A stretch of 64,000 bases of DNA. Origin: an uncultured Gammaproteobacteria bacterium. GTDB taxonomy: Bacteria; Patescibacteriota; Microgenomatia; 2-02-FULL-39-11. The translations under genes and the position numbers were made by a program. Under the pieces are notes generated by a model that did no database searches, had not been told where the DNA came from, and saw only the letters and a list, made by a program, of their open reading frames with translations. This document shows positions 1-64,000 of this stretch, in pieces. Every line of letters starts with the position of its first letter. Positions within the stretch are counted from its first letter, which is position 1. The DNA lies in contig CAYIFB010000001.1 in assembly GCA_964362665.1 (NCBI GenBank), forward strand, positions 48,308 through 112,307. The letters run 5' to 3'.

Positions 1-2
1 CG

Positions 3-161
3 GATTCAAACGGCGTAAGGCAAAATGTTTCTGTCTGTTTCCTGCCTGAATCCAAATCTTTCTCTAATGATGCGAACTCTATTTATGGATCGAACGGAAT
101 TACAGCTGCAGGATGTCTAGGTACAGGTGGAACAACTGCATGTTATTGGTGTATTAAATAA
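3..161 (+). CDS. 3' end of an upstream ORF that runs off the window. The C-terminus is Gly/Thr/Cys-rich (…GITAAGCLGTGGTTACYWCIK*), and its stop overlaps the next ATG (TAATG).
   Basis: Manual translation of the frame ending at TAA 159-161. There is no stop between nt 3 and 159. Partial, so function unknown. Confidence 0.25.
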   Translation, partial: DSNGVRQNVSVCFLPESKSFSNDANSIYGSNGITAAGCLGTGGTTACYWCIK

Positions 162-2170
162 TGATGAGGCGGGTAATTAATTGGTGGGGATATATATTGA
201 TTTTGGTGATTATAGGAGGGGTATACCTCTATAGTCAAGTAAAGTCGATTTACGGAGGAGATGCGGGTGATCTGGTATCTGCGATAATTACACTGGGAAT
301 ACCCCACCCGCCAGGCTATCCTTTGTATACAATATTGGGAATAAATGCAGTCAAGATATTCCAATATTCTACAATGGCCTGGCGGGTGGGGTTAGTGTCT
401 TCTATTTCTTCTTTAATCTTTCTTTTAATTCTCTTTGATTCTTTATTTTATCTAACTCATAAAAAAATAATATCTTTAATTGCCGTACTAACTTTAGCCT
501 TCACATACCCCATTTGGTTATATTCGGTAACCGCAGAAGTTTTTGCCTTAAACAATTTAATAACGATTTCCCTAATCTGGACTTTTCTTCACTTATACAC
601 CGAAAAAAAGCAAAAATATTTATTATTATCTGCATTTTTATTCGGACTTGGTATATCTCATCATCATATTATTATTTTACTTATTCCTGCTCTCATATAT
701 TTATTATTTAAATCTGAGATTAGACTGACTTTCAGACTTATATTTAAGATTATAATCTTATTTCTTACAGGATTGACGCCTTATCTTTATGTATTTGTCG
801 CCAGTAAAAATACGCCTGAAGTCAATTGGATGGGGTCGCCAAATTTCTCCAATTTCCTTACATTGTTTACGCGAGCCGGATACGGGACATTCAGGATCGG
901 CAGCTTCACGGGATTTGATCCGCTTTCAAGAATATTAAACGTCTGGGCTCTCTTTGATTTTGCCTTCAAAGATTTCAGGATTGCAGGAATTGTACTAATG
1001 ATGTTCGGAATCTATCAGGCGTGGAGAAAACTCCGACGAATTTTCTGGTTTTTAACCATTTACTTATTAACTTACATATTTTTCATGTTCTACGCATCGT
1101 ATCCTTTAGTCGATAATTTTCTGGTGGCAACTTTTGAAAGGTTTGTCCAGCCTTTATATATAATTTTAAGCATTTTTATGGCCTTTGGCATGTGGTTTAT
1201 AACTGATTTCATATTAGATCATATTCCAAAAACTCTCGGAATTCATAAGTTGTCTAAGGTATTAATATATATGGAGTTAACTTTTTTTATATTACCTCTC
1301 GGTGTTTTTTTGATAAATTACCCAAAAATTTCAATTCTTAAAAATGATCTGACAGCTGAAAATTTAGCTTCAGATATCCTCGATACCCTTCCGCAAAATA
1401 GTATCTTAGTCTTATCGACTGATACCCCGCTTTTTGATACCCAGTATCTATATTACGCAAATAAAAAGAGACCTGATATAAAACTCATTCATCTTTCCAA
1501 GATGTATACACCCTTTTATCAGGATACGCTGAAAAAATATTATCCGGATATAAAATTTATTAACACTGCGGATTTAGACAGTCAAAAAATCATGACCCGT
1601 TTTATATTGGACAACTATGACCTGTTTCCGCTCTATTTTAAACAGGCATTAAAAATAGACGGCGGAAAGTTTATCCCTGAGGGGTTGTTATTCCGCGTAT
1701 ATAAAGACCAGGATATTCCCAAAGCCGAAGATACATTAAAACTTAACCAAAAGCTATGGCAGTCGTTTCACAATCCCCTTTCGGGGAGTTTAGGGAAGTA
1801 TCAGAATCTGATGCTCTCCGATGTTATAAAATATTACGCTTACGCCCATCAGGAATTCGGATTCTGGGCATCTAATCACATTTATCCGAAAGAAGCCGTT
1901 GAACATCTAGTAACTGCCGAAAAACTTTATCCTCAGGACAAGGACAGCTATACGATATTGGCTCAAGTCTACATTCTTGATAAAAAATGCGATTTGGCTG
2001 ATGATCAGTTAAATCACCTAATAGATCTTGAAAAAAATAGTTCTGAAGCGATTTATCTTAAAGCGATCAATTACTCAACTTGTTATAAAAATAAGGAGAA
2101 GGCCGAGTATTACCAGAACCTTTTTGAAAAGTCGAAACAAGATCAAGAAGTAAAATTAAAAAAATTGTAA
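161..2170 (+). CDS. Polytopic membrane protein, DUF2723/TMEM260-like GT-C glycosyltransferase N-terminal domain fused to C-terminal TPR repeats
   Basis: N-terminal motif GDAGDLVSAIITLGIPHPPGYPLY is typical of DUF2723, followed by many TM helices. The C-terminal ~200 aa is TPR-like (YAYAHQEFGFWASN…, LYPQDKDSYTILAQVY…). Confidence 0.5.
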   Translation: MMRRVINWWGYILILVIIGGVYLYSQVKSIYGGDAGDLVSAIITLGIPHPPGYPLYTILGINAVKIFQYSTMAWRVGLVSSISSLIFLLILFDSLFYLTHKKIISLIAVLTLAFTYPIWLYSVTAEVFALNNLITISLIWTFLHLYTEKKQKYLLLSAFLFGLGISHHHIIILLIPALIYLLFKSEIRLTFRLIFKIIILFLTGLTPYLYVFVASKNTPEVNWMGSPNFSNFLTLFTRAGYGTFRIGSFTGFDPLSRILNVWALFDFAFKDFRIAGIVLMMFGIYQAWRKLRRIFWFLTIYLLTYIFFMFYASYPLVDNFLVATFERFVQPLYIILSIFMAFGMWFITDFILDHIPKTLGIHKLSKVLIYMELTFFILPLGVFLINYPKISILKNDLTAENLASDILDTLPQNSILVLSTDTPLFDTQYLYYANKKRPDIKLIHLSKMYTPFYQDTLKKYYPDIKFINTADLDSQKIMTRFILDNYDLFPLYFKQALKIDGGKFIPEGLLFRVYKDQDIPKAEDTLKLNQKLWQSFHNPLSGSLGKYQNLMLSDVIKYYAYAHQEFGFWASNHIYPKEAVEHLVTAEKLYPQDKDSYTILAQVYILDKKCDLADDQLNHLIDLEKNSSEAIYLKAINYSTCYKNKEKAEYYQNLFEKSKQDQEVKLKKL

Positions 2171-4355
2171 GTCCTGAAAGTATTGTAATATTTTTTCCTA
2201 ATTCAAAAGATCGAGACCGATAAACAAAAGTTACATTATGTTGGCCTTTCTCCAAAGGAACTCCAATAAAGGTTAAATTTACATTATAAATCGGGATTTT
2301 GACATTATCGTCATAAGCAGACCACCCGGGGTAATTGTTATTATTCCACACAAGTATTGTTGGTTCAAGTGCGCTAACAACTACTTTTACACTTTGGTCA
2401 TTAACGATCAGATAATCTAATTTTGAATTAGTTTCTCTTGCGCTCAATTTATTATTAAGATTTATAATTTTGTCCTCTATAGCTATTTTATTTCGATCAT
2501 TCGACTCATATTTACTTAAATACATAAAAAAATCTTGCAGGGTAGTGACGTCTTGAGTTTCAGAGGATAGATAAAAATTATCGAGCGGATTCTCTAATTC
2601 ATAAACCAAAATTGAAGAGGTAGATATTGTTGCGGGGGCATTTATGGTGGTGATTAACCTGATATCCTGATCTTTAATTGGATATCCGGAAATCAAATAT
2701 TTTACGCCGGCTAATTTAAAGGCATTTTTTATACTATTATTTAAAGCAGCAGAATTTTTTTCACCATCGATTAATATATTTTTGGCAATATCTGTATAAA
2801 TTGTGATTCTTCTCGGAAAAAGTCCTGTAGTACTGTTGAATTGAGGAATATCAAAAATAAGATTATAGTTCGGATGTAAATAGTTAGTGAAAAAAACATA
2901 CGGTTCGATGTTTGTCCATCCTTTGTGTAAAAAAATATCATTCCATTTGAGGGAACTCCTCAGAGTGACGATTTTGTTATTATTTCCTTTTATAATATCG
3001 AGGACTTGAGGCTCTGTAATCCAAAGAGAAGCTTTACTGACTGGCGGATAGCGGTATGAAAACATGAATTCATCCGTAACGATAATCATTAAAAAAAGAA
3101 AATATAAGATATACACAAATAAAACTTTTTTTCTTGATCTGAAATAAATGAAAATATTTTCCAAAGTGATGGCGGATAGATATGTAAGAGAAATTATGGT
3201 AAGGATGAGGTAACGTGAAGGAACTCTAAAAAAATTGAAAGGCGGAAATGTAAAAATAAGATATAAAGGAGAATATTTACCGGTGATAAAAAGCAAACTT
3301 ACCAGTAAAAGTATCACAAATAATAGTACCCGTCGTTTTTTTAAGTAAAAAAGGCTGAAAAAAGCCAAAATTAAAGGAAGTAGGCCTAAATACGCCGTAT
3401 TTTCCCAAAAGATTCCCCAATCTTCAGAAAATCCGGGATATGTGCCAAGACCCGGAGAGCCGAATAAATAAGGCTTAAGGAAAGTTAGAAGATGTTTTGG
3501 CGGATAAGGGAAGGCTGTAGAATTTTCGAAGCTCAGTCCCCCGCTATGGGTTGATAGTTTTACGAGTTCCAAGGTAGGCAACAGCTGTATAGCTGATAAT
3601 AGAATGGCAAACACAAAGGATGTACTAAGGATTAAGATGCGTCTGAATAAATATTTATCTCTAAATCCCTTATATATGAGAAACTCGTATAAAATTAAAA
3701 ATAGAATGACAATAAAAAGCGATATAAAAAAGATAGTGACATAGCCGGCAAAAAATTGTTCGGCGGTAAGTAGTGACAGGAAGCACATATTTCTTAAGCT
3801 CGGCCGCCGCCAGACCCTAAAACATGAAGCCCAAAGGAGAGGCGTCAATGAAACTGTTTGGAGAAGATTCAGATGATTCAGGTGAACACTGAAAAATCCG
3901 GAGAAGGTTAGTATGGTGCTGGCAAGACTTGATGTCAGCGGGGAAAACTTAAACATTCTGAATAAATAATATGTGCCAATCGCCAGCAATATATAGGACA
4001 AAACATAACTTAAATTATAAGCATAAATAAAAGGCAGAAATTTAAAAAGAAGAAGGTTCGGTAGGTAAAAAGTCCCTATCTGGCCTTCTGCAAGAAGTGG
4101 AAATCCATTGGCTATTTTGTTTGTCCAAAGAGGCCACGTATCGTTCTTCAACGACTGACTCAGAAAATTTTTTAAGGGAAGATTATAGTTTAAGACATCG
4201 CTTTCCCCGAAATCCGGAATCATAAAAATAGAAGGTTGAGGGAAAAACAATCTGAAGAAAAATACGACAATCAGGATTAACGGGACGCTAATCGGAAGAA
4301 TTTTATGTATGAAAATGCCGATACTTGACATGAAATTAGCACTTTTATTTTTCAT
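2067..4355 (-). CDS. Large polytopic membrane protein, YfhO-like (GT-C-like membrane glycosyltransferase family)
   Basis: 762 aa with about 12 TM segments. The N-terminal region (…WPLWTNKIANGFPLLAEGQIGTFYLPN…) resembles YfhO-family motifs. It overlaps the previous ORF convergently by ~100 nt, so one C-terminus may be over-extended. Confidence 0.45.
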   Translation of the reverse strand: MKNKSANFMSSIGIFIHKILPISVPLILIVVFFFRLFFPQPSIFMIPDFGESDVLNYNLPLKNFLSQSLKNDTWPLWTNKIANGFPLLAEGQIGTFYLPNLLLFKFLPFIYAYNLSYVLSYILLAIGTYYLFRMFKFSPLTSSLASTILTFSGFFSVHLNHLNLLQTVSLTPLLWASCFRVWRRPSLRNMCFLSLLTAEQFFAGYVTIFFISLFIVILFLILYEFLIYKGFRDKYLFRRILILSTSFVFAILLSAIQLLPTLELVKLSTHSGGLSFENSTAFPYPPKHLLTFLKPYLFGSPGLGTYPGFSEDWGIFWENTAYLGLLPLILAFFSLFYLKKRRVLLFVILLLVSLLFITGKYSPLYLIFTFPPFNFFRVPSRYLILTIISLTYLSAITLENIFIYFRSRKKVLFVYILYFLFLMIIVTDEFMFSYRYPPVSKASLWITEPQVLDIIKGNNNKIVTLRSSLKWNDIFLHKGWTNIEPYVFFTNYLHPNYNLIFDIPQFNSTTGLFPRRITIYTDIAKNILIDGEKNSAALNNSIKNAFKLAGVKYLISGYPIKDQDIRLITTINAPATISTSSILVYELENPLDNFYLSSETQDVTTLQDFFMYLSKYESNDRNKIAIEDKIINLNNKLSARETNSKLDYLIVNDQSVKVVVSALEPTILVWNNNNYPGWSAYDDNVKIPIYNVNLTFIGVPLEKGQHNVTFVYRSRSFELGKNITILSGLTIFLILLLDLVSTFQKGSGNTRPSPYFYNKLSN

Positions 4356-4446
4356 GATTATTCTTTATATGAGTTAGTTTAAATAACTAAATGAATTGTA
4401 TTATATAATAATTTAAGAACGATGGTTTATTGGAAAAACTGTTAAG

Positions 4447-5676
4447 ATGACTAAACACACGGGTTTGTTCATATTTATTATTATATTGTTTGTTTACCTT
4501 TTTTTTGCCGGCAGATTTAAATTTTCCTTCCCGAAAACCAACCGCGATTATTTTACCAGACTCTCTTATTCTTTTTTACAGGGAAGGTTAGATATACCGG
4601 ATCCCGGATATACTCCCAATGATTTATCCTATTACCATGGAAAGTACTATCTTTATTGGGGCCCTGTACCAGCAATGCTTCTCATGCCGATAATTTATTT
4701 ACTAGGTACAAATGTAAGCGATATATTGTATACCGTACTGTTTGGTTCGATAAATGCCCTACTGATTTACCTTTTATTTCTGGAATTTCAGATATTTAAT
4801 AAATTAATTATATCTAAAAGCATTATTTTACTATTAACACTTTGCTTTTCACTCGGGACAATTCATTTCTATTTATCTGTTCTTGGAACTGTTTGGTTTA
4901 CATCACAAATTCTTACTTTAACCTTATATATCATTTCTTTATTTTTTTTATTTAAACACCTGAATAAAAGAAACTATTCATATGCGTTTTTAAGTATCTT
5001 TTTTCTTGGTGCGAGTACTCTAGGAAAATATACTTTCTTGTTGTCATTTCCTCTCCATTTTGGACTTTTGTATAAATACAACAGATTATCCTATTTAAAT
5101 ATTGTTAAGCTAATAATGGTATTTCTCGTATTTATCGTCATGACGCTCATCTATAACTATTTTAGGTTTGGTTCAGTATTTAGTAACGGACTTACTTACA
5201 TGCAGGTACATTCCCGTTTTTTTCAAGATTTACAAAATCTCGGTTATTTTAACATTAATTACATTTTCAGGAATATTTATTATTTATTTCTAATCCCTCT
5301 CCAGTTTAGGATTCAAAAACCTTTTATCCTTCCTGATCCGAACGGAAATAGTATTTTCTACACTACACCTATTTTTATTTTACTTCTTTACGGGGCTTTT
5401 AAAAAATATTTTTATGCGAGAAAACAGATGTTTTATTATTTAGGTATTACTGTATTATTGATGCTGCTGCCAGTGCTTCTTTATTATGGCGGTGGTTGGT
5501 ATCAATGGGGTTACCGGTATGCGCTGGATGTCTATCCCCTGCTCTTTTTACTTCTTCTACTTATAATTAATAAATATAGTAATAAAGTTATCTTTACTTT
5601 AGTAACTTTATCAATACTGATTAATTTATACGGTACTCTGTGGATGATGGAGTTTGCCAAACATGCTTATTTCTGA
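4447..5676 (+). CDS. Polytopic membrane protein, GT39/ArnT/PMT-like glycosyltransferase
   Basis: 409 aa, multi-TM, with a conserved-looking loop YYHGKYYLYWGPVPAMLLMP. Family assignment by eye only. Confidence 0.4.
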   Translation: MTKHTGLFIFIIILFVYLFFAGRFKFSFPKTNRDYFTRLSYSFLQGRLDIPDPGYTPNDLSYYHGKYYLYWGPVPAMLLMPIIYLLGTNVSDILYTVLFGSINALLIYLLFLEFQIFNKLIISKSIILLLTLCFSLGTIHFYLSVLGTVWFTSQILTLTLYIISLFFLFKHLNKRNYSYAFLSIFFLGASTLGKYTFLLSFPLHFGLLYKYNRLSYLNIVKLIMVFLVFIVMTLIYNYFRFGSVFSNGLTYMQVHSRFFQDLQNLGYFNINYIFRNIYYLFLIPLQFRIQKPFILPDPNGNSIFYTTPIFILLLYGAFKKYFYARKQMFYYLGITVLLMLLPVLLYYGGGWYQWGYRYALDVYPLLFLLLLLIINKYSNKVIFTLVTLSILINLYGTLWMMEFAKHAYF

Positions 5677-6463
5677 CATATTTAATTATATGAATTTAAT
5701 CATTATATTTTTACTCGGTTTATCCATCGGGTCATTTCTCAACGTCCTTATCGACCGGTTGCCTGCAGGCGAATCCATTTGGATAGACAGGTCGCATTGT
5801 GATAGTTGCCGTAAAACCTTAAACTGGTATGATCTTATACCTGTCATATCATTTATCATTCTCCAAAGAAAATGCAGGAATTGCCATAAAAAGATCTCCT
5901 GGCAGTATCCTCTGGTGGAGGCAGCCACAGGACTCTTTTTCCTTTTTACATATGTATCGATGATTCGAATCACTGGTACAGATTTAACTGTTCCACACTT
6001 AATTTATTATTTAATACTTGTGGCTAGTTTAATAGCAATTTTTGTAACAGATTTGAAATACAGGATTATCCCCGATCAGATTCTGATTTTTCTGACTATT
6101 TTGACCGTGGTATACCAGTTTATTTATTTTCCTCAGTTTATTAAAGATAATCTTATCTCAGGAATTATCAGCTTGTTATTTTTTTTAATGCTGGTCATTA
6201 TTACCCGGGGCAAAGGCATGGGACTCGGGGACGTCAAACTGGCATTTGTCATGGGCCTGCTTCTTGGATTTCCTAAAATAATAGTCGCGCTTTACCTGTC
6301 TTTCTTGACAGGGGCAGTTGTTTCGCTGATACTTATATTGATTCATAAAAAATCCATGAAAAGTACTATCGCTTTTGGACCTTTTCTCGTATTTTCCACC
6401 CTGACGACGATCTTTTACGGCAATTATTTCTGGCAACTTTTCCAAAAGATTTTTACTTTATGA
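5654..6463 (+). CDS. pilD: Type IV prepilin leader peptidase (peptidase A24, PilD-like)
   Basis: N-terminal TM helix followed by the tetracysteine motif CDSCRKTL…CRNCHKKISWQYPLVE. The multi-TM A24 domain carries GDVKL. It sits directly upstream of 7 pilin genes. Confidence 0.85.
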   Translation: MPNMLISDIFNYMNLIIIFLLGLSIGSFLNVLIDRLPAGESIWIDRSHCDSCRKTLNWYDLIPVISFIILQRKCRNCHKKISWQYPLVEAATGLFFLFTYVSMIRITGTDLTVPHLIYYLILVASLIAIFVTDLKYRIIPDQILIFLTILTVVYQFIYFPQFIKDNLISGIISLLFFLMLVIITRGKGMGLGDVKLAFVMGLLLGFPKIIVALYLSFLTGAVVSLILILIHKKSMKSTIAFGPFLVFSTLTTIFYGNYFWQLFQKIFTL

Positions 6464-6936
6464 GAAAACGCTTAAGCATAAAAGGCAATCAATATAAATT
6501 AAATTCAGGCTTTACACTTCTGGAGCTTATAATTGTCATGGTGATTATTGCCATTCTTGCGTCTGCTATCTGGGGAAACTTTTTTACATCTCTCACCAAA
6601 TCCAGAGACTCTAAGAGGAAACAGGATTTGGATCTAATCGCCAAATCTTTGGATATTTATTATAACGATAATAAAACATACCCCACTTCCCTACCCGATC
6701 CCGGTAATCCTTTTTTTAATCCAGTGGTGACAGGAGTATTATATATGCAGAAAATTCCGGCAGATCCTTCGTATCCTGATGCGACTTACTGCTATCCGAC
6801 AATTGCTGAAGGTTCAAATGCCTTTAAATTATATGCAAAACTGGAAAATTCACTGGATTCAAAAATCATACCTACTGTCTCCTGTAATAATGTAAACTAT
6901 AATTACGGTATTTCAAGTTCCAATACTACGCCATGA
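6460..6936 (+). CDS. Type IV pilin / pseudopilin (prepilin-type N-terminal cleavage/methylation domain)
   Basis: Leader plus G|FTLLELIIVMVIIAILA class III signal peptide. ATGA overlap with pilD stop. Confidence 0.8.
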   Translation: MRKRLSIKGNQYKLNSGFTLLELIIVMVIIAILASAIWGNFFTSLTKSRDSKRKQDLDLIAKSLDIYYNDNKTYPTSLPDPGNPFFNPVVTGVLYMQKIPADPSYPDATYCYPTIAEGSNAFKLYAKLENSLDSKIIPTVSCNNVNYNYGISSSNTTP

Positions 6937-7427
6937 GAAATAAATATCAAATAAATAAGAACGGTTTTACCCTGGTTGAGCTTCTGGTCGTTATTGGAAT
7001 TATCACCATGATTACGGCACTTCTTTTTCCCAATTTTATGGGAGCAAGGCAAAGGGCGAGGGACAGCCAGAGAAAAACTGACTTGAAGCAAATTCAGGGA
7101 GCGGTTGAGCTTTATAAATTGGACCAAAATCCTCCGGCTTATCCCAGCGGCAGTTATTTTGCCACGACCATGTGCCGAAAATGTTGGAGCTCAGCAGGAA
7201 GCTCAGACACTTGTCCTAACGGCAGTAATGTTTACATGAACAAGTTTTCCTGCGATCCCGGAACTAATGCCAATTCACCATATTTATATAATCGCGACCT
7301 AAATGATACATTAAAATATACGCTCACGGCTTGTCTGGAAAATCTGGTTGATCCCGACCGTGATCCAACTCCGGTTGCCGCTTGTGTAACCCCGGGGTAT
7401 GCGAGTTATACTGTAAATGAACCATGA
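6933..7427 (+). CDS. Type IV pilin / pseudopilin
   Basis: KNGFTLVELLVVIGIITMI prepilin motif. Cys-rich C-terminal domain. ATGA coupling. Confidence 0.8.
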   Translation: MRNKYQINKNGFTLVELLVVIGIITMITALLFPNFMGARQRARDSQRKTDLKQIQGAVELYKLDQNPPAYPSGSYFATTMCRKCWSSAGSSDTCPNGSNVYMNKFSCDPGTNANSPYLYNRDLNDTLKYTLTACLENLVDPDRDPTPVAACVTPGYASYTVNEP

Positions 7428-7831
7428 ATAATAAATTGAAACAGGGATTTACACTAATGGAACTTCTAGTGGTGATTTCGATCATTGCCATACTTGTAAC
7501 CATCGGCTTGACCAGTTTTTCTACCGCACAAAAAAAAGCCAGAGATTCCAAAAGAAAAAGCGATATCAAAGAAGTGCAAAATTCTCTGGAACAGTATTAC
7601 AGCGTCTGCGGATCTCAATACCCCGTCCCCACAGATTTTTATGCGCAAGGAATTGTTTGCAGTTTACCGAGCTTAGCGATTATGCCGACAGTACCAACCG
7701 ATCCGAGAGGAACGCCGCCTTATTATTGCCCAACACCGGCAGCTACAAATTGCACATCAACTGGGTATCAAATTTGTGCAAGTCTTGAAAGTGAAACTCC
7801 GGCAGCATTTTGTGTATCTAATCAGCAATGA
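7424..7831 (+). CDS. Type IV pilin / pseudopilin
   Basis: KQGFTLMELLVVISIIAIL prepilin motif. Cys pairs in the C-terminal domain. Confidence 0.8.
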   Translation: MNNKLKQGFTLMELLVVISIIAILVTIGLTSFSTAQKKARDSKRKSDIKEVQNSLEQYYSVCGSQYPVPTDFYAQGIVCSLPSLAIMPTVPTDPRGTPPYYCPTPAATNCTSTGYQICASLESETPAAFCVSNQQ

Positions 7832-8298
7832 TTACAATATCCAATATCCAATATCCAATTTCCAATTCAGAAAAAATTATTAAATCTGAAAAGTCCTGTG
7901 GTTTTACCATGATAGAAATTCTGGTGACTGCTACGATCATAGGACTTTTGTCTACCATCGGTATTAGTGGTTTCCAGGCTATTACCAGAAGCGGCAGGGA
8001 TGCCCTGCGAAAATCAGATCTGGAGCAAATAAGGTCAGCTTTAGAAATTTATAAGTCTGAAAACCAGAAATATCCCACTGTTTCTTCATGCAACGCAGTT
8101 TTGACGACTGATTATATCAATCCTTACCCTACAGATCCCAGTAAAACAACCTACAAATATTGTTACGTTCCAGCAGCGGAACCTGCTTTAACCTATAAAT
8201 TATGTGCTCATTTGGAGAATGGTGATTCCATTACGGATAATTGCGATAGCGGATCTAATTGTATAGGTAATTGCAATTATCAGTTGACAAACCCTTGA
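7828..8298 (+). CDS. Type IV pilin / pseudopilin with unusually long leader
   Basis: …KSCGFTMIEILVTATIIGLL prepilin motif preceded by a ~26-aa leader. The 5' end contains a 7-bp tandem repeat (CCAATAT)n. Confidence 0.7.
   Translation: MITISNIQYPISNSEKIIKSEKSCGFTMIEILVTATIIGLLSTIGISGFQAITRSGRDALRKSDLEQIRSALEIYKSENQKYPTVSSCNAVLTTDYINPYPTDPSKTTYKYCYVPAAEPALTYKLCAHLENGDSITDNCDSGSNCIGNCNYQLTNP
7833..7867 (+). repeat. Imperfect heptanucleotide tandem repeat (CCAATAT x3, then CCAATTT, CCAATTC) inside the 5' leader-coding part of a pilin gene
   Basis: Read directly: acaatat ccaatat ccaatat ccaattt ccaattc. Confidence 0.6.
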
Positions 8299-8816
8299 TG
8301 AAAATTTCAAAATTTTCCGGTTATACTCTCATCGAAGTTTTAATAAGTGTGGCGGTAATTTTTATAATTGTCAGCGTCACTTTTGCAGGTTATGCCCGCT
8401 TGAATCAAAGACAGACTTTGATTTCCGCCGGACAGACGATGAAAAATATACTGCGTGACGCACAATCCCGCGCCTATACAAGTGAGGTGGATTGCAGTGT
8501 CTGTAACTGCAGTGTTGGTTCTTCGATAAATTCGGTAGGATGGTATGCAGATTTTTCTCCCTCTGAACAAAAGATTTATGGAAATTGCGGAGATAATAAA
8601 GATTTTTCTGCTAAAAACTTTGGATTACCCGATGGAATTTCGATAAATGCTTCACCGGTGACTAAAATTTTATTCCGCAGTAGACCCTTGGGAGTTGATA
8701 ATCCAGTGACTGTCTGTCTGACATTAAATTATTTAACCAATAATTATTATAAAATTACCGTTGGACCAAGCGGGGAAATATCGGACAGCGCAGGTTTGGT
8801 GGATACATGTCCTTAA
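8271..8816 (+). CDS. Type IV pilin / pseudopilin
   Basis: FSGYTLIEVLISVAVIFIIV prepilin motif. Confidence 0.75.
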   Translation: MQLSVDKPLMKISKFSGYTLIEVLISVAVIFIIVSVTFAGYARLNQRQTLISAGQTMKNILRDAQSRAYTSEVDCSVCNCSVGSSINSVGWYADFSPSEQKIYGNCGDNKDFSAKNFGLPDGISINASPVTKILFRSRPLGVDNPVTVCLTLNYLTNNYYKITVGPSGEISDSAGLVDTCP

Positions 8817-8828
8817 AAAACTGTCAAA

Positions 8829-9311
8829 ATGAAAAAAATTTCCACTTATGCTATTTCTTTAAGTTCCGGACAGACTATTATTGAAGTTGTGATCGCTTTA
8901 TCCCTCATCATACTTTTTTTGTCAGGGGTGGTCATTGTGGAGCTCATTTCCATAAAAAATGTCCAGTATTCCCAGAATAAAAGTATTGCGACCTCACTTG
9001 CCCGACAGCAGATAGAGAGAGCCAGGGTTATCCGCGATTCTGTCGGAATCGGTGCCTTGGACACTTGTATGAATAATTGTTTCATCAATAATAATTTGAC
9101 TCCCGTACCTGTCAGTCCGACGGGCGTATATGGTCAGAACTTGAAACTGACCGCGGTTACTGAGTTTGATTGTCCGATTCCTGATGTCACAATTACCCCG
9201 ATGCCAACCTCATATAAAGCAGTTTCTACCGTGAACTGGGGGTCTGGAACAACCAACGTTACGCCTGCACCGGAACTTAGCGTCTCATCATGTATTACAG
9301 ACTGGAGATAG
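8829..9311 (+). CDS. Pilin-like protein (degenerate prepilin motif)
   Basis: SGQTIIEVVIALSLIILF hydrophobic N-terminus resembling the pilin methylation domain. Part of the pilin operon. Confidence 0.55.
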   Translation: MKKISTYAISLSSGQTIIEVVIALSLIILFLSGVVIVELISIKNVQYSQNKSIATSLARQQIERARVIRDSVGIGALDTCMNNCFINNNLTPVPVSPTGVYGQNLKLTAVTEFDCPIPDVTITPMPTSYKAVSTVNWGSGTTNVTPAPELSVSSCITDWR

Positions 9312-9312
9312 T

Positions 9313-9846
9313 ATGCGAAAATTTCACATAAAAAAATTTGGCTTTTCCATGATAGAACTTTTGGTGGTGGTGGCTCTGATTGGAATTATCGGCACGATTA
9401 CCACGCAGGTTTTTATCCTGGCACTCCAGACACAGGTGAAAAGTGAAATCATCAAGGAGGTCAAACAAAACGGCGATTACGCTTTGACGGTGATGGAATC
9501 TATGGTCAGAAATTCTACAGACATTCTTGCCGCTTCCTGTAACGAGACATCTCAACAGCTTTCCATCCAGAATGCCGACGGATATACTACAATCTTTGAT
9601 TGTACAGATGCCAATATATCATCCATCAGCGGTAGTCTGGAGCCACTTCCTACCGGGGCTCCTTTAACTAATTCCAAGGTAAAAGTTTCTGCTTGCACGT
9701 TTCGAGTCATCTGCCCTACCCCGCCGATCAACCCCAAATATGTCTATATCGAGTATACCGTCAGCCAGGCAGGGGCAGGGACAGGCCCCAAGGATACATC
9801 AAGCCTGAATTACCAGACCACGGTTTCTCTGAGGAATTATCAGTAG
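9313..9846 (+). CDS. Type IV pilin / pseudopilin (last gene of the array)
   Basis: KKFGFSMIELLVVVALIGIIGTI prepilin motif. Its last 102 nt are duplicated downstream at 10786-10887. Confidence 0.8.
   Translation: MRKFHIKKFGFSMIELLVVVALIGIIGTITTQVFILALQTQVKSEIIKEVKQNGDYALTVMESMVRNSTDILAASCNETSQQLSIQNADGYTTIFDCTDANISSISGSLEPLPTGAPLTNSKVKVSACTFRVICPTPPINPKYVYIEYTVSQAGAGTGPKDTSSLNYQTTVSLRNYQ
9744..9845 (+). repeat. Left copy of a perfect 102-bp direct repeat (3' end of the pilin gene)
   Basis: The identical 102-nt string ctatatcgagtataccgtcagccagg…gaggaattatcagta recurs at 10786-10887. The copies differ only at the next base (TAG vs TAA stop). Confidence 0.9.
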
Positions 9847-9848
9847 AA

Positions 9849-10565
9849 TTATTTCGAGACCTTTTTTTTGCCAAGTACTGCTGCATTTTTACGATAAAAT
9901 TGTTTCAAGTGATCGAGGGTGAGAGGTATAATCATTTTTGGCAGTTCCTTAAAAGTTTCGACAGTAAGATAGTCTGCAGATAGTATCCATTGGTTCGTTT
10001 CAAGCCGGAATTTAATTCTGCACCCTTCCATCAGATCCCAGACAGTAAATTTTTTCAGTAAAAAATAATAATCAACAAAATCTTTTACTGTTGCTCGTTG
10101 TTGAATAGTTGCAAATTTATTAATCGCGATATCAAGTAAACTATCAATAGCAAGTCCATTATAATCAATACCTTTCTCAACACGTTTTCCATAGTATTTA
10201 GAAAAATCGACTTTTAATTCGTATTGCGGAGAGAATCGCAGCAAACATTGATATAAAGAATCAAATGGAGATTTAACTTTAAATGTAAAATGATGCTTTT
10301 CACCTTGTTTTATTAACCACTGGAAAATAAATGGAATATCCAATGGTTCTTCTGTGAAGAAATCAAGATCTTCTGAATAGCGGTGATGAAGATAAAATGC
10401 ACTTAACGCAGTTCCTCCGGTAAAATAAAATTTTTTCCGGAAATACCCATCTCTGCTTACTTCATCCAATATGTTTTTTTGATATTTGGTGAGGATTTGT
10501 ACTTTCCCCATATTAAAAGTTCCAATAATAGTTTGCACATAGGAAATAGATGAAGTTTGCCCCAA
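9849..10565 (-). CDS. Nucleotidyltransferase, AbiEii/AbiGii-toxin-like (DUF1814-type). The real start is probably the internal ATG at 10511.
   Basis: Motif FYFTGGTALSAFYLHHRYSEDLDFF (GGTAL…DLD nucleotidyltransferase signature). Paralog of the 33343-33990 gene. Confidence 0.6.
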   Translation of the reverse strand: MGQTSSISYVQTIIGTFNMGKVQILTKYQKNILDEVSRDGYFRKKFYFTGGTALSAFYLHHRYSEDLDFFTEEPLDIPFIFQWLIKQGEKHHFTFKVKSPFDSLYQCLLRFSPQYELKVDFSKYYGKRVEKGIDYNGLAIDSLLDIAINKFATIQQRATVKDFVDYYFLLKKFTVWDLMEGCRIKFRLETNQWILSADYLTVETFKELPKMIIPLTLDHLKQFYRKNAAVLGKKKVSK

Positions 10566-10741
10566 TTTTTTTTAACCTTAGATAAGGAAATTTTCTCTCC
10601 CTTATCCGGGCCATAGTTTATCATCCTTTCCAGGATAAGCAGTCGGCCGCTGGCTGTCTTTTTCAGCTCCTTTATATCGTAATCCCAGATTAGTGCCATA
10701 TAGTGAAATTGTATCAGAGATGTGCTGTTTTGACAACTCAA
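10457..10741 (-). CDS. Small partner protein of the nucleotidyltransferase module (putative antitoxin-like). The likely start is the internal ATG at ~10699.
   Basis: Homologous to the 33149-33412 ORF (LIWDYDIKELKK / LNWNVDEKRFIK; RMINYG / QLINYG; KVKKNWGKL / EVKKAWPMI; LLELLIWGKY / LIEYILWEKLY). Overlaps the downstream nucleotidyltransferase gene in a different frame. Confidence 0.5.
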   Translation of the reverse strand: MSCQNSTSLIQFHYMALIWDYDIKELKKTASGRLLILERMINYGPDKGEKISLSKVKKNWGKLHLFPMCKLLLELLIWGKYKSSPNIKKTYWMK

Positions 10742-10785
10742 ATAATCTAACTTAATCTTCTACCTTGTAGAAGTTTAAAATGTTT

Positions 10786-10887
10786 CTATATCGAGTATAC
10801 CGTCAGCCAGGCAGGGGCAGGGACAGGCCCCAAGGATACATCAAGCCTGAATTACCAGACCACGGTTTCTCTGAGGAATTATCAGTA
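10786..10887 (+). repeat. Right copy of the 102-bp direct repeat. It encodes an orphan pilin C-terminal fragment (…YIEYTVSQAGAGTGPKDTSSLNYQTTVSLRNYQ*).
   Basis: Perfect identity to 9744-9845. Confidence 0.9.
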
Positions 10888-10935
10888 AATAGTCCGATTT
10901 GATTAAATAATCAAAGTATAATATACTATAGGCTT

Positions 10936-13900
10936 ATGCCTATAGAAACGGGTGTAAGTTTTGCGTTAAAGTCACTGGAAAGCCGTGAAGGGAGATCTAT
11001 CACAGCTGATGCCGTGTTAGCAGAGAAAAACCGCCTACTAAAGGTAGAAGGGGTAAATCCAGATTATCGAGGTGAAATACAAAGTGATAATGGTGAATAT
11101 TCATTTACAGATCCTCAGAAAATTACAGAAACTATCGAAGATTTAGTTTCTACTATTAATGCATATTCTAAGATATACCGCGATAATCATTCAAGAACAT
11201 CATTCGTCAGATTAAATGCCGCAGTAGTTGCCTTGGCTGAGATTCGGATTCTCGGACCAAAAACCCTCTACAGCTCTCAAAAACAACAGGAGGAAGGACA
11301 AGTCCGGAGCGTAGGAATCCAGAAAGAACAGGTTGAAGCCGCATTGGCAATTAAATCAATGGACTCAGCAGAAGTTCCAAGTTCTCAAGGTAAAAGCAAT
11401 ACCGATATTCCGATCGCCGCCGTCGCGCGCGCCTGCCTAACAGGAGAACGGGTCCATATTATGGTTCGTGATCCGCAGGCGAAAAGAAGAGACGCTGATA
11501 ATTTGAGGCGGCTGACGTCAGCTTTGAATTTCAATCTTGGAGTGATAGACAGGTCAGAACAAAATGCACAGCCAAAAAAAAGAATAAAAGAATTGGTATT
11601 TATGAGTGATGTGATAGATTTTGCCGCAGGTCTCAGCCAGAGTGAAAAGGAAGAATTCAAAAGACAGCGAAGGAAAGAAATAGATCAGCTGATAAAAGAA
11701 GTTAATTTTTCGCTCATGGCTGACGAGGATCAATCACCAGTTATAGTCGATGATAAAGCTCAACAAGATCCTGATATCATTATCGGCGATGACAAAGATT
11801 TTGTGTTCACCTCGATGACAGATAAACGTAAATTCGTCTGGGGTGAGAAAAAGACATGCGTGATTTGCGATGAAGGTGATCTTCCTTGGACTAAGGGAAG
11901 CAGCTATGAACAGGAGGATGAGGGTTTGTCTCCCCTTTCAGGATATCTGCCCGAATGGATTACATCCTGTGTGGTTGATGAGGTTTGTACTACCATGAGG
12001 AAGGACGGAAAAATCACTTCTGATGCCAATAATCAGCTTGATTTTGTCGATACTCTTGGCGACGAAACTTTGACAGAATATGAAAAACAGGTCAGACTCA
12101 GATTGGAGCTAGTTGCGAAAGACGGCACATTACAGAATCGCTACATGCAAATTTTAAGGAATAAAATAGCGGGTGAGTTTGAAGGGTTGATGAAAACAAT
12201 TCCTGTCCAAAAATACTCTAAAAAGCTTCGGGAAAGAAAGGCAAAATATTTTTTTACCTATGACAGCATGAGAAAACTTGTCAAAAAATACACCTATCAG
12301 GACGTATCAGCCCCAGCCGAATCTGAAAAATTGGATATTCTCCATCCTGCCGACCCCATCGCTTTTTATGATCATGCCTGGTTGACCGCTCAAGAGCTAA
12401 CTACAGGGCAGAACTATTCCCGCACTAATCAGGAAATTGTCATTATTGATCAGGAGACCGGACATCCCCTGCCCACCCATCAGTATTCCGGTTTGGTGGA
12501 TATGGCTGTCGATGTGAAGGAAGGAATCTGCAGTCTCAGATCCAGAACAGATGCTATCCGTGACAGGACAGGTTTTCAGATGTTTTTGCAGAGGAATTAC
12601 GGTAAAAGGCGTATATCTCTCGTTTCAGCTACTCTTGACCATATCCGCGATGAAGTGCAAGAATTTACGGGCGGAAAAGTGATAGATGTCGGTTATTGGA
12701 TAGGCCGTGAAATGTCGATTCCCCGGGTTGAAATATCAGAAGATTTTGGAATGGCCAGAAATAGATTACTGGAACTCATTCAGGAAGCTTCAATAGCTGG
12801 AAGACCGGTGGAAATTGTCTGTGACGATGATGAAGAGTTGGGAGTTTTAAAACAATTTTTTGAAGAATGGAATAACGAAGCAGAAAAATATCATGTAAAT
12901 GTAGTTACATCAAGAAGCGGTTTAGATCATGAAGAAATAGTGTTCGGTCTGGCTGGACAGCTAAACACCCTTACTTTAACTAATCCCCGCGGGGGCAGGA
13001 TGGTTGATATCAAGTCCTCCCCGGAAACCAATAATGCAGGCGGATTACTGTTGATTGTCTGGGGAGCTCTTAAAAATAAGGCGGTATTAAAGCAGGTATT
13101 AGCCCGTACTGCCAGAACTGGAGCTCCGGGAGAATCCCGCTGGATGGTTTATAAATATGGTGGAAAAGCGGCTCTGGAAAATAATCACACCGTGAAAAGG
13201 TACCCGAAAAACATTGAAGCATTAGCGTTACTACAAGATGGTCAAAGGTTGGATTATGACTATAGTTTGCTGGAGAGCATCCATCAGCGGAATAATCTGG
13301 AAGGCCAGACCTTGAGGCTTTTAACCTATGCTTATGATGAATTGAGATTCTCCATGTATAGTGAGGCCCGTCAGAGCCTAGAGCAAGCGATCGGAGACAT
13401 TGCTACACCGGGTTATATCAATGAATATATTAAAATAAGGTGGAACGATATGATAGATTTTATCGCCGATGATTACATTTCACGCTTATCAAGATACAGG
13501 ATGGACTCTATCGGTGATTTGTCAGTTGCCCGGGGATTGGTGATGGGTGAAACTATTCTGAGGCGGATGGCCGATAATTATTCAGGCATAGTATCGATTG
13601 ATACCAAAGATCTATATATCCGACACCCTGTAAGCGGTCGCGATCATTTAATTTCCACAAGCCACCGAAAGCGTTTATTACCGGATAGAGCCACTTTTTT
13701 AAGGTTTAAAGATGTTAGTGTTGTTGATACATCCGGACAGACACATTTCTTGGGAGAAATGCCTCAAGAAGACTCCGATACGAGTATTAGCGCTGGTATA
13801 TATTTTCCACAAAGTCCGCATAAGCTTTATATCCTGACAAGATCAGTAAAGCCTCTTTCCGGCTCGCAGGCCAAAGCAAGTTCTCGCGCTGGATACAGTC

Positions 13901-14070
13901 TAAGAGTTATGTCTTTTGACGACAAAGACCGGTTTGATGGAGACAAAGTTTTCACTGTTTCAGAGTCAGACATAGAGGAATTATTAGGGCATGCTTTCTA
14001 TCCACAAGATGCTCTCAAACAAAAAGCATTATTTAGCCAACTCAGGAAAGAGGGTTTACTTCCTGCTTGA
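10936..14070 (+). CDS. Highly divergent SecA-family paralog (SecA-like DEAD-motor fold) with apparently degenerate ATPase motifs
   Basis: By-eye alignment to SecA across several blocks: [21 protein letters not shown] aligns with [53 protein letters not shown] aligns with [40 protein letters not shown]…EF aligns with LAGMTGTA…EEF. [14 protein letters not shown]…[14 protein letters not shown] aligns with GRPVLVGT…[48 protein letters not shown] aligns with [35 protein letters not shown]. The Walker A region reads SSQGKS and the DEVD-box region reads FMSD. GC content is higher than in flanking DNA. Confidence 0.5.
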   Translation: [1044 protein letters not shown]

Positions 14071-14151
14071 CAAATTTATAGAAAAAATCTATGTTATTAA
14101 TTAATACTATAGAGACTTTACAAAAGACCTATAGCATGATATAATATATAA

Positions 14152-16449
14152 ATGGTAATACATGAAGCTGTTCAAGCAAGTATTACTCCAGTAACCAGAG
14201 ATATACTGATCGGTCCGATTAATCCGTCAGGAATTGCCTCAATTTCAGCTCCAAACTTACTTCTCAATTCACACGCACATGAGTCTCACAGACTCGATTC
14301 TCCTTTAAATCCCAATGGCATTGTTTTTGAAGGTTCTCAAACTAGATATGAAGAATTAAGAGGTGCAGTATCCGAAGTCCTTAGAGATATAGGCATCAGA
14401 GATGTGAAAGACAGGGAAGAGATGCTTCGAAGCTTTGACAGATTACACGAGGGAGAAGAAAAAGCTGTTGCAGACTTTCAGGCAGTACTTGGTGATTTTC
14501 AAGACGGGATAGTGGATCCTATTCTGGAGGGGCTAAAAGACGTTGCTGCATTTATTGACAAAGAGGCTCCCATAATACTTAGTCTTACAGGATTAAGTAT
14601 TGGAGCGTCAATGGCAGGATATTTAGCGGTCGATTATCTTAGAAGAAGGCATGATCATATCATCAAAAGATATCCTCAAGCTAGAAAAGCATTATCTCAT
14701 GTCAGAGGTAATTCTGTTTCTTTGCAACGATTAGCTGTGCTAACAGCATCATTTAGCGGACTATTAGCAGGATGCACTACTGGTATGGTTGTTGTAACAG
14801 CCAGCCAAACTGCGCCGGCGCCGGATGGTTCATCACCATCTCCCGCTCCGGTATCACCGGATAGGACTCTTACCCCGGCTTCAAACGCAACAGTAACCGC
14901 TCCGGACGCTACTCATACTCCCGAGCCTGCTCCTAATATTCCGCCACCGGAAGGGTACCAGCCTGACAGAATTTTGGGATCACAACAGATAGGTGAACCG
15001 TATACAGAAAACGGAGAATTTACCGATTCTGCAGAAAACTCTATCACCCTAGGACATAAATTTTCTGCACAGGATATAAGAGATATTATAAATAGCAAAG
15101 CTCCAAAGTATGGACTTGATGCAGTAACAGCAGAAAGCGTGTTGTCCGATATGGATTTTGCTCTAAACCACTCTTCAGCAGGCGGCCCGGACAGAGAGGT
15201 ATCTTTCGTCTTAAATACTACAAAGGACGAACAGGGTAATCCCCAATCAAAAGGATTCATTATTCTTACCTCAAATAACGGAAATAAAATGTGGATAGCA
15301 AAAGATTCAGCATTAGGAAGATTAAACCTCCAACCTAGCGTCACCTATGGATTGCAGGAATTCAGTTTTGGAAACTGGGTTGGCGGCGAGATTCCAGATA
15401 AAAAAAATACAGTTATCACAGAAATAGATTTAACTCCGTTTGGAGGAATAGGTAATGTAGATTTTGTATTCCAGAATGGAGAACTTTTTGCTTATATGGT
15501 TGTTCAAAACCAGACAAAGGGCGGATTAGTTATTTCCAATGTCTTTGATGCCCGAGAAACTGACCTAACAACACAGTGGAAATTTTTAGAATCATCCACA
15601 CCGGTTCCTGACCCAACGGTTGAACCTACTCCGACGGAAACACCCACTCCAACTCCTGAGCCAACACTACAGCATTTCTCTAACTCTCGATATATTAATG
15701 TTGCCAGTATTTCAAATCAAGTTTTTCAGCTCGATGCATATCCAAATTGGCTACAACAGGGAGATTACGTTTACTCCCATAGTATTGACGTCGGTTCTGA
15801 AACTATTGTTGAGCGTCTAAGTAGCTATCCCGGATTCGAAGGGGCTGTGGTTCATACAGTTGTAAATGGTCCTCCAAAAGGTGAAGGAAATCAACATGCA
15901 TTTATACTTGTTGAGCGTCTTAAAAATGCTCAGATAATCGGAGCTTGGGCAATCGAGAAATCATTTGAAGTCATAACAGCACCCCCAAAATTAATACATT
16001 CCGGGTTAGGTTCAAAGGATTATCCCGAAAATCCAATCGCGATGTTGTCCTCACTTGGAATGCACCTTCCAGATTATGAGTTTAGAGTGGTAGGAGGTAC
16101 TCGACTAATTTCAAATGGAGATGGAAACTACTATGTTGCGTTGTATAGAGTTAACCGCGATCAGTCAAACATAAGTGATCCTAGAAAAGTTCAAATAAAA
16201 ATTGGCGAAAAATACGGTTTACGTGAGGAGTTAATTTACGACGAACAAAACGCAAATAAACCAACAATACGATCTTTTCTCATTACATTCGATGGTAATG
16301 GTAATAAAACATATACGTTTATTGGTCAACTTCCATTAAGTGATGACATTATTGAAATTAAAGGTGACATGTCCTGGTTGGGTGCGTACACAGGTTATTA
16401 TACAAAAGGTCTTGAGGTTGTTGAAGGTGAATTAGAGATACTTAGGTAA
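14152..16449 (+). CDS. Membrane/surface protein: ~200-aa N-terminal region, one TM helix (with a lipobox-like LAGC), a Pro/Thr/Ser-rich linker and a large C-terminal beta-rich extracytoplasmic domain
   Basis: Hydrophobic segment LAVLTASFSGLLAGCTTGMVVVTA. Linker APAPDGSSPSPAPVSPDRTLTPASNATVTAPDATHTPEPAPNIPPPEGYQ. A second [23 protein letters not shown] linker. Same higher-GC composition as the SecA-like gene. Confidence 0.4.
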   Translation: MVIHEAVQASITPVTRDILIGPINPSGIASISAPNLLLNSHAHESHRLDSPLNPNGIVFEGSQTRYEELRGAVSEVLRDIGIRDVKDREEMLRSFDRLHEGEEKAVADFQAVLGDFQDGIVDPILEGLKDVAAFIDKEAPIILSLTGLSIGASMAGYLAVDYLRRRHDHIIKRYPQARKALSHVRGNSVSLQRLAVLTASFSGLLAGCTTGMVVVTASQTAPAPDGSSPSPAPVSPDRTLTPASNATVTAPDATHTPEPAPNIPPPEGYQPDRILGSQQIGEPYTENGEFTDSAENSITLGHKFSAQDIRDIINSKAPKYGLDAVTAESVLSDMDFALNHSSAGGPDREVSFVLNTTKDEQGNPQSKGFIILTSNNGNKMWIAKDSALGRLNLQPSVTYGLQEFSFGNWVGGEIPDKKNTVITEIDLTPFGGIGNVDFVFQNGELFAYMVVQNQTKGGLVISNVFDARETDLTTQWKFLESSTPVPDPTVEPTPTETPTPTPEPTLQHFSNSRYINVASISNQVFQLDAYPNWLQQGDYVYSHSIDVGSETIVERLSSYPGFEGAVVHTVVNGPPKGEGNQHAFILVERLKNAQIIGAWAIEKSFEVITAPPKLIHSGLGSKDYPENPIAMLSSLGMHLPDYEFRVVGGTRLISNGDGNYYVALYRVNRDQSNISDPRKVQIKIGEKYGLREELIYDEQNANKPTIRSFLITFDGNGNKTYTFIGQLPLSDDIIEIKGDMSWLGAYTGYYTKGLEVVEGELEILR

Positions 16450-16463
16450 TAAAGTGATTAGAT

Positions 16464-17528
16464 TTAATAACCAATAAAATGAAATAATTTTCTTGAAAAT
16501 GTATTGTAACCGAATTTCTTTGAATATCTGTACAGCGTGTTATGATCAAATGATGTTTTGAGAAGTATATTGATAGCATGTGAAAGAGCCTTAGTTGAAT
16601 ACTCATAGAAAAAAACTCCCGTTTTTGATGGAATAATGGTTTCTTTTAATCCTCCACTATAATGAGCGATCACTGGTATTCCGTGTGCCATCGCTTCAAT
16701 TGGTGCTATTCCGAAGTCTTCATTTTTTGCAGTCATTATAAATGCATAAGATGATGAATATAACTTATCAAGATCGGATTCAGGAACAAATCCTATAAAT
16801 TCTACATATTTGTTAGTATACTGATATAATTCTTTTAAATATGCTTTATCAATTCCCTTCCCGGCTATTTTTAAAAATATCTTCATTTTTGTAGCCGCAT
16901 GTATTGCTAGTTCTAGACCTTTTGTTCTGTCTAATCTTGAAACGATAAGAAAATATTTTGGTATACTTTTTATAATAATATTCTTTGGAATTCTAACTGG
17001 CGGATAAATAACAGTGGATTGGACTAAACATTTTTTAAATAGTATTTGTTGAGTATAACAAGAGTTGGCAACAATGTTTGTATTACCTTGAGTCGATGAT
17101 ATATAGAACTTTCTAAGGTAATTCGTATACGGTATATATTTTTGTAATCGTTTCTGAGGAGATAATCCAAAGATATTTTTCGGGATGCTGTGAATATACT
17201 GTATATGTTTGGGTCTTACAACTTTAATTGAATTTGAAAATAACGCGGAAGAACTTGATATGACGATATCATATTTCTCAAATGAATACTGTTTCCAAAT
17301 GAATGGAGAAATCATCTGAATTATCGACGTTTTACTCCTTGATAAAAATGGAAAAGGGAAAGTATGAATTCTATTTCGAGGAAAGTTAGAAAAAAACATA
17401 TTTAAAATAGAGTTATCTGCAAATGAGGTGTACAAATCAGCATTTGGATACATTTTAAGAAGAGATTGAAGCACTCGTTCAGCTCCACCAAATTCCAAAA
17501 GAGAATCATGAATAATAGCGCATTTCAT
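16464..17528 (-). CDS. Glycosyltransferase family 4 (GT-B, 'glycosyl transferase group 1')
   Basis: C-terminal motif EDFGIAPIEAMAHGIPVIAHYSGGLKETI. Confidence 0.75.
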   Translation of the reverse strand: MKCAIIHDSLLEFGGAERVLQSLLKMYPNADLYTSFADNSILNMFFSNFPRNRIHTFPFPFLSRSKTSIIQMISPFIWKQYSFEKYDIVISSSSALFSNSIKVVRPKHIQYIHSIPKNIFGLSPQKRLQKYIPYTNYLRKFYISSTQGNTNIVANSCYTQQILFKKCLVQSTVIYPPVRIPKNIIIKSIPKYFLIVSRLDRTKGLELAIHAATKMKIFLKIAGKGIDKAYLKELYQYTNKYVEFIGFVPESDLDKLYSSSYAFIMTAKNEDFGIAPIEAMAHGIPVIAHYSGGLKETIIPSKTGVFFYEYSTKALSHAINILLKTSFDHNTLYRYSKKFGYNTFSRKLFHFIGY

Positions 17529-17530
17529 CT

Positions 17531-18733
17531 TTAATTCAAAATCTGTTGCAATTTATTCTGTGTAGAGGATTCTAAGAAATGTTTTTCTAAGTATGCTAGT
17601 GAATTTTTTATAAGACTTTTTTGGAGATCTTTGTTTATAAGTAATTCCTGAATTTTTTCAGCAAATTCATATGCATTGTTTGCAATAAGAATTTCACGAT
17701 CATTATAAACTTTTAATCCCTCCAAGCCTTCTAAAGTTGATATGATGGGAATTTTGTGCGTCATAGCTTCGAGTATTTTCATTCGGATACCAGCTGAAAA
17801 TCTGATGGGGACAATGAATATTGAGGCCGATTTCCAGAATTTTTCTATATTATTTTTGTAGCCATGAAAAGTTACATTATGTAAATAGGTAAAATGCATG
17901 TCTTTTGATTTTTCACCTACAATTGAAATTTGAAAATTAATGTTTTTCTTAAGTAGAAGAGGATAAACGTTTTTGAGAAACCAGTATATTCCGTCTTTAT
18001 TTGGATGCCAATAAAGAGTTCCAACGAAGAGTATATTATTTGTTTTTCGTCGATCTGGTTTTCTTTGATGGGTTTTATGATAAATATAGGGTAGGTAAAC
18101 AAAAGGAGATAATTTATTATCAATTTGTTTGATTCTTTTTTTATTCTCTTCTGAAATTGCAATTATTTTATCGAATTTGGAAAATATTTTTTTTTCGTAG
18201 AATTTATATTTTATCCACTCATTAATAGCAAATAGTTTCCATATCAATGAATTATTATACAAAAACACTTTGTTGTATATCTGGCTATCAATATCTGCTA
18301 AAAAAAGAACTTTTAGTGCTTTTAAATTGGAAGGTAAATATTGTGTCATTGATAATTTGTCTATCCATATACAATCGATATTCTCTTTCTTAATGGTATC
18401 AATAATGTATTTACTCATACTTTTATTATAAAATTTACTTACTGAAAATGGTTTTTGGGAAAAGAGATTCATTAATAAATTAAATATTTTATTTATTTCC
18501 TCCAGGGTTGATTTTTTTGGGGATATAAGTGGGTTCACAATTGTTTTACCAATTCTGCACCCCATTATTTCTAAATACTTCTCAAATTTAAGTTTTTTCT
18601 CTGAATCGACAAAAGAAAATAAAATAATATTATGGTTAAGTTTTAATAATGTCGGTATAATAGCGTTATTATAAATATTACCTCCTGAATCTAATGGATA
18701 TGGAAGTGTTTGCGTAAGAAAAATAATATTCAT
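17531..18733 (-). CDS. Glycosyltransferase family 4
   Basis: GIRMKILEAMTHKIPIISTLEGLEGL motif. N-terminal GT4-type domain. Confidence 0.7.
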   Translation of the reverse strand: MNIIFLTQTLPYPLDSGGNIYNNAIIPTLLKLNHNIILFSFVDSEKKLKFEKYLEIMGCRIGKTIVNPLISPKKSTLEEINKIFNLLMNLFSQKPFSVSKFYNKSMSKYIIDTIKKENIDCIWIDKLSMTQYLPSNLKALKVLFLADIDSQIYNKVFLYNNSLIWKLFAINEWIKYKFYEKKIFSKFDKIIAISEENKKRIKQIDNKLSPFVYLPYIYHKTHQRKPDRRKTNNILFVGTLYWHPNKDGIYWFLKNVYPLLLKKNINFQISIVGEKSKDMHFTYLHNVTFHGYKNNIEKFWKSASIFIVPIRFSAGIRMKILEAMTHKIPIISTLEGLEGLKVYNDREILIANNAYEFAEKIQELLINKDLQKSLIKNSLAYLEKHFLESSTQNKLQQILN

Positions 18734-19987
18734 TTCAGATTTTTGAATTTATATATGAAAATACTTCAAATTAATAAATTCTATCATATAGTTGGTGGTG
18801 TAGATCGTTATTTTTTTGAAGTTTCAAATCTTTTGGAAAAGAAAAGTAATAAGATTGCCTATTTCTCGATGCATGACGAGATAAATAAGAATACCAAATG
18901 GTCTAAATATTTTGTTAGTTATGTATCATTTAAAAACATCAATCTTAATAATGGATTAAATGTAATTAGTAGAATGATTTATTCGCTTGAAGCAAGAAAA
19001 AAATTATCATATCTTCTTGATAATTTTACTCCTGATATTGCTCATGTTCATAATATTTACCACCAAATTTCACCCTCGATTATTTCTGAGCTTAAAAAAC
19101 GAAACATTCCAATTATCCACACAGTTGGAGATTATCATCTCATTTCGCCACATCATAATAATTTATTTCATAATGGAAATATCTGTGAAGTAACAAAAAA
19201 ACACAGGTATTATAACGCAATAATTCATAAATGTGTAAAAAATTCCTATATTGCTAGTTTCGTTGAAGTATTAGAACAATATATACATTGGGTTCTAGGA
19301 TTATATACCAAAAATGTTGATTATTATATTTCCCCTAGTACATTTCTTAAACATAAGCTTATTGAACATGGTTTTCCCGAAAGCAAATTACTGATTTTAC
19401 CCTATTTTATTGAATCAAAAAAGTACGATGTGAATTTTTCGAAAAAAAGTTATGTTTTGTACTTTGGAAGATTATCTCCTGAAAAAGGTTTACGTTTTCT
19501 TTTAACTGTTATGAAATTTCTTCCTCATATTCAGCTAAAAGTAATTGGTAAAGGGTCAGAAGGTGAAGTTTTAAAGATGATAGTGAAGAAAGAAAATATT
19601 CAAAATATTCAAATTATTGATCAGTTTATTCCAGAATATCTTTTAAGACGATTCCTTAATAAGAGTGCATTTGTTATTTTACCTTCTATATCTATGGAAA
19701 CATTTGGTATCTCTATTCTCGAGTCTTTTGCTTCTGGAAAACCTATTGTTGCGTCAAGGATAGGAGCGATACCTGAGACTATTAAGGATGGTTATAATGG
19801 TTTTCTTTTTGAATCTGGAAATGTAGATGATTGTGCTGAAAAAATAAGTAAATTATGGAATAATCCAACTTTATGTAAAAAAATGGGCAAAAATGCCCGA
19901 AAATATGTAGAAAAGAATTTCAGTTCTGAAGAGCATTATAAAAAGCTTATGAATATTTATAAGAAAGCCATTGAATTACATATATAG
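18710..19987 (+). CDS. Glycosyltransferase family 4
   Basis: ETFGISILESFASGKPIVASRIGAIPETIKDGYNGFLF motif. Confidence 0.75.
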   Translation: MRKKNNIHFRFLNLYMKILQINKFYHIVGGVDRYFFEVSNLLEKKSNKIAYFSMHDEINKNTKWSKYFVSYVSFKNINLNNGLNVISRMIYSLEARKKLSYLLDNFTPDIAHVHNIYHQISPSIISELKKRNIPIIHTVGDYHLISPHHNNLFHNGNICEVTKKHRYYNAIIHKCVKNSYIASFVEVLEQYIHWVLGLYTKNVDYYISPSTFLKHKLIEHGFPESKLLILPYFIESKKYDVNFSKKSYVLYFGRLSPEKGLRFLLTVMKFLPHIQLKVIGKGSEGEVLKMIVKKENIQNIQIIDQFIPEYLLRRFLNKSAFVILPSISMETFGISILESFASGKPIVASRIGAIPETIKDGYNGFLFESGNVDDCAEKISKLWNNPTLCKKMGKNARKYVEKNFSSEEHYKKLMNIYKKAIELHI

Positions 19988-20008
19988 ATAGTATATACAT
20001 TCATTATA

Positions 20009-21994
20009 GTGAAAAAATATATCCTTTTAATTTCAGTTTTGTTATTATTAATTCTTGCTCTAAAAATCTCCGTACCTAAGAAGTCAAACCTAAAATTATA
20101 CTGGTTTATTCCGGACGGCGTACGTGCTGAGCCTGATTTATTCAATATGTTTAAATGGGCTCAGGAAGGTAAACTTCCGAATATTAAAAAATTGATGGAC
20201 CGTGGATCATACGGTTATTCCTTCCCAAGCTTTCCCAGCCATACTCCGACCAATTTTGCTACTCTACTTACCGGATCTTATCCTGAGGTTCATGGAGTGA
20301 ATGACGGACCGATGCACATTTTGGGAAAGTCATTGGATAAAGTGGCTATAGGAGGGTTCCGGTCAGTGGCAAAAAAGGTTTCTCCCATTTGGAAGACGCT
20401 TGAAGAGGCAGGACTGAAAGTTGCCCTATTATCAATCCCTGGTTCTACCCCTCCGGAGATAAATAAAGGTGTAGTATTGCGTGGTAGATGGGGTGGTTGG
20501 GGAGCTGATTTTAATGCAATCAACTTTGAAACAAAAGGAAATCTTAGTCAAAGGATTCTTCAGGGGAGAGCTGTTCATTTATTTTATTTTGGTCCTGAAC
20601 TTACCCAATATATGGATGGAATTACTCCAAAGGATTGGGATAATCCTCCGAAAAGTTATTCGCCGGCGATGGAGGTAGTTTTGACAGGTTGGGGTAGTCC
20701 GGTATACGCATACATATACGATTCAAAGGACGATAAAATAAAAAATTATGACAAAGTGGCCTTTTCTCTTGATAAGAAGAATATAGTGGCCGATTTACTA
20801 CCCGGACAATGGAGTTCCTGGCAGCCAATTACACTGAAATGGAAAGCGGAAGATAAGGTAACGGATGTAGCTTCATTTATAAAAGTAACGGTTATTAAGC
20901 TTGATGGTGACGGATTTTTCCGGATAAGAGTAATTTACGATAATATGAATAAATTTATCACATTTCCTGAAGAGGCGTCAGATAAAATGGAGGCTTCAGT
21001 TGGTCCCATGGTTGATTTTGCTGATAACTATCCGGCACAGCTTATCTATTATCCGGAGGACAAAAAAACTTTTCAGGACGAGGCAGAAATGTCTTTTGAT
21101 TGGCACCAGAAAGCCGTTTCTGCCTTAATTAGCAATTTTTCACCGCAGGTGGTAATACACGATATCTATACTCCCAACCAGATGCTTACCAGCCGTTGGT
21201 GGATGGGTTATGTAGACCCCAAAAGTGCAAAGTATAAGAATGTATCAGATAGTGAGCGCCAGAAGCTTTGGGAAGAGGTACAGGGGATGTATAAACGTCT
21301 TGATGATATAGCAGGCGAAATCCTCAAAGTCGCGGATAAGGATACTTATGTAGTGTTCAGTTCAGATCATGGGGCGGTGCCCTTGGATCGAAGTGTGAAT
21401 TTAAATAATTTATTTGCACAAAAAGGCTGGTTGAAATTTACGATCAATCCGCAAAACGGCGAACCGATAATAGACTGGAAAAATACCAAAGTAATATATC
21501 TGAAAATGACACATGTTTATATCAACCCAGGTGGGCTTGTAGGCGATTATAAAAGGGCAAGCGGCATAGAGTATGAAAATCTGCGAAATCAGGTTGTCGA
21601 AGCATTGAAAAGCCTTCAGGATGATAATGGCGATAAACCTTTGACCCAGGTGGTGAAATGGGAGGAGGCAAAACAGTTTATGAGGCTTGATCCTGACAGG
21701 ATTGGAGATCTGGTTATAGCAAATGCTCCGGGTTACGGCTGGAATGAAGAAATGACCTCTGACCTTAAAATATTTTCTACATCACTTATATCAGGGTACA
21801 AACAGGCGATTGAATCAAAAGACGTTAAAGGTATGTGGACTCCATTTATCATATCAGGACCCGGAATAAAAGAGAATTATTATTTAGGGGATAAGCCTTT
21901 TGAGCAGATAAACCAATATCCGACCATTATGAAAGCTTTGAAGATAAAGATCCCCGATTTTGTTCAAGGAAAATCACTAAATGTCTTTCAATAA
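20009..21994 (+). CDS. Secreted alkaline-phosphatase-superfamily enzyme, nucleotide pyrophosphatase/phosphodiesterase (NPP)-like
   Basis: Signal peptide. FIPDGVRAEP…YSFPSFPSHTPTNFATLLTGSYPEVHGV resembles the NPP/AlkP metal-site region. SSDHGAVPL motif. Confidence 0.55.
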   Translation: MKKYILLISVLLLLILALKISVPKKSNLKLYWFIPDGVRAEPDLFNMFKWAQEGKLPNIKKLMDRGSYGYSFPSFPSHTPTNFATLLTGSYPEVHGVNDGPMHILGKSLDKVAIGGFRSVAKKVSPIWKTLEEAGLKVALLSIPGSTPPEINKGVVLRGRWGGWGADFNAINFETKGNLSQRILQGRAVHLFYFGPELTQYMDGITPKDWDNPPKSYSPAMEVVLTGWGSPVYAYIYDSKDDKIKNYDKVAFSLDKKNIVADLLPGQWSSWQPITLKWKAEDKVTDVASFIKVTVIKLDGDGFFRIRVIYDNMNKFITFPEEASDKMEASVGPMVDFADNYPAQLIYYPEDKKTFQDEAEMSFDWHQKAVSALISNFSPQVVIHDIYTPNQMLTSRWWMGYVDPKSAKYKNVSDSERQKLWEEVQGMYKRLDDIAGEILKVADKDTYVVFSSDHGAVPLDRSVNLNNLFAQKGWLKFTINPQNGEPIIDWKNTKVIYLKMTHVYINPGGLVGDYKRASGIEYENLRNQVVEALKSLQDDNGDKPLTQVVKWEEAKQFMRLDPDRIGDLVIANAPGYGWNEEMTSDLKIFSTSLISGYKQAIESKDVKGMWTPFIISGPGIKENYYLGDKPFEQINQYPTIMKALKIKIPDFVQGKSLNVFQ

Positions 21995-23567
21995 ATCTCT
22001 AACCAATCTACCCAAAATTACCAAGCTAGTTATTATTGGTATTGTTTTAGCAGGCTTTGGAACCTGGCAATTGTTTTTTTTAAAGACCGCATTAAATATA
22101 GATATACCAATGAAAGTTAGTAATATATTCTCAAACTCAATTCTTCCTGACGGATTCTGTAAAGACTGTAATGTAATTTTGATTTCTTTGGATACTTTGC
22201 GGGCAAAAAGTCTTCCCTGTTACGGATATGAAAAGGATACTGCTCCAAATTTATGTAATTTTGCCAAGGAATCATTTTTGTTTACGAATACTTATAGTCC
22301 GAGTCCAAAGACACTCGATAGTCATTTTTCAATTTTTACTTCTCTGTATCCCCTATCACATAAGATGACGGTTCCATTTTCCAGTAACCTGAGTACAAAG
22401 ATATTAACTATAACTCAAGTTTTAAAATCAAACGGTTATGATACTTTATATGCAGGTCCTCCTACTGACCCAAATTTGCCTTTAAAGCGCGGGTTGGGAC
22501 GAGATTTCGATACTATTATTGGAGCCGGTGATCCTGATGCCTGGATAAAAAGCATAAACAGCAGTATTGCTCAAAATAAAAAATTCTTTGCATTTTTACA
22601 TACTTATTGGGTGCATGAACCATATATACCGATAAGAGAAAACATAACAAAATATTATTCCGGTAATGTCGATAATTATATTTCGTGGGATCAATTATGT
22701 GAAAAAACATACAAAAAACTTCTCATTCTTCATCCAGAAAGATTTATATCTAGCATGGGATACAATAAGAAACAAATAAACTATTGTGAAAAAATTAAAA
22801 GTTATGGAAATGCGTATGCTTATTCTATGTCTAATGATGAACATGAACAATTTTATACTACTCAAATTGATTCTTATTGGAACGTTTTTGATTCAATCGT
22901 GTTAAACAAGAAAAAAGTGTATATGCAGGCATTGTACGAAACAAGAATCTATGAATTAGATCTGGAAATGAAAAAGTTTTTTAATTTCTTAGAAAACAAG
23001 AATTTGTTAAGTAATACTATCGTCATTATCACTTCTGATCACGGAGAAGAGTTTTATGAGCACGGAAACAGGTCACACGGATTTAATTTATATAACGAAG
23101 TGACAAAAGTACCGTTAATAATATATGTTCCCAAATCTAAAGGGCAAATGATTGATAAGTTGGCAAGCAGTATTGATATAACACCAAGTATTTTACACCT
23201 TCTCAATATCAAAGTCCCTTTACAGTTTTTAGGTATAAATCTTTTTTCAAAAAATGATAATGATTACATAATCAGTCAAAATTATAATATCCAAAAACAA
23301 TCAATTATTTCAAAAGATTGGAAATTACTTATAAATATAGATAATAAAGATAATAAAAAGACTCGGGAATTGTATAGTCAAAAATCAGATCCGGGTGAAC
23401 AAAATAATCTTGAGGAAATAAATAATACTATTGCTGATCAACTTGAACAGAGGTTAAATACGATTTTGTCAAAACAACCTGTTTATGAACCTGAAAAGAT
23501 TGACACTTTACCTACCTGGATAGACGAAAAGCAAAGGAAGAAGCTGATTGAGACCGGATATTTTTAG
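21981..23567 (+). CDS. Sulfatase-family (alkaline phosphatase superfamily) protein. It lacks a C/S-x-P-x-R formylglycine motif, so it is more likely a phosphotransferase/hydrolase than a true sulfatase.
   Basis: N-terminal TM helix. CNVILISLDTLRAKSLPCYGYEKDTAPNL and ITSDHGEEFYEHGNRSHG motifs. Confidence 0.6.
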   Translation: MSFNKSLTNLPKITKLVIIGIVLAGFGTWQLFFLKTALNIDIPMKVSNIFSNSILPDGFCKDCNVILISLDTLRAKSLPCYGYEKDTAPNLCNFAKESFLFTNTYSPSPKTLDSHFSIFTSLYPLSHKMTVPFSSNLSTKILTITQVLKSNGYDTLYAGPPTDPNLPLKRGLGRDFDTIIGAGDPDAWIKSINSSIAQNKKFFAFLHTYWVHEPYIPIRENITKYYSGNVDNYISWDQLCEKTYKKLLILHPERFISSMGYNKKQINYCEKIKSYGNAYAYSMSNDEHEQFYTTQIDSYWNVFDSIVLNKKKVYMQALYETRIYELDLEMKKFFNFLENKNLLSNTIVIITSDHGEEFYEHGNRSHGFNLYNEVTKVPLIIYVPKSKGQMIDKLASSIDITPSILHLLNIKVPLQFLGINLFSKNDNDYIISQNYNIQKQSIISKDWKLLINIDNKDNKKTRELYSQKSDPGEQNNLEEINNTIADQLEQRLNTILSKQPVYEPEKIDTLPTWIDEKQRKKLIETGYF

Positions 23568-23573
23568 TGTTAG

Positions 23574-24182
23574 CTAATTGCACCGAATTGAATTAAGAAT
23601 AGAATTATACTTTGGTTGATTTGCTTCATAAAATTTTTTCGGAGAAAATATTTCCAATTGGTATACTTTATTTTGTTTTTGGCAGTAGAAAAGAGTAAAT
23701 ATCCCTCTATATTCCGCTTGGTCATCTGTGCAGGCTCCGTAAGTCATACGGCTGTTTAAAAAATCTGAGAAATGGGTAATGTTTATTTCGTTTATCAAAT
23801 CAGATTTAATGTCGGGTTTGAATTTTTCATCACAGCTTATCGTATCGCTTATCTCCCCCGGATATGGGGAGCGGGTATTTTCAAACAGAGCTTTCATGCG
23901 CGTTATTTGTGCATTTATATATCTATCAGCCGTTTCCTGTTTTACATCTGACCTGATTTCAATTCTTAAATAATCCTGATTATGACTAAAGAGCGCTCGG
24001 TATACGCTTTTGGAGTCTTCATAAATATCTTTAAGATTAAATTTATCTATTTCTTCAAAATATAAACATTTGATTTTGGAACAGTAGGAATATTTTGTTG
24101 TTATCATAACTGATGCTACTATTATTAGTATGAATAGAAAAATGAATCTGAAATTCATAAGTATCCTGCTTTTTAGTTTCAT
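23574..24182 (-). CDS. Hypothetical membrane-anchored/secreted protein
   Basis: N-terminal hydrophobic segment, no recognisable domain. Its 5' end overlaps the divergent sulfatase ORF start, so one or both start codons are probably internal. Confidence 0.35.
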   Translation of the reverse strand: MKLKSRILMNFRFIFLFILIIVASVMITTKYSYCSKIKCLYFEEIDKFNLKDIYEDSKSVYRALFSHNQDYLRIEIRSDVKQETADRYINAQITRMKALFENTRSPYPGEISDTISCDEKFKPDIKSDLINEINITHFSDFLNSRMTYGACTDDQAEYRGIFTLFYCQKQNKVYQLEIFSPKKFYEANQPKYNSILNSIRCN

Positions 24183-25485
24183 TCTTGTTTACCTTTTATA
24201 TCTTATTATAAAGAATCCAGGCAAACAGACAATAAGCTGTCCTGACTGCAACGTTGTTTTTGTCTCATTTGATACTCTGAGAGCCGACCATCTTCATTTT
24301 ATGGGATATTCCAAAAATACCAGTCCGACTCTGGACAAACTTGCAAGTAACGGGTTTATATTTACAAATGCAGTCAGCGCTTCATCCTGGACGCTTCCGG
24401 CAACCATGAGTTGGTTTACCGGAGTGTATCCATCAGTTCACCAAATTTTAAATAAGTTTACTCTGAAAGGCCCTAACGAGCAGGAAATATCAAATCTTAA
24501 AAAATTATCTCCCGGTCTTTTGACCATGGCTGAAATATTTCAAAAAGACGGATATAAAACAGGAGGGTTTACCGGGGGTGCCGGAGTCAATCATGAGTTT
24601 GGATTTGCTGCAGGCTTTGATGAATATATAGATGATCAGGATTTTGCGGGATTTGAGTATTCTTATCCCAAAGCAGTTGAATGGATTAAGAAGAACAGGA
24701 ACGAGAAATTATTTGTTTTTTTGCACGGATATAATATTCATGGACAATATGTTCCGCCGGAAGGATATGATTTTCGTTTTCTCGACTTTACTTATAAAGG
24801 AAAACTTACAGGATCCAAAGAAGAACAGTTAAATTTGAGAGAAGAGGGTTTAGCGCAAGGTAAATTATTTTTGACTCAGGATGACGTGAGGTTTCTTACA
24901 GCACTGTATGATGAAAAGATAGCAAGGGCAGATGAAGAATTTTCCAAGTTTTATCAGGAGTTTAAAAAGTTGGGACTTCTGGAGAAAACAATCTTTGTCA
25001 TCACCTCAGATCATGGTGAAGAACTTTATGAGCACGGTCAGATAGACCATGGCCATAGTCTTTATCAGGAGGTTATCCATGTACCTCTTTTGATTATTAT
25101 TCCGGGAATTAAAGGTGCTTTAATTTCCCAACAAGTGAGGAGTATAGATCTTTTACCTACAATTTTAACCATAATTGGTGCGGGTACAGATCAAAAAATA
25201 TTTTCTCAATTTCAGGGGAAAAATCTTACTGATACGATGAAAGGAGATAATCTTAATCTTCAGGCGTTTTCCGAAACTGATTACCGGTATGCTGTTTTTA
25301 AAAGAGCGATAACATCAGCGGATAGCTGGAAGTATATAACAGACTTGGAAACATCAAATAATGAATTATATTCTCTGAAAAACGATCCCGGAGAAAAAAT
25401 AAATAGAATAGACACGAACAAAATTGAAAAAGATACATTACGCCTTACTTTGGAGGAAATAATCAATTCAAATAAACGTAAATAA
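24130..25485 (+). CDS. Sulfatase-family (alkaline phosphatase superfamily) protein, no CxPxR motif
   Basis: CNVVFVSFDTLRADHLHFMGYSKNTSPTLDKL and ITSDHGEELYEHGQIDHGHSLYQE motifs. Paralog of 21981-23567. Confidence 0.6.
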   Translation: MNRKMNLKFISILLFSFILVYLLYLIIKNPGKQTISCPDCNVVFVSFDTLRADHLHFMGYSKNTSPTLDKLASNGFIFTNAVSASSWTLPATMSWFTGVYPSVHQILNKFTLKGPNEQEISNLKKLSPGLLTMAEIFQKDGYKTGGFTGGAGVNHEFGFAAGFDEYIDDQDFAGFEYSYPKAVEWIKKNRNEKLFVFLHGYNIHGQYVPPEGYDFRFLDFTYKGKLTGSKEEQLNLREEGLAQGKLFLTQDDVRFLTALYDEKIARADEEFSKFYQEFKKLGLLEKTIFVITSDHGEELYEHGQIDHGHSLYQEVIHVPLLIIIPGIKGALISQQVRSIDLLPTILTIIGAGTDQKIFSQFQGKNLTDTMKGDNLNLQAFSETDYRYAVFKRAITSADSWKYITDLETSNNELYSLKNDPGEKINRIDTNKIEKDTLRLTLEEIINSNKRK

Positions 25486-25489
25486 CCTT

Positions 25490-27616
25490 TTACTTCAGTA
25501 GCGGACATGAGTTTCCAAACCACTTAAATTTGCATGGCCCTATATCGGTACTTAGGCCTAAAATATCAAGCTGAAACTGTAACAGAGGAATACTCAATTG
25601 CGGTTCTCCCTTACCCCGAAGTGTACTTCCGAATCCAATATTAAAATCCATTCCATTGGCATTTTTAAAAATAGACAAGTCGGTATTAATTGATTTTATA
25701 TTCCATAGTTTATTTCCGGTTGTTTTATCCATTTTTATATCCTGAATATTACTTATAAAAGCATTATAGTCCATTGCTACTTTTTCAGGGTTTGCAGGGT
25801 CTAATTGAATTCCAATACCATTATAGAGAATTACATTATTCTTAATAACCGTATTTTCATGTCTTGTTTTAAAAACCGTGGGATCATAATCGGCCACTCC
25901 TTCCGGGTTAGCTAAATTTATTCCGGTAGATGAATATCCCACTAAATTATTAAGAAATACATTATTATTTGCTTCAATTTGTCTTGGATAGACGTGTATT
26001 GCGTCTCCCGTATTATTCAAAATAATATTGTTGGTTAATTTAATACCACTGGCGTTACTGATAAATATCCCATGAGCATATCCTTTTCCATTATGTTTTT
26101 CGTCGCAATTTGAATATCCGGAATTATTTCTTATAATGTTTCCTGTAACAATAGTGTTGAGATATTTACCGCCAAAAAATTTCAGCCCGCCACAGGCAGA
26201 AATACTTTGACAAACATTTTCTATAACATTATTTTCAATATAAATATCACTTATTCTTCCGGCATCCTTTTCGTAACCAAACATGTGTATTCCGTACATC
26301 ATATCGTCGTGAATGTGATTATTCTTAATAAGTGATTTACTGATTTTGGTAAGGGATATATCCGGGGTAGTTGAAAGTAATGAATTGTTATTAAAGTCTG
26401 ATCCAATAATCTTTATATCAGTTATATTAGATGGATAGTTATTTTTACCATTTACCATTATGGAACTGTTTTCGATATTGCTAAATGTACTATTTAATAC
26501 TGTTACATTATTAATGACTGCGCTTTGTTCTACTCCATTAATATTAATTCCATTTTCTGAATATTCTATTTTTATATTCTGAATTTTGATATTAGAAATG
26601 ATATTGTTTGCTTGTGGATTTATAATTAACGCACTATATCCGCCAAAAAATCGGAACGTAAGACCGTTAATTTCAATATTAGATGCATTATTCAATTCGA
26701 TCCCATTTGATTGGTTACTTATCTCAATATTTAATTTCTGAGGTTTTTGATCTCCAAGTGGCCAAAGAAATAATCGTTTAGTATCTTGGTCATAATACCA
26801 CTCTCCAGGTGCATCGAGCAGTTTAAATCTGTTTTCTATGTAATATTTAGAATATGGGCCGATTCCCTTTTCATTTGAGCCAAAAAAGGAGAATCCGATA
26901 GGACCTTTAAAATAAAGTTTTCCGTTAATACTATCAAATGAATCTATTTCTTTGTTCCAGATAAAATTACCACATCTCGATCCTCCATCGACTATATGAA
27001 CAGTTGCTCCACTAAGGTAGGCTTCACCTTTTAAATGAATTTTATCAACGAGAACTTTATCGGATAATTCAGAATCAGATAATGACCACCAATTTTCGCT
27101 TATTCTCCCATTTACAGGTGGTATATAATTGGGAGATCTGGCCACGTTTAATTTTTTTACCGTAGCATCAGAGGCTATTTCATATAATAATTTTGGAATA
27201 AAATTTTCATTAAGCTTTGTATAAAATATTTTCGAATAATTACTACTAGGAATTTGAGAACAGGATTTATTATCGCATTCTTCCCAAAGATAATCAGATG
27301 ATGGAACTGATCCGGTGAGTATAACTGGTCCTTGAAGATTCGGATCAGCGGTTATTCGTAGTGGAGATTTATTTGTACCCTTATTATTTATAATTATGCT
27401 TTCACGGTACACTCCAGGCAACACAGAGATAGTTGTTCCGGAAGTCGCGGAGTTAATTGCTTTTTGAATTGTTTTAAATGGATTTAATTTTGAACCTTTA
27501 TTAATATCATTTCCAATTGGAGATACATATACTGTGGTATTATTTGATTGTTTTTGAGTATATATAAAAGTGACAACAAAAATAACTATTAGAAGAATAA
27601 ATAGCGTTTTCATCAT
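25490..27616 (-). CDS. Secreted right-handed parallel beta-helix repeat protein (pectate-lyase fold, carbohydrate-active or adhesin-like)
   Basis: Signal peptide. Repeated NN(I/V)xxN…G(I/V) beta-helix rungs (NNIILNNTGDAIHV, NNVFLNNLVGYSSTGINL, GNIIRNNSGYS). Confidence 0.6.
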   Translation of the reverse strand: MMKTLFILLIVIFVVTFIYTQKQSNNTTVYVSPIGNDINKGSKLNPFKTIQKAINSATSGTTISVLPGVYRESIIINNKGTNKSPLRITADPNLQGPVILTGSVPSSDYLWEECDNKSCSQIPSSNYSKIFYTKLNENFIPKLLYEIASDATVKKLNVARSPNYIPPVNGRISENWWSLSDSELSDKVLVDKIHLKGEAYLSGATVHIVDGGSRCGNFIWNKEIDSFDSINGKLYFKGPIGFSFFGSNEKGIGPYSKYYIENRFKLLDAPGEWYYDQDTKRLFLWPLGDQKPQKLNIEISNQSNGIELNNASNIEINGLTFRFFGGYSALIINPQANNIISNIKIQNIKIEYSENGININGVEQSAVINNVTVLNSTFSNIENSSIMVNGKNNYPSNITDIKIIGSDFNNNSLLSTTPDISLTKISKSLIKNNHIHDDMMYGIHMFGYEKDAGRISDIYIENNVIENVCQSISACGGLKFFGGKYLNTIVTGNIIRNNSGYSNCDEKHNGKGYAHGIFISNASGIKLTNNIILNNTGDAIHVYPRQIEANNNVFLNNLVGYSSTGINLANPEGVADYDPTVFKTRHENTVIKNNVILYNGIGIQLDPANPEKVAMDYNAFISNIQDIKMDKTTGNKLWNIKSINTDLSIFKNANGMDFNIGFGSTLRGKGEPQLSIPLLQFQLDILGLSTDIGPCKFKWFGNSCPLLK

Positions 27617-27732
27617 TTTAAATAGATTAGAATTTAAATTTATATTATGATTATATAATATTCTTAAGAAGCTGATAGTAGTATTAAATTTCTAAGTAAA
27701 TAGATTTTTATTAACATTTTATTATAATAAGA

Positions 27733-29469
27733 ATGTGCGGCATTGTAGGAAAAATATATTTTCATCCTCATACGATTCAAAAATCAAAAGAGAGTGTTCT
27801 TATTCAAAAGTCTCTTGAAAAACTGCACCATCGGGGTCCTGATGATAGGGGATATTATATAGATGAAAATGTTTGGTTGGGATCGACCCGGTTAAAAATA
27901 CTAGATCTTTCCCCTGCCGGACATCAACCTTTTCAAAACGAAGATAAAAGTTTGTCACTCGTATTTAATGGCGAGATTTATAACTGGAAAGAGATAAAAG
28001 TAAAGTTAAGAAAAAGACATAAGTTTATTTCGCACACAGATGCAGAGGTCTTACTGCATTTATATGAAGAGGAAGGAGTAAATTGCCTCAAATACCTTCG
28101 TGGTATGTTTGCCTTCGCCATTTGGGATAAAAAGAGAGGAGAGTTATTTATAGCACGAGACAGAATCGGGAAAAAACCGGTAAAATATTATTACAACGAT
28201 AAATTTTTTGTATTTGCCTCAGAACTGAAAGCATTTATTGATCATCAGGATGTTCCAAAAGAGATAGATTGGGAAGCTATTGATGAATTTCTTATCTGTC
28301 GATATGTTCTATCACCTAAAACCGGGTTTAAGAATGTCTACAAGCTTCCTCCGGGGCATTATATGAGAGTCATGTCTACTGGAGAAGTTGTGATTAAAAA
28401 ATATTGGCAATTAGATTTCAGTCAAAAATTAGCATTATCAGAGCAAGAATGGCAAAAGTTAATATATGATAAGTTATTAGAATCTGTCCGTTTACGATTG
28501 CAAAGCGATGTTCCACTGGGAGTACATTTATCAGGGGGAATTGACTCAAGTTTGATTACAGCTTTGGTAAGTTTGGAGTCAAAGAAACAAGTAACAACCT
28601 TTTCTATAGGATTCGAAGAATCAGAATACAATGAACTTCCTTATGCACAACTTGTGACAGATCGATACAATACAGATCATCATTCCATGATAGTTAGATC
28701 TGATGTAATAAATCTCCTTCCGCAATTGATTTATCAATACGAAGAACCTTTTGCCGATCCTTCGATGCTTCCCACCTGGTATTTGATGAGAGAAAGTAAG
28801 AAGTTTATGACAGTAGCGATAAACGGAGAAGGCGGTGATGAGAACTTTGCCGGGTATCCATGGTATTTGTTTACGAGCTTCAATAATATCATGAAAAGAT
28901 TACCTTTAAAAACACAAATGAGCTATATCTTTAAAAAATTATATTCAACAACAAAAAGAAAAGATTTTGATACCTTGGCAAAATATCTGCTATCAAAAAA
29001 AAATTTTTCAAATCTGGACGAACATCTTCACCATGATATAAGCCATTATTTACCGGATGATCTTCTTGTAAAAACAGATATTTCATCGATGGCACATTCT
29101 CTTGAGGTTCGCTCCCCTTTTCTTGATCAGGAATTTGTAGAGCTTTGTGCAAAAATGCCAGCAAATTTGAAGCTTCGGAAATTTCAAAATAAGTATATAC
29201 TAAGAAAAACAGCAGAAAAGCTTATTCCTAGAAAATGTTTCACGAGAAGAAAGCAAGGATTTTTACCTCCGCTTGATCGATGGTATAGAGGAGAGTTATC
29301 AGGATTTATAGCATCTCAGTTATTAGATAAAAAATTTCTTTCTTATAATATTTTTAAAAAGGAAAGTGTAATAAAACTTTTAACAGATCATCAAAATTGG
29401 TCATCTAATAACGCCTATATATTGTGGACGATATTATGTTTGAAAAATTGGTTAGATGAATGGTTTTAA
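27733..29469 (+). CDS. asnB: Asparagine synthase (glutamine-hydrolysing), AsnB family
   Basis: MCGIVG N-terminal nucleophile (Cys2). SGGIDSS PP-loop. Located in the glycan locus, as is common for AsnB-like amidotransferases. Confidence 0.8.
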   Translation: MCGIVGKIYFHPHTIQKSKESVLIQKSLEKLHHRGPDDRGYYIDENVWLGSTRLKILDLSPAGHQPFQNEDKSLSLVFNGEIYNWKEIKVKLRKRHKFISHTDAEVLLHLYEEEGVNCLKYLRGMFAFAIWDKKRGELFIARDRIGKKPVKYYYNDKFFVFASELKAFIDHQDVPKEIDWEAIDEFLICRYVLSPKTGFKNVYKLPPGHYMRVMSTGEVVIKKYWQLDFSQKLALSEQEWQKLIYDKLLESVRLRLQSDVPLGVHLSGGIDSSLITALVSLESKKQVTTFSIGFEESEYNELPYAQLVTDRYNTDHHSMIVRSDVINLLPQLIYQYEEPFADPSMLPTWYLMRESKKFMTVAINGEGGDENFAGYPWYLFTSFNNIMKRLPLKTQMSYIFKKLYSTTKRKDFDTLAKYLLSKKNFSNLDEHLHHDISHYLPDDLLVKTDISSMAHSLEVRSPFLDQEFVELCAKMPANLKLRKFQNKYILRKTAEKLIPRKCFTRRKQGFLPPLDRWYRGELSGFIASQLLDKKFLSYNIFKKESVIKLLTDHQNWSSNNAYILWTILCLKNWLDEWF

Positions 29470-30644
29470 TTAAAAATATGAACATAGCTCTTATTGTTTA
29501 CTCAAATTATTCAAGCGATGCCAGGGTGAGAAGATATGCAGAAGTTTTGGCAGAAGACGGTCATCTGGTTGATGTAATCTGTCTAAGGGAAAATTATATA
29601 CCCAAAGAGAAGAAAATAAGACTGATTCAATATCCTATCAGACGCATAAGGCGTGGAATATCTTGGTACGTTATTGATTATTTTATGTTTTTTCTATACT
29701 CGTTTTTTATTTTGTCAATAAATTATTTTTCTAAAAAATATAAAATTGTACACGTCAATAATATGCCTGATTTTCTAGTTTTTACCGCAATCGTTCCCAA
29801 AATTCTTGGAAGTAAAATAATTCTGGATATGCACGATCCCATGCCGGAATTATATATGTCTAAATTCCATGTGAATGATAATAATATTTTTGTAAGATTA
29901 TTGAAGATTGTAGAGAAAACAGCTTTTCTTTTTGCTGATAAAGTTATAACTGCAAATGATGTATTTCGACAGCTATTTTTATCAAGAAATGATATTACAG
30001 ATAACCATATAAGCGTGATCTTAAACTGCCCGGATAATAATATTTTTAATAATAATTTTAAAAGAATAATAAAGGATAAATATTTTAACGTAATCTATAT
30101 GGGAACAGTTGATGATAGATTCAGAATTGATTTGACTATTAGTACAATGCCAGTTCTTATCAAAAAAATTCCTAATATCCGATTGGTAATTATTCCAAAA
30201 ATTGAGGAAGAAGGAATATATTTTCAAAATCTGAAAAAATCGGTAACAGAGAAAAAACTTGAAAATTTTGTGATATTTAAAAAACCTTTACCTTTAGAAA
30301 AGATTGCTGAAGAATTAAAATCCGCTGATATAGGCATAGTTTTAGCGGATAATAATGTTTTTACCGATAAGATATTTCCGGTAAAATTATTGGAATTTAT
30401 TCAGATGAAAATACCTATTATTGCTACAAAAACAAAATTGCTAGGTAAATATTTTACTGATAAAGAAATATTTTTTCTCCCGGAGAATTCGGTTGATGAA
30501 TTTTCAAAAGCGGTGACTGCATTATTTAACAACCCTCGTTTGCGAGGTCAACTAACCACGAACGCCAATAAATATTTATTGGTTAATAATTGGCGAAATG
30601 AACAAGTGAAATATATTAAAATCGTACGAAATTTAATTGAATAA
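29460..30644 (+). CDS. Glycosyltransferase (GT-B, GT4-like)
   Basis: Two Rossmann-like halves. The C-terminal half contains the EX7E-like region (…LPLEKIAEELKSADIGIVL…KLLEFIQMKIPIIAT). Confidence 0.5.
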   Translation: MVLIKNMNIALIVYSNYSSDARVRRYAEVLAEDGHLVDVICLRENYIPKEKKIRLIQYPIRRIRRGISWYVIDYFMFFLYSFFILSINYFSKKYKIVHVNNMPDFLVFTAIVPKILGSKIILDMHDPMPELYMSKFHVNDNNIFVRLLKIVEKTAFLFADKVITANDVFRQLFLSRNDITDNHISVILNCPDNNIFNNNFKRIIKDKYFNVIYMGTVDDRFRIDLTISTMPVLIKKIPNIRLVIIPKIEEEGIYFQNLKKSVTEKKLENFVIFKKPLPLEKIAEELKSADIGIVLADNNVFTDKIFPVKLLEFIQMKIPIIATKTKLLGKYFTDKEIFFLPENSVDEFSKAVTALFNNPRLRGQLTTNANKYLLVNNWRNEQVKYIKIVRNLIE

Positions 30645-30660
30645 TATTATATATACTTGA

Positions 30661-32010
30661 ATGCAAAAGAAGTATTTTTATCTCGGGCTGATTTTATTTT
30701 TTTTAATTACCTACCTCTCTCCCGGCAAAGTCATCTATTTCAGTGCGTATCTCGTCAGCACTTTTTTTTTCTATTTGGCGACCAAAAAAATTACCGAGAG
30801 TTTGATTTATTCTCTGATATTATCTTTATTTTTTGATTCTAGTATTGGAGCGAGTCTGTTTGCTATGCAGCCTCCCGAATGGAATTTGGGATCGGGTTAT
30901 GCGATTACACCGACTACATTAATATTACTCTCATTAATACCTTTTTCATTTAACAAAACATTCAGTAAGTTAAAAGCGCCGGATATAATAATTGCGATAT
31001 TTTATTGTATTAGTGTTTTTAATGTTTTCCTATTCCCCTATCCCAATTCCTTTTTCGGTTTAATCGGAATTAGTGAGTTTGTACTTTTATATTATATTTT
31101 AAGGATACATGTGAAAATTGAGCAGTTTGATTTTATAAAAATTATCCTTCTTAGTCTTTTGTGTTTTCAGATAACGATTGCAACAATACAGATTGTCAGA
31201 GGTACTTCCGCCGGATTTTTAGCTGAATCATCAAATCTAGAGCGCCCATACGGATATACGGCCAGCGAAGATGTAAATATTTTCCGTGTACCGGGAACCT
31301 TCGGACATCCGAATTTTCTGGCTTCATTTCTTCTGTTGGGAGTTTCATTTGTATTATTTAGTTCCCCTAGTAGTATTTTATATCTAGGATTGGGTGCATT
31401 AGATTTGGTGGTATTAATCTTTACTTCCAGCCGTGCAGCCTGGTTTATCTTTATGCTTATTATTGCTTTTTGGATTTGGTATCAGTTAAAAATTCTAAAA
31501 AAATCGGATAAAATAAGAACCACTTTAACTATATTTATTTTAATTATTGTTTTATTAATTCCTTTTATTATTACCCGCCTCAACACATTACCGCAGGCAT
31601 TTGATCCAAATGGGTCTGTAGATGTGCGCTATCAACTTAATAATGAAGCAATTAACATCATTTCCAAAAATCCAATAACCGGTGTCGGATTAAATAGAGC
31701 GATAGAATTTTACAGTAATTTTTTTTCGCCGGATGCCCTTCTTAGTATTATTGATGGTAGTTTTTATAAAATACATAATACTATTTTGGAAATTAGCACG
31801 GAGATAGGGGTTTTTGGAGGAATTATATTTTTAGCATTTTTCTTTACCATTTTTAAAACCGGGCTGAAATATATTCATGAAAAAAATAATTTTAAAATAG
31901 CTGCAACGATGGGACTTTTTGGAGTATTTTGTATTTCACTTTTTAATCCTTTCTTTCACACCCCACAAATGCGCTATCTTTTCCTCCTCTCCGCGATGAT
32001 TCTGGCGTGA
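30661..32010 (+). CDS. O-antigen ligase/polymerase family membrane protein (Wzy_C-like)
   Basis: About 10 TM helices with a large periplasmic loop (…RVPGTFGHPNFLASFLLLG…) typical of the O-antigen ligase family. Its last ~70 nt are re-used downstream in two partial copies. Confidence 0.6.
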   Translation: MQKKYFYLGLILFFLITYLSPGKVIYFSAYLVSTFFFYLATKKITESLIYSLILSLFFDSSIGASLFAMQPPEWNLGSGYAITPTTLILLSLIPFSFNKTFSKLKAPDIIIAIFYCISVFNVFLFPYPNSFFGLIGISEFVLLYYILRIHVKIEQFDFIKIILLSLLCFQITIATIQIVRGTSAGFLAESSNLERPYGYTASEDVNIFRVPGTFGHPNFLASFLLLGVSFVLFSSPSSILYLGLGALDLVVLIFTSSRAAWFIFMLIIAFWIWYQLKILKKSDKIRTTLTIFILIIVLLIPFIITRLNTLPQAFDPNGSVDVRYQLNNEAINIISKNPITGVGLNRAIEFYSNFFSPDALLSIIDGSFYKIHNTILEISTEIGVFGGIIFLAFFFTIFKTGLKYIHEKNNFKIAATMGLFGVFCISLFNPFFHTPQMRYLFLLSAMILA

Positions 32011-32048
32011 TAGAAAAAACTAGTTATTTATGGTAAACTATTTTAAAC

Positions 32049-32318
32049 ATGAAGATAGTAAAAAAGGTATTTGAATACGAGTTACCCATAAAAGTCCAGA
32101 AAGAAAAAGACGGTTATATTGCCACTTGTCCGATCTGGAATGCTTGTTATGTTCAAGGAGATACCATTGATGAGGTAACGGCAGAAATTACCACAGTTGC
32201 CCAGGTGTTAATCGATATTTATAAAGAGGAAAATTTAGCTATTCCCCTAAAAAAGGTAAATGAACAATCCGTAAAAGAAAAATTCTCTTTCACCCTACCA
32301 GTGCTCGTATCTGCATGA
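32049..32318 (+). CDS. hicB: HicB-family antitoxin (UPF0150, RNase-H-like fold)
   Basis: EYELPIKVQKEKDGYIATCPIWNACYVQGDTIDEVTAEITTVAQVLIDIY matches HicB. Confidence 0.7.
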   Translation: MKIVKKVFEYELPIKVQKEKDGYIATCPIWNACYVQGDTIDEVTAEITTVAQVLIDIYKEENLAIPLKKVNEQSVKEKFSFTLPVLVSA

Positions 32319-32533
32319 AGATTCCACCTCTTTCCTATAGGGACGTAATACACAAAGCAAGAAAAGCAGGGTTCGTATTCAGAAGAGCAACTGGCGGGAC
32401 TCATGAAATTTGGTGGAATGAGAAGAAAAGGAAAACCGCAGTTATTCCTCACCATCATGAAATCCGTCCCGGAACCATTAGAAGTATTATCAAACAACTG
32501 GGGATAACCGATAAAGAATTCTTAAAATTATGA
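32315..32533 (+). CDS. hicA: HicA-family mRNA interferase toxin
   Basis: GFVFRRATGGTHEIWWNEKKRKTAVIPHHHEIRPGTIRSIIKQLGI matches HicA. ATGA overlap with hicB. Confidence 0.7.
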   Translation: MKIPPLSYRDVIHKARKAGFVFRRATGGTHEIWWNEKKRKTAVIPHHHEIRPGTIRSIIKQLGITDKEFLKL

Positions 32534-32574
32534 GAAATTCATATCCCTTCTTGCTGATCAACCAAATGAGGTAC

Positions 32575-32606
32575 TTTTTCCTCCTCTCCGCGATGATTCT
32601 GGCGTG
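32575..32606 (+). repeat. Second copy (3' portion, 32 nt identical) of the Wzy-like gene 3' end. A diverged upstream part begins at ~32538.
   Basis: ttttcctcctctccgcgatgattctggcgtga is identical to 31979-32010. Confidence 0.85.
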
Positions 32607-32608
32607 AA

Positions 32609-33019
32609 TTGATATGTTTTGAAGTAGTTGATTTAACTTATTTCACATGCCAGAATATACTTATGATAACAAAAAATGATCTAGGACAATTAAGGAAAGG
32701 TTTAGGGAAAGAAATTGGTGATTCGGCAAATAAACTGAAAGAAGAATTAAAAGCGGAAATCAATGCTTCAGCAAAAAGTCTCAGAAAAGAATTCAAAGAG
32801 GATATCGAAACCGCAGTAGTTCAAGTTATTAATGCAGTTATCAAACACACTGCCTCAAAAGAGGAGTTAAAGAGAGTTAAGGGAGAATTGAGTGAAAAGA
32901 TTGATACTATAAAATCAGAATTAAGTTCAGAAATAAAAGCCGATACTCCTACCCCGCAGGAATTTACAAGTCACGAAAAGAGAATAAGTAAATTGGAATC
33001 TGCTGTGTTTCCTTCTTAA
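32609..33019 (+). CDS. Hypothetical coiled-coil protein. The probable start is the internal ATG at ~32663.
   Basis: Lys/Glu-rich heptad-like sequence. No recognisable domain. Bounded by copies 2 and 3 of the Wzy 3'-end repeat. Confidence 0.35.
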   Translation: MICFEVVDLTYFTCQNILMITKNDLGQLRKGLGKEIGDSANKLKEELKAEINASAKSLRKEFKEDIETAVVQVINAVIKHTASKEELKRVKGELSEKIDTIKSELSSEIKADTPTPQEFTSHEKRISKLESAVFPS

Positions 33020-33066
33020 ATCCTTCTTTCACACCCCACAAATGCGCTATCTTTTCCTCCTCTCCA
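33019..33066 (+). repeat. Third copy (5' portion, ~47 nt with 1 indel) of the Wzy-like gene 3' end
   Basis: aatccttctttcacaccccacaaatgcgctatcttttcctcctctcc matches 31948-31995. Confidence 0.85.
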
Positions 33067-33148
33067 CTCTTATCTTAAGCCAGGAATGTACATTACCAGT
33101 ACGAACGTATAGTCATTTACCGGGAGAAAGTGATATACTTGGCTAATT

Positions 33149-33412
33149 ATGCTCAACTGGAATGTTGATGAGAAAAGGTTTATAAAAGAAGACCCGGAGG
33201 GGTATAAACGCTGGAGGATCGAACAACTGATAAATTACGGTCTGGATGGAGAAAAACTGGACAAGGATGAGGTAAAAAAAGCCTGGCCCATGATAAAAGA
33301 GAACATTGATCCGTATAAGCGCAGGCTTATAGAATATATCTTATGGGAAAAACTATACTTACTCCCACTCAACGGAAATTTCTGGAGTGCATCCAGAATT
33401 ACGAAGAGATAA
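33149..33412 (+). CDS. Small partner protein of the nucleotidyltransferase module (putative antitoxin-like). Paralog of 10457-10741.
   Basis: See the alignment under the 10457-10741 feature. It overlaps the downstream gene by 70 nt in a different frame, as in the first copy. Confidence 0.5.
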   Translation: MLNWNVDEKRFIKEDPEGYKRWRIEQLINYGLDGEKLDKDEVKKAWPMIKENIDPYKRRLIEYILWEKLYLLPLNGNFWSASRITKR

Positions 33413-33990
33413 CCCGCTGGTTTTATCTGACCGGTGGAACTGCTCTTTCGGAAGATATTGATCTGTTTTCTACAAGTGAAGTAGATGATAAGACTATTGA
33501 TAAATTTTTGGATGATATTCGTCCACAACTGCAAATTACTTCAATAAAAAAAGACCATATTTCAGGATTGTTCTTATATAAATTAACTTTTTCAAACGGA
33601 GAAACATTGAAAGTTGATTTTAATGAATATGCATTTGAACCAATTGAAAAAAGTACTAAAAATTTCGGGAAATTACAGGTAGACAGTTTCTACGATATAG
33701 CAGTAAATAAAGCCTATACCATATCGGGACGCTTTAAATCTCGTGATTTTATCGATCTCTATTTTATCCTCATTCGAGAGGAATTCTCTTTTGAACAAAT
33801 TCTTTCGCGTGTACCAGATAAATTTGGAGTGCAGATCGATTCAGTATTTTATGCAAGCCAACTTCTTCGGGCAGGTGATTTGCCAAAAGATTATCCCCCT
33901 ATGCTTGTCCCTTTTGAATTTGATGATATGGTGAAGTTTTTTGTGAAAGAAGCAAAACGATTGGGAAAAAAGGCTTTTAAGAACCCTTGA
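33343..33990 (+). CDS. Nucleotidyltransferase, AbiEii/AbiGii-toxin-like. Paralog of 9849-10565.
   Basis: WFYLTGGTALSEDIDLFS nucleotidyltransferase motif. Similar length and architecture to the first copy. Confidence 0.6.
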   Translation: MGKTILTPTQRKFLECIQNYEEITRWFYLTGGTALSEDIDLFSTSEVDDKTIDKFLDDIRPQLQITSIKKDHISGLFLYKLTFSNGETLKVDFNEYAFEPIEKSTKNFGKLQVDSFYDIAVNKAYTISGRFKSRDFIDLYFILIREEFSFEQILSRVPDKFGVQIDSVFYASQLLRAGDLPKDYPPMLVPFEFDDMVKFFVKEAKRLGKKAFKNP

Positions 33991-34014
33991 TTTCCGATCT
34001 TATTATATTTATAC
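33986..34014 (+). promoter_or_regulatory. Sigma70-like promoter candidate (TTGATT-17-TATACT) for the cassette-1 exported protein and peptide
   Basis: Read from the sequence immediately after the nucleotidyltransferase stop. The downstream ATG is at 34029. Confidence 0.3.
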
Positions 34015-34532
34015 TGAAGTTAGCGACTATGTATCGAACCCTAAAAATTCTATTTGTAATTTTGTTGGTTCTGACGATTACAGAAGCAGGATATTATATT
34101 TACGTATTAAAATATCCTATTAAACCAGCCCAAAATAACCCCTCATTAGCTCCAAGTATATCTTCCGATCAAAAAATTGACAGGAGTGCATATCTTTTTG
34201 ACCAGATTACAGCCTCTGATCCTTATCAGTTCGTAAAACACTTCGGTATGAATGATAATCAGAATTTATATTTAATTCTTGAGCAAAAAGGAATTGCACA
34301 GATAGATAAATCCGATGACGGTAAAGACATATATCTCACCATACAAAACGATCAGCATAAAAAAATCGTAAGCATTAATATAGTCAATTCCCTGAAAATT
34401 ACGAAGATAGTAAAGGGTGAAAAAACTCCGATTAGCAAGGACCAAATTAAAACCGGAGACAATATTCTTTATACCCTGAAAGGTGATTTAGTTGACCAGA
34501 AAAAAAGCAGTGGAGAAATTACAATCTTATGA
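33987..34532 (+). CDS. Cassette 1: membrane-anchored/exported protein. The probable start is the ATG at 34029 (MYRTLKILF…).
   Basis: N-terminal TM/signal anchor LKILFVILLVLTITEAGYYIYVL, then PIKPAQNNPSLAPSISSDQKI. The first ~50 aa are near-identical, at DNA level too, to the 36317 paralog. The C-terminal domains differ. Confidence 0.5.
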   Translation: MISDLIIFILKLATMYRTLKILFVILLVLTITEAGYYIYVLKYPIKPAQNNPSLAPSISSDQKIDRSAYLFDQITASDPYQFVKHFGMNDNQNLYLILEQKGIAQIDKSDDGKDIYLTIQNDQHKKIVSINIVNSLKITKIVKGEKTPISKDQIKTGDNILYTLKGDLVDQKKSSGEITIL

Positions 34533-34729
34533 GAAAAAATCCCTTTGCTCCTTATTGTAAGCCCAAAATTAATACGAAAAAGATCAACTTTCTTGTTATG
34601 TTTGGGCATTCATTTCCTGATGAGAACGGTTATCTAGCACAAGTTTGTGATTGTGGAGCGCCATGCTACGGCAATGTTATAGGGAGACCCTGTTATTGTC
34701 TGAATGGGACGGGGGGATGTTCTAGCTAG
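34529..34729 (+). CDS. Cassette 1: Cys-rich small peptide (candidate precursor or secreted disulfide-rich peptide), translationally coupled (ATGA) to the upstream gene
   Basis: 66 aa. Leader-like N-terminus KPKINTKKINFLVMF shared with the 36879 paralog. Core VCDCGAPCYGNVIGRPCYCLNGTGGCSS has 6 Cys, is Gly-rich and ends in C-terminal Ser-Ser. Confidence 0.5.
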   Translation: MRKNPFAPYCKPKINTKKINFLVMFGHSFPDENGYLAQVCDCGAPCYGNVIGRPCYCLNGTGGCSS

Positions 34730-34731
34730 GT

Positions 34732-35547
34732 CTAAGCACTGTTGTTTATCTTAAGTAATTCGCATATCTTTTCTTCATTTTTGGCAAAATAAAGAAGATA
34801 AAACCTCGGATTAGACTTGACGAAATTCATAATCGTCTTGATCTGACTTCTCATATCTTTTTCAAGACTCCATGTTTGGGCTGAAATTAGAGTGATAATT
34901 TTATTATTATTTTTCAACTGTATCAACCGGCAATCTTTTGCTTTACGCAGAAAATAAATGCTTTCAATAGGATATCGTTTAAAAGTTTTTTTGATCCATT
35001 TGTACTTTTCCACCACCGGTGATTGATAAAAATAGAAACTATTATTTTCCTTAATGATAATACCGCTTTCATCAACAAGGGGGATCGACTGTCTTCTCGT
35101 CAGATTTAAGATGGTCGATTTGCCGGCTCCGGAAGGGCCGACAAACACATGTGCTTTTCCGTCAATTTCTACAGCTGAACAGTGAAGAAAGAAACCATTA
35201 TTCTTTAAAAGAGCATTCTGAACGACGCGAAGTAAAAGCGTGATGAAGTGATTGATACTGATATGAAGATAGGTGAAAACCTTATTATTCTTCACATGAT
35301 AAAAAGCGAGAGTGAAATAAGGCAGTTTTAGCTTTTTTTGAAACACGTAAGGGGCAGAAGGTAAAAAGTTTATTTCTGTGAGGCATTTTTTGCCTCTTTG
35401 ACCTTTTACAATAAAACCCGCATAAATATTGTTAATTTTTTCCCGGATATTATTTACCGGATTTTTACCCTGCGTCGGGGCAAACTTCAGTTTGATGAGA
35501 AAACCTGCAATGTAAAAATACAAAACATTTTTTTTCATATACTTCAA
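34732..35547 (-). CDS. HPr-kinase-C-terminal-domain-like P-loop kinase (HprK-related / lasso-peptide-kinase-like)
   Basis: FFLHCSAVEIDGKAHVFVGPSGAGKSTILNL resembles the HprK active-site P-loop (G-x-SG-x-GKS). Convergent with, and 2 nt from, the peptide gene. Confidence 0.6.
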   Translation of the reverse strand: MKYMKKNVLYFYIAGFLIKLKFAPTQGKNPVNNIREKINNIYAGFIVKGQRGKKCLTEINFLPSAPYVFQKKLKLPYFTLAFYHVKNNKVFTYLHISINHFITLLLRVVQNALLKNNGFFLHCSAVEIDGKAHVFVGPSGAGKSTILNLTRRQSIPLVDESGIIIKENNSFYFYQSPVVEKYKWIKKTFKRYPIESIYFLRKAKDCRLIQLKNNNKIITLISAQTWSLEKDMRSQIKTIMNFVKSNPRFYLLYFAKNEEKICELLKINNSA

Positions 35548-35745
35548 GATTGAGAAGATATAAAAAATACAGTATTATCCTCTTGATATATGAATAAAAT
35601 CATCAGGATGATTAGATTTAAGCGTAAATTCTGTATTAAAGCAACTGGTAACAGCATGCTGCCTCTTCTTTTCTCGGGAGACGTATTATACCTAAAAAAA
35701 TTCACTTAAAGACGTCTGAAAAAACCTATATTCCCCTTTTTCTTT

Positions 35746-36228
35746 TTATATAATATTTAAGTCATCACCCAGCGGATGGTATTCGTCTTTGAGTAAATTT
35801 AAAATAGTGGTTTTTCCTGCACCTGAATTACCCAAGAAAACATAAGCTTTATGATTGATACATACTGAAGATGCATGCAGAAGAAATCCTCCTTCTTTTG
35901 CCAAAATGTCTTCGATAGCGTCGCGAAAAAGCAGGTTAAACTCCCCCAGATTCACGTGATAGTAAATTTCGCGATTATTGGAATCTATTTTTCTGCATGC
36001 CTTAAGGTAAATAAATTCATTTTCCCGGTAAAAGATACTGGGTTCACGAAAATCCACAAAGTGGATGATATGTAGAGGATTTTTTTTAGATATCGAAAAA
36101 TTCTTCAAATTAAAGATGACGTTTTCGATAAATTTCTCCCGATGCAGGATAAAAATGCTTTCATGAAACCTGAATTCCAGCACCATCCCTGCAATTTTGA
36201 AAAAATATGAAGAAGTCCCCTTGTTCAT
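35746..36228 (-). pseudogene. Truncated HprK-like kinase paralog (P-loop present, C-terminal ~110 aa missing or frameshifted)
   Basis: GFLLHASSVCINHKAYVFLGNSGAGKTTILNL, then a stop after …PLGDDLNII. A shifted frame just downstream translates …GEYRFFQTS…, which resembles the …YYGFQSP… block of the full-length paralogs. Confidence 0.5.
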
Positions 36229-36269
36229 AATTGTTAATGATACATCAAACGATAGTTTTTCATCAAAAC

Positions 36270-36298
36270 TTGACTAGAATCAATTTTGCGGATATTCT
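36270..36298 (+). promoter_or_regulatory. Sigma70-like promoter candidate (TTGACT-17-TATTCT) for cassette 2
   Basis: Read from the sequence. ATG at 36317. Confidence 0.3.
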
Positions 36299-36316
36299 TA
36301 ATAATAGATAGACATT

Positions 36317-36877
36317 ATGTATAAACTATTGAAAATATTATTCGTCTTATTATTGTTTCTGACGATTACAGAAGCAGGATATTATATTTACGTATTAAAA
36401 TATCCTATTAAACCAGCCCAAAATAACCCCTCATTAGCTCCAAGTATATCTTCCGATCAAAAAATTGAGCAGTTGAGAAGTAGCTCATCTATAGTTCCTC
36501 AAGTTACTCAAACAAACTTGCCAACCATACAGCCTCTCATTTCTTCTGATTCGATCACGTATCTTCAGAATATGAAGTTTGTGAAGAATAAAACAATTGT
36601 TGTCACCATCGAAGAGTCAGGATATGTTGATACTATTCAGCTTCAACCAAAGGGGAGTGCAACAGAATTAAAATTAGTTGATGAAAATGGAACCATAATA
36701 TCTGCAATTTCTAGGGATCTTGAATTTTGGAATAAAAATCTATTTAAAAAGATAGCAAACAGTGATGTTCCTTTCAGCATAACTGATCTTAAAAAAGGAG
36801 ACTTTATCATGCATTCATATCAAATGAACATAACAGACAATACAGATAATCATAAGTATGTAGTTATATCAAAATAA
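36317..36877 (+). CDS. Cassette 2: membrane-anchored/exported protein, paralog of 34029-34532
   Basis: MYKLLKILFVLLLFLTITEAGYYIYVLKYPIKPAQNNPSLAPSISSDQKI… The stretch 36360-36471 is ~100% identical in DNA to 34069-34180, then diverges. Confidence 0.5.
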   Translation: MYKLLKILFVLLLFLTITEAGYYIYVLKYPIKPAQNNPSLAPSISSDQKIEQLRSSSSIVPQVTQTNLPTIQPLISSDSITYLQNMKFVKNKTIVVTIEESGYVDTIQLQPKGSATELKLVDENGTIISAISRDLEFWNKNLFKKIANSDVPFSITDLKKGDFIMHSYQMNITDNTDNHKYVVISK

Positions 36878-36878
36878 T

Positions 36879-37085
36879 ATGAAGAATAAACAAATATATA
36901 AAAAGCCAGGTATCAAGGTTAAAAAAATTCATTTTAATGTTCTCTTTACCAATTTTAACGATAATTCTTTACTAGCACTAGTAGGACCGGGTCAACTATG
37001 TTGTGGAAATCCTGAACTCTATTGTCCTAGTTCCTGTAGTGGTGGTTGTAGTGTTTGTCCACAAGATGGGTACTGTGCATGCTAG
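36879..37085 (+). CDS. Cassette 2: Cys-rich small peptide, paralog of 34529-34729
   Basis: 68 aa. Leader KKPGIKVKKIHFNVLFTNF. Core GQLCCGNPELYCPSSCSGGCSVCPQDGYCAC has 8 Cys. Its start is 2 nt after the upstream stop. Confidence 0.5.
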   Translation: MKNKQIYKKPGIKVKKIHFNVLFTNFNDNSLLALVGPGQLCCGNPELYCPSSCSGGCSVCPQDGYCAC

Positions 37086-37900
37086 TTTTTAACCCTCTTT
37101 CCCATTAGAGTCACGAGCTTGTTTCCCTTATTAAATGAGAGAGAATAAAAATGATTGTGTCTTTGAATAAATGCAAATGCATTTTTTGTCGGCGGTTTCG
37201 TATGAGGGTCAAAAGTGAGAAGCTGTGCGGATAGAAGTGTTATTATTCTGGTAAGATCTTTGATCTTTGTTGTCCGGTAAAATTTTGCTTTGCGTAAAAA
37301 AAATATTCTTCCGACGAGATAATGCTGTTGAGTTTTTTTTATCCAGTCATTTTTTTCCCTGACTGGAGACTGGAATCCATAATATTTTTCTCCTATTTTT
37401 CTTACAATGAGGATGTCATCTGAAAAAGCCTGGAAACGCGGGTGTAAAAGTTTCATAGCCGTAGATTTTCCGCCCTCTGATTTAGCACAAAAGAGGAAAA
37501 GACTATTGTTTACGATTGATGCTGAAGTATGCAGAAGGAATCCGTCAGATCTTGAAGCAAGTGTTTGAAGTGCCGTAAGCAATATTAAATTAAACTGGTT
37601 TATGCTTATATGTTGGAATGAAAGAATTTTATATCTGTGTAATTTAAAAAAATGAAGCAGTCCTAAATTAGCATCTTTTGTTTTTCTCGTGAATATCGAT
37701 GGAAAATGTTGGAATAGATGAATGGTAAAATCTATTTTCGAAAGTTTCTTATTAGTTAGAAAAGCTGAATAGTGTTTTTTGATGTCATTCGATAGAGATT
37801 GATTTATCCAAGAGTCATGAATTTCTCTTTCTTGAGTAGGATTTAGAATAATCCTTATATTAAAGCCTCCGGTATAAAGGTCTATCCTCTGTGTTTTCAT
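37082..37900 (-). CDS. HPr-kinase-like P-loop kinase, paralog of 34732-35547
   Basis: GFLLHTSASIVNNSLFLFCAKSEGGKSTAMKLL. C-terminal block …YYGFQSPVREKNDWIKKT aligns with …FYFYQSPVVEKYKWIKKT. Convergent with the peptide gene, which overlaps its 3' end (ATGA-style). Confidence 0.6.
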   Translation of the reverse strand: MKTQRIDLYTGGFNIRIILNPTQEREIHDSWINQSLSNDIKKHYSAFLTNKKLSKIDFTIHLFQHFPSIFTRKTKDANLGLLHFFKLHRYKILSFQHISINQFNLILLTALQTLASRSDGFLLHTSASIVNNSLFLFCAKSEGGKSTAMKLLHPRFQAFSDDILIVRKIGEKYYGFQSPVREKNDWIKKTQQHYLVGRIFFLRKAKFYRTTKIKDLTRIITLLSAQLLTFDPHTKPPTKNAFAFIQRHNHFYSLSFNKGNKLVTLMGKRVKN

Positions 37901-39254
37901 GGATCGTATTATACCTCATACAACCCATTTTCTGATTCTGTTTCAGTGGTATACTTTCTCTGTTGTGACAGCGAACCATCTTCTTATTTTAAATAAGCTT
38001 CAGAAGAAACGGGCTTTCTGGCTTAAATGCGAGGGCATAAGCATGCTTCCGCTGCTTCGTCCCGGCGATATATTATTCTTTAAGAAAATCAAGTTTCATC
38101 AGACGAAGATAAATGAGATTATACTGGTAAAAAAGAGTAATAAAGAGATAGTCCATAGAGTTATTTATAAAAAAAACAATTATCTGGTTACTAAAGGTGA
38201 TCACAATCCTTTGTCAGACGGGAGGACAAATCCAAACGACGTTTTCGCGAAGGTAATCGCAGTAAAGAGAAGTAATAATAAATTCGATTTAGAAAGTTTA
38301 TATCTTTTCCAGTCAACTCTTTACTTTCAGGAAATAGTGAAGGTTAATAAAGCTTTCAGGAAAGAAAAAATTGCTTTTGTCTTTCTGAAAGGCCTTCCTG
38401 TACATCTATTTTATGAAAAAAAACATCCCCGTCGAATATATGCTGACAGCGATATTCTTATTGATCAGACTGATTACGAGAAAGTTGAAAAGGTTTTTAA
38501 GAGGAATGGATTTAAAAAAGTTGATGCTTCCTATTCTAACCTCCATAAACTATTAAAGGATAAACCCACGGAAGTAAGTTTTGTGAAAAAAGTAAATAAT
38601 TTTCCAGTAGTCTTTGACATCCATTTTGAGCCGGTATTTCTAATGAATCAGCTTGGGAAGCTTGATGCTTTGTATCCTGAGAAATTCATGAGGCAGTTGA
38701 CTAGTGATTTCTTACAGACGAAACTAGCAATAAAAGTACAAGGAGAACAATTCTTTATACTTGATATTTCCTACTTAATACTTTACTTAGCTTTGCATTT
38801 TTTCCATCATAACTATCGGGGAATATTCCGGTTACATTTTTTAGATCAGGTGATAAGATTTCGCGCCAGAGAATTAGATTTGGATAAATTGATATCGGAT
38901 ATTAATAAATATCAGGTGCAAAACTTTGTTTATCCGGTATTTTGGTTTTTACAGAAATACTACTCGACTCCGGGAGCCAGTCTGGTATTAAAAAGTATAA
39001 ATATCAAGTCTAAAGAGCTAAAATATATAAAAGAAAATATCTTAAATATCAATATTTTTGATGATGAGTCGAGGGTTCAGGCGGGAATTGCCAGATTTAA
39101 AAATATTTTTCAGCTCTCCCCTTCCCCGTTTTGGAAGAAACTGACACTTATCTTTAATCTGCAGATAATTTACAGCGTTTTCTGGGTTGGGTATTTGAAG
39201 ATTAAAAATTATCACAATTCCCGGAATTTTAATCCGTTTAATTCCGGACAATAA
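37899..39254 (+). CDS. Fusion protein: N-terminal SipW/Sec11-type (S26B) signal-peptidase-like domain plus C-terminal NTP_transf_5-like 'uncharacterised nucleotidyltransferase' domain
   Basis: Peptidase boxes CEGISMLPLLRPGDILFF (Ser), EIVHRVIY (His, ER-type) and TKGDHNPLSDGR. C-terminal domain IAFVFLKGLPVHLFYEKKHPRRIYADSDILIDQTDYEKVEKVFKRNGFKK resembles PF14907-type nucleotidyltransferases seen near lasso/HprK-related loci. The tail reads through a hairpin repeat. Confidence 0.5.
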   Translation: MDRIIPHTTHFLILFQWYTFSVVTANHLLILNKLQKKRAFWLKCEGISMLPLLRPGDILFFKKIKFHQTKINEIILVKKSNKEIVHRVIYKKNNYLVTKGDHNPLSDGRTNPNDVFAKVIAVKRSNNKFDLESLYLFQSTLYFQEIVKVNKAFRKEKIAFVFLKGLPVHLFYEKKHPRRIYADSDILIDQTDYEKVEKVFKRNGFKKVDASYSNLHKLLKDKPTEVSFVKKVNNFPVVFDIHFEPVFLMNQLGKLDALYPEKFMRQLTSDFLQTKLAIKVQGEQFFILDISYLILYLALHFFHHNYRGIFRLHFLDQVIRFRARELDLDKLISDINKYQVQNFVYPVFWFLQKYYSTPGASLVLKSINIKSKELKYIKENILNINIFDDESRVQAGIARFKNIFQLSPSPFWKKLTLIFNLQIIYSVFWVGYLKIKNYHNSRNFNPFNSGQ

Positions 39255-39298
39255 TATATAAAATTCCCGGAATTTAATCCGTTTAATTCCGGGAATTA
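39216..39298. terminator. Two tandem copies of a ~33-bp palindromic element (ccggaatt-N-aattccgg) between convergent genes. Candidate bidirectional terminator or regulatory hairpins.
   Basis: aattcccggaattttaatccgtttaattccgga (39216-39248) and aattcccggaatttaatccgtttaattccgggaatt (39263-39298). Both convergent ORFs end in …NSRN encoded by the palindrome. Confidence 0.4.
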
Positions 39299-39573
39299 AC
39301 TATAATTTTTTTCGCGAAAAGTTCTTTTTCCAGACCCAAGTAATCCTTTTGTGCTCGAATATTGGAGATTTTATATTTTTTTATCATCAGTTCGATTATC
39401 TCCTCCTTACTTAAACCCTTCTTGATTTTGTCAAAGATAAAAGAGGCTGTTTGGTTGAAGGTATAGAGCTGAGATTTCTCACCGTCAAAAATCGTAGTTT
39501 TATTTCCCAGTTTCTGGACGATAAAACCTTTGTTTATTTTATATTTCACCGTTGCGGATTTGGATGTTTTCAT
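39283..39573 (-). CDS. PqqD-family protein (RiPP recognition element / peptide chaperone-like)
   Basis: KGFIVQKLGNKTTIFDGEKSQLYTFNQTASFIFDKIKKGLSKEEIIELMIKKYKISNIRAQKDYLGLEKELFAKKII fits the PqqD pattern (hxxhxxgxxxhlxxxtgxhxxLNxtaxxIWxLldG…eihxxlxxxYdh…dvxxfhxxLxxxxhI). Confidence 0.6.
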   Translation of the reverse strand: MKTSKSATVKYKINKGFIVQKLGNKTTIFDGEKSQLYTFNQTASFIFDKIKKGLSKEEIIELMIKKYKISNIRAQKDYLGLEKELFAKKIIVNSRN

Positions 39574-39587
39574 CTAATATTTAAACA

Positions 39588-40415
39588 ATGAAAATAAAAA
39601 AACTTCTTTCCAGATACAAGACTTTGAATACGTTAATCGTTCTAACTCTACTCCTTCTTGGCTTTGCAATTCTTTATTTTCTCTACTACCGCCAGAGAAG
39701 TCAAGCATTTTTATATGCATCAGTCACTCTCATCAGACCGACTAATATTCCAATTAATGCGGCTTTTAATTGGGTGCCTTACTGGATTGCCAATTCCATC
39801 AATATAAATGACGTAGAAAAAAGCACTTTGGGAAGTCTTAACGCGATAGTTGTGGATAAAACAGCATATGAAGGTCAGGGGTACGGACAATATGTGTATT
39901 TACTTTTAAAAATTAACTCCGTCAAAGACAGATCGGGAGTTTATCTTTATAAAAATAAACCTTTGGTGGTCGGATCCATACTTGACTTAAAACTTAGTAA
40001 CACCCAAACACAAGCGATGGTGACTTATCTTGGTACAATGCCTCCCGTCTATAAATATAAGAAAATAATTTTGTCATTGAAAGGCAGGAGTTGGGAATCA
40101 TGGGTGGTGGACAGCATAAAAGAGGGCAGTGAAATCAAAGACTCCAAAGGGAAAACGATTGCTAAAATTATAGACTTGAAGTCAGGACCGGCGGAAGTCC
40201 GTTCTGATTCCTCTTTGGGGCAGGCAAAAGTTTCGTATGACCAGACTAGAAAAGATTTTACTATCAAGGCGGAAATGATTGTCCGTGATGATAATGGTAT
40301 ATATTACTTTGAAGAATTCCAAAAAGTTAAAGTTGCCGAAGGTCTGTATTTGACTTTTGCACAAAACAGCCTCTCACCTCAAATTTCATCGATTGAATCT
40401 GTGACAGATTTATAA
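39588..40415 (+). CDS. Hypothetical secreted/membrane-anchored protein
   Basis: N-terminal TM LIVLTLLLLGFAILYFLYY. No recognisable domain. Confidence 0.35.
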   Translation: MKIKKLLSRYKTLNTLIVLTLLLLGFAILYFLYYRQRSQAFLYASVTLIRPTNIPINAAFNWVPYWIANSININDVEKSTLGSLNAIVVDKTAYEGQGYGQYVYLLLKINSVKDRSGVYLYKNKPLVVGSILDLKLSNTQTQAMVTYLGTMPPVYKYKKIILSLKGRSWESWVVDSIKEGSEIKDSKGKTIAKIIDLKSGPAEVRSDSSLGQAKVSYDQTRKDFTIKAEMIVRDDNGIYYFEEFQKVKVAEGLYLTFAQNSLSPQISSIESVTDL

Positions 40416-40474
40416 ATTCATTTTTATCGTATTATTTTAATTCTCCACCGGTAATGCTAGTATAATTATTAACA

Positions 40475-42208
40475 ATGCTTTTTAATTTAGGTTTATTGTC
40501 CTTATTTTTTCTTCCTGTAATCGAATCATTCAGACGGGAGGCGGGATTATTTTTTCTCTGTCTGGGTGCCTTACTGCTGGCTTTAAATCCTCAACAATCC
40601 AAAAAAACTCAATTGGATTTTTCAGATCTTTTGTGGTTTATCTTATTGGTTGTTTTCAGCCTCTCATTATTTCATACCGCGTCCTACATCAGGAGTTTCA
40701 GCGAGTTTCTGCGCTATCTGTCATATTTTTTGATTCTTGTGTCAATTAAAAATCATCATGATCACACTAGTCTTTTAAAAAGTTTTTATTTACCCATGAT
40801 TGTAGTAAATTCCATAATTCTATCTCTTCTTAGCTGGTGGTATTTGATTCCGGTAGTTCACTTCTATACTCCTCCACCCTTAAATCTATATTTTGCCAAT
40901 TTCGGCCACAACAGACTTTCCGCCATACTTATTTTTGCCCTACCGATTACAGCAATATTTTCTACGCTAAGTTATAAGAAGAAATATCTTTATAAACTTT
41001 TAACAGTGTTTCTGTTTATCTCCCTGATTTTTACAGTTGCCCGCGGGGCATTTCTAGAATTGTCTTTTTCGTCACTCATCGTGCTTTTGTTATATTTTAA
41101 AAGAAATAGTGTAGATGCCCAAAATCCGGAGAAAAGACAATTGATGTCTTATGTGAGCTTTTTCAGCCTGATCACCATAATATTTCTGGTATTTAATTTC
41201 ATCTATTCAAATTTTTTCAATCCCTCAAACTTTCCTTTAAATATCCGCAATACTTATAAACCGGTTATGGGTGAATTAAGGCTTGAGTATATTCGGCAGG
41301 CGGTATCTGAATTTGCCAGACACCCGCTTCGGGGTACTGGACTTGATACTTTTGTATATGTCTCAAGAATTAATCAACTTCGTGGCAGTCAAAGTTCAGA
41401 TTATGTTCATAACCAATTTCTGGAAATTTTTACGGAAACAGGAATTTTTGGCGGTATTATATTTGCGGTATTAATGTGTTATTTATTGGTCAAATCATAT
41501 TCTCATAACAAGAAGTTACAGGGTCCAGATAAAATTTATCATTTGGCTGTAATGATTGGGCTTTTGGCGTCATACTTTTCTTCTCTCATTGATTACGATT
41601 GGCAGTACATCTCTATTTTTTTCATCTTATTCCTCGGTCTTATTCTGACATCCGATCATGAAGATCAGCCAAAATACGATATGCACCAAAATGGTTGGAG
41701 GATTTTTATATTTTTATATTTTCTGGCTTTTCTGGTCAAGTTTATTTTACTAAAAAACGTTCCTGAATATTCTAAGAAAATTGATCAGCTGATACAAAAA
41801 AACGAATTGGTTGCGGCAGAAAATTTGGCACTGCGATTTCATAAACTGGATCAAGGCGGCCAACCCGCGATTGTACGGCTTATTGAAATCTCACAAAAAT
41901 CAGGAAACGCAGAGAAGAACCATTATTGGAATGAACAGCTTATAAAAACCAGTCCTTATGATCAGGATTATACCCGCAGAGAAGATTTCCGCCTGTATCT
42001 CACAGACATGCAAAAAAAAGTTGTCCTTGGCAATGCGAATGATGCCATGAGTATTTTCAAGACATTAAAATCAAAATATCCGGATCTTTATCAGCAGATC
42101 AATAGTGACGCTTATTTAAATAAAATCATTCTGGCTCTAAATAATAATAATAATTCTGAGGCTTTGGAAATTTTCCAATCCTTAATTATTTCAGGTATGA
42201 AAATATAG
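40475..42208 (+). CDS. O-antigen-ligase-family membrane protein with C-terminal TPR-like soluble domain
   Basis: Multi-TM with a Wzy_C-like loop (…RHPLRGTGLDTFVYVS…HNQFLEIFTETGIFGGIIFAVLM). C-terminal ~170 aa helical repeats. Confidence 0.5.
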   Translation: MLFNLGLLSLFFLPVIESFRREAGLFFLCLGALLLALNPQQSKKTQLDFSDLLWFILLVVFSLSLFHTASYIRSFSEFLRYLSYFLILVSIKNHHDHTSLLKSFYLPMIVVNSIILSLLSWWYLIPVVHFYTPPPLNLYFANFGHNRLSAILIFALPITAIFSTLSYKKKYLYKLLTVFLFISLIFTVARGAFLELSFSSLIVLLLYFKRNSVDAQNPEKRQLMSYVSFFSLITIIFLVFNFIYSNFFNPSNFPLNIRNTYKPVMGELRLEYIRQAVSEFARHPLRGTGLDTFVYVSRINQLRGSQSSDYVHNQFLEIFTETGIFGGIIFAVLMCYLLVKSYSHNKKLQGPDKIYHLAVMIGLLASYFSSLIDYDWQYISIFFILFLGLILTSDHEDQPKYDMHQNGWRIFIFLYFLAFLVKFILLKNVPEYSKKIDQLIQKNELVAAENLALRFHKLDQGGQPAIVRLIEISQKSGNAEKNHYWNEQLIKTSPYDQDYTRREDFRLYLTDMQKKVVLGNANDAMSIFKTLKSKYPDLYQQINSDAYLNKIILALNNNNNSEALEIFQSLIISGMKI

Positions 42209-42251
42209 TGAAACATATTGACTTATCTCTTGTGTCTGATATTCTTAAAAT

Positions 42252-45200
42252 ATGACGCATAAAATAATTTCTGCGTTGGTTTTTGTATCGGTAATATTCC
42301 TCCTATTCTTTATCTCTATAAAAACATCGCCATTAAGCGAAGTATCTGCTGCTACCTACTGTCCAGCCTTGGTATCATATTATGTTGGTCCGACGGCAGT
42401 AGCACCGGCAGCCAGGATATCAGTCACCTGTAATTATGGAGTGCAATTGTCGTGTATTGGAGCTAAAAGCGCGCCAACTGACTATACAAATTGCAATTGG
42501 CTTGGTTTTGGGGGAAATAATAATGCGCGGTTTTCTTGTAAAGTTCCGGCTACAGGAGGATTATATACGAATAAATGCACACTATCCAGTGGTGGCGGTG
42601 ATGATTGCTGTGTCCAAAGTGATCCAGCTGGTTCTTATGAAGTTTGCTCGGAAACTGCCCCTTCAGGACTGAATGTAACTAACTTAACCAATAATTCGGC
42701 TACTCTCAACTGGACTCCGGGGACAGCTATTGCGGGATCGGTACAGAAGTTACGGGTGGGGGCAAGTGCAAATGAGGTAAATACCGGGTGTAATGGCGGA
42801 TACGATCCTCCACTTACTCCTGCGCCGACCTGTGTTATAAAATCAGATTTACCCTTGAATACTTCATCACAGAATACCGGAGCTATTTTGAATTCTAATC
42901 AACTATATTACTGGAGAGTAGTAACTTTTCAGAGCGCGGCATGTTACGTTGACAACAGACCTCCAGATCAAAGCTTTACGACGCTTTTAAATCCGACAAA
43001 TACTCCCATTCTAATACCTACGAAAACACCTACGCCGACGGTAACTCCTACTTCTACGCCTACTAATACTCCTACTTCTACTCCTACTAATACTCCTACT
43101 TCTACTCCAACCGCAACTCCTACCGTAACCCTTACCCCAACTCCTATTTTTACCTGCGGATTGACAGCCTGTCCTGACTTGACTTGTTCCAATCCAATAC
43201 CGGCAAATTGTACTATCTGTACTGATTTTCTTTGTACTCAGCCTACTATAGCGCCGACAAATACTCCTACCGTTACTCCAACAGTTACTAATACACCCAC
43301 CTACACTCCTACTCCTAGCAATACACCTACATCTACACCCACATTAACACCAACCATTACACCTACAAATACGCCGACAGTGACTCCTACGATTACCCTT
43401 ACACCGACCGTAACCCTTACCCCAACTCCTGTAGGAGGAAATTACTGTGGAGCAGGTTGTCCGGATTTGGACTGTGCCAATCCGACTCCAGCTGATGGAT
43501 GTTCCACCTGTACTGATTTTGTTTGTAGCTTGCAGCCAACTTCGACTCCTACTTTAACACCGACATTAACACCGACTTTTACCCCTTCTCCTACTCCGAC
43601 GAGTACACCTACTGATACTCCTACTCCGACTCTAACGGAGACACCTACTCCAACACCCACAGTTACCTTGACTCCGACACCCACTTTTTATAATGTTTAT
43701 GGCTGGATTTATACGGAAACAAATAATACTGTAATTAGAAATGAAGAACAAAACGAAGGATTAATTCCTAATTATACGGTGGACCTGACGGGAGATCAGA
43801 CTCTTTCCACAACTTCTCAAGGCTCTCCTATTGCCGGATTTTTAGCAAATTATATCCTAACGCCTCTTTATAATGGCATATTTCAGCTGGAAATGGTTAT
43901 CACTCCGACAGGCTATACACTTTATAAAGGACCTCCGGGAGCCACTCCTTCTCCTTATACCAACCCTAAAGTCGTTATTTTAGCCGGAGGAGACGCTATT
44001 GGTGATTTTCCGTTTATTACAATTACTCCTTACATAAGTCCAACAGCTACTCCGACTGTCACGCCGTCTTCTACCCCGCCTCCAATTTCGCCAACGCCTA
44101 CTTCGATCTGGACTCCTACACCGTCTGTCGGACCAGGAACACCAACACCTACAAACTACGTTTGTCAGACACTGCCGACACCCATTCTGAACGCGCCGGC
44201 AGAAAATCTATGCACCAATATCAAACCGACTTTCTCAGCATATGTCCTGGATCCGAACAACGATAATGTCTGGGGTCATTTCTATAGTACTGATACTATA
44301 TCGTTTGATAGGATCGGTTCAGTGGTAAATCCAAGCGGAGGTAATAGTACCTGGATACCTGACGGCTCTGTTCTTAACAGCTCGGGAGCTTATATGTGGA
44401 CGGCTTATACGGAAACATCTTCCTGTCCGCGCTCATTTGATGCTCCAGCTAATCGTTTAAACATGGATTATACGGCTCCTCCGAAACCTCAATCGCCAAG
44501 CTGTAGCCTGACTAGTCAAAATTATATTACCGGCCAATGTTCTTTTCATTGTAGTTGGAGTGCTGATCCGGAACCGACTCCGCAATCCTGCAGTGATACC
44601 AATGATTATCACCCTGTTTTCAGGACTGATCCGGGACCAGGAGCTTGGGATCCGGGTTGGATTGGTAACAGCTTATCTACTGATGTGACAACAGAGGTGG
44701 CCCAGGAATTGTATGCCAAAGTTACGGCAAGGGACGGTCTTGGTAACACTTCAGAAACTTCAGATGAGTCGGTAAGTGCGGTTTGCCCTGAAATTATTTA
44801 TTCCGTCTCTCCAACTCCCGGTGGTCCGACAGCAACTCCTACTGGAGGGGTTATTCCAACAGTCACTCTTACACCCACAGCCACTCCAACTCCAACCCCG
44901 GGTATTTGGACCCAGGTTTTCGGCGGAGATATTTATGAGCCGTCTCTTCTGCAAAGAAATGTACCTTCAGGCAAATACTATTTGAATAATATAGATGTTG
45001 TCCCAACTCCGGTGAGCGCCGGAATACTTTGGTCGACTTCAGGAGCTGGGGATTTCGGAAATGGCTTCTCATCTCCTACAAACTGGCAGGTAGGATCAAC
45101 TCTTTCCAATACTTTTAATTTTTCTTATTATTGGGAAGCACTCAAGAATAATCCCGCTGCAGTAAACGTGAATAGTACGGTGATTCTAAATCCTACCGCC

Positions 45201-45614
45201 GCAATTAATCTGTATAACGTCGGTGGTTCAGTTACCTTAGAGGCTAATAGTTTAATCTTACCGGCATCAAAAGTGGCCATCTTTTTGATTACCGGCACTT
45301 TGGAGATTAAAAATAATTTTACTATAGCCAGCGACGAATCAGTCGTTTTTGTCGTCAGCGGCAATATTGAGGTTGACCCTAGTGTGACCAGAATAGACGG
45401 GCTTTTTATGGACAGCGGATCATTTACAGTTGCAGCCGGATCCGATCAGCTTGTGGTCAACGGTATGGTTTATACTACAAATATGAGTTTAAACAGAACT
45501 CTTCGAAGTTTTACCACACCTGCCTATAAATTTATCTATCAGCCGAAATATGTGATTACATTATTGCCATACCTGGGAAGATCACAGGTTAATTGGCAGG
45601 AGGCGGCGCCATGA
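42252..45614 (+). CDS. Large secreted surface protein: FN3-like region, long Pro/Thr (TPT) linkers, a twice-repeated 4-Cys module (C-x2-CPDL-x-C-x-NP-x-PA-x1-2-C-x2-CTDF-x-C) and a C-terminal beta-rich domain. Candidate pilus-associated adhesin.
   Basis: Signal peptide. [15 protein letters not shown] repeats. Modules [32 protein letters not shown] and [32 protein letters not shown]. Immediately followed by a PilX-like gene and pilMNO. Confidence 0.5.
43006..43690 (+). repeat. Low-complexity (ACN-CCN)n tracts encoding TPT linkers, interrupted by the two Cys modules (~43147-43245 and ~43441-43535)
   Basis: Read directly (actcctacttctacgcctactaatactcct…). The antisense ORFs listed in the track for this region are artefacts of the repeat. 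Confidence 0.7.
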
Positions 45615-46423
45615 GAAAAAATTCCGGACAAATTGTTTTAATACTTGTTTTAATCACCGTGGTTGGGTTAACTATCGGATTATCCCTGATATCAAGAACC
45701 GTGACAGATGTCAGAATTTCATCGCAGATTGAGGAATCAGGTCGAGCTTTTTCTGCTGCAGAAGCCGGGGTAGAAAACGCCCTAAAAGTGGTAAATGTTT
45801 TTCCTACCGGAACAACCAAATCTGTAAATTTAAATAATGCAACGGCAGATTATTCGGTATCTGATATGGGAGGCGATAGTAGTCTCTATTCTTTTCCTCT
45901 AGTAGAAGCTAACTCTTCCCAGCTTTTATGGCTGGTGAATCATAACTCTGATGGAAGTTTAGGTACCAATTATTATGACATTACAGGTTCGATCGATATT
46001 TGTTGGGGTGCGGCTGGAAATAAATCAGCAGTAATTCTAAGTTTATATTACGAAACAGGTGGTGAATATAAAATAGCCAAAGCATCATTTGACTCCATTA
46101 CCCGCGGCAACCAATTTGCCATAGCAGATACTATAGGAGGGCCTTTTTGTGGTAGTTCTTATATTTACAAACATACGGTAAACTTCAACTCTGATTATGG
46201 GTTAAGTTCTGCCAATTTAATAGCATTAAGAATGACACCTGTTTATGAAAATACCTCAATCGGCGTAAAACCTACTGCACAATTACCAGTGCAGGGAAAC
46301 CAGGTAAATTCTGTAGGTAAATCCAGTACAGGGGTGGTTCGCAAGATTCAGGTCAATAAAAGTTATAATCTTCTTCCCAATTTGTTAGATTTCGCTCTTT
46401 ATTGTGAGACCAGTTGCCAGTAA
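45593..46423 (+). CDS. PilX-N-like minor pilin / pilus-associated protein
   Basis: N-terminus [27 protein letters not shown] resembles the PilX N-terminal domain. Overlaps the end of the 1120-aa gene. Upstream of pilMNO. Confidence 0.45.
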
Positions 46424-46458
46424 TGTAAAAAAATATAACCGTAAATAAATCTTTATTC

Positions 46459-46490
46459 TTGACAATATATTTTAAATTAGTGGATAATCA
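46459..46490 (+). promoter_or_regulatory. Sigma70-like promoter candidate (TTGACA-18-GATAAT) for the 46501 gene. It shows that the TTG start in the ORF track (46459) is not real.
   Basis: A perfect -35 hexamer, followed downstream by an ATG at 46501 (MNKKLLVL…). Confidence 0.35.
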
Positions 46491-46500
46491 TTGTAGAGAT

Positions 46501-46905
46501 ATGAATAAGAAATTATTGGTTTTAACTTTAATATTGATAATTGCAGGAATAATAATCGGTTATTTATGGCAGTCCGGTTTGTATAATAATAAAACTTACA
46601 TTCCGGAAGTACAAAATCAACTTAACCAGAATCTACTAACACCAACAACAATCTCGTCGGTAACACTAATCCCAACTCCAACTTATCCGCCTTACTCATT
46701 ACAGATATCTGACATCGATGAAACATTCATATATGTTAAGAATCAAAAAGGTAGCGTCAGGCTAAGTAAATCTAAAGTTAAAGTTTTTAAAAGGTCAGGT
46801 GACCAGCTAAATCCTGCTACATTAAATGATCTAAGGATCGGTCAAAATGTCACAGTAAATGTAATTGAGGCAGGTAAAGAGTCGCATATTATTATAGAAT
46901 CCTAA
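46501..46905 (+). CDS. Small membrane-anchored/secreted hypothetical protein
   Basis: MNKKLLVLTLILIIAGIIIGYLW signal anchor. No recognisable domain. Confidence 0.4.
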   Translation: MNKKLLVLTLILIIAGIIIGYLWQSGLYNNKTYIPEVQNQLNQNLLTPTTISSVTLIPTPTYPPYSLQISDIDETFIYVKNQKGSVRLSKSKVKVFKRSGDQLNPATLNDLRIGQNVTVNVIEAGKESHIIIES

Positions 46906-46953
46906 CCGCATAAGATTAATTGTATACTACTCATCCTTTACTTGTTTATCCCA

Positions 46954-46982
46954 TTGACTTTTTTCCCACTTCTGAAGATACT
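46954..46982 (+). promoter_or_regulatory. Weak sigma70-like promoter candidate (TTGACT-17-GATACT) upstream of pilM
   Basis: Read from the sequence. Low information content. Confidence 0.2.
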
Positions 46983-47006
46983 TAAATAGAGTGACTTATT
47001 TTTAAA

Positions 47007-48035
47007 ATGAGTAATATTTTAATTGGATTGGATATAGGGTCCAGTTCCATCAAAGCTACCCAAATTTCCAGAGATAAAAATACATCTATGCTGCTAGCGG
47101 CAGGTTATATTGCAACCCCTGTCCGTGATGTTTCAAGCATGAGTGAGCATGATGAACAGGATTTGGCCAACAGCATTAACCACCTGGTTCATGACATGAA
47201 AGTTTCAAATATAAACGTGTCAGCCTCCCTACCCTCCTCAAAAGTTATTACCCGGATCGTTGAGATGCCCGCTATGAATGATAAAGAGCTTGCATCGAGC
47301 ATTCAATGGGAGGCCGAGCAATATATTCCATTTCCATTGACTAAAGTGAAGCTTGATTATGCAGTGGTAAGTTCAAACTTAGAAACACAAAAGATGAATG
47401 TTCTTTTGGTTGCGGCTCCATTGAGTTTGATTGAATCATATATGCGTATCATTACTTTGTCCGGTTTAAATCCTGTTGCTTTAGAGACGGAAATTATGGC
47501 TATAGGAAGAAGTGTCAGTTTCAGTTTGCCGAGCGTTTCTGATGTTTTGATAGTATCAATAGGAGCAAATTCCACAGATATTGCCCTCATGCATGATCAA
47601 ATATTAGGTTATACCAAATCTTATCCGATTGGCGGAAACAATATGACTAGGGCGATTTCCGAGGAATTAGGATTTGAGATTGCCCAGGCAGAAGAATATA
47701 AAAAAACGTACGGCCTGGAGGAAGATAAACTGGAGGGAAAAATCGCAAAAATTATCTCGCCTTACATCAATAATTTGATTGAAGAAATGGAGAAAACAGT
47801 TGCCTTTGCCAAAAAAACATATGTGAAAGCAGAAATTTCCACCGTGATGATTACGGGTGCAGCTTCTAAACTGCCCGGATTGGTAATGTCGATCACTAAA
47901 AATTTAGGACTTGATTCCCAGTTAAGCAACCCGTTTATCAATCTAAATGTTGATCCGAAAATTCTTCCCAGACTGACAGAAGATGCGCCGATTTACACGA
48001 CATCAATAGGTTTGGCTTTAAAAGAAATAAGTTAA
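47007..48035 (+). CDS. pilM: Type IV pilus assembly ATPase-fold protein PilM
   Basis: ILIGLDIGSSSIKATQIS actin-like N-terminus. Size and position before pilN/pilO-like genes. Confidence 0.8.
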   Translation: MSNILIGLDIGSSSIKATQISRDKNTSMLLAAGYIATPVRDVSSMSEHDEQDLANSINHLVHDMKVSNINVSASLPSSKVITRIVEMPAMNDKELASSIQWEAEQYIPFPLTKVKLDYAVVSSNLETQKMNVLLVAAPLSLIESYMRIITLSGLNPVALETEIMAIGRSVSFSLPSVSDVLIVSIGANSTDIALMHDQILGYTKSYPIGGNNMTRAISEELGFEIAQAEEYKKTYGLEEDKLEGKIAKIISPYINNLIEEMEKTVAFAKKTYVKAEISTVMITGAASKLPGLVMSITKNLGLDSQLSNPFINLNVDPKILPRLTEDAPIYTTSIGLALKEIS

Positions 48036-48039
48036 AATT

Positions 48040-48612
48040 ATGGTCAAGAAAAATATAAATTTGCTGATTGAAAAAGAGTTGGATTCAGCTCTGGTTGCAA
48101 AATTAAAATTTTTTCTGCCGATCACTGCAGCTATTTCGTTTATTCTCTTTATCATTCTATTTGTTATTTCGATTTCTTATACTAAGTCAAATCTGGCCCA
48201 ATATAACGTACTAAATGCTGAAGTAAACCGATTGGAAAGTAAAATTGATGAAAAGAAAAATCTGGAAGGAGTATATACGCTAAGTTATATTATTTTAAAA
48301 ACGATAAGTGAAGTTCTCAATAATAAAGTTAGTTTCATGCCGATCTTTAATGAAGTAGTGAAAGTAAATTCCGATCATCTATCCGTAATGCAAGCTTCCT
48401 CTGATGAAAAAGGTAAAGTGAACATGGCTTTAACCGCATCATCATCAGCTGACCTGAACGATTTGGTCTCTTTTTTGCACGAGAAGGAAGATAAGGATAA
48501 AATTTTTTCCAATATGATAGCTAACGGCATTGTCAAGAATAAAAAGGGCGGATACGAATTATCTGTATCATTAAAAGCGGATGATTCACTTTACCATGAA
48601 AAAACCAATTAA
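48040..48612 (+). CDS. pilN: PilN-like bitopic pilus assembly protein
   Basis: Short cytoplasmic N-terminus, one TM (LPITAAISFILFIILFVISI), then a coiled-coil periplasmic region. Gene order pilM-N-O. Confidence 0.55.
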   Translation: MVKKNINLLIEKELDSALVAKLKFFLPITAAISFILFIILFVISISYTKSNLAQYNVLNAEVNRLESKIDEKKNLEGVYTLSYIILKTISEVLNNKVSFMPIFNEVVKVNSDHLSVMQASSDEKGKVNMALTASSSADLNDLVSFLHEKEDKDKIFSNMIANGIVKNKKGGYELSVSLKADDSLYHEKTN

Positions 48613-49327
48613 TTATTATTTATACAAATTAAAAAAATATGAAATAGTTGGAGCGTCGGCATTTGTTATTCTGGTGATTTTAGGCTTGTCAATTACCTTT
48701 TTATTGCCAAATTTCCGTAAAGCGCAGGAAATATATTATCAACAAAGGGAGCTACGGACACGATTGACAGTTCTTCGGAAAAAAGATGAATTATTGTCTG
48801 CGATCGATGGTAAGGTTTATCAGGACAATATAAATAAATTGACAAGCATCTTACCGGGATCTAAAGATTATGTTTCTTTGTTTAATACTTTTGATAATCT
48901 GCAGCTAAAAAGCGGGGTGACGATCTTAAAAACAGATTTGCAGTTCGGTACCATATCTACCGCATCAGGTAATCTAAAAAAAGATAAAACATCCTCAGCC
49001 TATCTCATACCTATAAAAATGGACATTATTGGAGATTTTGATCAAATAAATGCCTTCATCAATTCTCTGACAGATCTTTCAGGACGCATGATCACAATGA
49101 ATAAAATTTCATGGGGAACTAGCGTGGAAGGATTATATACCGTTTCTTTAGAAGGTAATAGTTATTTTTATCCGTTGCCTTCAAAGATAGGCGGAGTTGA
49201 TTCGCCGCTCAAAGAGACAAATGAAAAAGATCAAAAGATTCTTGATAAAGTTGCCAGCATTCCTTTCCAAATAGAGGAAGAAAACAACAGTTCTTTGCCT
49301 ATGGGTAAACAAAATTTATTCAATTAA
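48581..49327 (+). CDS. pilO: PilO-like bitopic pilus assembly protein
   Basis: One TM (VGASAFVILVILGLSITFLL) followed by coiled-coil/ferredoxin-like region. Synteny. Confidence 0.5.
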   Translation: MIHFTMKKPINYYLYKLKKYEIVGASAFVILVILGLSITFLLPNFRKAQEIYYQQRELRTRLTVLRKKDELLSAIDGKVYQDNINKLTSILPGSKDYVSLFNTFDNLQLKSGVTILKTDLQFGTISTASGNLKKDKTSSAYLIPIKMDIIGDFDQINAFINSLTDLSGRMITMNKISWGTSVEGLYTVSLEGNSYFYPLPSKIGGVDSPLKETNEKDQKILDKVASIPFQIEEENNSSLPMGKQNLFN

Positions 49328-49998
49328 GGCTTTTTTGCGTATTTTTTGGAATGACTTTTTCTCCAGCTCGTTATTTCCAGATGATTGCCTGACATTAGGA
49401 CTGACGGAACTTTATACTTATTATACACCGGTGGCCGGGTATATTGGGGTGCCTCTAATGAATTCTTATAGGAAAATGATTCGTTAAGAAGTGAGTCTTT
49501 ATTTAATACCCCGTCTACCAGACGGCACACAGCATCGCAAACGACCATAGCTGGTATTTCTCCTCCGGTTAAGATATACCTCCCTATTGAAACGGATTCA
49601 TCAATAAAATTTTTAATACGCTCATCAAATCCTTCGTAATGTCCGCAAACAAGTATAAGATGGTCAAGCAGACTGTATTTCTGGGCTAGAGGTTGTGAAA
49701 ATTGCTGACCTTTAGGATCAAGTAACACTACTTTTTCTTTGATGGATTTATTTTTATTTTTTAAGCTAACTGCAAGAATAGCTTTATGTAAAACATCTAC
49801 TTTCATGAGCATTCCCGCTCCTCCGCCGTAAGGCTTGTCATCTACTGATTTATGAGGATCAGTTGCGAAATTTCTTATATCTATAATTTGCAGATTAATT
49901 AATTTTTTTTGACGAGCGCGTCCCAATATGGATGAGTCAAATACAGGATGAAAAAAAGTGGGGAATAATGTCAATATGGTTATTTTCACGAAAATCAA
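49324..49998 (-). CDS. trmD: tRNA (guanine37-N1)-methyltransferase
   Basis: YGGGAGMLMKVDVL and ILVCGHYEGFDERI (SPOUT knot motifs). Confidence 0.85.
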   Translation of the reverse strand: MIFVKITILTLFPTFFHPVFDSSILGRARQKKLINLQIIDIRNFATDPHKSVDDKPYGGGAGMLMKVDVLHKAILAVSLKNKNKSIKEKVVLLDPKGQQFSQPLAQKYSLLDHLILVCGHYEGFDERIKNFIDESVSIGRYILTGGEIPAMVVCDAVCRLVDGVLNKDSLLNESFSYKNSLEAPQYTRPPVYNKYKVPSVLMSGNHLEITSWRKSHSKKYAKKP

Positions 49999-50225
49999 CC
50001 GACGTCTATGCGGATCTGCTTATTATTTTTTATAGCCCAGATTTTGGAGATATTTCTGATAGCTTGTATGATTTTGCCCTGTTTACCGATGATTTTGCCG
50101 ATGTCGTCCTTATCAGCCGAAATGATGTACTGAATATTTAGATCATCAATTTTTGTTTCCGTAACTTTCAAATCTTCTGGCTTCTGGACGATTAAAGAAA
50201 TTATATATTCAAGTATTTGTTTCAT
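49995..50225 (-). CDS. KH-domain RNA-binding protein (YlqC/UPF0109-like)
   Basis: IGKIIGKQGKIIQAIRNI GXXG KH motif. Conserved position between rpsP and trmD. Confidence 0.7.
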   Translation of the reverse strand: MKQILEYIISLIVQKPEDLKVTETKIDDLNIQYIISADKDDIGKIIGKQGKIIQAIRNISKIWAIKNNKQIRIDVG

Positions 50226-50452
50226 TTTATCAGCAATTTCCTGACAGACTGCGTCATTTGGGCACCATTTTTAATCCATTTTTCGAGGCCTTCCCTGTTA
50301 ACTTCAAGTGAGACAGGTTTAGACAAAGGATCATAATAACCTAAATTTTCCAAAACTTTACCGGATCTTTTGGTTTGTTGATCGGCAGCTATGATCCGAT
50401 AAAACGGTCTTGATTTTCTACCCAGCCTGGTTAATTTAATTTTTACCGACAT
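50222..50452 (-). CDS. rpsP: 30S ribosomal protein S16
   Basis: MSVKIKLTRLGRKSRPFYRIIAAD…GYYDP is nearly canonical S16. Confidence 0.9.
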   Translation of the reverse strand: MSVKIKLTRLGRKSRPFYRIIAADQQTKRSGKVLENLGYYDPLSKPVSLEVNREGLEKWIKNGAQMTQSVRKLLIK

Positions 50453-50467
50453 ATTGATTGCATTATA

Positions 50468-51172
50468 TTATTTTTTGTTCCAATTCTCAAGTGCATTGGT
50501 GGCAGCTGACTGTTCAGCCTCCTGTTTATTTCGGCCAACACCCGTGCCCCAAAGCTTCGAGTTGACATATACTCCCACCGTAAACTCTTTCGCATGGTCA
50601 GGTCCCGTTTCCTTCATTACCTGATAGAGGGGTGAATTTTTGGTGGTTTCCTGGACGATTTCCTGATAAGTACTTTTGGCATCTTTATAAGATTTATCCT
50701 TAATAATCATGGGTACCATGGGAAAAATAAGTTTTTCAATAATTACTTTAGTAGTTTTAAGACCTAAATCCAGAAAAATTGCCCCGATTAATGCTTCGAA
50801 AGTGTCAGCTAAAAGTGATGAGTTTTTTCTGCCTCCGCTTTCCTCCTCACCTTTTGACAGCTTTAGGTAAGTTCCGAGATTTAGATTTTGGGCAATTTTG
50901 GCAAGTGTCGTAGTCTTGACGAGTGATGAGCGCAGGTTGGTTAAATATCCTTCGCTGAATTTCGGATAAGTATTAAAAAGAAAATCGGAGACAATAAAAG
51001 ACAATACGGTATCTCCTAAAAATTCAAGTCGTTCGTTAGATTCTATTTTATTTTTAGTTTCATTCAAATAGGAACGGTGATTGAACGCTCGAATTAAGAG
51101 TTCTTCATGGGCAAATTTAATATTTAGCTGATTTAAAAGGTCACTGTATTTTCCCATATCAAATTTCATCAC
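50468..51172 (-). CDS. rnc: Ribonuclease III
   Basis: ERLEFLGDTVL RNase III signature. C-terminal dsRBD (…GPDHAKEFTVGVYVN…GVGRNKQEAEQSAA). Confidence 0.9.
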   Translation of the reverse strand: MMKFDMGKYSDLLNQLNIKFAHEELLIRAFNHRSYLNETKNKIESNERLEFLGDTVLSFIVSDFLFNTYPKFSEGYLTNLRSSLVKTTTLAKIAQNLNLGTYLKLSKGEEESGGRKNSSLLADTFEALIGAIFLDLGLKTTKVIIEKLIFPMVPMIIKDKSYKDAKSTYQEIVQETTKNSPLYQVMKETGPDHAKEFTVGVYVNSKLWGTGVGRNKQEAEQSAATNALENWNKK

Positions 51173-51479
51173 TGTATTGTTCGATAAATACTATTAGATC
51201 ACTGACAGTCGTAATGTGTTGTATATCGATATCATCAGGCAGTTGAAAATTATATTCTTTGGAAAGCATAGATAAAGCATCAATCACTTCGATATTGGTT
51301 AAATTAAGATCTTCAGATAAACTGGAATCCGAATTTATTATTTCAGGGTTTACCCCGAATTCATCTGACAATATTTTTTTGATTACCGCAAAATTATCAT
51401 GCATAATATTTTTTAAGAAGATCTCCCAATACTCCGTTGATGAATAACGGACTTGCATCTCCGCCAAAGGTTTTGGCAA
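51159..51479 (-). CDS. Acyl-carrier-protein-like small protein lacking the phosphopantetheinyl serine. The probable start is the internal ATG at 51404.
   Basis: Aligns by eye along its full length with ACP. …VIKKILSDEFGVNPEIINSDSSLSEDLNLTNIEVIDALSMLSKEYNFQLPDD…ITTV…I.FI aligns with ACP …[51 protein letters not shown]…ITTVQAAIDYI. The DSL Ser aligns with Asn. It sits in the ancestral acpP position upstream of rnc. Confidence 0.45.
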   Translation of the reverse strand: MPKPLAEMQVRYSSTEYWEIFLKNIMHDNFAVIKKILSDEFGVNPEIINSDSSLSEDLNLTNIEVIDALSMLSKEYNFQLPDDIDIQHITTVSDLIVFIEQYSDEI

Positions 51480-51762
51480 GTTCTACAGCTTCGTCTATGA
51501 TAACTTTAACAGGCTCACGCCTTTCAATCAAGAGTTCATATGCTGATAAACGGAGAATTGCCAGATCTATTTTAGCTATTTTATCTATGGGAAATTGTTT
51601 TGCAGACTCTCGTATATACTCGTCAATCTTCTCTAAATTTTTTTGTATTGATAATAAATCCTTATTACGTGGTATGTCAGATTTTGAAGAAAAACTTACT
51701 GCAAAAAGCGCTTTTACCAAATTGATTCGTTTTAGGTGCCTGGGATCGCTGGCGTTTTTCAT
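51397..51762 (-). CDS. nusB: Transcription antitermination factor NusB
   Basis: …RINLVKALFAVSF… and …IDLAILRLSAYELLIERREPVKVIIDEAVELAKTFGGDASPLFINGVLGDL match NusB conserved blocks. Confidence 0.8.
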   Translation of the reverse strand: MKNASDPRHLKRINLVKALFAVSFSSKSDIPRNKDLLSIQKNLEKIDEYIRESAKQFPIDKIAKIDLAILRLSAYELLIERREPVKVIIDEAVELAKTFGGDASPLFINGVLGDLLKKYYA

Positions 51763-51917
51763 TTATAAAATCCGCATTTAGGGCATATTCTGTGGGGTAG
51801 CTTGAGAGTCTTACATTTAGGACACTTATTTGGCTTGGTTAAAGTCACCTTTATATTTTCGTTCTCTCTCTTGCCTGATCTTCTTGTAGAATGCCTTCTT
51901 TTGGGTAGTGGTGCCAT
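51759..51917 (-). CDS. rpmF: 50S ribosomal protein L32 (52 aa, below the ORF-track size cutoff)
   Basis: Manual translation of the minus strand gives MAPLPKRRHSTRRSGKRENENIKVTLTKPNKCPKCKTLKLPHRICPKCGFYK*. This has the canonical L32 N-terminus (PKRR.S..R) and zinc-ribbon CPxC…CPxCG. The stop overlaps the nusB ATG (ATGA). Confidence 0.8.
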   Translation of the reverse strand: MAPLPKRRHSTRRSGKRENENIKVTLTKPNKCPKCKTLKLPHRICPKCGFYK

Positions 51918-51939
51918 AAATTATTAATAATTAATATGA

Positions 51940-53988
51940 TTAATCTGCCGGAACATATGATATTTTAGCCTGTCTCAATTTATCCTGCAAGGGGGGAAAA
52001 TTTAAAAGCGTGTTATTAGTAGCCGTCTTCTCGACTGCAGTTTTAGTCAGTTTCAACATATTCAAATCACTAAGATCGGCTATTTTAAACGGTAAAAAAC
52101 CGTGTTGTTTTGTTCCATGAATATTGCCCGGACCTCTCAAACCCAGATCATATTCAGCTAAAACAGGACCTTTATCTGATTTTTCCAAGCGTTTAAGCCG
52201 TTCCATAGATTTTGAATTAGTATTATCCGAGAATAAAAGACAATATGATTGATACTTTCCCCGTCCTACTCGTCCGCGCAGTTGATGAAGCTGGGCAAGT
52301 CCAAATCGGTCAGCAGCTTCAATTAACATCACAACTGCATCGGGAAAATCGATTCCCACCTCCACTATTGGGGTGGCCACGAGAATATGTATTTGTTTTT
52401 TTTGCATAAGAGACATCACTTTTTGACGGTCTTTACTTGAAAGTCTTGAATGTAATAATCCTAATTTCAATTCTGGAAAAATTTCATGTGTTAATCTCTC
52501 GAATTCTTTTTTGACGGCTTTAACTGTCGACAGACTTTCCGACTCTTCGATAAATGGACAGATGATAAATGCCTGCTTTGTAATTTTAAAGCTTTTTGAT
52601 TTCGAAAGAAGTTGTTGCTTCATCCAAAGGTATGCGGAATCTCTTTTAATCTCGGGAACCACCCAGGTCTTTATTTTTTTACGACCAACTGGCATTTCAT
52701 CAATAACTGACAGATCCAGATCTGCATATAATGTGAGAGCTAGTGTTCTAGGGATAGGAGTAGCCGTGAGGCTTAAAAGATGAGGTTTATTTCCTTTAAG
52801 CCGAAGTTTTGTTCTCTGGCTGACACCAAATCTTTGCTGTTCATCAATGACAGCCAATGCCAGGTTATTAATCTCGACTTTTTCTGCAATCAGAGCATGT
52901 GTGCCCACATAAATATCGGCATGATTCGTATCAGGATGATTATCTGACGTTAACAGGGCTATTTTTATGCCATAAGAGCTTAGAATTTTTTTTAAAGTCA
53001 TGAAATGCTGATTGGCCAGTAGTTCAGTAGGAGCCATCAAGGCAGATCTATAACCATTTAAATAAACTGCATACATGGCAATAGCTGCCACCACAGTTTT
53101 ACCCGATCCCACATCTCCTTCCAGAAGTCTGTTCATTGGATGAGAGTTGGATAAATCTGATAAAATTTTATCTGCCGACTTTTCCTGAGAATGAGTCAGG
53201 CTGAAAGGAAGGTTGGTGATGAAATCACTGATTTTTGGAGCAAAATCTTCTTTCTTTATCTGAAACTTTGTAGTTTCTTTAATGTTTTTTAATTTGACTA
53301 ATTTATGATGCATCTGAAATAAAAAAAGCTCATCAAAAGAAAGCCGTCTTCGGGCATCCTCAATATCAGTAGGATTACCAGGGAAATGAATTTTAAAGAG
53401 AGCTGATTTTAAAGAAAGTAATTGATAATCAGATAAAAATTGAAGCGGTAAATAATCTTTGATCTCGCTTAGAAAATTTGTAAGTATTGAATATAATCGT
53501 GACCTGATCCATTTTGAGGAAACACCTTTCGTTTCCGGATAAATTGGGGTTAACCGCCCGGTATGTATTAAAGACTTATTTGATATTACAAGCTCATATT
53601 CAGGCGATTCAAGTATTAATTTGAATCCGTAAGTTGTGGCTTCACCGGCGATGCTGACATTTAGGCCGGTTTTCAATATTTTGGTAAGATATGGCTGATT
53701 GTACCAAACGAGATCAATAGATCCGGTATCATCGCTGAGTACAGCTTTTTGAATTTTTTTACCGGATTTGGTAAAAGAGTTGGTCATTTTAGTAATTTTT
53801 CCAATAACAGTAATCCTCTCCCCGGGTTGAATCAGGTTGATTTTAGTGACGACTGAGTTATTTTCATAGCGGGCCGGAAGGTGATATAAAAGATCCTCGA
53901 TCGTATTTACCGATAATTTATTTAGCTTGAGACTATAAGCGCTGCCTACCATTCTTAAGGAGTCGACGCTTGACGTTAAATGGAGCAT
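51940..53988 (-). CDS. recG: ATP-dependent DNA helicase RecG
   Basis: N-terminal wedge/OB domain. Helicase motifs LLEGDVGSGKTVVAAIAM (Walker A) and VIDEQQRFGV (DEQQ). C-terminal helicase domain. Confidence 0.85.
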   Translation of the reverse strand: MLHLTSSVDSLRMVGSAYSLKLNKLSVNTIEDLLYHLPARYENNSVVTKINLIQPGERITVIGKITKMTNSFTKSGKKIQKAVLSDDTGSIDLVWYNQPYLTKILKTGLNVSIAGEATTYGFKLILESPEYELVISNKSLIHTGRLTPIYPETKGVSSKWIRSRLYSILTNFLSEIKDYLPLQFLSDYQLLSLKSALFKIHFPGNPTDIEDARRRLSFDELFLFQMHHKLVKLKNIKETTKFQIKKEDFAPKISDFITNLPFSLTHSQEKSADKILSDLSNSHPMNRLLEGDVGSGKTVVAAIAMYAVYLNGYRSALMAPTELLANQHFMTLKKILSSYGIKIALLTSDNHPDTNHADIYVGTHALIAEKVEINNLALAVIDEQQRFGVSQRTKLRLKGNKPHLLSLTATPIPRTLALTLYADLDLSVIDEMPVGRKKIKTWVVPEIKRDSAYLWMKQQLLSKSKSFKITKQAFIICPFIEESESLSTVKAVKKEFERLTHEIFPELKLGLLHSRLSSKDRQKVMSLMQKKQIHILVATPIVEVGIDFPDAVVMLIEAADRFGLAQLHQLRGRVGRGKYQSYCLLFSDNTNSKSMERLKRLEKSDKGPVLAEYDLGLRGPGNIHGTKQHGFLPFKIADLSDLNMLKLTKTAVEKTATNNTLLNFPPLQDKLRQAKISYVPAD

Positions 53989-54122
53989 AAATTTATCGTA
54001 AGAAAAACAAGGGAAGAAGCGATGTTGCTATCAAAGAAATGCTTGAGATGATGACGATAACCGTCCAAAGTTTTTTATGTTTTAGAAAAATATTCATATT
54101 AATAATTATTATTTATAAATAT

Positions 54123-55331
54123 TTAATTGATGATTGATAATTTAACAAACCTGTGTTTTCCATATTTCACGATCATTCCATTTTTTGGCGAAATTTTTTG
54201 TTGCGGGTTTAAATATTTTTCTTTGTCCATTTCTACCGCCCCTTCCTGAATTAATCTCTTTGCTTCACTTCTGCTGGCAGTAAATTTCAATAAGATCAAT
54301 AAATCGACGATAGTTATGTCGCTCGTGGCATTTAGGGTTACAGCAGGTATATCTCCTGTTAAGTTCTTATTCTGAAATGTGGCCTCAAAATACTCCTGGG
54401 CTTTTTTGGCATCGCGATCGCTATTTAACATCCCGGTCAGAGTGAAAGCGAGTTGTTTTTTATACTGCATAGGTTTATTTCCGGAGGCAAGATTGTTGCG
54501 GATTTCTTCTACTTCTTCCATCGGAATATCGGTGATATATTCGAAAGATTTGGCAATGACATCATCAGGTAAGCTCATAATCATACCATAAAGATCAGAA
54601 GGCTTTGCGGTTAAGGCAATTACATTGCCTTCAGTTTTTCCGATTTTTTTGCCTGAGGAATCGGTAAGCAGCGGAGTTGTTATAACAAATTTTTCTCTCT
54701 TGATCATTTCCCTTGCCAATTTTCGTCCGGCCAGCATATTAAAAGTTTGATCGGAACCGCCAAGTTCAAGATCTACTTTCATAGCGACAGAATCATACCC
54801 CTGCAGCAATGGATACAGGAATTCTCGGAAATTAATTTCATGGCCGAGTTTTTTTCTTTCCACATACATATCTCTTTCTTCGAGATATTGCAATGAAAAG
54901 TGACCTGCGATATTTAAGATGTCGATGAGATTTAATTTATTCAGCCAGTCGCTGTTGTAGAGAATTTCTGCAGCATTTTCGCCGGTAAATCTGACTATTT
55001 TACCAGCTTGCATCACATAGTCTTTAGCATTATTTTTAAGCTCCTCCACAGTGAGAAACTTTTCCCGGGTTCGCGCCTTTCCTGATGGGTCTCCTGCTTG
55101 TCCGGTACCATCCCCAATCAAAAAAATTACGTTATGGCCTAAATTTTGAAACTGGCGAAGCTTCATAAGTCCTGTCATGTGGCCGATATGAAGTTGTATA
55201 CCGCTGGGATCAAAACCCTGGTAAAGACGAAGTTTTTTCCCCGAGCGTAAAACTTTTTCCAAAGCCTCATAAGTCGGATATATTTTGTCTACGCCTCTGG
55301 TAAGGAGTTCATCAATCTTATCCATACGCAT
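54123..55331 (-). CDS. tyrS: Tyrosine--tRNA ligase
   Basis: YQGFDPSGIQLHIGHM (HIGH-type), KIGKTEGN (KMSKS-type variant), C-terminal S4-like domain. Confidence 0.85.
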   Translation of the reverse strand: MRMDKIDELLTRGVDKIYPTYEALEKVLRSGKKLRLYQGFDPSGIQLHIGHMTGLMKLRQFQNLGHNVIFLIGDGTGQAGDPSGKARTREKFLTVEELKNNAKDYVMQAGKIVRFTGENAAEILYNSDWLNKLNLIDILNIAGHFSLQYLEERDMYVERKKLGHEINFREFLYPLLQGYDSVAMKVDLELGGSDQTFNMLAGRKLAREMIKREKFVITTPLLTDSSGKKIGKTEGNVIALTAKPSDLYGMIMSLPDDVIAKSFEYITDIPMEEVEEIRNNLASGNKPMQYKKQLAFTLTGMLNSDRDAKKAQEYFEATFQNKNLTGDIPAVTLNATSDITIVDLLILLKFTASRSEAKRLIQEGAVEMDKEKYLNPQQKISPKNGMIVKYGKHRFVKLSIIN

Positions 55332-55403
55332 AATATATCATATTTACTGGGTGGACAGCCAGACTGGTTTGCTTGGAATTTTTCTTTTTGTTACACTACG
55401 ATT

Positions 55404-58058
55404 ATGGCTCATCGTTTCCACAGTAGGCGTTTAGATAGACTCAAGTATGGCAAACTATTTAAATTGAACTCTTATTCATGGAGACTTTTAAAAATTAAAC
55501 TTGTTAGTCATCTTACCTCTATAACCCTGATAACATTGGGTGTTTTAGTTTTTATCGCTGTAATATTGTTTTTTTGGTATTCCAGAGATTTACCTTCACC
55601 CGACAAAGTAAAAAGAAAAACAGGTTTTTCGACAGTGCTTTTGGACCGGACAGGCAAACCTATTTACGACATTTACTCCGATCAGAACAGAATTCCGATT
55701 TCATTCAGTGAATTCCCTGAAAGTCTGAAAAAAGCAACCATCGCCATTGAAGATAAAAATTTTTATACGCATCAGGGTTTTGACCCCAAAGGTATCCTTC
55801 GTTCTGTTTTTAATATTATTACCTTTAGGGGGTTACAAGGAGGATCGACACTGACTCAACAGCTGGTCAAAAATGTTTTATTATCCAGTGAACGGACGTT
55901 GCCCAGAAAAATAAAAGAATTTATACTCTCAATACAAATTGAAAGGAAATATTCCAAAGATGAAATTTTGCAGATGTATCTGAATGAAGCGCCTTATGGT
56001 GGAACAATGTGGGGCATAGAGTCGGCTGCCGAAGGCTATTTTGGCAAGCACGCCAAAGATTTAGACTTTCTGGAAAGCATCATTCTGGCAGGTCTTCCTC
56101 AAAGACCTTCATATTATACTCCATATGGCGCCAGTCCTAAAGCATATATGATTCGCGCGGAGGAAGTACTCAGGCGACTTCGGGAGGATAATATCATCAC
56201 ACAAAGTCAGGAGGCAGAATATAAGAGAAACCTGCCCAACGTGAAGTTCATTTCCAATAGCGAACAATCCCGTGCCTGGCATTTCGTAGAGTATGTCAAA
56301 AAGCAGTTAAATGAACAGTTTGGTGAGACCTTAATAGATAAATCCGGCTTAAGAATTACGACTACACTCGATTCAGAATTACAATCGACAACGGAAAAAA
56401 TCGTTTTTGAAGAACTGGAAAAACTGAAAGGGATGAGCGTCGGTAACGGAGCAACGATCGTGATCAATCCTAATACCGGTGAAATTTTATCCTATGTAGG
56501 GAGTAAAGAATACATTTCCAAAGACGAAACTTTCCAGGGTAAATTTGATGTGGTGAGTATGGGATACAGGCAACCGGGAAGCGCACTAAAGCCAATTACT
56601 TATGCTGCTGCCTTTAACAAAGGTTATACGCCTTCTTATCTTCTGATGGATGTAGAAACACATTTTCACGGAGGAGCCGATAACAAGGATTACATTCCAA
56701 AAAATTATGATAATAAATTCAGAGGCCCAGTGCAATTAAGATACGCCCTTGCCAATTCTGTTAATGTTCCCGCGGTCAAACTGACCGCCTTAACCGGCAT
56801 CAAAGATATCCTAAAAACAGCTTCTGATATGGGTATTACAACCCTTTCTCCGACTGATATAAACGAAAAAAGATTGGGACTTTCACTGACTCTTGGTGGA
56901 GGTGAAGTGAGGCTTCTTGATCTTGCCAGTGCATACGGAGTGTTTGCCACGGGTGGCATCAGACACGATCCGATTGTTATTTTAAAAATTACTGATTCAA
57001 ACGGAAAGACACTTTATGAATATAAACCAAGTGTTGGTAAAAGAGTGTTGAATGAAGATGTAAGTTTTTTGATATCCGATATTTTATCCGATAATGACAG
57101 TCGAAAAGAAGTTTTTGGTTTAAATAGCTATTTGTATATCCCTAGTCACGATGTGGCTGTCAAGACAGGAACGACAGATGATAAAAGAGATAACTGGACT
57201 GTAGGTTATACAACCTCAGCGGTTGTTGGAGTTTGGGTGGGTAATAATGATAATTCTCCCATGAATCCCAAATTAGCCTCCGGAGTTACGGGCGCAGCTC
57301 CGATTTGGAATCGGATTATCAGAGAAGTAATTAAGAAATATCCGGAAAAATCTTTTCATAAACCGGACAATGTCATAAATCTTGATATAGACGGATTTGG
57401 AGGCGGCCTTCCTCATGAAGGAAGACCGACCCGAAAGGAATATTTTATCAAAGGTACAGATCCCACATCGGTCGCATCTATTTATCAGAAACTAAAACTA
57501 TCGAAGGCAGATAATAAAAAATTAGCCAATTCTGTCGAAATTGCCACAGGTTCTTATGACGAAAAAGAGTTTATAGTTTTTCATGAAGACGACCCCACAT
57601 CCTTAAAAGGCAGCGAAAATATGTGGCAAAAAGGAATAGATGAATGGTTAAATACGCAAAATGATCCCACATATCACCCTCCAACTGATTCTTCAACGAA
57701 CAATGACAACCAGGTCATCGTGAGGATAAAAAATCCTCAGGATAAGGAGGAGTTAAATGATGAAAACGTAAATATTTCGGCCGATGCCAAAGCCGTCAAA
57801 GATATTACCAAAATGGAAATATATATCGATGATATCTTAAAAACCAGCGTCAATAATAACTTCTATAATGATACATTGCGTATGGACAGAGGTGTGCATA
57901 CTTTAAAAGTAAAGGCCATAGACCGCGAAAATCACAGCGGAGAATCTTCTATTATTATTGGAGTGAAGGTTCCGGCAGTTTTATCCCCTACCCTTAGTCC
58001 TACTGTGCCGCCACCCGTTCCTTCAGCAACGTCTCCGGTTGCGTCTCCTACGATTTAG
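55404..58058 (+). CDS. Class A penicillin-binding protein (bifunctional glycosyltransferase GT51 / transpeptidase, PBP1A-like) with a C-terminal Ig-like extension and Pro-rich tail
   Basis: TM anchor. GT51 motifs EDKNFYTHQGFD and GGSTLTQQLVKN. Transpeptidase motifs SALKP (SxxK), SVN and KTGTT. Confidence 0.85.
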   Translation: MAHRFHSRRLDRLKYGKLFKLNSYSWRLLKIKLVSHLTSITLITLGVLVFIAVILFFWYSRDLPSPDKVKRKTGFSTVLLDRTGKPIYDIYSDQNRIPISFSEFPESLKKATIAIEDKNFYTHQGFDPKGILRSVFNIITFRGLQGGSTLTQQLVKNVLLSSERTLPRKIKEFILSIQIERKYSKDEILQMYLNEAPYGGTMWGIESAAEGYFGKHAKDLDFLESIILAGLPQRPSYYTPYGASPKAYMIRAEEVLRRLREDNIITQSQEAEYKRNLPNVKFISNSEQSRAWHFVEYVKKQLNEQFGETLIDKSGLRITTTLDSELQSTTEKIVFEELEKLKGMSVGNGATIVINPNTGEILSYVGSKEYISKDETFQGKFDVVSMGYRQPGSALKPITYAAAFNKGYTPSYLLMDVETHFHGGADNKDYIPKNYDNKFRGPVQLRYALANSVNVPAVKLTALTGIKDILKTASDMGITTLSPTDINEKRLGLSLTLGGGEVRLLDLASAYGVFATGGIRHDPIVILKITDSNGKTLYEYKPSVGKRVLNEDVSFLISDILSDNDSRKEVFGLNSYLYIPSHDVAVKTGTTDDKRDNWTVGYTTSAVVGVWVGNNDNSPMNPKLASGVTGAAPIWNRIIREVIKKYPEKSFHKPDNVINLDIDGFGGGLPHEGRPTRKEYFIKGTDPTSVASIYQKLKLSKADNKKLANSVEIATGSYDEKEFIVFHEDDPTSLKGSENMWQKGIDEWLNTQNDPTYHPPTDSSTNNDNQVIVRIKNPQDKEELNDENVNISADAKAVKDITKMEIYIDDILKTSVNNNFYNDTLRMDRGVHTLKVKAIDRENHSGESSIIIGVKVPAVLSPTLSPTVPPPVPSATSPVASPTI

Positions 58059-60058
58059 ATCGACTTTAGTTTTATTTGGTAACGGGAAGACAGGAAACTT
58101 AGAATATCCTGTCGGATTCGTGTGGTATCATCGCTCGTGAGGTTTTGTTTGTCTCCCTGGTAATTAATTCTTAAAGTAGTAGTATTTTCAAAAATGTCTA
58201 TCAGGTTAATCTTAGTAATTTGGGGCGAAATTTGATAGATATTTTTTATGACCTCGCCCAGTTTTACATTTTCCGGGATAATTAAAGCCAAATCTTCGAT
58301 AACAGGCGGTTGTTTGGGAATTGGATGATATCTTTTAATATTACCCGCGAATTGTAAAAGCGGGTTCAGATTAATTTCGGAAATTGTCAAGGAAGTTTTA
58401 ATATTAAAATTAGATTGTATTTCCGAATTCAATATACCAACTGTTGCCAGTAAAGTGTTTTTTAAAACAAAACTTATACTTTGTTGCGGACTCGTGAATT
58501 GATGCGGTGTAATTTTTTGTTCAATATTTTCCAATCCAAAATCTTTAAATAATGCTTCAATAATGCCTTTTATTACAAATAAATTGTCACTTGCTGCCAG
58601 AACTAAAACAGGCATCTCCATAGGCAAATTATTTTTTTTGGGAAGGTAAATGTTGGCCAGCTCAAACAGGCGCAGTCGGTTCGTGAAATATTGATTGTTA
58701 CAGACAGAATTCAAAAGAGATGGAAAAAGAGATATTCTCATAAATTGAATATCACTAGTCAGAGGATTTGACACTTCCAGATGATCCTGGACTTTAAGCT
58801 TACTATCCACGATCATTTTTTCCGAGATAAAAGAATAACTATAAGTTTCGGTAAAACCCAAATACTTTAAAGAGTTCTTAATTTTATCTTCAAAGAGAAA
58901 CTGCTTTGACGGGTTTTGAACGGGAATTTTACCGCTCATAAGATTTCCCGGTAAATTAAAGTAACCGTATATTCTGGCAACTTCTTCGACCAAATCCTCC
59001 TTAATCTGAACGTCTGTTGCTCTAAAAGAGGGTGGAGTCACATATAAATTGTTATTCTTACTTTCGACCTGAAATTGAAGAGAGGTTAAAATATCGGAAA
59101 TTTCTTTATTTGAGTGATTTATTCCTGTTCTTTTGCTGATAAATTCAGTTGATATTTCAATACTTTTAATCTGAGGTTTGCGCGGATAGATATCTGTTAT
59201 CGCGCTGGCTATCTTAGCTTGAGAGGTATCCTGATAAAGTTTTATTCCCCGCAAGATAGCTGTTTCTACAAGCTGCGTATCCGGATTTTTTTCATTAATG
59301 GTAGCCGCCATAGTCCTGATACCGTACTTCATAGATGTCCTTCTGATACTGACAGGATCATTTGATTCGATAAACAAAATAATTCGTCTTGTTTCATCTA
59401 CTACAACACTATTTAAAGTGCCCATGATGCCCGGAAGATCTATAATTGTACCTGTTCCGTCGTCAATGATTACATCCTTCTCATCCAAAGTATATTTTTT
59501 TTCATCAAGTGTCGTAATGACTTCACCTTTTTTCGCCAATCTTAAAATTAAGGAATGTGTTTTTATGCGGTCGTAATCAAATGCATGCACAGGTTGACCA
59601 ATTTCGAGCATGACGTAATTGGTGATGTCTACGATATTATTTAAAGATCTGATTCCAGCCTGCTCAAGTCTTTTTCTTATAAATTCCGGAGATTTAGAGA
59701 CATTAAGATTATCTAAAACTACAGCCATAATACGGGAGCACAAATGATTTTTATCCTGGATGATGAGAGGAAGAGAAGAAATTGATGATTCGTTTTTAGA
59801 TGATAATTCAATTTTATTTAAGGAAGTTTTAAATCCCATTCGGGGTAATATGGCGTTAGCTTCACGGGCGATGCCGATGACTGAGGCCATGTCTACCCTA
59901 TTTGACGTTATCTCAATATCATAAACAAAATCCTGTCCGACTTGATTTAATTTTTCCACAGTCGGTCCGGATAAAGACAGGCTATCAGCAATCTGTCTGG
60001 GTGTAGCCTCAGTATTCAGGTATTCGCGAAGCCATGAGTCGGTAATTTTGATGTTCAT
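58055..60058 (-). CDS. pheT: Phenylalanine--tRNA ligase beta subunit
   Basis: Position immediately downstream of pheS. B3/B4 and B5-like regions. Short form (667 aa) without the N-terminal tRNA-binding domain. Confidence 0.75.
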   Translation of the reverse strand: MNIKITDSWLREYLNTEATPRQIADSLSLSGPTVEKLNQVGQDFVYDIEITSNRVDMASVIGIAREANAILPRMGFKTSLNKIELSSKNESSISSLPLIIQDKNHLCSRIMAVVLDNLNVSKSPEFIRKRLEQAGIRSLNNIVDITNYVMLEIGQPVHAFDYDRIKTHSLILRLAKKGEVITTLDEKKYTLDEKDVIIDDGTGTIIDLPGIMGTLNSVVVDETRRIILFIESNDPVSIRRTSMKYGIRTMAATINEKNPDTQLVETAILRGIKLYQDTSQAKIASAITDIYPRKPQIKSIEISTEFISKRTGINHSNKEISDILTSLQFQVESKNNNLYVTPPSFRATDVQIKEDLVEEVARIYGYFNLPGNLMSGKIPVQNPSKQFLFEDKIKNSLKYLGFTETYSYSFISEKMIVDSKLKVQDHLEVSNPLTSDIQFMRISLFPSLLNSVCNNQYFTNRLRLFELANIYLPKKNNLPMEMPVLVLAASDNLFVIKGIIEALFKDFGLENIEQKITPHQFTSPQQSISFVLKNTLLATVGILNSEIQSNFNIKTSLTISEINLNPLLQFAGNIKRYHPIPKQPPVIEDLALIIPENVKLGEVIKNIYQISPQITKINLIDIFENTTTLRINYQGDKQNLTSDDTTRIRQDILSFLSSRYQIKLKSI

Positions 60059-60062
60059 TATA

Positions 60063-61094
60063 TTAAAATTGTTCCAAAAATCTTATATCATTGCCGTACA
60101 TCAGTCTTAGATCGTCAATTTTCAGACCTTGTTTCATCATGTAGGTTCTTTCAACACCCCAGCCAAAAGCATACCCTGAATACTTCTCAGGATCGATTTT
60201 ACCGGCTCTCAGGACATTTGGATGAACCATACCCGATCCACCCAGTTCCAGCCAACCTTCCTTGCATAAGCGGCATCCTTGCCCTCGGCAGATATCGCAG
60301 GTTATATCAACCTCAAATGAAGGTTCAGTGAATTGAAAATGGAAGGGCCGCAGGCGAATTTTCCTTTCCGGACCGAAAAACATACGGGCAAAATATTCAA
60401 AGGTACCTTTCAGATGAGTTATATTAATATTTTCGTCAATCACTAGGCCTTCAAACTGATGGAACATCGGCGTGTGTGAAATATCCCAATTGGGCCGGTA
60501 ACATTTGGCTATATTTATCATTCTGATGGGAGGAGCTGCGGATTTTAGCATTTCCCTGACCTGACCGGAGGAAGTATGAGGAGACAAAAGCATTCTGCCG
60601 TATTTTGGAGAACTGGGAGCCTTGATAAAAAAAGTTTCTACATCATCGCGGGCCGGATGAAAGGCAGGAAAATTCAAACTTTCGAATGAAAACCAATCCC
60701 ATTCCACTTCACTATATCGTACCCGGGTAAAGCCAATTTTTTCAAAAATGGCAGAAATTTCCTTAATAGCCTCAGTGACCAAATGCAAATGTCCGATTTT
60801 GGGGTCTATGCCCGGAGCTGTCGCATCGATATTCGGATAATTATTACTTTGCTGTAGCAGGATTTTCTTTTTCTCGGAAAAGTTGGTCTCTAATTCTTTT
60901 TTTATATTATTTACGAATTTTCCAATTCTTGCTCTTTCCTTTATATCGATAGATTTTATGTTTATGATCAGTTGCGGAAATTCTCCATTTTTACCGAATA
61001 TCTTCAAGTAAAATTCAGTCAATTTTTCCTGAGAATTTATGACTTCTAAAGAACCAATGACAAATTGTTTGAGAGAAATTAATTTTTTTTCCAT
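60063..61094 (-). CDS. pheS: Phenylalanine--tRNA ligase alpha subunit
   Basis: Class II aaRS motifs: …FRPNWDISHTPMFHQFEGLV… (motif 2) and GWLELGGSGMVHPNVL…GYAFGWGVER (motif 3). Confidence 0.85.
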   Translation of the reverse strand: MEKKLISLKQFVIGSLEVINSQEKLTEFYLKIFGKNGEFPQLIINIKSIDIKERARIGKFVNNIKKELETNFSEKKKILLQQSNNYPNIDATAPGIDPKIGHLHLVTEAIKEISAIFEKIGFTRVRYSEVEWDWFSFESLNFPAFHPARDDVETFFIKAPSSPKYGRMLLSPHTSSGQVREMLKSAAPPIRMINIAKCYRPNWDISHTPMFHQFEGLVIDENINITHLKGTFEYFARMFFGPERKIRLRPFHFQFTEPSFEVDITCDICRGQGCRLCKEGWLELGGSGMVHPNVLRAGKIDPEKYSGYAFGWGVERTYMMKQGLKIDDLRLMYGNDIRFLEQF

Positions 61095-62344
61095 AATTTA
61101 AGATTTTTTTTATTACTTTTCCACCATGTCTCTATTTTATCAAATGACTTGCTGATTTCATCCGGAGACGATCCGAAAGAAAGTCGTAAATGGTATTCGC
61201 CATCAGGACCAAATCCGACTCCCGGTATGGTAACTACACCTGCTTCATAGAGTAACTTTTTGGCAAATTCGATGCTTTTTATGGGAAGATTAAAACGAGG
61301 AAATACGTAATAGGTCCCTCTTGGTTTAATGTAACTGAAAAGATCAGCTAAACGTTCAAGTCGTTCACAAATAAGGTCACGGTTTTGTTTTAACCATTTT
61401 TTATGATCTTTAACTACATCTTGCGGACCAGTCAAAGCTGCAATAGCCGCTTCCTGGGAAATATGAGGTGCGCAGACAATATTTGCGTCGTGAATTTTCA
61501 ATATATTCATGAGTAATTTTTTATTGGTATGAAGATAACCGATTCTCCACCCCATCATACCGTATTTTTTCGAAAGAGAACAGCACCTGATGACTCTGGG
61601 CCAAAGTTTTTTTATAGTAGCGATATTAAAATAGGAATAATCATCATAAACCAGAAAATCATATACTTCGTCAGTGATGACATATATTTTAGTAGCGGAT
61701 AAAATATCTGCCAGTTTCCTCAGGTCTTCTTCCAAAAACACCGCACCGGTTGGATTTTGAGGATTATTTAAGATTATGGCTTTAGTTTTATTACTGATAG
61801 CTTTTCGGATTTTATCAATATCCAGTCTGTATCCCATTTTTTTATCTTCTATCATCGGAACTGGTATAGGTTTCCCCCCGGCAATTGAAACTTGTTCACC
61901 GTTTGAGGAAAAGTACGGTGAGGGTAAAATAACTTCATCTGCGGGATTGACTAAAGTCAGCATGGAATAAAAAAGTCCGGCCATACTGCCCGGAGTAATT
62001 AAAATATCATCGGGAGAAGTTTCAATTCCAAGCAGATTTTGTGAAAGTGTGGCAACTATCTTACGCAGTTCAGGCAGACCGGTTAAAAGCGTATATTTAT
62101 CGATATCTTTTTTATTTTTTAAAACATTAATAGCATGCTGATGAATAAAATCAGGAGCAGGGTAAAAGGGAAGTCCTACACCAAGTGATATCACATCTTT
62201 GCCATTATTTTGTTCCAACGCCCCCAGGTACATCATTTCTTTAATGACAGACACACTGGTATTTTTAAGGCGTTCTGCTAACTCCGGCATATCTACGCTG
62301 TCGCCTGTCGTGGCCAGAACCGAATGACTGACTGTTTTATTCAT
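61079..62344 (-). CDS. PLP-dependent aminotransferase, class I/II (aspartate/aromatic aminotransferase family)
   Basis: CSLSKKYGMMGWRIGY (PLP-lysine SxSK region). NPxNPTG-like NPQNPTGAV. Confidence 0.75.
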   Translation of the reverse strand: MNKTVSHSVLATTGDSVDMPELAERLKNTSVSVIKEMMYLGALEQNNGKDVISLGVGLPFYPAPDFIHQHAINVLKNKKDIDKYTLLTGLPELRKIVATLSQNLLGIETSPDDILITPGSMAGLFYSMLTLVNPADEVILPSPYFSSNGEQVSIAGGKPIPVPMIEDKKMGYRLDIDKIRKAISNKTKAIILNNPQNPTGAVFLEEDLRKLADILSATKIYVITDEVYDFLVYDDYSYFNIATIKKLWPRVIRCCSLSKKYGMMGWRIGYLHTNKKLLMNILKIHDANIVCAPHISQEAAIAALTGPQDVVKDHKKWLKQNRDLICERLERLADLFSYIKPRGTYYVFPRFNLPIKSIEFAKKLLYEAGVVTIPGVGFGPDGEYHLRLSFGSSPDEISKSFDKIETWWKSNKKNLKLWKKN

Positions 62345-63486
62345 AAAGATAACTTGGTGTTTAAATATATTTGGTATTGATGAAAATTATCTGTTATTTC
62401 AACTAAAGTATCGCTGCCGAATTTTTCCAGAAAAGCTTTTACAATCACAAACGACAGCATTGCTTCAGAAATAACTCCTGCCCGGGGTATGACACATATG
62501 TCTGACCTTTCGACTAACGCCCTAGAAGGTTGAAGAGTTTTCAAGTCGACGGTATTTAAAGGATTTCCTAAGGTGGAAATCGGTTTATGGAAAACCCTGA
62601 CAATGATATTTTCTCCATTAGTAACTCCGCCTTCCAATCCTCCGGCCCGGTTTGTTTTCCTCTTTATATTGCCTCCTTTTAAAATTATCTCATCCTGGGC
62701 TCTTGAACCAAGTTCCGAAACATTTTCGATTCCTTCCCCTATCTCCACAGCTTTGACTGAAGGAATACTCATCAGTGACTGGGCGATCAACCCATCAAGT
62801 TTGCGATCATAGTGGACATAACTCCCAAGTCCGGGCGGAACATGAGAGGCGATAATTTCTATTACGCCTCCCAAAGTATCTTTGTTTACGGTAGCTTCAA
62901 TAATGGCTTGTTTCATCATATTTGATATTTTTTTATCAATGCATCTGACTTCAGGATTTGTCTTATCAACATTAAATACTTCAGAAAAATCCTGTATTTT
63001 GCTTTCGAGCCTAATTTTACCGATTTGTATAGTGTGGCTGGCAATAAGAATTTTAAATTCAGCCAGAAATTTTTTACATATTGCTCCAACAGCTACACGC
63101 ATGACCGTTTCCCTGGCGCTTGCCCTTTCCAGCACATTTCGTGCATCATCAAAATGATATTTGAGTGCTCCTGCCAGATCGGCATGACCGGGTCTTGGAT
63201 TAGTAACTTTTAATTCTGCCTGAGTTTTCTGCCAATTTTCATGATCAAGATTTTTAACGAGCAGGCTGATCGGACTGCCAATGGTTTTTCCGAAACGGAT
63301 TCCGGACAGAATTTGCACTTCATCTTTTTCAATTTCCCCACGACCTCCACGTCCCGCACCCAGCCGGCGACGATCGAGCTCATTTTGAATATCACATTCA
63401 GAGAGAGGTAAACCTGCCGGAATTCCTTCCAGTATTGCTACCTCTGCTTTTCCGTGCGATTCACCTGCTGTTAAAAACCTAAGCAT
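62341..63486 (-). CDS. aroC: Chorismate synthase
   Basis: MLRFLTAGESHGKA canonical N-terminus. …GRSSARETV-like RASARETVMRVAVGA. Confidence 0.9.
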   Translation of the reverse strand: MLRFLTAGESHGKAEVAILEGIPAGLPLSECDIQNELDRRRLGAGRGGRGEIEKDEVQILSGIRFGKTIGSPISLLVKNLDHENWQKTQAELKVTNPRPGHADLAGALKYHFDDARNVLERASARETVMRVAVGAICKKFLAEFKILIASHTIQIGKIRLESKIQDFSEVFNVDKTNPEVRCIDKKISNMMKQAIIEATVNKDTLGGVIEIIASHVPPGLGSYVHYDRKLDGLIAQSLMSIPSVKAVEIGEGIENVSELGSRAQDEIILKGGNIKRKTNRAGGLEGGVTNGENIIVRVFHKPISTLGNPLNTVDLKTLQPSRALVERSDICVIPRAGVISEAMLSFVIVKAFLEKFGSDTLVEITDNFHQYQIYLNTKLSL

Positions 63487-64000
63487 ATTTTTTTAGTTCT
63501 TCCTCCATTACCTCAACCGGTGCCTGAATTCCGGTAAACATTTTAAATTTTAACACAGCTTGCCAAAATAGCATTCTTTCCCCGGAGACAATTTTACAAC
63601 CGATTTTCTTTGCATTCTTTAGCAATTTTGTCTCACTGGGATTAGTAACGATGTCCATAACTACCAGTTTTTTATGTAATAATTTTATATCAACCACAGA
63701 ATCAGTATTATTTGGCTTCATACCAACTGAAGTTGCATTGATAATAATATCAGCATTCTTAATTTCTTCTGAAAGTGATTTTATGTCAGCTGATTTTCCT
63801 CCGGTTATACGTGCAAGGTTAGCCGCCTCCGCAAACGTACGATTTAATACCGTTAACTTACCCCCTGCGTCGCTGATGGCAAAAGCTAATGCTCTGGCCG
63901 CGCCTCCGGCTCCAATTAAAATGACATTTTTTTCGGATACAGAGATTGTTTCACTTAATGCCTTAACGCCTCCAAGACCGTCTGTGTTGCCACCGATTAG
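63479..64000 (-). CDS. aroE: Shikimate dehydrogenase, 5'-truncated by the window edge
   Basis: The frame is open to nt 64000. Manual translation upstream of the track ORF gives …SEKNVILIGAGGAARA…, a Rossmann NADP-binding motif. ATGA-type overlap with aroC. Confidence 0.75.
   Translation of the reverse strand, partial: LIGGNTDGLGGVKALSETISVSEKNVILIGAGGAARALAFAISDAGGKLTVLNRTFAEAANLARITGGKSADIKSLSEEIKNADIIINATSVGMKPNNTDSVVDIKLLHKKLVVMDIVTNPSETKLLKNAKKIGCKIVSGERMLFWQAVLKFKMFTGIQAPVEVMEEELKKYA

Follow-up and report, generated by a model that had tools for sequence, protein, structure and literature searches.

A locus in the DNA analysed here, a 64-kb stretch (the window) from a tiny-genome groundwater bacterium of the Microgenomates (Patescibacteria), is probably a RiPP gene cluster similar to those of the linear polyphosphorylated peptides (LPP), encoding two precursor peptides that would be matured in a stepwise pathway. 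Judged by sequence, the cluster is a fused and duplicated variant of the LPP type. LPP clusters (lppA-K-B-S-D-N) have so far been reported only from Bacillota and are described as restricted to them (Popov et al., Nat Commun, May 2026; PMC13381572). A sequence-only reading had proposed an uncharacterised system of peptide modification and export, based on kinases and a nucleotidyltransferase. The modification part was supported by the co-conservation of the enzymes with the precursors, but the claims of export and of lack of precedent were not. Nothing in the window supported export, the same enzyme set already defines LPP (PMC13381572), and the kinase-nucleotidyltransferase pair has been characterised in pseudomycoidin.

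All of the ORFs of that reading were found in place. The locus, embedded in polysaccharide/glycan genes, consists of two paralogous cassettes, each with an anchored protein, a Cys-rich peptide (66 or 68 aa) and a convergent P-loop gene, together with a third, dead copy of the P-loop gene, a gene fusing a signal peptidase to NTP_transf_5, and a PqqD gene. The P-loop proteins (34732-35547 and 37082-37900, both minus strand) were 31% identical over 265 aa (E 2e-38), and the anchored proteins (33987/34029-34532 and 36317-36877) matched with E 1e-24. Likeness between the peptides (34529-34729 and 36879-37085) was confined to the N-terminal leader (E 5e-5). On these alignments, the paralogy of the two cassettes is far beyond chance. 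Translational coupling of the anchored-protein and peptide genes had been suggested; these genes share 4 bp (ATGA) in cassette 1, and in cassette 2 they are separated by 1 nt. The P-loop genes ran convergently up to the peptide genes as described; in cassette 1 the two genes lie 2 nt apart, whereas in cassette 2 they overlap by 4 bp. A repeat tract of 140/141 bp (34044-34183), spanning the 5' ends of both anchored-protein genes, was 93.6% identical in DNA to 36332-36472. This identity indicates that the cassettes recently underwent gene conversion or recombined with each other.

The anchored protein of cassette 1 (ANCH1; 34029-34532, plus strand; the ORF opens with TTG at 33987, but translation probably begins at ATG 34029) carries at its N-terminus a hydrophobic helix that contains a conserved Glu. 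A Pro/Ser linker joins this helix to a C-terminal domain rich in beta structure. A Pfam scan of ANCH1 gave no family. It matched, with E 1.6e-14, an HMM of the family of about 183 aa that adjoins precursors in related loci, and so did ANCH2 (36317-36877, plus strand; 186 aa; E 2.2e-18), for which a word-index search returned only three homologues. Both had been called exported; each carries a single hydrophobic segment at its N-terminus and may be anchored in the membrane instead of being secreted. Speculatively, the co-translated anchored protein may act as a partner of its own peptide, for instance in immunity, as a receptor or as a chaperone; any export route is likewise speculative.

The two P-loop proteins belong to the Pfam family ScmC (PF27840), of HprK/PEPCK fold. 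ScmC 1 (34732-35547, minus strand) carries the motifs LHCSA...GPSGAGKST...LVDE. ScmC 2 (37082-37900, minus strand) has a variant Walker A, AKSEGGKST, and keeps the His/Ser and DD motifs. Their matches to TIGR04249 and TIGR04352/TIGR04355 were weak: for the TIGR04249 equivalog, with its cut-off of 125 bits, the scores were 35.2 and 18.4, and against the ScmC/HprK-related equivalog cut-offs the values were 35 versus 125 bits and 18 versus 200 bits. The HPr-kinase-like identity proposed before held for fold and motifs, which are all that these proteins share with HPr kinase proper; Pfam gave no match to Hpr_kinase_C (PF07475), and TIGR00679 scored 14.8 bits (E 0.012) against a cut-off of 240. The locus has the HprK-like kinase that is typical of LPP clusters (RODEO labels TIGR04249/TIGR04352).

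It is unlikely that ScmC is not a Ser/Thr kinase at all but uses ATP for a different reaction, for example to activate a carboxylate or amide or in phosphorolysis, or serves as a scaffold or chaperone for the core, with nucleotidylation by the fusion protein as the primary modification. ScmC proteins conserve the motifs of the HprK type (His, P-loop, LxDD), and the proteins matching TIGR04249/TIGR04352 in LPP and lasso clusters are kinases by experiment.

The third ScmC copy (35701-36228, minus strand) had been described as frameshifted. No frameshift was found; instead, an in-frame TAA follows codon 160 and closes the ORF (35746-36228, 160 aa). Past this stop, about 15-20 further codons, to about 35701, are still similar in the same frame; beyond them the similarity is lost, leaving the copy without its C-terminal third (about 90 codons). 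It is a nonsense-truncated pseudogene.

The fusion of a signal peptidase to a nucleotidyltransferase was recovered as read. The gene (plus strand, to 39254) probably starts at GTG 37965 rather than at ATG 37899, where the ORF opens. A SipW/Sec11-type Ser-His-Asp peptidase domain (about 37986-38300) is followed by an NTP_transf_5 domain with a DxD motif (about 38311-39254) and a hydrophobic C-terminal helix. The 451-aa ORF matched NTP_transf_5 (PF14907) with E 3.5e-22 (79.6 bits; cut-off 31.2) and Peptidase_S24 with E 2.9e-5, and scored 50.2 bits against TIGR02228 (sigpep_I_arch), just under the cut-off of 51.85. The best PDB sequence matches of the peptidase domain were SEC11A/C. In hhalign, LppS matched this domain at 97.7% (E 1.3e-12), its catalytic S29, H68 and D93 aligning with S48, H86 and D107 of the fusion, which are invariant in 24 orthologues. 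D183 and D185 of the nucleotidyltransferase are also invariant among orthologues.

The gene facing the fusion gene (39283-39573, minus strand) encodes, as proposed, a discrete PqqD-type RiPP recognition element (RRE), with a PqqD E of 3.2e-8, above the gathering score, and E 1e-5 against lasso-type PqqD models. The two genes are convergent, likewise in most of the related loci listed. Its best solved relatives were TfuB1 and PbaB1. A profile of the Microgenomates PqqD orthologues gave 35 bits with LppB and 38 bits with PbaB1, so that LppB is no nearer than a lasso RRE, and BLASTP found no match between LppB and the PqqD protein of the window. It is therefore possible that these enzymes came together independently.

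Precursor peptide 1 (34529-34729, plus strand; 66 aa) overlaps ANCH1 by 4 bp. Its leader reads ...Y-C-K-P-K-I-NTKKINFLVMF...YLA and its proposed core, with 6 Cys, is QVCDCGAPCYGNVIGRPCYCLNGTGGCSS. Precursor peptide 2 (36879-37085, plus strand; 68 aa) has the leader ...Y-K-K-P-G-I-KVKKIHFNVLFT...LLA and a proposed core with 8 Cys, LVGPGQLCCGNPELYCPSSCSGGCSVCPQDGYCAC. As whole peptides they contain 7 Cys/8 Gly and 8 Cys/7 Gly, respectively, and only peptide 1 ends in Ser. Lasso and LPP RREs bind the motif YxxPx[ILVFM], whose Tyr and Pro were invariant in 52 unique precursors from related loci; the exact form YxxPx[ILV] was present in both window peptides and in 52/55 related precursors. By this leader, both peptides are bona fide precursors, in agreement with their earlier designation as candidate substrates.

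A hydrophobic-hydrophobic-Ala motif preceded the hypervariable core in 44 of the 52 precursors, and the related cores ranged from 4-residue to 150-residue forms. Ser or Thr was enriched at +16 to +18 (33/52 unique precursors versus 34% expected); peptide 1 has neither residue there, and peptide 2 has Thr at +17. The FET|xxS box is absent from both, with no Ser at the LPP-equivalent +18. Cys counts were even in 14/15 Cys-rich tails of relatives without YcaO (p 5e-4), or in 15/15 when counted after the Ala motif. Among the YcaO-linked relatives, the count was even in three and odd in five. No enzyme acting on Cys was found in the window. The Cys parity points to disulfides in the cores.

Co-conservation was scored in the 37 Microgenomates loci whose fusion gene is flanked by 5 kb or more on either side. 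Of these, 33 had PqqD near the fusion gene and 27 had ScmC; precursors with the leader were nearby in 24 and the anchored protein in 22. The combination found in the window was the commonest (9/37). The genes are strongly co-conserved with small, often Cys-rich ORFs across dozens of related genomes, and the check by which the earlier reading could have been refuted did not refute it. About 25 ScmC genes lay within 9 nt of the 3' end of a precursor gene. An ABC gene was near the fusion gene in only 5/37 loci. Some relatives fuse a Hint domain to the precursor. Next to the PqqD gene lies a conserved neighbour (39588-40415, plus strand), which encodes a membrane protein of 275 aa that weakly matches DUF4330 and whose family is found near the fusion gene in 23/37 loci; its membership in the system is uncertain.

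Adjacent YcaO and dehydrogenase (nitroreductase) genes accompanied ScmC and precursors in 15/37 loci. These loci resemble those of linear azol(in)e peptides; they share leader, ScmC, PqqD and fusion protein with the window and have Gly/Ser/Cys-rich cores. The Cys-rich cores of the window might likewise be heterocyclised (LAP/TOMM type) by a YcaO and a dehydrogenase encoded outside it, with ScmC, PqqD and the fusion protein recognising, tailoring and cleaving them; the search covered 64 kb of a 112-kb contig. We consider this improbable. In the relatives no more than a few kb separate the YcaO and nitroreductase genes from the precursor, whereas tblastn with the YcaO and nitroreductase proteins of sister loci gave no match in the 64 kb, which contains no YcaO and no SagB-type dehydrogenase. 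The even Cys counts, too, are those of YcaO-less cores.

The Cys-rich proteins might also be unmodified, disulfide-bonded secreted peptides or bacteriocins with the anchored proteins as immunity proteins, the fusion, PqqD and ScmC serving the adjoining envelope glycan pathway and being linked to the peptides by synteny only. The fusion and PqqD genes are in conserved synteny with sugar transferase, Wzy_C and glycosyltransferase genes, and a few loci have both without a detectable precursor. On the other hand, the precursors carry the exact RRE-binding motif almost throughout, have no Sec-type signal, and have ScmC genes at their 3' ends. PqqD domains are peptide-binding adaptors, and the homologous peptidase of LPP cleaves its precursor only with the RRE. 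This reading also has little likelihood.

Least probable is a lasso cluster, for although the RRE and leader motif are lasso-like and lasso cyclases are Asn-synthase homologues, the only Asn synthase in the window (27733-29469, 4.5 kb upstream) retains its N-terminal Cys and complete GATase_6/7 domains and sits among glycosyltransferases in the glycan locus, its family did not appear among the neighbours conserved across 75 loci, the locus has no B2 transglutaminase-type protease, and the 4-residue and 150-residue cores of relatives are incompatible with a lasso fold. The absence of lasso cyclase, B2 protease, radical-SAM enzyme and ABC exporter noted earlier held across the 64 kb.

What defines LPP clusters is the set of TIGR02228, PqqD, NTP_transf_5 and a kinase with the label TIGR04249 or TIGR04352; they sit in polysaccharide loci (PMC13381572). 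The Microgenomates locus shares the TIGR02228-type SipW/archaeal leader peptidase, the discrete RRE, the HprK-like kinase and NTP_transf_5, as well as the polysaccharide setting, the lack of a macrolactam cyclase, an N-terminal YxxPx[VLI] leader and hypervariable C-termini; LPP clusters have one to three precursors. The differences from LPP go beyond the phylum. The peptidase and nucleotidyltransferase form one polypeptide, whereas the LPP peptidase stands alone. No MsbA-like ABC exporter, a feature of LPP, was found among the window ORFs scanned. The LPP leader is YxxPxVLxHQxIxFET followed by xxS with the Ser3 acceptor (PMC13381572), and that of the window is longer and without this box. The cores in the window are rich in Cys, in even numbers, each precursor has its own convergent kinase and is translated together with an anchored protein outside any Pfam family, and Microgenomates relatives add YcaO/dehydrogenase genes or the Hint-precursor fusion. 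The kinase scores below NCBIfam cut-offs, the missing Ser at +18, an RRE profile no nearer to LppB than to PbaB1 and the missing exporter weigh against an LPP-like assignment.

Paeninodin and pseudomycoidin share with the locus an HprK-like kinase (PadeK/PsmK), a nucleotidyltransferase (PsmN), a YxxP leader and a B1-type RRE. In that module the kinase phosphorylates a precursor Ser, after which the nucleotidyltransferase attaches hexose(s) to the phosphate; in pseudomycoidin a hexose is placed on the kinase-installed phosphate. Lasso clusters also include nucleotidyltransferase-B2 peptidase fusions, but the peptidase fused here is of the serine S24/S26 type rather than a B2 cysteine protease, and the window peptides lack a conserved C-terminal Ser acceptor. 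With the SynChlorMet ScmC (TIGR04249/PF27840) and HprK-related kinases A/B (TIGR04352/TIGR04355) the locus shares Pfam ScmC and the association with PqqD, but the radical-SAM/SPASM neighbours ScmE and ScmF are absent and the scores are below the equivalog cut-offs.

In the LPP-like pathway that we favor, the PqqD protein would bind Y-x-K-P-x-I of each basic leader and present the precursor to the enzymes. The cassette-specific ScmC proteins would then act as ATP-dependent kinases on precursor Ser/Thr, possibly iteratively, as LppK polyphosphorylates Ser3 (at +18 in LppA; PMC13381572). Candidate acceptors are Thr +17 of peptide 2, Ser +19 of peptide 1, and core or C-terminal Ser. The NTP_transf_5 domain would add a nucleotidyl or glycosyl group to the phosphate or hydroxyl, with a donor probably from the surrounding glycan genes; LppN was inactive in a heterologous host (PMC13381572). 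The fused SipW-like domain would remove the leader, most likely after hydrophobic-hydrophobic-Ala (YLA|QV..., LLA|LV...). In LPP, cleavage by the experimentally validated LppS requires LppB (PMC13381572). The released cores, of about 29 and 35 aa, would form 3 and 4 disulfides outside the cell. The analysis itself shows gene content, folds, catalytic motifs, the leader motif, co-conservation and Cys parity; the chemistry, step order, cleavage site and acceptor residue are predicted by homology to LppK/LppS/LppB and PsmK/PsmN.

More tentatively, and with somewhat less than even confidence, we suggest that Microgenomates hold a hitherto overlooked, phylum-wide branch of kinase/nucleotidyltransferase RiPPs in which one peptidase-nucleotidyltransferase fusion and its RRE serve interchangeable cassettes of anchored protein, precursor and kinase. 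If so, tetrapeptides would stand at one end of its product range and peptides that are disulfide-knotted, azole-containing or Hint-activated at the other, and the anchored proteins would form a new class of partners, each specific to its peptide. The branch would also be linked to the cell-envelope glycan machinery, for example through phospho-glycosylated surface or host-interaction peptides of these episymbionts.

All open reading frames of the sequence-only reading were found in the window. On the minus strand, 34732-35547 and 37082-37900 encoded P-loop proteins that were 31% identical over 265 residues (E 2e-38), and the upstream proteins of cassette 1 (34029-34532) and cassette 2 (36317-36877) were also related (E 1e-24). 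The first ~50 codons of the upstream-protein genes were near-identical, with a 141-bp DNA tract at 93.6% identity. The small ORFs encoded peptide 1 (34529-34729; 66 aa, 7 Cys) and peptide 2 (36879-37085; 68 aa, 8 Cys), whose mutual similarity was confined to the N-terminal third (E 5e-5). The translational coupling claimed for the upstream-protein and peptide genes was borne out by a 4-bp overlap in cassette 1 and a 1-nt spacing in cassette 2. The kinase gene, read earlier as convergent and ending at the peptide gene, indeed met it head-on at the 3' end; the genes were 2 nt apart in cassette 1 and overlapped by 4 bp in cassette 2. The matching of one kinase to one precursor and one anchored protein (the upstream protein) is a testable handle.

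The P-loop proteins gave no above-threshold match to a Pfam model in the local Pfam copy. Precomputed annotation assigned them to PF27840 ('ScmC'), and sub-threshold NCBIfam matches were to TIGR04249 (ScmC) and TIGR04352 (HprK-related kinase A). Literature searches for 'ScmC' or 'SynChlorMet' returned unrelated acronyms only. A role of ScmC solely as the missing partner of YcaO was rejected, since many ScmC loci had no YcaO.

The third P-loop copy (35746-36228), taken at first as frameshifted, was instead a truncated pseudogene. An in-frame TAA followed 160 codons, and the similarity persisted in the same frame for ~15-20 codons past it before being lost. A functional short paralogue of 160 aa was rejected, since the similarity continued through the stop codon. 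An analogous N-terminal ScmC fragment (117 aa, ending before the P-loop) lay beside a full-length ScmC in a second locus (L004:2847-3200 and L005:1256-1609), cut at a different point from the 160-aa ORF. Decay of duplicated kinase copies seems to be recurrent across loci. The pseudogene and the 141-bp gene-conversion tract showed that the cassettes turn over.

The upstream proteins belonged to no Pfam or NCBIfam family. Their single hydrophobic helix was N-terminal and contained a Glu that was nearly invariant; behind it came a Pro/Ser linker and then a beta-rich domain, in which a DLKxGD motif was present. No recurrent family emerged when 40 homologues were compared with Pfam; LytB_SH3 was rejected, being matched in 2 of the 40, below the cut-off. 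Elsewhere in the window, a 148-aa ORF (46459-46905), remote from any precursor, matched the anchored-protein HMM weakly (E 7e-6); it may be distantly paralogous, or the match may be due to chance.

The 451-aa ORF matched NTP_transf_5 (E 3.5e-22) and Peptidase_S24 (E 2.9e-5), and scored 50.2 bits against the archaeal-type signal peptidase model TIGR02228, below the cut-off of 51.85. Among solved structures, human SEC11A/C ranked first for the N-terminal domain when a profile of 24 orthologues was used. The peptidase HR and GDxN...D boxes and the transferase DxD were invariant in these orthologues. Residues 1-24 were disordered in the model of the protein, its homologues began about 22 residues ahead of the GxSM box, and ATG 37899 overlapped the neighbouring gene at its divergent start. 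For these reasons, GTG 37965 is a likelier start than ATG 37899. At about 50% identity, the database had no fewer than 489 clusters of the fusion protein, whose best relatives were in the Microgenomates groups Gottesman-, Roizman-, Levy- and Beckwithbacteria. A tblastn search of plasmids with the fusion protein gave zero matches. Literature on PF14907/NTP_transf_5 was scant, with a single mention in a phosphonate-biosynthesis inventory. The natural fusion of the two domains argues that the nucleotidyltransferase works on the same RRE-bound substrate as the peptidase.

The discrete RRE gene at 39283-39573 (minus strand) encoded a PqqD domain (E 3.2e-8), with the lasso RREs TfuB1 and PbaB1 as the nearest solved relatives. 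The motif bound by the RREs of lasso peptides and of linear polyphosphorylated peptides (LPP) is [Y/W]xxPx[LVI]. A common N-terminal basic leader was present in 52 unique small ORFs. Its Tyr and Pro were invariant in Y-x-K-P-x-[ILVFM]; positions +8 and +9 were K/R, +10 and +12 were hydrophobic, +13 was N/S, and +14 and +15 were F-F. With YCKPKI and YKKPGI, the peptides of the window are RiPP precursors. S/T was enriched at +16 to +18 (33 of 52 versus 34% expected). A hydrophobic-hydrophobic-Ala motif followed at +20 to +40 in 44 of the 52, and a hypervariable region came directly after it.

The cores fell into several types. One type, to which those of the window belong, was Cys-rich and 20-35 aa long; the others were Gly/Ser/Cys-rich stretches, QGGYY repeats, cores of four to six residues, and Hint-fused cores. 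For the Cys-rich tails of loci lacking YcaO, Cys counts that began after the leader box were even in 14 of 15 (p 5e-4), and those that began after the Ala motif were even in all 15. YcaO-linked tails had three even and five odd counts. The window cores contained 6 and 8 Cys, the additional Cys of peptide 1 being in the leader. The even counts and the extra Cys in the leader argue that the leader would be cut downstream of the leader box and that the Cys would be used pairwise, most simply in disulfides.

Six precursors were fused at the C-terminus to a Hint/intein-like domain (L006:3118-3702(-), L008:1893-2450(-), L068:6713-7270(-), L012:1731-2327(+), L027:3459-4037(+) and L062:2088-2654(-)), with the same YxxP leader and a short Gly/Cys core. 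The Hint domain started with Cys immediately after the core and mostly ended in HN, and the +1 nucleophile was absent. These features suggested thioester activation or cleavage at the core C-terminus. To our knowledge, such a Hint 'follower' has no precedent among RiPP precursors. Very short precursors (29-45 aa) with a full leader were also seen (L038:9121-9249 and 9828-9965, L044:305-433 and 1009-1146, L036:8982-9116, L054:1494-1616, L017:11781-11912, L059:3237-3371, L073:8252-8341(-) and L076:2305-2394(-)); short precursors had four to six variable residues after the conserved Ala (ATWV, APTSYL, AETI, DVPR, TLIR). Tandem precursors in another locus (L049:137-511 and 545-925) shared the leader and had (Q/S)GGYYG-repeat cores with zero Cys.

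For the analysis of gene neighbourhoods, 79 genomic loci were retrieved around the fusion protein, all their ORFs were clustered, and HMMs were built. A word-index homologue search badly under-reported two families (13 ScmC and 3 anchored-protein matches); by HMM searches of the retrieved loci, both were common. Co-occurrence was counted in 37 loci, those whose fusion gene had 5 kb or more of sequence on both sides. PqqD was present in 33 of these, ScmC in 27 and a leader-bearing small ORF in 24; a DUF4330-like membrane protein was there in 23 and the anchored protein in 22. Fifteen loci had YcaO with nitroreductase, and 5 had an ABC transporter. The commonest single pattern (9 of 37) was that of the window: PqqD, ScmC, precursor and anchored protein without YcaO. 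The last three of these genes formed a recurring unit, often co-duplicated (L014, L018, L038, L044, L052). About 25 ScmC genes lay within 9 nt of a precursor gene, and about 50 genomic loci carried the kinase. The co-conservation with small Cys-rich ORFs on which the sequence-only reading had staked its proposal was clear from the precursor and ScmC counts and the recurring unit.

YcaO and nitroreductase (SagB-like) genes adjoined the ScmC, PqqD and fusion set in L007, L014, L025, L027, L037, L039, L045, L055, L062, L065, L068, L077, L080, L081, L088 and others. The cores in these loci were Gly/Ser/Cys/Thr-rich, so the products may be hybrid azole and phospho-type peptides. Many related records (L011, L014, L015, L017 and others) were titled 'uncultured Gammaproteobacteria bacterium', and their gene content and closest relatives were those of Microgenomates. 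The titles look like placeholder mislabels.

The window sequence was also present in Hainich groundwater metagenomes. The locus was set within a cell-envelope glycan region, in which GT4 glycosyltransferases, PMT-like transferases, sulfatase-like enzymes, two Wzy_C proteins and a glutamine-dependent Asn synthase were encoded. Genes for an ABC transporter, YcaO, a nitroreductase or a radical-SAM enzyme were not found in the 64 kb (of a 112-kb contig). The asparagine synthase (27733-29469), 4.5 kb upstream among glycosyltransferases, was full-length (GATase_6/7 and Asn_synthase) and is not lasso-cyclase-like. Lasso cyclases are members of the Asn synthase family. HicAB and AbiEii modules, of toxin-antitoxin type, lay immediately upstream of the locus: a HicB-like ORF, HicA (from the precomputed HicA_toxin Pfam label in locus L001) and an AbiEii-like nucleotidyltransferase (E 1.6e-5) occupied 32049-33990, directly 5' of cassette 1. 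The AbiEii-like stop codon overlapped the first anchored protein's ORF, as opened at TTG.

Farther away, a likely prepilin peptidase preceded seven consecutive small genes (5654-9846) with N-terminal 'GFTL(I/V/M)ELL'-type prepilin motifs read from the sequence, and PilM-like and PilX_N-like genes were at 45593-48035 (PilX_N tested, the rest read by eye). Both groups are predicted to be type IV pilus or pseudopilus genes, which are typical of Patescibacteria. Just downstream of a Wzy_C gene, 42252-45614 encoded a 1120-aa secreted protein whose linkers were long and Pro/Thr-rich; it also had repeated modules containing Cys and, at the C-terminus, a weak ice-binding-like domain.

LPP clusters have been described in Bacillota (Popov et al., Nat Commun, May 2026; PMC13381572). 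Of their products, LppS is a SipW-like signal peptidase, LppB a discrete RRE, LppK an HprK-like kinase and LppN an uncharacterised NTP transferase; the clusters also encode an MsbA-like pump and sit in capsular polysaccharide loci. The precursors (35-200 aa) have a conserved YxxPxVLxHQxIxFETxxS N-terminus and variable C-termini. LppK adds one to four phosphates onto core Ser3, LppS (S29/H68/D93) removes the leader only with LppB, and no activity was observed for LppN. The domain labels are TIGR02228, PqqD and NTP_transf_5, with TIGR04249 (67 cases) and TIGR04352 (65 cases) for the kinase (all PMC13381572). The window proteins matched the same models, and the locus, like LPP, was inside a cell-envelope glycan region.

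Alignment by hhalign of LppS (from the supplement of PMC13381572) with the fusion protein gave 97.7% probability (E 1.3e-12), with the catalytic Ser, His and Asp aligned. The Microgenomates PqqD profile gave similar scores for LppB (35 bits) and PbaB1 (38 bits). LppB and the window PqqD gave zero alignment by BLASTP, the connection being by profile methods only. The parts of the locus are therefore homologous to LPP parts at family level; as a whole, the system may either share descent with Bacillota LPP or have been assembled in parallel.

On the other hand, LPP is Bacillota-restricted according to PMC13381572, whereas the window locus belongs to a different phylum. Unlike in LPP, the peptidase and nucleotidyltransferase were fused, an exporter was absent, the leader was longer and without the FET|xxS box, and the cores were Cys-rich with even Cys counts. 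The co-translated anchored partner, the dedicated convergent kinase for each precursor and the cassette turnover are not features of LPP, nor are the optional YcaO/dehydrogenase modules and Hint-fused precursors of sister loci. Supplementary Data 1 of PMC13381572 also contains, as a singleton cluster, another peptidase fusion among Microgenomates, an ABC-type ATPase-SipW-like peptidase beside an RRE (OGV92686.1 / OGV92687.1). In the lasso peptide pseudomycoidin, a kinase phosphorylates the Ser at the C-terminus, and a nucleotidyltransferase puts hexose(s) on this phosphate; in certain lasso clusters, fusion joins the nucleotidyltransferase to the B2 leader peptidase.

By homology to these tested enzymes, the RRE would guide phosphorylation by the cassette-specific ScmC kinases, the nucleotidyltransferase domain would elaborate the product further, and the fused peptidase would take off the leader. 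We infer cleavage after the conserved Ala, the acceptor residue, the disulfides and the role of the anchored protein with strength falling in that order. The hydrophobic(-3)-x-small(-1) pattern of the Ala motif is similar to that of the LppS site F-E-T, and also to the specificity of ER/archaeal-type signal peptidases. Cleavage may instead be nearer the leader box, as in LPP, because the 29-aa precursors of L073 and L076 terminate four residues past the box (TMSY).

Microgenomates are reduced-genome bacteria with few biosynthetic clusters. The LPP-type enzyme logic, previously thought to be Bacillota-only, is widespread among them. The fusion, the pairing and the even Cys counts provide testable handles on the LPP product, its role and the function of the nucleotidyltransferase, and the relatives offer natural variants in the form of YcaO add-ons, Hint-fused precursors and four-residue cores.

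What the first reader, a model, noticed from the sequence alone, without database searches (positions are those of the whole stretch)
34529..37085. Two paralogous Cys-rich small peptides with a shared leader-like N-terminus; one ends in Ser-Ser
The two peptides share an N-terminal K-rich leader with the motif KKI(N/H)F(L/N)V(M/L)F. Both have a hypervariable Cys/Gly-rich C-terminal core, with 6 Cys in VCDCGAPCYGNVIGRPCYCLNGTGGCSS and 8 Cys in GQLCCGNPELYCPSSCSGGCSVCPQDGYCAC. A conserved leader joined to a variable core is the hallmark of RiPP precursors and bacteriocins. Each is translationally coupled to an upstream exported protein and abutted by a kinase gene. A C-terminal Ser is what lasso-peptide HprK-like kinases phosphorylate. 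Alternatively these are disulfide-rich secreted toxins or signals. Nothing similar is obviously a known family.
Basis: partly seen in the sequence, partly recalled or inferred. Interest (0 to 1): 0.72.

Follow-up and report, generated by a model that had tools for sequence, protein, structure and literature searches.

The report
LPP-like RiPP precursors in Microgenomates
The two small Cys-rich ORFs are real precursor peptides of a leader-guided peptide-modification gene cassette that is conserved in about 70 species of ultra-small Microgenomates (CPR) bacteria and is a new variant of the "linear polyphosphorylated peptide" family described in Bacillota in 2026.

Summary
Two ORFs (34529-34729, 66 aa; 36879-37085, 68 aa) share a Lys-rich N-terminus and have 6-Cys and 8-Cys tails. 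Each is coupled to an upstream membrane-anchored protein and abuts a convergent HprK/ScmC-like P-loop gene.

They are not orphans. I collected 74 distinct relatives. All carry the leader KK-Y-x-K-P-x-I-K-x-K-K-I-K-L-N-F-F, then usually a hydrophobic-hydrophobic-Ala junction, then a hypervariable tail.

The cassette is E->A-> <-K SN-> <-B: exported protein, precursor, kinase, SipW-type signal peptidase fused to NTP_transf_5, and a PqqD recognition element. It recurs in about 70 species-representative genomes, nearly all Microgenomates, inside polysaccharide loci.

The enzyme set matches, model for model, the LPP family of Bacillota (Popov et al. 2026): TIGR02228, TIGR04249/04352, NTP_transf_5 and a discrete RRE. 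That family was reported as restricted to Bacillota.

Differences here are no ABC exporter, a peptidase-NTase fusion, an extra E gene, a different extended leader, and Cys-rich cores.

The Ser-Ser ending is probably incidental: the ortholog ends Ser-Gly, and only 8 of 66 relatives end in Ser.

Verdict: a new variant of a known kind. Its chemistry and function are untested.

The parts
34029..34532 (+). E1: membrane-anchored exported protein. It has an N-terminal TM helix and a beta-rich extracytoplasmic domain, and is translationally coupled to A1.
   Evidence: ORF; gene in L001. Homologous genes lie directly upstream of precursors in L007, L009, L011, L017 and L018 and upstream of 28 of 39 precursors overall. 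No Pfam family. In the AF2 model of its paralog E2 (built from the E2/E1 alignment) only the N-terminal TM helix is confident.
34529..34729 (+). A1: precursor peptide, 66 aa. Predicted leader aa 1-37 (34529-34639, ...Y9-C-K-P12-K-I...GYLA). Predicted core aa 38-66 (34640-34726, QVCDCGAPCYGNVIGRPCYCLNGTGGCSS, 6 Cys).
   Evidence: Ortholog in L018 has all 6 Cys conserved and pN/pS 0.39. Member of the leader family. The leader/core boundary is inferred.
34732..35547 (-). K1: HprK/ScmC-like P-loop protein, the putative precursor kinase, convergent with A1.
   Evidence: Best NCBIfam hit is TIGR04249 ScmC at 8e-09; TIGR04352, TIGR04355 and TIGR00679 hit weakly. PF27840 ScmC is precomputed for it. 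His / Walker A / DD constellation is conserved.
35590..35709 (+). S': 39-aa remnant of an S26 peptidase-NTase gene (MNKIIRMIRFKRKFCIKATGNSMLPLLFSGDVLYLKKFT).
   Evidence: Aligns with the N-terminus of the intact fusion, including the G-x-S-M-L-P active-site motif.
35746..36228 (-). K': a truncated third ScmC-like kinase gene (160 aa; the C-terminal ~110 aa are missing). Probably a pseudogene left by a deletion that joined S' to K'.
   Evidence: Alignment with K1 and K3; TIGR04249 hit.
36317..36877 (+). E2: paralog of E1, coupled to A2. The first ~163 nt are 88% identical to E1, and the rest has diverged (40% aa identity overall).
   Evidence: (repeat D1).
36879..37085 (+). A2: precursor peptide, 68 aa. 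Predicted leader aa 1-33 (36879-36977, ...Y7-K-K-P10-G-I...NSLLA). Predicted core aa 34-68 (36978-37082, LVGPGQLCCGNPELYCPSSCSGGCSVCPQDGYCAC, 8 Cys).
   Evidence: A related peptide in L014 (IKKITFNLLF...NSLLA|DCGSEGC...PCYCLGSNCAC) also has 8 Cys and also ends in CAC. Family membership.
37082..37900 (-). K3: ScmC/HprK-like P-loop protein convergent with A2 and only 31% identical to K1.
   Evidence: TIGR04249 hit. AF2 model has pLDDT 88. Foldseek top PDB hits are PEP carboxykinase and HPr kinase/phosphatase. A profile of the family hits HprK 1ko7 beyond the P-loop.
37899..39254 (+). SN: a SipW/archaeal-type signal peptidase I domain (G-I-S-M-L-P, V-H-R-V, T-K-G-D-H-N-x3-D) fused to an NTP_transf_5 nucleotidyltransferase. 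The first ~25-30 codons of the ORF are probably not translated.
   Evidence: PF14907 at 3.5e-22 and PF00717. TIGR02228 at 2.5e-13, 50.2 bits against a cutoff of 51.85. The same fusion occurs in L009, L013 and L015, where the N-terminus is shorter and has no TM segment, and in ~70 species genomes.
39283..39573 (-). B: discrete PqqD-family RiPP recognition element.
   Evidence: PF05402 at 3.2e-08. Best NCBIfam models are the lasso PqqD chaperones. Best PDB sequence matches are lasso B1 proteins TfuB1 (6jx3) and PbaB1 (9x90). Present in 27 of 29 well-flanked related loci.
27733..32010 (+). Upstream polysaccharide context: glutamine-hydrolysing AsnB-type amidotransferase (27733-29469), GT4 glycosyltransferase (29460-30644) and a Wzy_C O-antigen-ligase-family protein (30661-32010).
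   Evidence: The amidotransferase passes TIGR01536 and fails the lasso cyclase model (279 bits against a cutoff of 525).
39588..42208 (+). Downstream polysaccharide context: DUF4330-like protein (39588-40415) and a second Wzy_C-family membrane protein (40475-42208). The same neighbours occur in related loci.
   Evidence: DUF4330 and Bac_transf flank the cassette in L051 and L061.

Best explanation
A1 and A2 are precursor peptides of an RRE-dependent RiPP pathway. The pathway is a Patescibacteria (Microgenomates) variant of the LPP / phosphorylated-lasso-peptide machinery.

Proposed mechanism:
1. The PqqD protein B binds the invariant Y-x-K-P-x-(I/V) leader motif as an added beta-strand.
2. The ScmC/HprK-like kinase encoded tail-to-tail with each precursor (K1 for A1, K3 for A2) phosphorylates a Ser or Thr of that precursor. 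The site is unknown.
3. The cytoplasmic SipW-type Ser/His/Asp peptidase domain of SN removes the leader. The most likely site is after the conserved hydrophobic-hydrophobic-Ala junction: ...GYLA|QVC... in A1 and ...SLLA|LVG... in A2.
4. The fused NTP_transf_5 domain decorates the phosphate further, for example with sugar or nucleotidyl groups.
5. The 6 or 8 Cys of the released 29-35-residue cores then form disulfides or bind metal. The window has no YcaO or radical-SAM enzyme, although relatives do.
6. The co-translated membrane-anchored E protein is a cognate partner of each core, acting in immunity, surface retention or hand-over.

The cassette sits in a cell-surface polysaccharide locus, so the product probably acts at or on the envelope.

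What is shown computationally: gene content, family membership of each enzyme, conservation of leader, junction and architecture, and purifying selection. What is inferred: every chemical step, the cleavage site and the biological role.
For: Family and leader/core split:
- I collected 74 distinct precursors. Y and P are invariant, the flanking K/I/K/K/I/N/F positions are strongly conserved, and the tails are hypervariable (15% Cys, 16% Gly, 11% Ser).
- The [Y/W]xxPx[L/V/I/A/F/Y] motif is the documented binding site of discrete lasso and LPP RREs.
- The window's PqqD is most similar to lasso B1 proteins. It keeps the K-D-hydrophobic-x-x-L segment that aligns with TfuB1 R-D-I-A-A-L. By pattern it resembles the LppB E-D70-I-E-A-F74 segment, but LppB itself was not retrieved or aligned here.

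Enzymes:
- The enzyme models are the same ones that define LPP clusters: TIGR02228 for SpI, TIGR04249/TIGR04352/TIGR04355 for the 'HprK kinase', and NTP_transf_5.
- The kinase model has a PEPCK/HprK fold and a conserved His, Walker A and DD.
- The S26 domain carries the ER-type S...HR...GDxN...D motifs, like LppS S29/H68/D93.
- LppS prefers a hydrophobic residue at -3 and a small one at -1. That fits the hydrophobic-hydrophobic-Ala junction found in about 60 of 74 precursors.

Conservation of the cassette:
- In 29 species-level loci with at least 6 kb on both flanks, PqqD is present in 27, a kinase in 24, a precursor in 16 and E in 16.
- The order E->A-> <-K SN-> <-B is the same as in the window.
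- The number of kinases tracks the number of precursors.
- The cassettes are embedded in polysaccharide genes, as LPP clusters are.
- A1 and its ortholog give pN/pS = 0.39.
Against: - There is no biochemical or expression evidence for these peptides.
- The kinases match HprK-type models only weakly (35 bits against a 125-bit cutoff for TIGR04249), so kinase activity is inferred from fold and motifs.
- No Ser or Thr is conserved at a fixed position. A1 and A2 lack Ser/Thr in the first three core residues, where LppA is phosphorylated.
- The LPP extended motif (P-x9-F-x-[T/A], FET|xxS) does not map onto this leader, so the cleavage site is uncertain. In the A1/L018 ortholog pair the junction Ala shifts by one position.
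- No exporter is encoded in the window or in any of 71 related loci, so how or whether the product leaves the cell is unexplained.
- Eleven of 66 relatives have no Cys, so Cys chemistry is not the defining feature.
- The LPP end product and function are themselves unknown.
Confidence: 0.72

Rival explanations
1. The peptides are unmodified, disulfide-rich secreted bacteriocins or signals. The Lys-rich N-terminus is only an export or propeptide signal, E is the immunity protein, and the neighbouring kinase, PqqD and NTase genes belong to the surrounding polysaccharide pathway rather than to the peptides.
For: Six is the modal Cys count in the family, and even counts predominate (38 even against 17 odd). 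A cognate membrane protein is co-translated with each peptide and has diverged with it, as immunity genes do. The locus is full of envelope genes.
Against: - The N-terminus has no Sec-type hydrophobic core. There is no double-Gly site, no C39 peptidase and no ABC exporter.
- The leader carries the RRE-binding YxxPx[I/V] motif, and a discrete RRE is present in 27 of 29 loci.
- The kinase is glued tail-to-tail to the peptide in 21 of the 22 cases with a kinase within 60 nt, and its copy number follows the peptide's.
- Relatives add YcaO/dehydrogenase or radical-SAM genes next to the same leader.
Confidence: 0.1
2. The peptide is not a free natural product. It is a building block or cap of a cell-surface glycoconjugate. 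Phospho-Ser made by K is extended by the NTase domain, and the peptide is then joined to or primes a polysaccharide handled by the flanking Wzy_C, Bac_transf and GT4 enzymes. E retains it at the membrane.
For: The cassette is consistently embedded between Wzy_C, Bac_transf, GT4 and DUF4330 genes in the window and in relatives. LPP and paeninodin clusters also sit in capsule loci and are co-induced with an EPS gene. In pseudomycoidin the homologous NTase adds hexoses to the phosphate. No exporter is present.
Against: This is purely contextual. Synteny among related Microgenomates could explain the shared neighbours. In UBA1406 the kinase-peptide pair and the SN gene lie on different contigs, away from obvious polysaccharide genes. 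Hypervariable cores are more typical of conflict or signalling molecules than of structural units.
Confidence: 0.12
3. The kinase starts a lanthipeptide-like route. Phosphorylated Ser/Thr is eliminated to dehydro-amino acids, which the many Cys attack to give thioether rings.
For: The cores combine many Cys with several Ser/Thr (3 in A1, 5 in A2). Class III/IV lanthipeptide synthetases use phosphorylation followed by elimination (established knowledge).
Against: No lyase or cyclase domain was detected in the cassette. The characterised homologous kinases leave stable (poly)phosphate on Ser. Subfamilies without Cys keep the kinase (L009).
Confidence: 0.04
4. The ORFs are chance reading frames in intergenic DNA.
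For: They are short, and neither matches any Pfam or NCBIfam family.
Against: There are 74 homologues in the same genomic position across dozens of species, with invariant Y/P. The ortholog pair gives pN/pS = 0.39 with all Cys conserved. Start codons are coupled to the upstream stop codons.
Confidence: 0.01

Closest known systems
Linear polyphosphorylated peptides (LPP) of Bacillota: lppA-K-B-S-D-N (Popov et al., Nat Commun 2026, PMC13381572)
   Same: - Same enzyme families by the same models: SipW-like SpI (TIGR02228), a discrete PqqD RRE, an 'HprK kinase' scored as TIGR04249/TIGR04352/TIGR04355, and NTP_transf_5.
- No lasso cyclase.
- Precursors have a conserved N-terminus containing YxxPx[V/I] and highly variable C-termini; some precursors are long (35-200 aa there).
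- Embedded in polysaccharide loci.
- Several precursors per cluster.
   Different: - Host phylum: Microgenomates/Patescibacteria here, while LPP was stated to be restricted to Bacillota.
- The peptidase and NTase are fused into one protein.
- No MsbA-like exporter in any of 71 loci.
- There is an extra conserved membrane-anchored E gene coupled to each precursor.
- One kinase per precursor, arranged convergently.
- The leader is KKYxKPxIKxKKIKLNFF followed by a ~15-20-residue spacer and a hydrophobic-hydrophobic-Ala junction, instead of YxxPxVLxHQxIxFET|xxS.
- Cores are often Cys-rich.
- Some relatives add YcaO/dehydrogenase, radical SAM, or C-terminal Hint/S74 self-cleaving domains.
Phosphorylated and phosphoglycosylated lasso peptides (paeninodin, pseudomycoidin)
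   Same: An HprK-like kinase acting on the leader-bearing precursor, a PF14907-type nucleotidyltransferase (sometimes fused to the leader peptidase), a PqqD B1 protein, and a [Y/W]xxP leader motif.
   Different: There is no Asn-synthetase-like cyclase: the only AsnB homolog in the window is a genuine glutamine-hydrolysing enzyme. There is no B2 cysteine protease. The C-terminal Ser that those kinases modify is not conserved here.
SynChlorMet (SCM) cassette protein ScmC, TIGR04249 / PF27840
   Same: It is the best-scoring named model for all three window kinases, and SCM cassettes also contain a PqqD homolog (cassette composition is from my memory of the TIGRFAMs description).
   Different: Scores are far below the equivalog cutoff (35 bits against 125). 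No radical SAM/SPASM pair is present in the window.
Linear azol(in)e peptides / YcaO-dehydrogenase RiPPs
   Same: Relatives with the same leader have YcaO and a nitroreductase-type dehydrogenase next to Gly/Cys/Ser-rich cores (L011, L017, L051).
   Different: The window has neither enzyme, so A1 and A2 are not expected to carry azoles.

Membership tests
LPP (linear polyphosphorylated peptide) BGC | Archaeal/SipW-type signal peptidase I (TIGR02228) with a Ser/His/Asp catalytic set, acting as leader peptidase | tested here: met
   The SN N-terminal domain hits TIGR02228 at 2.5e-13, 50.2 bits, just under the 51.85 cutoff. The motifs G-I-S-M-L-P, V-H-R-V and T-K-G-D-H-N-P-L-S-D are conserved in four homologs and parallel LppS S29/H68/D93. 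Activity was not tested.
LPP (linear polyphosphorylated peptide) BGC | Discrete PqqD-type RRE | tested here: met
   PF05402 at 3.2e-08. Lasso PqqD chaperone models are the best NCBIfam hits. Nearest PDB sequences are TfuB1 and PbaB1. LppB itself (9x8z) was not retrieved at E<=10.
LPP (linear polyphosphorylated peptide) BGC | HprK-like kinase (TIGR04249/TIGR04352/TIGR04355 in the authors' table) | tested here: met
   K1, K' and K3 hit TIGR04249, and K1 also hits TIGR04352, TIGR04355 and TIGR00679. All scores are well below the equivalog cutoffs. The HprK/PEPCK fold is confirmed.
LPP (linear polyphosphorylated peptide) BGC | NTP_transf_5 nucleotidyltransferase | tested here: met
   PF14907 at 3.5e-22, 79.6 bits against a cutoff of 31.2. 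Here it is fused to the peptidase.
LPP (linear polyphosphorylated peptide) BGC | MsbA-like ABC exporter in the core cluster | tested here: not met
   No ORF combines Walker A with the LSGGQ signature in the 64-kb window or in 71 related loci with up to 8 kb of flank. This was a motif scan only.
LPP (linear polyphosphorylated peptide) BGC | Precursor with an N-terminal [Y/W]xxPx[V/L/I] RRE-binding motif and a variable C-terminus | tested here: met
   Y and P are invariant, and I/V/L at +5 occurs in 73 of 74 precursors. Tails are hypervariable.
LPP (linear polyphosphorylated peptide) BGC | Extended LPP leader consensus YxxPxVLxHQxIxFET|xxS (P-x9-F-x-[T/A] cleavage box, Ser at core position 3) | tested here: not met
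   The consensus here is YxKPxIKxKKIKLNFF. Position P+10 is Asn, and no F-x-[T/A] occurs in register. A1 and A2 have no Ser/Thr at the first three residues after the predicted junction.
LPP (linear polyphosphorylated peptide) BGC | Polyphosphorylation of a core Ser, and RRE-dependent cleavage by the SpI | not testable with these tools
   This needs co-expression and mass spectrometry.
Lasso peptide BGC | Asn-synthetase-like macrolactam cyclase (C protein) | tested here: not met
   The only homolog (27733-29469) starts with MCGIVG, passes TIGR01536 (463 bits against 267) and fails the lasso cyclase model NF033535 (279 bits against 525). None is present in the cassette.
Lasso peptide BGC | B2 transglutaminase-like cysteine leader peptidase | tested here: not met
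   No such domain appears in Pfam or NCBIfam scans of the cassette proteins.
SynChlorMet (SCM) cassette | ScmC equivalog together with two radical SAM/SPASM proteins | tested here: not met
   TIGR04249 scores are 18-35 bits against a cutoff of 125. No CxxxCxxC-containing ORF of 100 aa or more exists in the window.
YcaO-dependent azol(in)e RiPPs | YcaO cyclodehydratase (with or without a dehydrogenase) in the cluster | tested here: not met
   Absent from the cassette proteins scanned in the window; ORFs outside 21981-45614 were not scanned against Pfam or NCBIfam. Present in relatives L011, L017 and L051.
Double-glycine (class II) bacteriocins | GG/GA leader cleavage motif with a C39-peptidase ABC exporter | tested here: not met
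   There is no GG at the leader/core junction; the junction is hydrophobic-hydrophobic-Ala. No ABC transporter is present.

The most novel reading that the evidence does not exclude
These cassettes may define a Patescibacteria-specific RiPP superfamily built on one leader and one shared processing module (PqqD plus a peptidase-NTase fusion). Interchangeable core chemistries would plug into it: a dedicated ScmC-type kinase per precursor, optional YcaO/dehydrogenase or radical-SAM enzymes, and in some members intein-like Hint or S74 domains that release the core's C-terminus by self-cleavage, possibly as an activated thioester. Because there is no exporter, a co-translated membrane partner is always present, and the cassette sits constantly in glycan-assembly loci, the products could be phospho-linked peptide decorations of the cell surface. 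They might take part in attachment of these episymbiotic ultra-small cells to hosts or in competition among them.
Probability: 0.2. Interest if true: 0.85.

Novelty: new variant of a known kind. Interest (0 to 1): 0.62.

Why it matters
CPR/Patescibacteria have tiny genomes and are generally thought to have little capacity for specialised metabolites. Here a multi-gene peptide-modification cassette, often duplicated, is retained in about 70 Microgenomates species.

- It extends a RiPP family that was described only in 2026, and reported as restricted to Bacillota, to a very distant lineage.
- It supplies 74 precursor sequences with a sharply defined leader. This gives a ready handle for genome mining and for heterologous reconstitution.
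- It ties ScmC-type proteins to identifiable precursor peptides in this lineage. As I recall the TIGRFAMs description of the SCM cassette, no precursor had been identified for ScmC there.
- The natural variants could help work out what the still-unknown LPP end product is and what it does at the cell envelope. Those variants include exporter-less cassettes, the peptidase-NTase fusion, Hint- or S74-terminated precursors, and YcaO add-ons.

Tried and rejected
- **Word-indexed peptide search.** A search with the two peptides alone found only themselves. The family became visible only through the neighbours of the kinase and then through a leader profile.
- **The search for related loci with kinase alignments.** It failed three times because no stretch was conserved enough. 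I used the peptidase-NTase fusion instead.
- **Literature searches.** 'ScmC/SynChlorMet' gave only unrelated acronyms. 'HprK-related kinase / exosortase' gave nothing. CPR RiPP searches found no description of this cassette.
- **Lasso peptide.** Rejected: no cyclase and no B2 protease.
- **Sactipeptide, ranthipeptide or azole peptide for the window's own peptides.** Rejected: no radical-SAM Cys motif in any window ORF of 100 aa or more, and no YcaO or radical-SAM domain among the cassette proteins scanned.
- **Sec signal peptide or double-Gly leader.** Rejected from the sequence.
- **C-terminal Ser as the conserved phospho-site.** Rejected.
- **Structure of the E protein.** Prediction from a 2-sequence alignment gave pLDDT 41, so no fold search was attempted.
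- **AFDB fold search of the kinase.** The library was unavailable.

Full report
**1.

The window contains ORF A1 (34529-34729, +, 66 aa) and ORF A2 (36879-37085, +, 68 aa).
- They are 43% identical. The identity is concentrated in the Lys-rich N-terminal half, including KKI(N/H)F(L/N)V(M/L)F. The tails have 6 and 8 Cys.
- The A1 ATG overlaps the stop of the upstream gene (ATGA) and has a GGAG 13 nt upstream. The A2 ATG is 1 nt past the upstream TAA.
- Each upstream gene (E1 34029-34532; E2 36317-36877) encodes a protein with an N-terminal TM helix and a beta-rich remainder. The first ~163 nt of the two genes are 88% identical, and the rest has diverged.
- Each peptide gene ends against the stop codon of a convergent ~270-aa P-loop gene (K1 34732-35547; K3 37082-37900).

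**2. What surrounds them.**

Pfam and NCBIfam give the following.
- K1, K3 and a truncated K' (35746-36228) hit TIGR04249 (ScmC) best. They hit HprK-related kinase A/B and HPr(Ser) kinase weakly.
- 37899-39254 combines an archaeal/SipW-type signal peptidase I domain (TIGR02228, 50.2 bits against a cutoff of 51.85; motifs GISMLP, VHRV, TKGDHNPLSD) with NTP_transf_5 (PF14907, 3.5e-22).
- 39283-39573 (-) is a PqqD protein whose best models are lasso-peptide PqqD chaperones. Its best PDB sequence matches are the lasso B1 proteins TfuB1 and PbaB1.

The kinase and the remnants:
- An AF2 model of K3 (pLDDT 88) matches PEP carboxykinase and HPr kinase/phosphatase structures.
- The kinase family conserves a His, the Walker A motif and a DD motif.
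- A 39-aa remnant of a second peptidase-NTase gene (35590-35709) and the truncated K' indicate a decayed additional cassette.
- Homologs of the fusion start ~25-30 residues later and have no TM segment. The peptidase is therefore probably cytoplasmic, and the long N-terminal extension of the window ORF is probably spurious.

The flanks are cell-envelope genes:
- a genuine glutamine-hydrolysing AsnB-type amidotransferase, which passes TIGR01536 and fails the lasso cyclase model;
- a GT4 glycosyltransferase, two Wzy_C proteins, a DUF4330 protein and sulfatases.

No ORF in the 64-kb window has an ABC-ATPase signature or a radical-SAM Cys motif.

**3. The peptides belong to a family.**

A word-indexed search with the two peptides found only themselves. 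I therefore went through the kinase.
- Its close relatives sit next to small ORFs with the same N-terminus in unrelated assemblies.
- A profile of the recovered peptides, searched exhaustively against 1.84 billion representatives, gave 37 hits at E<=1e-3.
- Independently, a genome scan seeded with the peptidase-NTase fusion returned about 70 species-representative genomes with a full-length fusion. Nearly all are Gottesman-, Roizman-, Levyi- or Beckwithbacteria or other Microgenomates/Patescibacteria.
- HMM scans of those loci recovered further precursors.

In all I have 74 distinct precursors.
- Anchored on Y..P, Tyr and Pro are invariant. The consensus is KK-Y-x-K-P-x-I-K-x-K-K-I-K-L-N-F-F.
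- About 15-20 weakly conserved residues follow. Then, in roughly 60 of 74, comes a hydrophobic-hydrophobic-Ala(/Ser) junction, often followed by Gln or Gly. After that the sequences become unalignable between subfamilies.
- Tails are 15% Cys, 16% Gly and 11% Ser. The modal Cys count is six, but 11 of 66 have none.
- Within a subfamily the core is conserved, for example YQC(I/V)GGPCDG.DNICNCSSPACREWP.C, IIAASGGCGCGSCK.VE.PV and PDTGSAGLKDR.
- A1 and its ortholog in L018 (kinase 66% identical) keep all six Cys and give pN/pS = 0.39.

**4. The cassette is conserved.**

- In 29 fusion-seeded loci with at least 6 kb on both flanks, PqqD is present in 27, a ScmC-like kinase in 24, and a precursor and an E gene in 16 each. 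The peptide HMM is insensitive, so 16 is a lower bound.
- The order E->A-> <-K SN-> <-B seen in the window recurs in L020, L028, L051 and L061. Some loci have tandem E-A-K duplications, and kinase number follows precursor number.
- Of 39 precursors, 22 have a kinase within 60 nt (21 convergent), and 28 have E directly upstream on the same strand.
- None of 71 loci has an ABC-ATPase-like ORF.
- Flanks repeatedly contain Bac_transf, GT4, DUF4330 and Wzy_C genes.

**5. Comparison with what is known.**

*Lasso peptides.* HprK-like kinases phosphorylate the C-terminal Ser of paeninodin-type precursors. A PF14907-type nucleotidyltransferase, sometimes fused to the B2 leader protease, adds hexoses in pseudomycoidin.

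*LPP.* Popov et al. (Nat Commun 2026, PMC13381572) described 'linear polyphosphorylated peptides' in Bacillota.
- The clusters lie in capsule loci and encode a SipW-like SpI (LppS), a discrete RRE (LppB), an HprK-like kinase (LppK), an NTP transferase (LppN) and an MsbA-like exporter.
- Precursors are 35-200 aa, with a conserved YxxPxVLxHQxIxFET|xxS N-terminus and variable C-termini.
- LppK polyphosphorylates core Ser3.
- LppS, presented with the precursor by LppB, cleaves after T-1, with F-3 in a hydrophobic cleft.
- The final product and its function are unknown, and the family was reported as restricted to Bacillota.
- Their supplementary table shows the 'HprK kinase' category is scored by TIGR04249, TIGR04352 and TIGR04355, the SpI by TIGR02228 and the NTase by NTP_transf_5. 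These are exactly the models that hit the window proteins.

*What matches.* The window cassette meets the enzyme-level definition and the [Y/W]xxPx[V/I/L] leader criterion.

*What does not match.* It fails two tested features: the exporter and the extended leader/cleavage box.

*Further differences.*
- The peptidase and NTase are fused.
- There is an additional E gene.
- Each precursor has its own convergent kinase.
- The leader is longer.
- The cores are Cys-rich.
- The host phylum is different.

I therefore file it as a new variant of the LPP kind rather than a plain member.

**6. Most likely mechanism (inferred).**

1. B binds Y-x-K-P-x-I. The PqqD keeps a K-D-hydrophobic-x-x-L segment that aligns with TfuB1 R-D-I-A-A-L. 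By pattern it resembles the LppB segment containing D70 and F74, which hold the leader Tyr and Pro.
2. The adjacent kinase phosphorylates its own precursor.
3. The S26 domain removes the leader, most plausibly after the hydrophobic-hydrophobic-Ala junction. That junction fits the LppS preference for a hydrophobic -3 and a small -1 residue. The predicted cores are QVCDCG...GGCSS (29 aa) and LVGPGQLCC...GYCAC (35 aa).
4. The NTase domain modifies the phosphate further.
5. The Cys residues then form disulfides or bind metal.
6. E, which is co-translated and has co-diverged, is a cognate membrane partner.

The weak points are these.
- No Ser/Thr position is conserved.
- The cleavage register is uncertain: the junction Ala shifts by one residue between A1 and its ortholog.
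- Export is unexplained.
- The Ser-Ser ending is probably incidental. The ortholog ends Ser-Gly, only 8 of 66 relatives end in Ser, and 17 end in Cys.

**7. Rivals.**

- Unmodified disulfide-rich bacteriocins with E as the immunity protein. This does not explain the RRE motif and the tightly linked enzymes.
- A peptide moiety of an envelope glycoconjugate. The context is suggestive but nothing was tested.
- Kinase-initiated lanthionine formation. No lyase or cyclase is present.
- Chance ORFs. Refuted.

**8. Verdict.**

The feature is real, conserved and interpretable.
- Novelty: a new variant of a known kind.
- Interest: moderate to high for RiPP and CPR specialists. It extends a just-described, functionally unsolved family to ultra-small bacteria and exposes unusual add-ons, namely the Hint and S74 self-cleaving precursors and the YcaO combinations.

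Noticed in passing
L016:3118-3702(-); L007:2691-3203(-); L022:1728-2324(+); L073:4716-5303(-); proteins P0057, P0063, P0076, P0084: Some precursors with the same leader continue, directly after the Cys/Gly-rich core, into a self-cleaving domain. In L016, P0063, P0076 and P0084 this is a Hint/intein-like module whose first residue is Cys (...GCGGCG|CFLKGT...). In L007 it is a Peptidase_S74 intramolecular-chaperone domain (...KGYC|SDKQLKKNI...). P0057 gives only sub-threshold Hint matches, and L022 and L073 were judged by eye. The core's C-terminus would then be made by autoproteolysis, possibly through a thioester.
   Followed up: partly
L011:3700-5728(-); L017:1000-3043(+); L051:4213-6242(+): In several related cassettes a YcaO cyclodehydratase and a nitroreductase-type dehydrogenase lie next to the E-A pair, with Gly/Cys/Ser-rich cores. 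In L007 a radical-SAM gene lies beside the kinase. The same leader therefore serves different core chemistries. The window has none of these enzymes.
   Followed up: partly
window 35590-36228: A 39-aa N-terminal remnant of a second peptidase-NTase gene (35590-35709, +) runs into a 3'-truncated third kinase gene (35746-36228, -). This looks like a deletion that removed most of one more cassette.
   Followed up: partly
window 34018-34180 and 36306-36468: A 163-nt direct repeat (88% identity) covers the start, TM helix and linker of the two E genes, while their extracellular parts are only ~30-40% identical. This suggests gene conversion or strong constraint on the anchor.
   Followed up: no
window 33149-33990 (+); also L009:849-1759, L012:7125-8449, L028:11392-12877: An AbiEii-family nucleotidyltransferase gene, with a small or medium upstream partner ORF, sits directly beside the cassette in the window and in three other loci. 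It may be a toxin-antitoxin pair that travels with the cassette, or it may simply be conserved synteny.
   Followed up: partly
window 32049-32533 (+): A HicB-like/HicA toxin-antitoxin pair with overlapping genes (HicA PF07927, 5e-16) lies just upstream of the cluster.
   Followed up: partly
window 39205-39314: Between the convergent SN and PqqD genes there is a tandem 45-nt imperfect repeat and a 33-nt inverted repeat built on AATTCCCGGAATTT. It may be a bidirectional terminator.
   Followed up: no
window 37899-37990: The SN ORF as listed starts 2 nt inside the divergent K3 start codon region and adds ~25-30 hydrophobic residues that are absent from all homologs. The real start is probably downstream at a non-ATG codon; the public gene call starts even later and would omit the catalytic Ser.
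   Followed up: partly
L009:7787-7981(-), P0052: One precursor subfamily has no Cys at all. Its conserved core motif is PDTGSAGLKDR, and it keeps the leader, the kinase and the E gene. In L009 a sortase gene follows the NTase gene.
   Followed up: no
window 42252-45614 (+) and 46995-49327 (+); 6900-9850 (+): A 1120-aa Pro/Thr-rich surface protein with Cys-rich modules and a weak ice-binding-like C-terminal domain is followed by ORFs whose sequences look like PilM/N/O-type type IV pilus genes. Several ORFs that look like pseudopilins lie further upstream. The pilus assignments come from reading the sequences only and were not checked against any family library.
   Followed up: no
L021, L024, L025, L027 and many others: Many TPA metagenome-assembled genomes that carry the cassette are titled 'uncultured Gammaproteobacteria bacterium'. 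Their gene content and close relatives are Microgenomates-like, so the titles look like placeholder mislabels.
   Followed up: no

Follow-up and report, generated by a model that had tools for sequence, protein, structure and literature searches.

Why would a bacterium of the candidate phyla radiation (CPR) carry a signal-peptidase-like domain and a nucleotidyltransferase-like domain on a single polypeptide? Microgenomates-type CPR bacteria are usually considered poor in secondary metabolism. The window analysed here, a stretch of 64,000 nucleotides from a patescibacterial contig, contains a gene for such a protein, and we consider it probable that its product is a maturation enzyme of an RiPP (ribosomally synthesised, post-translationally modified peptide) pathway resembling the linear polyphosphorylated peptide (LPP) pathway of Bacillota, in which the two activities reside on separate proteins (LppS and LppN).

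The open reading frame from 37899 to 39254 on the forward strand is uninterrupted and encodes 451 residues counted from its first ATG. The sequence-only reading had started the gene at this ATG; the frame is borne out, but from comparison of N-termini the start is likely GTG 37965, giving 429 residues. The 22 additional residues from ATG 37899 are absent in homologues and not conserved, and this ATG shares 2 nt with the beginning of the divergent gene. GTG 37965 is backed by the N-termini of homologues and by PGAP model P0284, and the PGAP start of the near-identical MEK7072372.1 is the equivalent GTG (429 aa). The proposed architecture, an ER/SipW-type Ser/His(/Asp) peptidase fused to an NTP_transf_5 domain, agrees with the domain scans, which give separate peptidase and PF14907 matches, and all of the motifs listed for it (GISMLP, IVHRV, KGDHN and FLKGLP...RRIYADSDILI) are present. 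AlphaFold2 likewise places both domains in one compact and confident model (pLDDT 92.6, pTM 0.90) with a helix between them, in a linker region that holds an LxQSTLYFxEIVKIK motif conserved among homologues (Table 1).

Table 1. Features of the fusion gene and its surroundings, in window positions; residues are counted from GTG 37965
Feature	Position	Strand	Evidence
181-aa protein, N-terminal membrane helix	33987..34532	+	ORF
Precursor peptide 1, 66 aa	34529..34729	+	precursor-family member
HprK/PEPCK-fold P-loop protein, copy a (ScmC family, LppK-like)	34732..35547	-	profile matches, AlphaFold2, LppK match
Truncated third ScmC-like copy	35544..36228	-	three-frame translation, BLASTP versus two intact copies
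186-aa paralogue of the 181-aa membrane protein, immediately 5' of precursor 2	36317..36877	+	39% identity
Precursor peptide 2, 68 aa	36879..37085	+	precursor-family member
HprK/PEPCK-fold P-loop protein, copy b (ScmC family, LppK-like)	37082..37900	-	weak TIGR04249 ScmC match
Fusion gene, SpI-like leader peptidase + NTP_transf_5 (likely start)	37965..39254	+	ORF, homologue N-termini, domain scans, AlphaFold2
Peptidase domain, aa 1-107	37965..38285	+	TIGR02228, SEC11A/C alignment, LppS match, Foldseek
Catalytic Ser26 codon	38040-38042	+	
His64 codon	38154-38156	+	
Asp85 codon	38217-38219	+	
Linker helix bridging the two domains, aa 109-133	38289..38363	+	AlphaFold2, block pLDDT 91-98
NTP_transf_5 domain, aa 134-397	38364..39155	+	PF14907, invariant residues, Foldseek
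D161-x-D163 codons	38445-38453	+	
C-terminal hydrophobic helix, aa 399-420	39159..39224	+	AlphaFold2
PqqD-family RiPP recognition element (RRE), convergent with the fusion	39283..39573	-	PF05402, 34.2 bits
DUF4330-like 275-aa protein	39588..40415	+	weak DUF4330 match
Wzy_C (O-antigen-ligase-like) membrane protein	40475..42208	+	PF04932, 67 bits

Neighbouring genes, precursor peptides and the LPP pathway

Neighbours were counted within 8 kb of the fusion, and loci with at least 6 kb on either side of it are termed well flanked (n = 33). A PqqD gene is present at 57 of 75 loci, and at 29 of the 33 well-flanked ones. The window PqqD has TfuB1 and PbaB1 as its best solved-structure matches and weak matches to lasso PqqD chaperone models, and BLASTP gave no match between it and LppB. 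A putative kinase of the ScmC-like type lies near the fusion at 28 of the 33 well-flanked loci, and LppK matches the alignment of this family (hhalign 98.2%, E = 3e-14). Copy a of the window, convergent with precursor 1, gives weak ScmC, HprK_rel_A and hpr-ser matches, has homologues that carry PF27840, and in its AlphaFold2 model (pLDDT 86) resembles PEP carboxykinase and HPr kinase/phosphatase (Foldseek). Copy b, which diverges from the fusion and converges on precursor 2, is included in alignment A2, which matches LppK. The third copy is interrupted in frame by a stop codon downstream of the Walker A region and is probably a relic.

The family of the 181-aa membrane protein, of which the window member has no Pfam or PHROG match, occurs at 25 of 75 loci and lies directly upstream of the precursor in the window and in two other loci (L001 and L041). 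The 181-aa reading frame shares its final 4 nt, stop codon included, with the beginning of precursor 1, and the 5' 163 nt of the two window paralogues are 88% identical in DNA. DUF4330-like genes (38/75 loci; 23/33 well flanked) and Wzy_C genes (31/75) are further neighbours. At a subset of loci the module is accompanied by other modifying enzymes: YcaO plus nitroreductase at 17 of 75, three radical-SAM genes flanking the fusion together with ScmC-like and PqqD genes at L003, and a DsbA-like gene adjoining the module at L001 and L002. None of the window ORFs that were domain-scanned has a radical-SAM domain. An ABC/MsbA-type exporter is found within 8 kb at 8 of 75 loci, and tblastn with one family representative from related loci gave nothing in the 64-kb window. 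It should be noted that the fusion constantly adjoins Wzy_C, DUF4330-like, Bac_transf and glycosyltransferase genes, a hint at a link to cell-surface glycans, and that the LPP clusters of Bacillota lie in capsule loci likewise, with the same hint. One triple fusion, P0227, which unites peptidase, NTP_transf_5 and Bac_transf, is a further hint of this kind.

The suggestion, made from the sequence at the outset, that the protein acts amid neighbouring small peptides has gained substance: the window encodes two leader-bearing precursors, and a precursor was detected at 20 of the 33 well-flanked loci. The family comprises 43 unique sequences from 39 loci. Their leaders contain YxKPx[ILV], then KK[IV]K[LIV]NFF and then a longer spacer ending in hydrophobic-hydrophobic-Ala; the Tyr of the Y-x-K-P motif is found in 42 of the 43 precursors and its Pro in all 43. 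The leader of precursor 1 holds ..YCKPKINTKKINFLVMF...GYLA, with the predicted core QVCDCGAPCYGNVIGRPCYCLNGTGGCSS, and that of precursor 2 holds ..IYKKPGIKVKKIHFNVLF...SLLA, with the predicted core LVGPGQLCCGNPELYCPSSCSGGCSVCPQDGYCAC. Beyond the Ala junction the cores are hypervariable, and include Cys-rich (often), Gly/Ser-rich and Gly-Tyr repeat types as well as some of just 3-8 residues. A conserved Ser at core position 3 is absent and some cores lack an early hydroxyl residue, so that phosphorylation at a fixed site is not evident. Each window precursor is paired with its own kinase-like paralogue, which suggests that the kinase reads the core.

These genes recall the LPP pathway of Bacillota (Popov et al., Nat Commun 2026; PMC13381572), the core genes of which encode a TIGR02228-type peptidase, a PqqD protein, an HprK-like kinase, an NTP_transf_5 protein and an MsbA-like pump (LppS, LppB, LppK, LppN and LppD). 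The activity of LppS requires the recognition protein LppB and the S29/H68/D93 triad, its N-terminal helix contacts LppB, leader residue -3 sits in a hydrophobic cleft near F42, and the unphosphorylated precursor is cleaved poorly (PMC13381572). Both systems combine a TIGR02228-type Ser/His/Asp peptidase, for which no membrane anchor has been described, with a discrete PqqD, a kinase or kinase-like protein of the HprK fold and an NTP_transf_5 domain. They also share a YxxPx[V/I/L] leader, precursors with hypervariable C-termini and a position among polysaccharide genes, and hhalign shows LppS and LppK to be homologous to the window families. Judged by sequence, the window thus holds an LppS-type peptidase, a PqqD, a putative LppK-type kinase and, fused, an NTP_transf_5 domain. 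The differences are nonetheless considerable. LppS and LppN have a gene each, and that of the pump lies between the two, whereas the window has one polypeptide; the pathway has been described as restricted to Bacillota, whereas the window host belongs to Patescibacteria. The LPP leader consensus is YxxPxVLxHQxIxFET followed by xxS; the window family keeps YxKPx[ILV], but the remainder differs, its leaders are about 15-25 residues longer and end in Ala rather than Phe-Glu-Thr, and Ser3 is missing. Unlike in LPP clusters, the cores are often Cys-rich, the exporter is usually absent near the fusion and was not found in the window, YcaO or radical-SAM partners occur at some loci, and neither the fused transferase nor the window PqqD has a direct sequence match to LppN or LppB.

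In the pathway that we propose, the PqqD protein would bind the Y-x-K-P-x-[ILV] motif of the co-encoded precursors and the HprK-fold kinase-like proteins, one per precursor here, would modify the core, likely by phosphorylation. The SipW/Sec11-type domain, with Ser26, His64 and Asp85, would dock on the PqqD-leader complex via its N-terminal helix and take off the leader, most likely by cutting after the conserved hydrophobic-hydrophobic-Ala junction (..LLA, ..YLA); the alternative would be a cut immediately behind the ..NFF segment, which corresponds to the site cut in LPP. The fused NTP_transf_5 domain may then attach another group to this same peptide through its DxD metal site, by analogy with PsmN (see below) a sugar or sugar-phosphate on the phosphorylated residue, and the fusion would hold tailoring and cleavage on one cytoplasmic scaffold. 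By analogy with LppS, leader cleavage is the well-supported step, whereas we infer the dependence on a recognition protein, the cleavage position, the phosphorylation and the transferase chemistry. The class-defining modification may differ between loci, given the YcaO and nitroreductase genes at some and the radical-SAM genes at one.

In another explanation, PqqD and the peptidase form a generic module for leader recognition and removal, the product-defining chemistry comes from YcaO/dehydrogenase azoles, radical-SAM crosslinks or disulfides, and the kinase-like and transferase parts are secondary, so that the family should not be classed as LPP. The additional enzymes listed above, DsbA-like gene included, and cores that are often rich in Cys, Ser, Thr or Gly fit such chemistry. 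However, most loci, the window among them, lack these enzymes yet retain the kinase-like protein, the transferase is without exception part of the fusion, the window has one kinase-like paralogue per precursor, and the kinase-like proteins have a homologue in LppK, which has been verified by experiment. We therefore hold a merely generic module to be unlikely. As for the LPP-like reading, it could be carried further: Microgenomates-type CPR bacteria might have their own widespread system of this kind, with cleavage and phosphate-directed tailoring in one protein and with phosphoglycosylated or phosphate-linked, often Cys-rich products that serve surface-glycan or pilus-associated biology, a proposal that we regard as rather doubtful.

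Two other known systems deserve comparison. Paeninodin/pseudomycoidin-type lasso clusters (PMC6993621) share with the window a lasso B1-type PqqD, the pair of a kinase and an NTP_transf_5 protein and the YxxP leader, but the window has a serine protease in place of their cysteine protease for leader removal. We rejected a lasso peptide because neither an Asn-synthetase-like lasso cyclase nor a transglutaminase-type B2 protease was found among the scanned window neighbours. The nearby Asn synthase (27733-29469) has strong, intact GATase_6/7 domains and is presumably an ordinary amidotransferase, not a lasso cyclase. The window kinase-like neighbours also belong to the ScmC family of the SynChlorMet (SCM) cassette (TIGR04249; PF27840), but they score far under the cut-off of the ScmC equivalog model (35 versus 125 bits), and no radical SAM/SPASM protein (ScmE, ScmF) was found among the scanned window ORFs, L003 alone having radical-SAM genes.

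SipW-like leader peptidases have been known as a class in RiPP biosynthesis only since 2026. As a Rosetta-stone variant of the LPP system, the fusion brings in another phylum and core types not seen before, and so widens the range of the system from Bacillota to the CPR. Its loci add hybrids with YcaO and radical-SAM chemistry, and they repeat the unexplained tie between such peptides and surface-polysaccharide loci.

The transferase domain

The NTP_transf_5 domain consists of a Pol-beta-type core plus a helical domain. PF14907 matches aa 138-355 with 79.6 bits (cut-off 31.2) over profile positions 52-248 of 249, the first 51 positions being missing in the fusion. The motifs are LKG (K142-G143), D161-x-D163, D218-x-H220-x-E222 and H278..H281-H282-N283, and in an alignment of 62 homologues K142, D161, D163, D218, H220, E222, H278, H281, H282 and N283 are invariant. 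Foldseek aligns the domain with LnuA, TM1012 and ANT(2'')-Ia (probability 1.0, target TM-score 0.60-0.67). PsmN, the one relative that has been characterised, is required for the addition of hexose to phosphoserine and loses its activity when the DxD is mutated (PMC6993621); LppN has no detectable activity, and deletion of lppN caused no detectable change in the LPP system (PMC13381572). Nucleotidylation, as first suggested for this domain, is therefore not the best guess. The sequences of LppN, PbaN and BsfN used here were machine-read off a PDF alignment and may contain errors; as read, all three score well against PF14907 (LppN 91.6 bits), and none gave a significant direct profile match to the fused transferase. 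Direct homology to these proteins was consequently dropped, only the Pfam family being held in common. A literature search on PF14907/NTP_transf_5 returned one unrelated phosphonate paper only.

We may wonder whether the domain is non-catalytic and acts as a structural platform or by binding the substrate, so that the (modified) core or the kinase stays in place during cleavage. The silent lppN deletion and the missing start of the Pfam profile would be in line with this, as would the pTM value of the model, which suggests a rigid two-domain body. On the other hand, K142-G143, D161-x-D163 and D218 are (near-)invariant among the 62 sequences at 44-72% identity, the DxD equivalent is essential in PsmN, and the fold resembles active small-molecule nucleotidyltransferases, which makes a purely structural role quite improbable. 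If the bolder reading given above holds, with a CPR system of its own and phosphate-directed tailoring, the fusion would provide the first handle on the role of LppN/PsmN-type transferases and on the step to which they are coupled. Finally, the C-terminal hydrophobic helix is possibly a membrane-association element, its hydropathy estimate being borderline for a transmembrane segment.

The peptidase domain

The peptidase domain comprises an N-terminal helix (aa 3-14) and an S24/S26 beta-barrel in the AlphaFold2 model. Pfam identifies Peptidase_S24 at aa 35-96 (24.2 bits, cut-off 23.3), and the archaeal-type signal peptidase I model TIGR02228 gives 50.2 bits (E = 2.5e-13), slightly below its cut-off of 51.85. 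Human SEC11C and SEC11A are the best solved-structure sequences by family profile, with the SM, HR and GDNN..D boxes aligned; Foldseek matches LexA, UmuD, SipA, SpsB and SEC11A, and a PHROGs search returned repressor-type S24 matches only. Among the 62 homologues H64, R65, G78, D79 and D85 are invariant and S26 is conserved in at least 90%, the sequences without it being gene models that begin at the next Met (inspection of the first 40 matches). LppS matches the fusion family in hhalign (97.7%, E = 2.3e-12) and hmmsearch (56.8 bits): its S29/H68/D93 align with S26/H64/D85, and F42 pairs with a conserved aromatic residue. Standalone relatives of 144-170 aa on other metagenomic contigs also adjoin PqqD and ScmC-like genes.

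With SipW/Sec11 (S26B, ER-type signal peptidase I) the fusion shares the Ser/His(/Asp) catalytic boxes and the beta-barrel fold, but an N-terminal membrane anchor with the active site outside the cytoplasm was not found in it or in its homologues: about 20-25 residues precede the catalytic Ser, forming a short amphipathic helix. The protease is also joined to a cytoplasmic-type enzyme and lies in an RiPP rather than a secretion context. We place it in the cytoplasm because an N-terminal anchor or signal is missing and because its partner, judging from the fold, presumably uses a cytoplasmic nucleotide-activated donor. The fusion is not a Sec signal peptidase, and exported proteins, named as possible substrates in the sequence-only reading, are unlikely ones given the lack of an anchor or signal sequence.

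It could still be argued that this is a housekeeping SipW/Sec11-type enzyme for Sec-exported proteins, such as nearby pilus or surface proteins, with a mere accessory domain. Among its named matches, signal peptidase I models and SEC11A/C come first, JGI labels the homologues 'signal peptidase I', the window locus sits among type IV pilus and envelope genes, and SipA, a signal-peptidase homologue acting in pilus assembly, is a Foldseek match (4n31). Besides the absent anchor and the cytoplasmic-type partner, however, the tightest neighbours are a PqqD, a kinase-like protein and leader-bearing peptides instead of secretion genes, PilM-type genes adjoin only about 5 of 78 loci, and the closest characterised relative, LppS, is an RiPP leader peptidase; a housekeeping role is thus very unlikely. 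Pilus processing was rejected since pilus genes are adjacent in few, closely related loci only.

Distribution and annotation of the fusion

What had been called an unusual fusion turns out to be the usual arrangement: 75 distinct loci of a species-representative genome collection have it, as do about 100 clusters at 50% identity. The best 120 of 489 matches are about 400-450 aa long with approximately 89% query coverage, and with the peptidase domain alone as query most of the 127 representatives at E <= 1e-10 also have 400-450 aa. All informative record titles, bar that of one short contig, name Microgenomates/Patescibacteria; among 72,556 plasmids searched by tblastn, none matched the fusion. 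That assembly, a frameshift or gene calling joined two genes by mistake has virtually no chance of being correct and is already refuted, as nothing beyond inconsistent database models (403, 429 or 451 aa) speaks for it, while the single frame has no stop and requires no frameshift, the same architecture recurs at the 75 loci in independent assemblies, and the junction is a conserved helix modelled with confidence.

The family is systematically mis-annotated: models that start at a Met after the catalytic Ser drop this residue, as does the deposited 403-aa model, which begins at Met49. The names in the databases, 'signal peptidase I' or 'nucleotidyltransferase family protein', cover only half of the protein.

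Within CPR loci, split peptidase and NTP_transf_5 genes were sought and none was found. The LPP clusters of Bacillota encode the two on separate genes, and both genes are present in 106 of 126 neighbourhoods (PMC13381572, Supplementary Data 2), which gives the Rosetta-stone check a positive outcome. No description of such a fusion was known at the outset, and searches on RiPPs with signal peptidases in Patescibacteria and on LPP follow-up work found no description of it in the CPR; the partnership of the two enzymes, on the other hand, was published in May 2026. A conserved natural fusion is independent evolutionary evidence that both enzymes share substrate and stage, and it offers for biochemistry a single protein predicted to fold well, compared with LppS, which is reported to be poorly soluble.

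Shorter ORFs that match part of the fusion (L071, L072 and L076) look like interrupted copies or copies truncated at contig ends. About 34 additional members of the single-linkage cluster of the fusion (190-215 aa) were considered as split copies and rejected, as they are Bac_transf sugar transferases. They most likely joined the cluster through a fused ORF.

The fusion gene and its product

The sequence-only reading had proposed that an ER/SipW-type signal peptidase and a nucleotidyltransferase are joined in one gene of the window, and this fusion proved to be real. A single ORF without interruption encodes 451 aa when counted from its first ATG, and Pfam finds two separate domains in it, namely Peptidase_S24 (aa 35-96, 24.2 bits for a cut-off of 23.3) and NTP_transf_5 (PF14907; aa 138-355, 79.6 bits for a cut-off of 31.2, covering profile positions 52-248 of 249). 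The top NCBIfam match is TIGR02228, the archaeal/ER-type signal peptidase I, slightly below its cut-off (50.2 bits for 51.85; E 2.5e-13), and the top sequences of solved structure found with a profile of 62 homologues are human SEC11C (E 3e-5) and SEC11A (E 8e-5). The Ser/His boxes of the S26B type that had been claimed are indeed present: the GxSMxP, HRV and KGDNNxxxD boxes of SEC11A and SEC11C align with the fusion profile. In the alignment of the 62 homologues (conserved positions numbered from GTG 37965), H64, R65, G78, D79 and D85 are invariant in the peptidase domain and S26 is conserved in at least 90% of sequences; inspection of the first 40 matches showed that the homologues without S26 are gene models beginning at the next Met. 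The invariant residues of the second domain are K142, D161, D163, D218, H220, E222, H278, H281, H282 and N283.

The AlphaFold2 model built with the same alignment (pLDDT 92.6, pTM 0.90) begins with a short N-terminal helix (aa 3-14) and a β-barrel (aa 17-107), from which a long linker helix (aa 109-133) leads to an α/β core (aa 138-266); a helical domain (aa 268-397) and a terminal hydrophobic helix (aa 399-420) follow. When compared with the PDB by Foldseek, the N-terminal part resembles LexA, UmuD, SipA, SpsB and SEC11A, and the C-terminal part resembles the small-molecule nucleotidyltransferases LnuA (4fo1), TM1012 (2ewr) and ANT(2'')-Ia.

Public gene models of the fusion conflict (37899-38045; proteins P0001 and P0284), giving 403, 429 or 451 aa. 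The ATG at 37899 shares 2 nt with the start codon of a divergent gene, and the 22 residues that it adds have no counterpart in the homologues, which carry only about 20-25 residues ahead of the catalytic Ser. A start at GTG 37965 gives 429 aa, precisely as in the PGAP model of the near-identical MEK7072372.1. The deposited 403-aa model begins at Met49, directly after the catalytic Ser, and thus hides the peptidase active site; several homologues (P0004, P0005 and P0025) are truncated in the same way. At the other end of the gene, the fusion stop codon and the 3' end of the convergent gene for PqqD, a RiPP recognition protein, are spanned by a 45-nt tandem repeat together with an imperfect palindrome of 33 nt in which AAATTCCCGGAATTT occurs. 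This region has the appearance of a bidirectional terminator and encloses the ~15 codons at the end of the fusion, whose four C-terminal residues (426-429) are modelled with low confidence.

Features of the window and of related loci (locus handle given for the latter)
Position	Strand	Feature
20009-25485		Three adjoining sulfatase/phosphodiesterase (alkaline-phosphatase superfamily) genes
32049-32318		First ORF of HicB/HicA-like pair
32315-32533		Second ORF of HicB/HicA-like pair
33343-33990		AbiEii-like nucleotidyltransferase (Pfam 25.4 bits)
33987-35547		Precursor 1, preceded by a membrane protein and convergent with ScmC-like copy a
34018-34180		163-nt direct repeat, first copy
34529-34729	+	Precursor 1
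35544-36228	-	Truncated ScmC/LppK-like third copy
36306-36468		163-nt direct repeat, second copy
36317-37900		Precursor 2, preceded by a membrane protein and convergent with ScmC-like copy b
36879-37085	+	Precursor 2
37082-37900		ScmC-like gene (copy b), divergent from the fusion ORF
37899-39254	+	Fusion ORF from first ATG
37965-39254	+	Fusion from GTG
39205-39314		Tandem repeat and palindrome
39283-39573	-	PqqD
42252-45614	+	1120-aa secreted-looking protein
L003 5943-13877		Three radical-SAM genes
L040 137-925		Two tandem precursors
L079 1-1504		Standalone peptidase relative and Peptidase_C25
L082 1-6600		Standalone peptidase relative, Peptidase_C25 and PqqD

Distribution and gene neighbourhood

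Among 5.8 billion proteins searched, 489 matched the fusion, and the best 120 of these are all about 400-450 aa long with a query coverage of about 89%. A search with only the peptidase domain gave 127 representatives (50% identity) at E<=1e-10, most of them again of 400-450 aa, and 75 distinct fusion loci came from a scan in which each GTDB species was represented by one genome. Informative record titles name Gottesman-, Roizman-, Levy-, Beckwith- or Woesebacteria or the "Microgenomates/Patescibacteria group", the sole exception being a 3-kb contig binned as Omnitrophota; the many further records titled "uncultured Gammaproteobacteria" were assumed to carry an uninformative placeholder. The fusion is real and conserved, and is no artefact. 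We found no earlier description of it in the searchable literature.

ORFs were called and clustered in 78 related loci and in window positions 27001-50000, and neighbours were counted in the 33 loci having at least 6 kb on either side of the fusion. A PqqD-family protein is found in 29 of these and a ScmC-family P-loop protein (HprK/PEPCK fold) in 28, followed by a DUF4330-like protein (23), a recognisable precursor (20), a Wzy_C protein (18), a Bac_transf sugar-phosphate transferase (14), YcaO with a nitroreductase-type dehydrogenase (13) and an ABC exporter (4); the identities of YcaO, nitroreductase and Bac_transf are backed by Pfam. Over all 75 loci, a YcaO cyclodehydratase and a nitroreductase-type dehydrogenase are added to the peptidase-PqqD-kinase set in 17 (L008, L017, L019, L025, L029, L031, L044, L046, L053-L055, L057, L067, L069, L070, L074 and L077), and in L003 three radical-SAM genes take their place. 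These loci are hybrid peptide pathways on the same leader/recognition system, and in about a quarter of loci (17/75) the main modification may come from YcaO or radical-SAM enzymes.

As a Rosetta-stone check, split forms were looked for, and the two domains do occur as separate genes, in Bacillota, where peptidase and transferase co-occur in 106 of 126 peptidase neighbourhoods (PMC13381572). Inside the CPR loci no clearly split copies were found. Standalone relatives of the peptidase domain (144-170 aa) exist outside CPR, and those that could be placed adjoin PqqD and a ScmC- or HprK-like gene: L080 (PqqD, a 290-aa protein with a weak Hpr_kinase_C match, then the peptidase), L083 (ScmC, PqqD and peptidase) and L082 (peptidase then PqqD). 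It should be noted that standalone relatives of 154-168 aa in L079 and L082 adjoin Peptidase_C25 (gingipain-like) genes, with PqqD alongside in L082, a different and undescribed context for the same type of leader peptidase.

Relation to the LPP pathway and proposed mechanism

The two halves of the fusion are now-known partners in a published pathway, that of the linear polyphosphorylated peptides (LPP) of Bacillota (Popov et al., Nat Commun 2026, PMC13381572). Its core genes encode a TIGR02228-type peptidase (LppS), a PqqD protein (LppB), an HprK-like kinase (LppK), an NTP_transf_5 protein (LppN) and an MsbA-like pump; the clusters are located in capsule loci, and the precursors combine a YxxPxVLxHQxIxFET|xxS leader with variable C-termini (PMC13381572). 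LppS removes the leader only with LppB and requires S29, H68 and D93, and unphosphorylated precursor is poorly cleaved; according to AlphaFold3 modelling and mutagenesis, the LppS N-terminal helix touches LppB and the leader -3 residue lies in a hydrophobic cleft near F42. LppK polyphosphorylates core Ser3, and deletion of lppN had no detectable effect (PMC13381572).

Using the sequences printed in the LPP supplement, we matched LppS with the fusion family (hhalign 97.7%, E 2.3e-12, 115 columns; hmmsearch 56.8 bits), S29, H68 and D93 aligning with S26, H64 and D85 of the fusion and F42 with a conserved aromatic residue. LppK matches the ScmC-like family (hhalign 98.2%, E 3e-14), and the AlphaFold2 model of the window ScmC-like protein (pLDDT 86) resembles PEP carboxykinase and HPr kinase/phosphatase. 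The window PqqD gave no BLASTP match with LppB; among solved structures it is closest to TfuB1 and PbaB1, both lasso B1 proteins. No significant match was obtained when the fused transferase was compared directly with LppN, PbaN and BsfN. These three match PF14907 with 68-160 bits beginning at profile positions 2-17, whereas the fusion begins at 52; the N-terminal segment of the standalone transferases therefore appears to have been replaced by the peptidase and linker helix.

A precursor profile built from the two window peptides and 15 look-alikes recovered 43 unique small ORFs in 39 loci. Their leader consensus is Y-x-K-P-x-[ILV]-x-x-K-K-[IVL]-K-[LIV]-N-F-F (Tyr in 42/43, Pro in 43/43), followed by a spacer of variable length that ends hydrophobic-hydrophobic-Ala (LLA, YLA, VYA, FFA and similar). 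With a cut after this Ala, the hydrophobic -3 and small -1 residues would mirror Phe-3/Thr-1 of LPP. The sequence after Ala is hypervariable: Cys-rich, as in both window peptides (7 and 6 Cys), Gly/Ser-rich, made of GGYY repeats, or of only 3-8 residues. In L040 two tandem precursors share the same YxxP-type leader, and their cores, built of about 10-15 GQGGYY repeats, differ strongly from the Cys-rich ones found elsewhere.

The fusion unites two intact catalytic centres in a single conserved chain without an N-terminal anchor; its constant companions are a recognition protein, a homologue of LppK and peptides with a YxKP leader. In the mechanism that we propose, PqqD would bind the YxKP strand and offer it to the N-terminal helix of the peptidase, and the kinase-like proteins would phosphorylate the core; the window has one diverged kinase-like paralogue per precursor (31% identity between the two). 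The peptidase would most probably cut after the conserved Ala; a less favoured site lies directly after ..NFF, at an LPP-equivalent distance from Pro. The transferase domain might then decorate the phosphorylated peptide in the manner of PsmN, the NTP_transf_5-type protein needed to add one or two hexoses to phosphoserine of the lasso peptide pseudomycoidin; a DxD double mutant of PsmN is inactive (PMC6993621). Because the transferase presumably needs a nucleotide-activated donor and the protein has no signal sequence, the protease should work in the cytoplasm, which argues against a role as Sec signal peptidase. The weak points of this mechanism are that the cores have no conserved phospho-acceptor position, that an exporter is usually absent and that YcaO or radical-SAM enzymes may make the main modification in the 17/75 loci mentioned above.

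A triple fusion, P0227, whose gene model begins at the Met that follows the catalytic Ser, adds to the peptidase and NTP_transf_5 domains a Bac_transf (polyprenyl-phosphate sugar-phosphate transferase) domain, and 29/75 loci (including L019, L051 and L059) have a Bac_transf gene of roughly 200 aa no more than 8 kb from the fusion. This is a second hint of a link with glycan synthesis, and the transferase domain is possibly linked in function to sugar-phosphate chemistry.

With respect to LPP, which was described as restricted to Bacillota and encodes the two enzymes as separate genes (PMC13381572), the novelty lies in the fused polypeptide itself, its occurrence in CPR, the leader end, the core types, the frequent absence of the pump and the YcaO or radical-SAM hybrids. 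The fusion offers a handle on the unexplained LppN/PsmN enzymes, useful and somewhat surprising to RiPP specialists, and is evidence that CPR bacteria have conserved natural products of peptide type.

Surroundings in the window

The two precursor modules precede the fusion, which is divergent from ScmC-like copy b; after it come PqqD, convergent with the fusion, and then genes for a DUF4330-like and a Wzy_C protein. By tblastn, no YcaO, Bac_transf or ABC exporter was found anywhere in the 64-kb window. The truncated ScmC/LppK-like copy between the modules is intact through its Walker A motif, then meets an in-frame stop and is degenerate beyond, and is probably the relic of a third module. The 163-nt direct repeat (88% identity) corresponds to the 5' end of each membrane-protein gene ahead of a precursor, the two proteins being otherwise only 39% identical, which suggests gene conversion or a strong constraint on the N-terminal membrane segment. 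Between a Wzy_C gene and the peptide cluster lie two ORFs that look, from their sequences, like a HicB/HicA toxin-antitoxin pair, followed by the AbiEii-like gene; in 7 loci AbiEii-like genes recur in the vicinity of the fusion.

The wider window is an envelope/pilus region with a prepilin peptidase, PilM/PilO, several glycosyltransferases, three sulfatase/phosphodiesterase-family proteins and ORFs that have the size of pseudopilins. The three sulfatase/phosphodiesterase genes lie upstream amid glycosyltransferases and are candidates for phosphate-linked surface chemistry; the family is found within 8 kb of the fusion in 10/75 loci. The secreted-looking 1120-aa protein, in which long linkers rich in Pro and Thr occur along with Cys-rich modules and, at the C-terminus, a weak ice-binding-like domain, is followed by a PilX-like protein and then PilM/PilO, and has homologues at the equivalent position in L001, L002, L004, L012 and L049.
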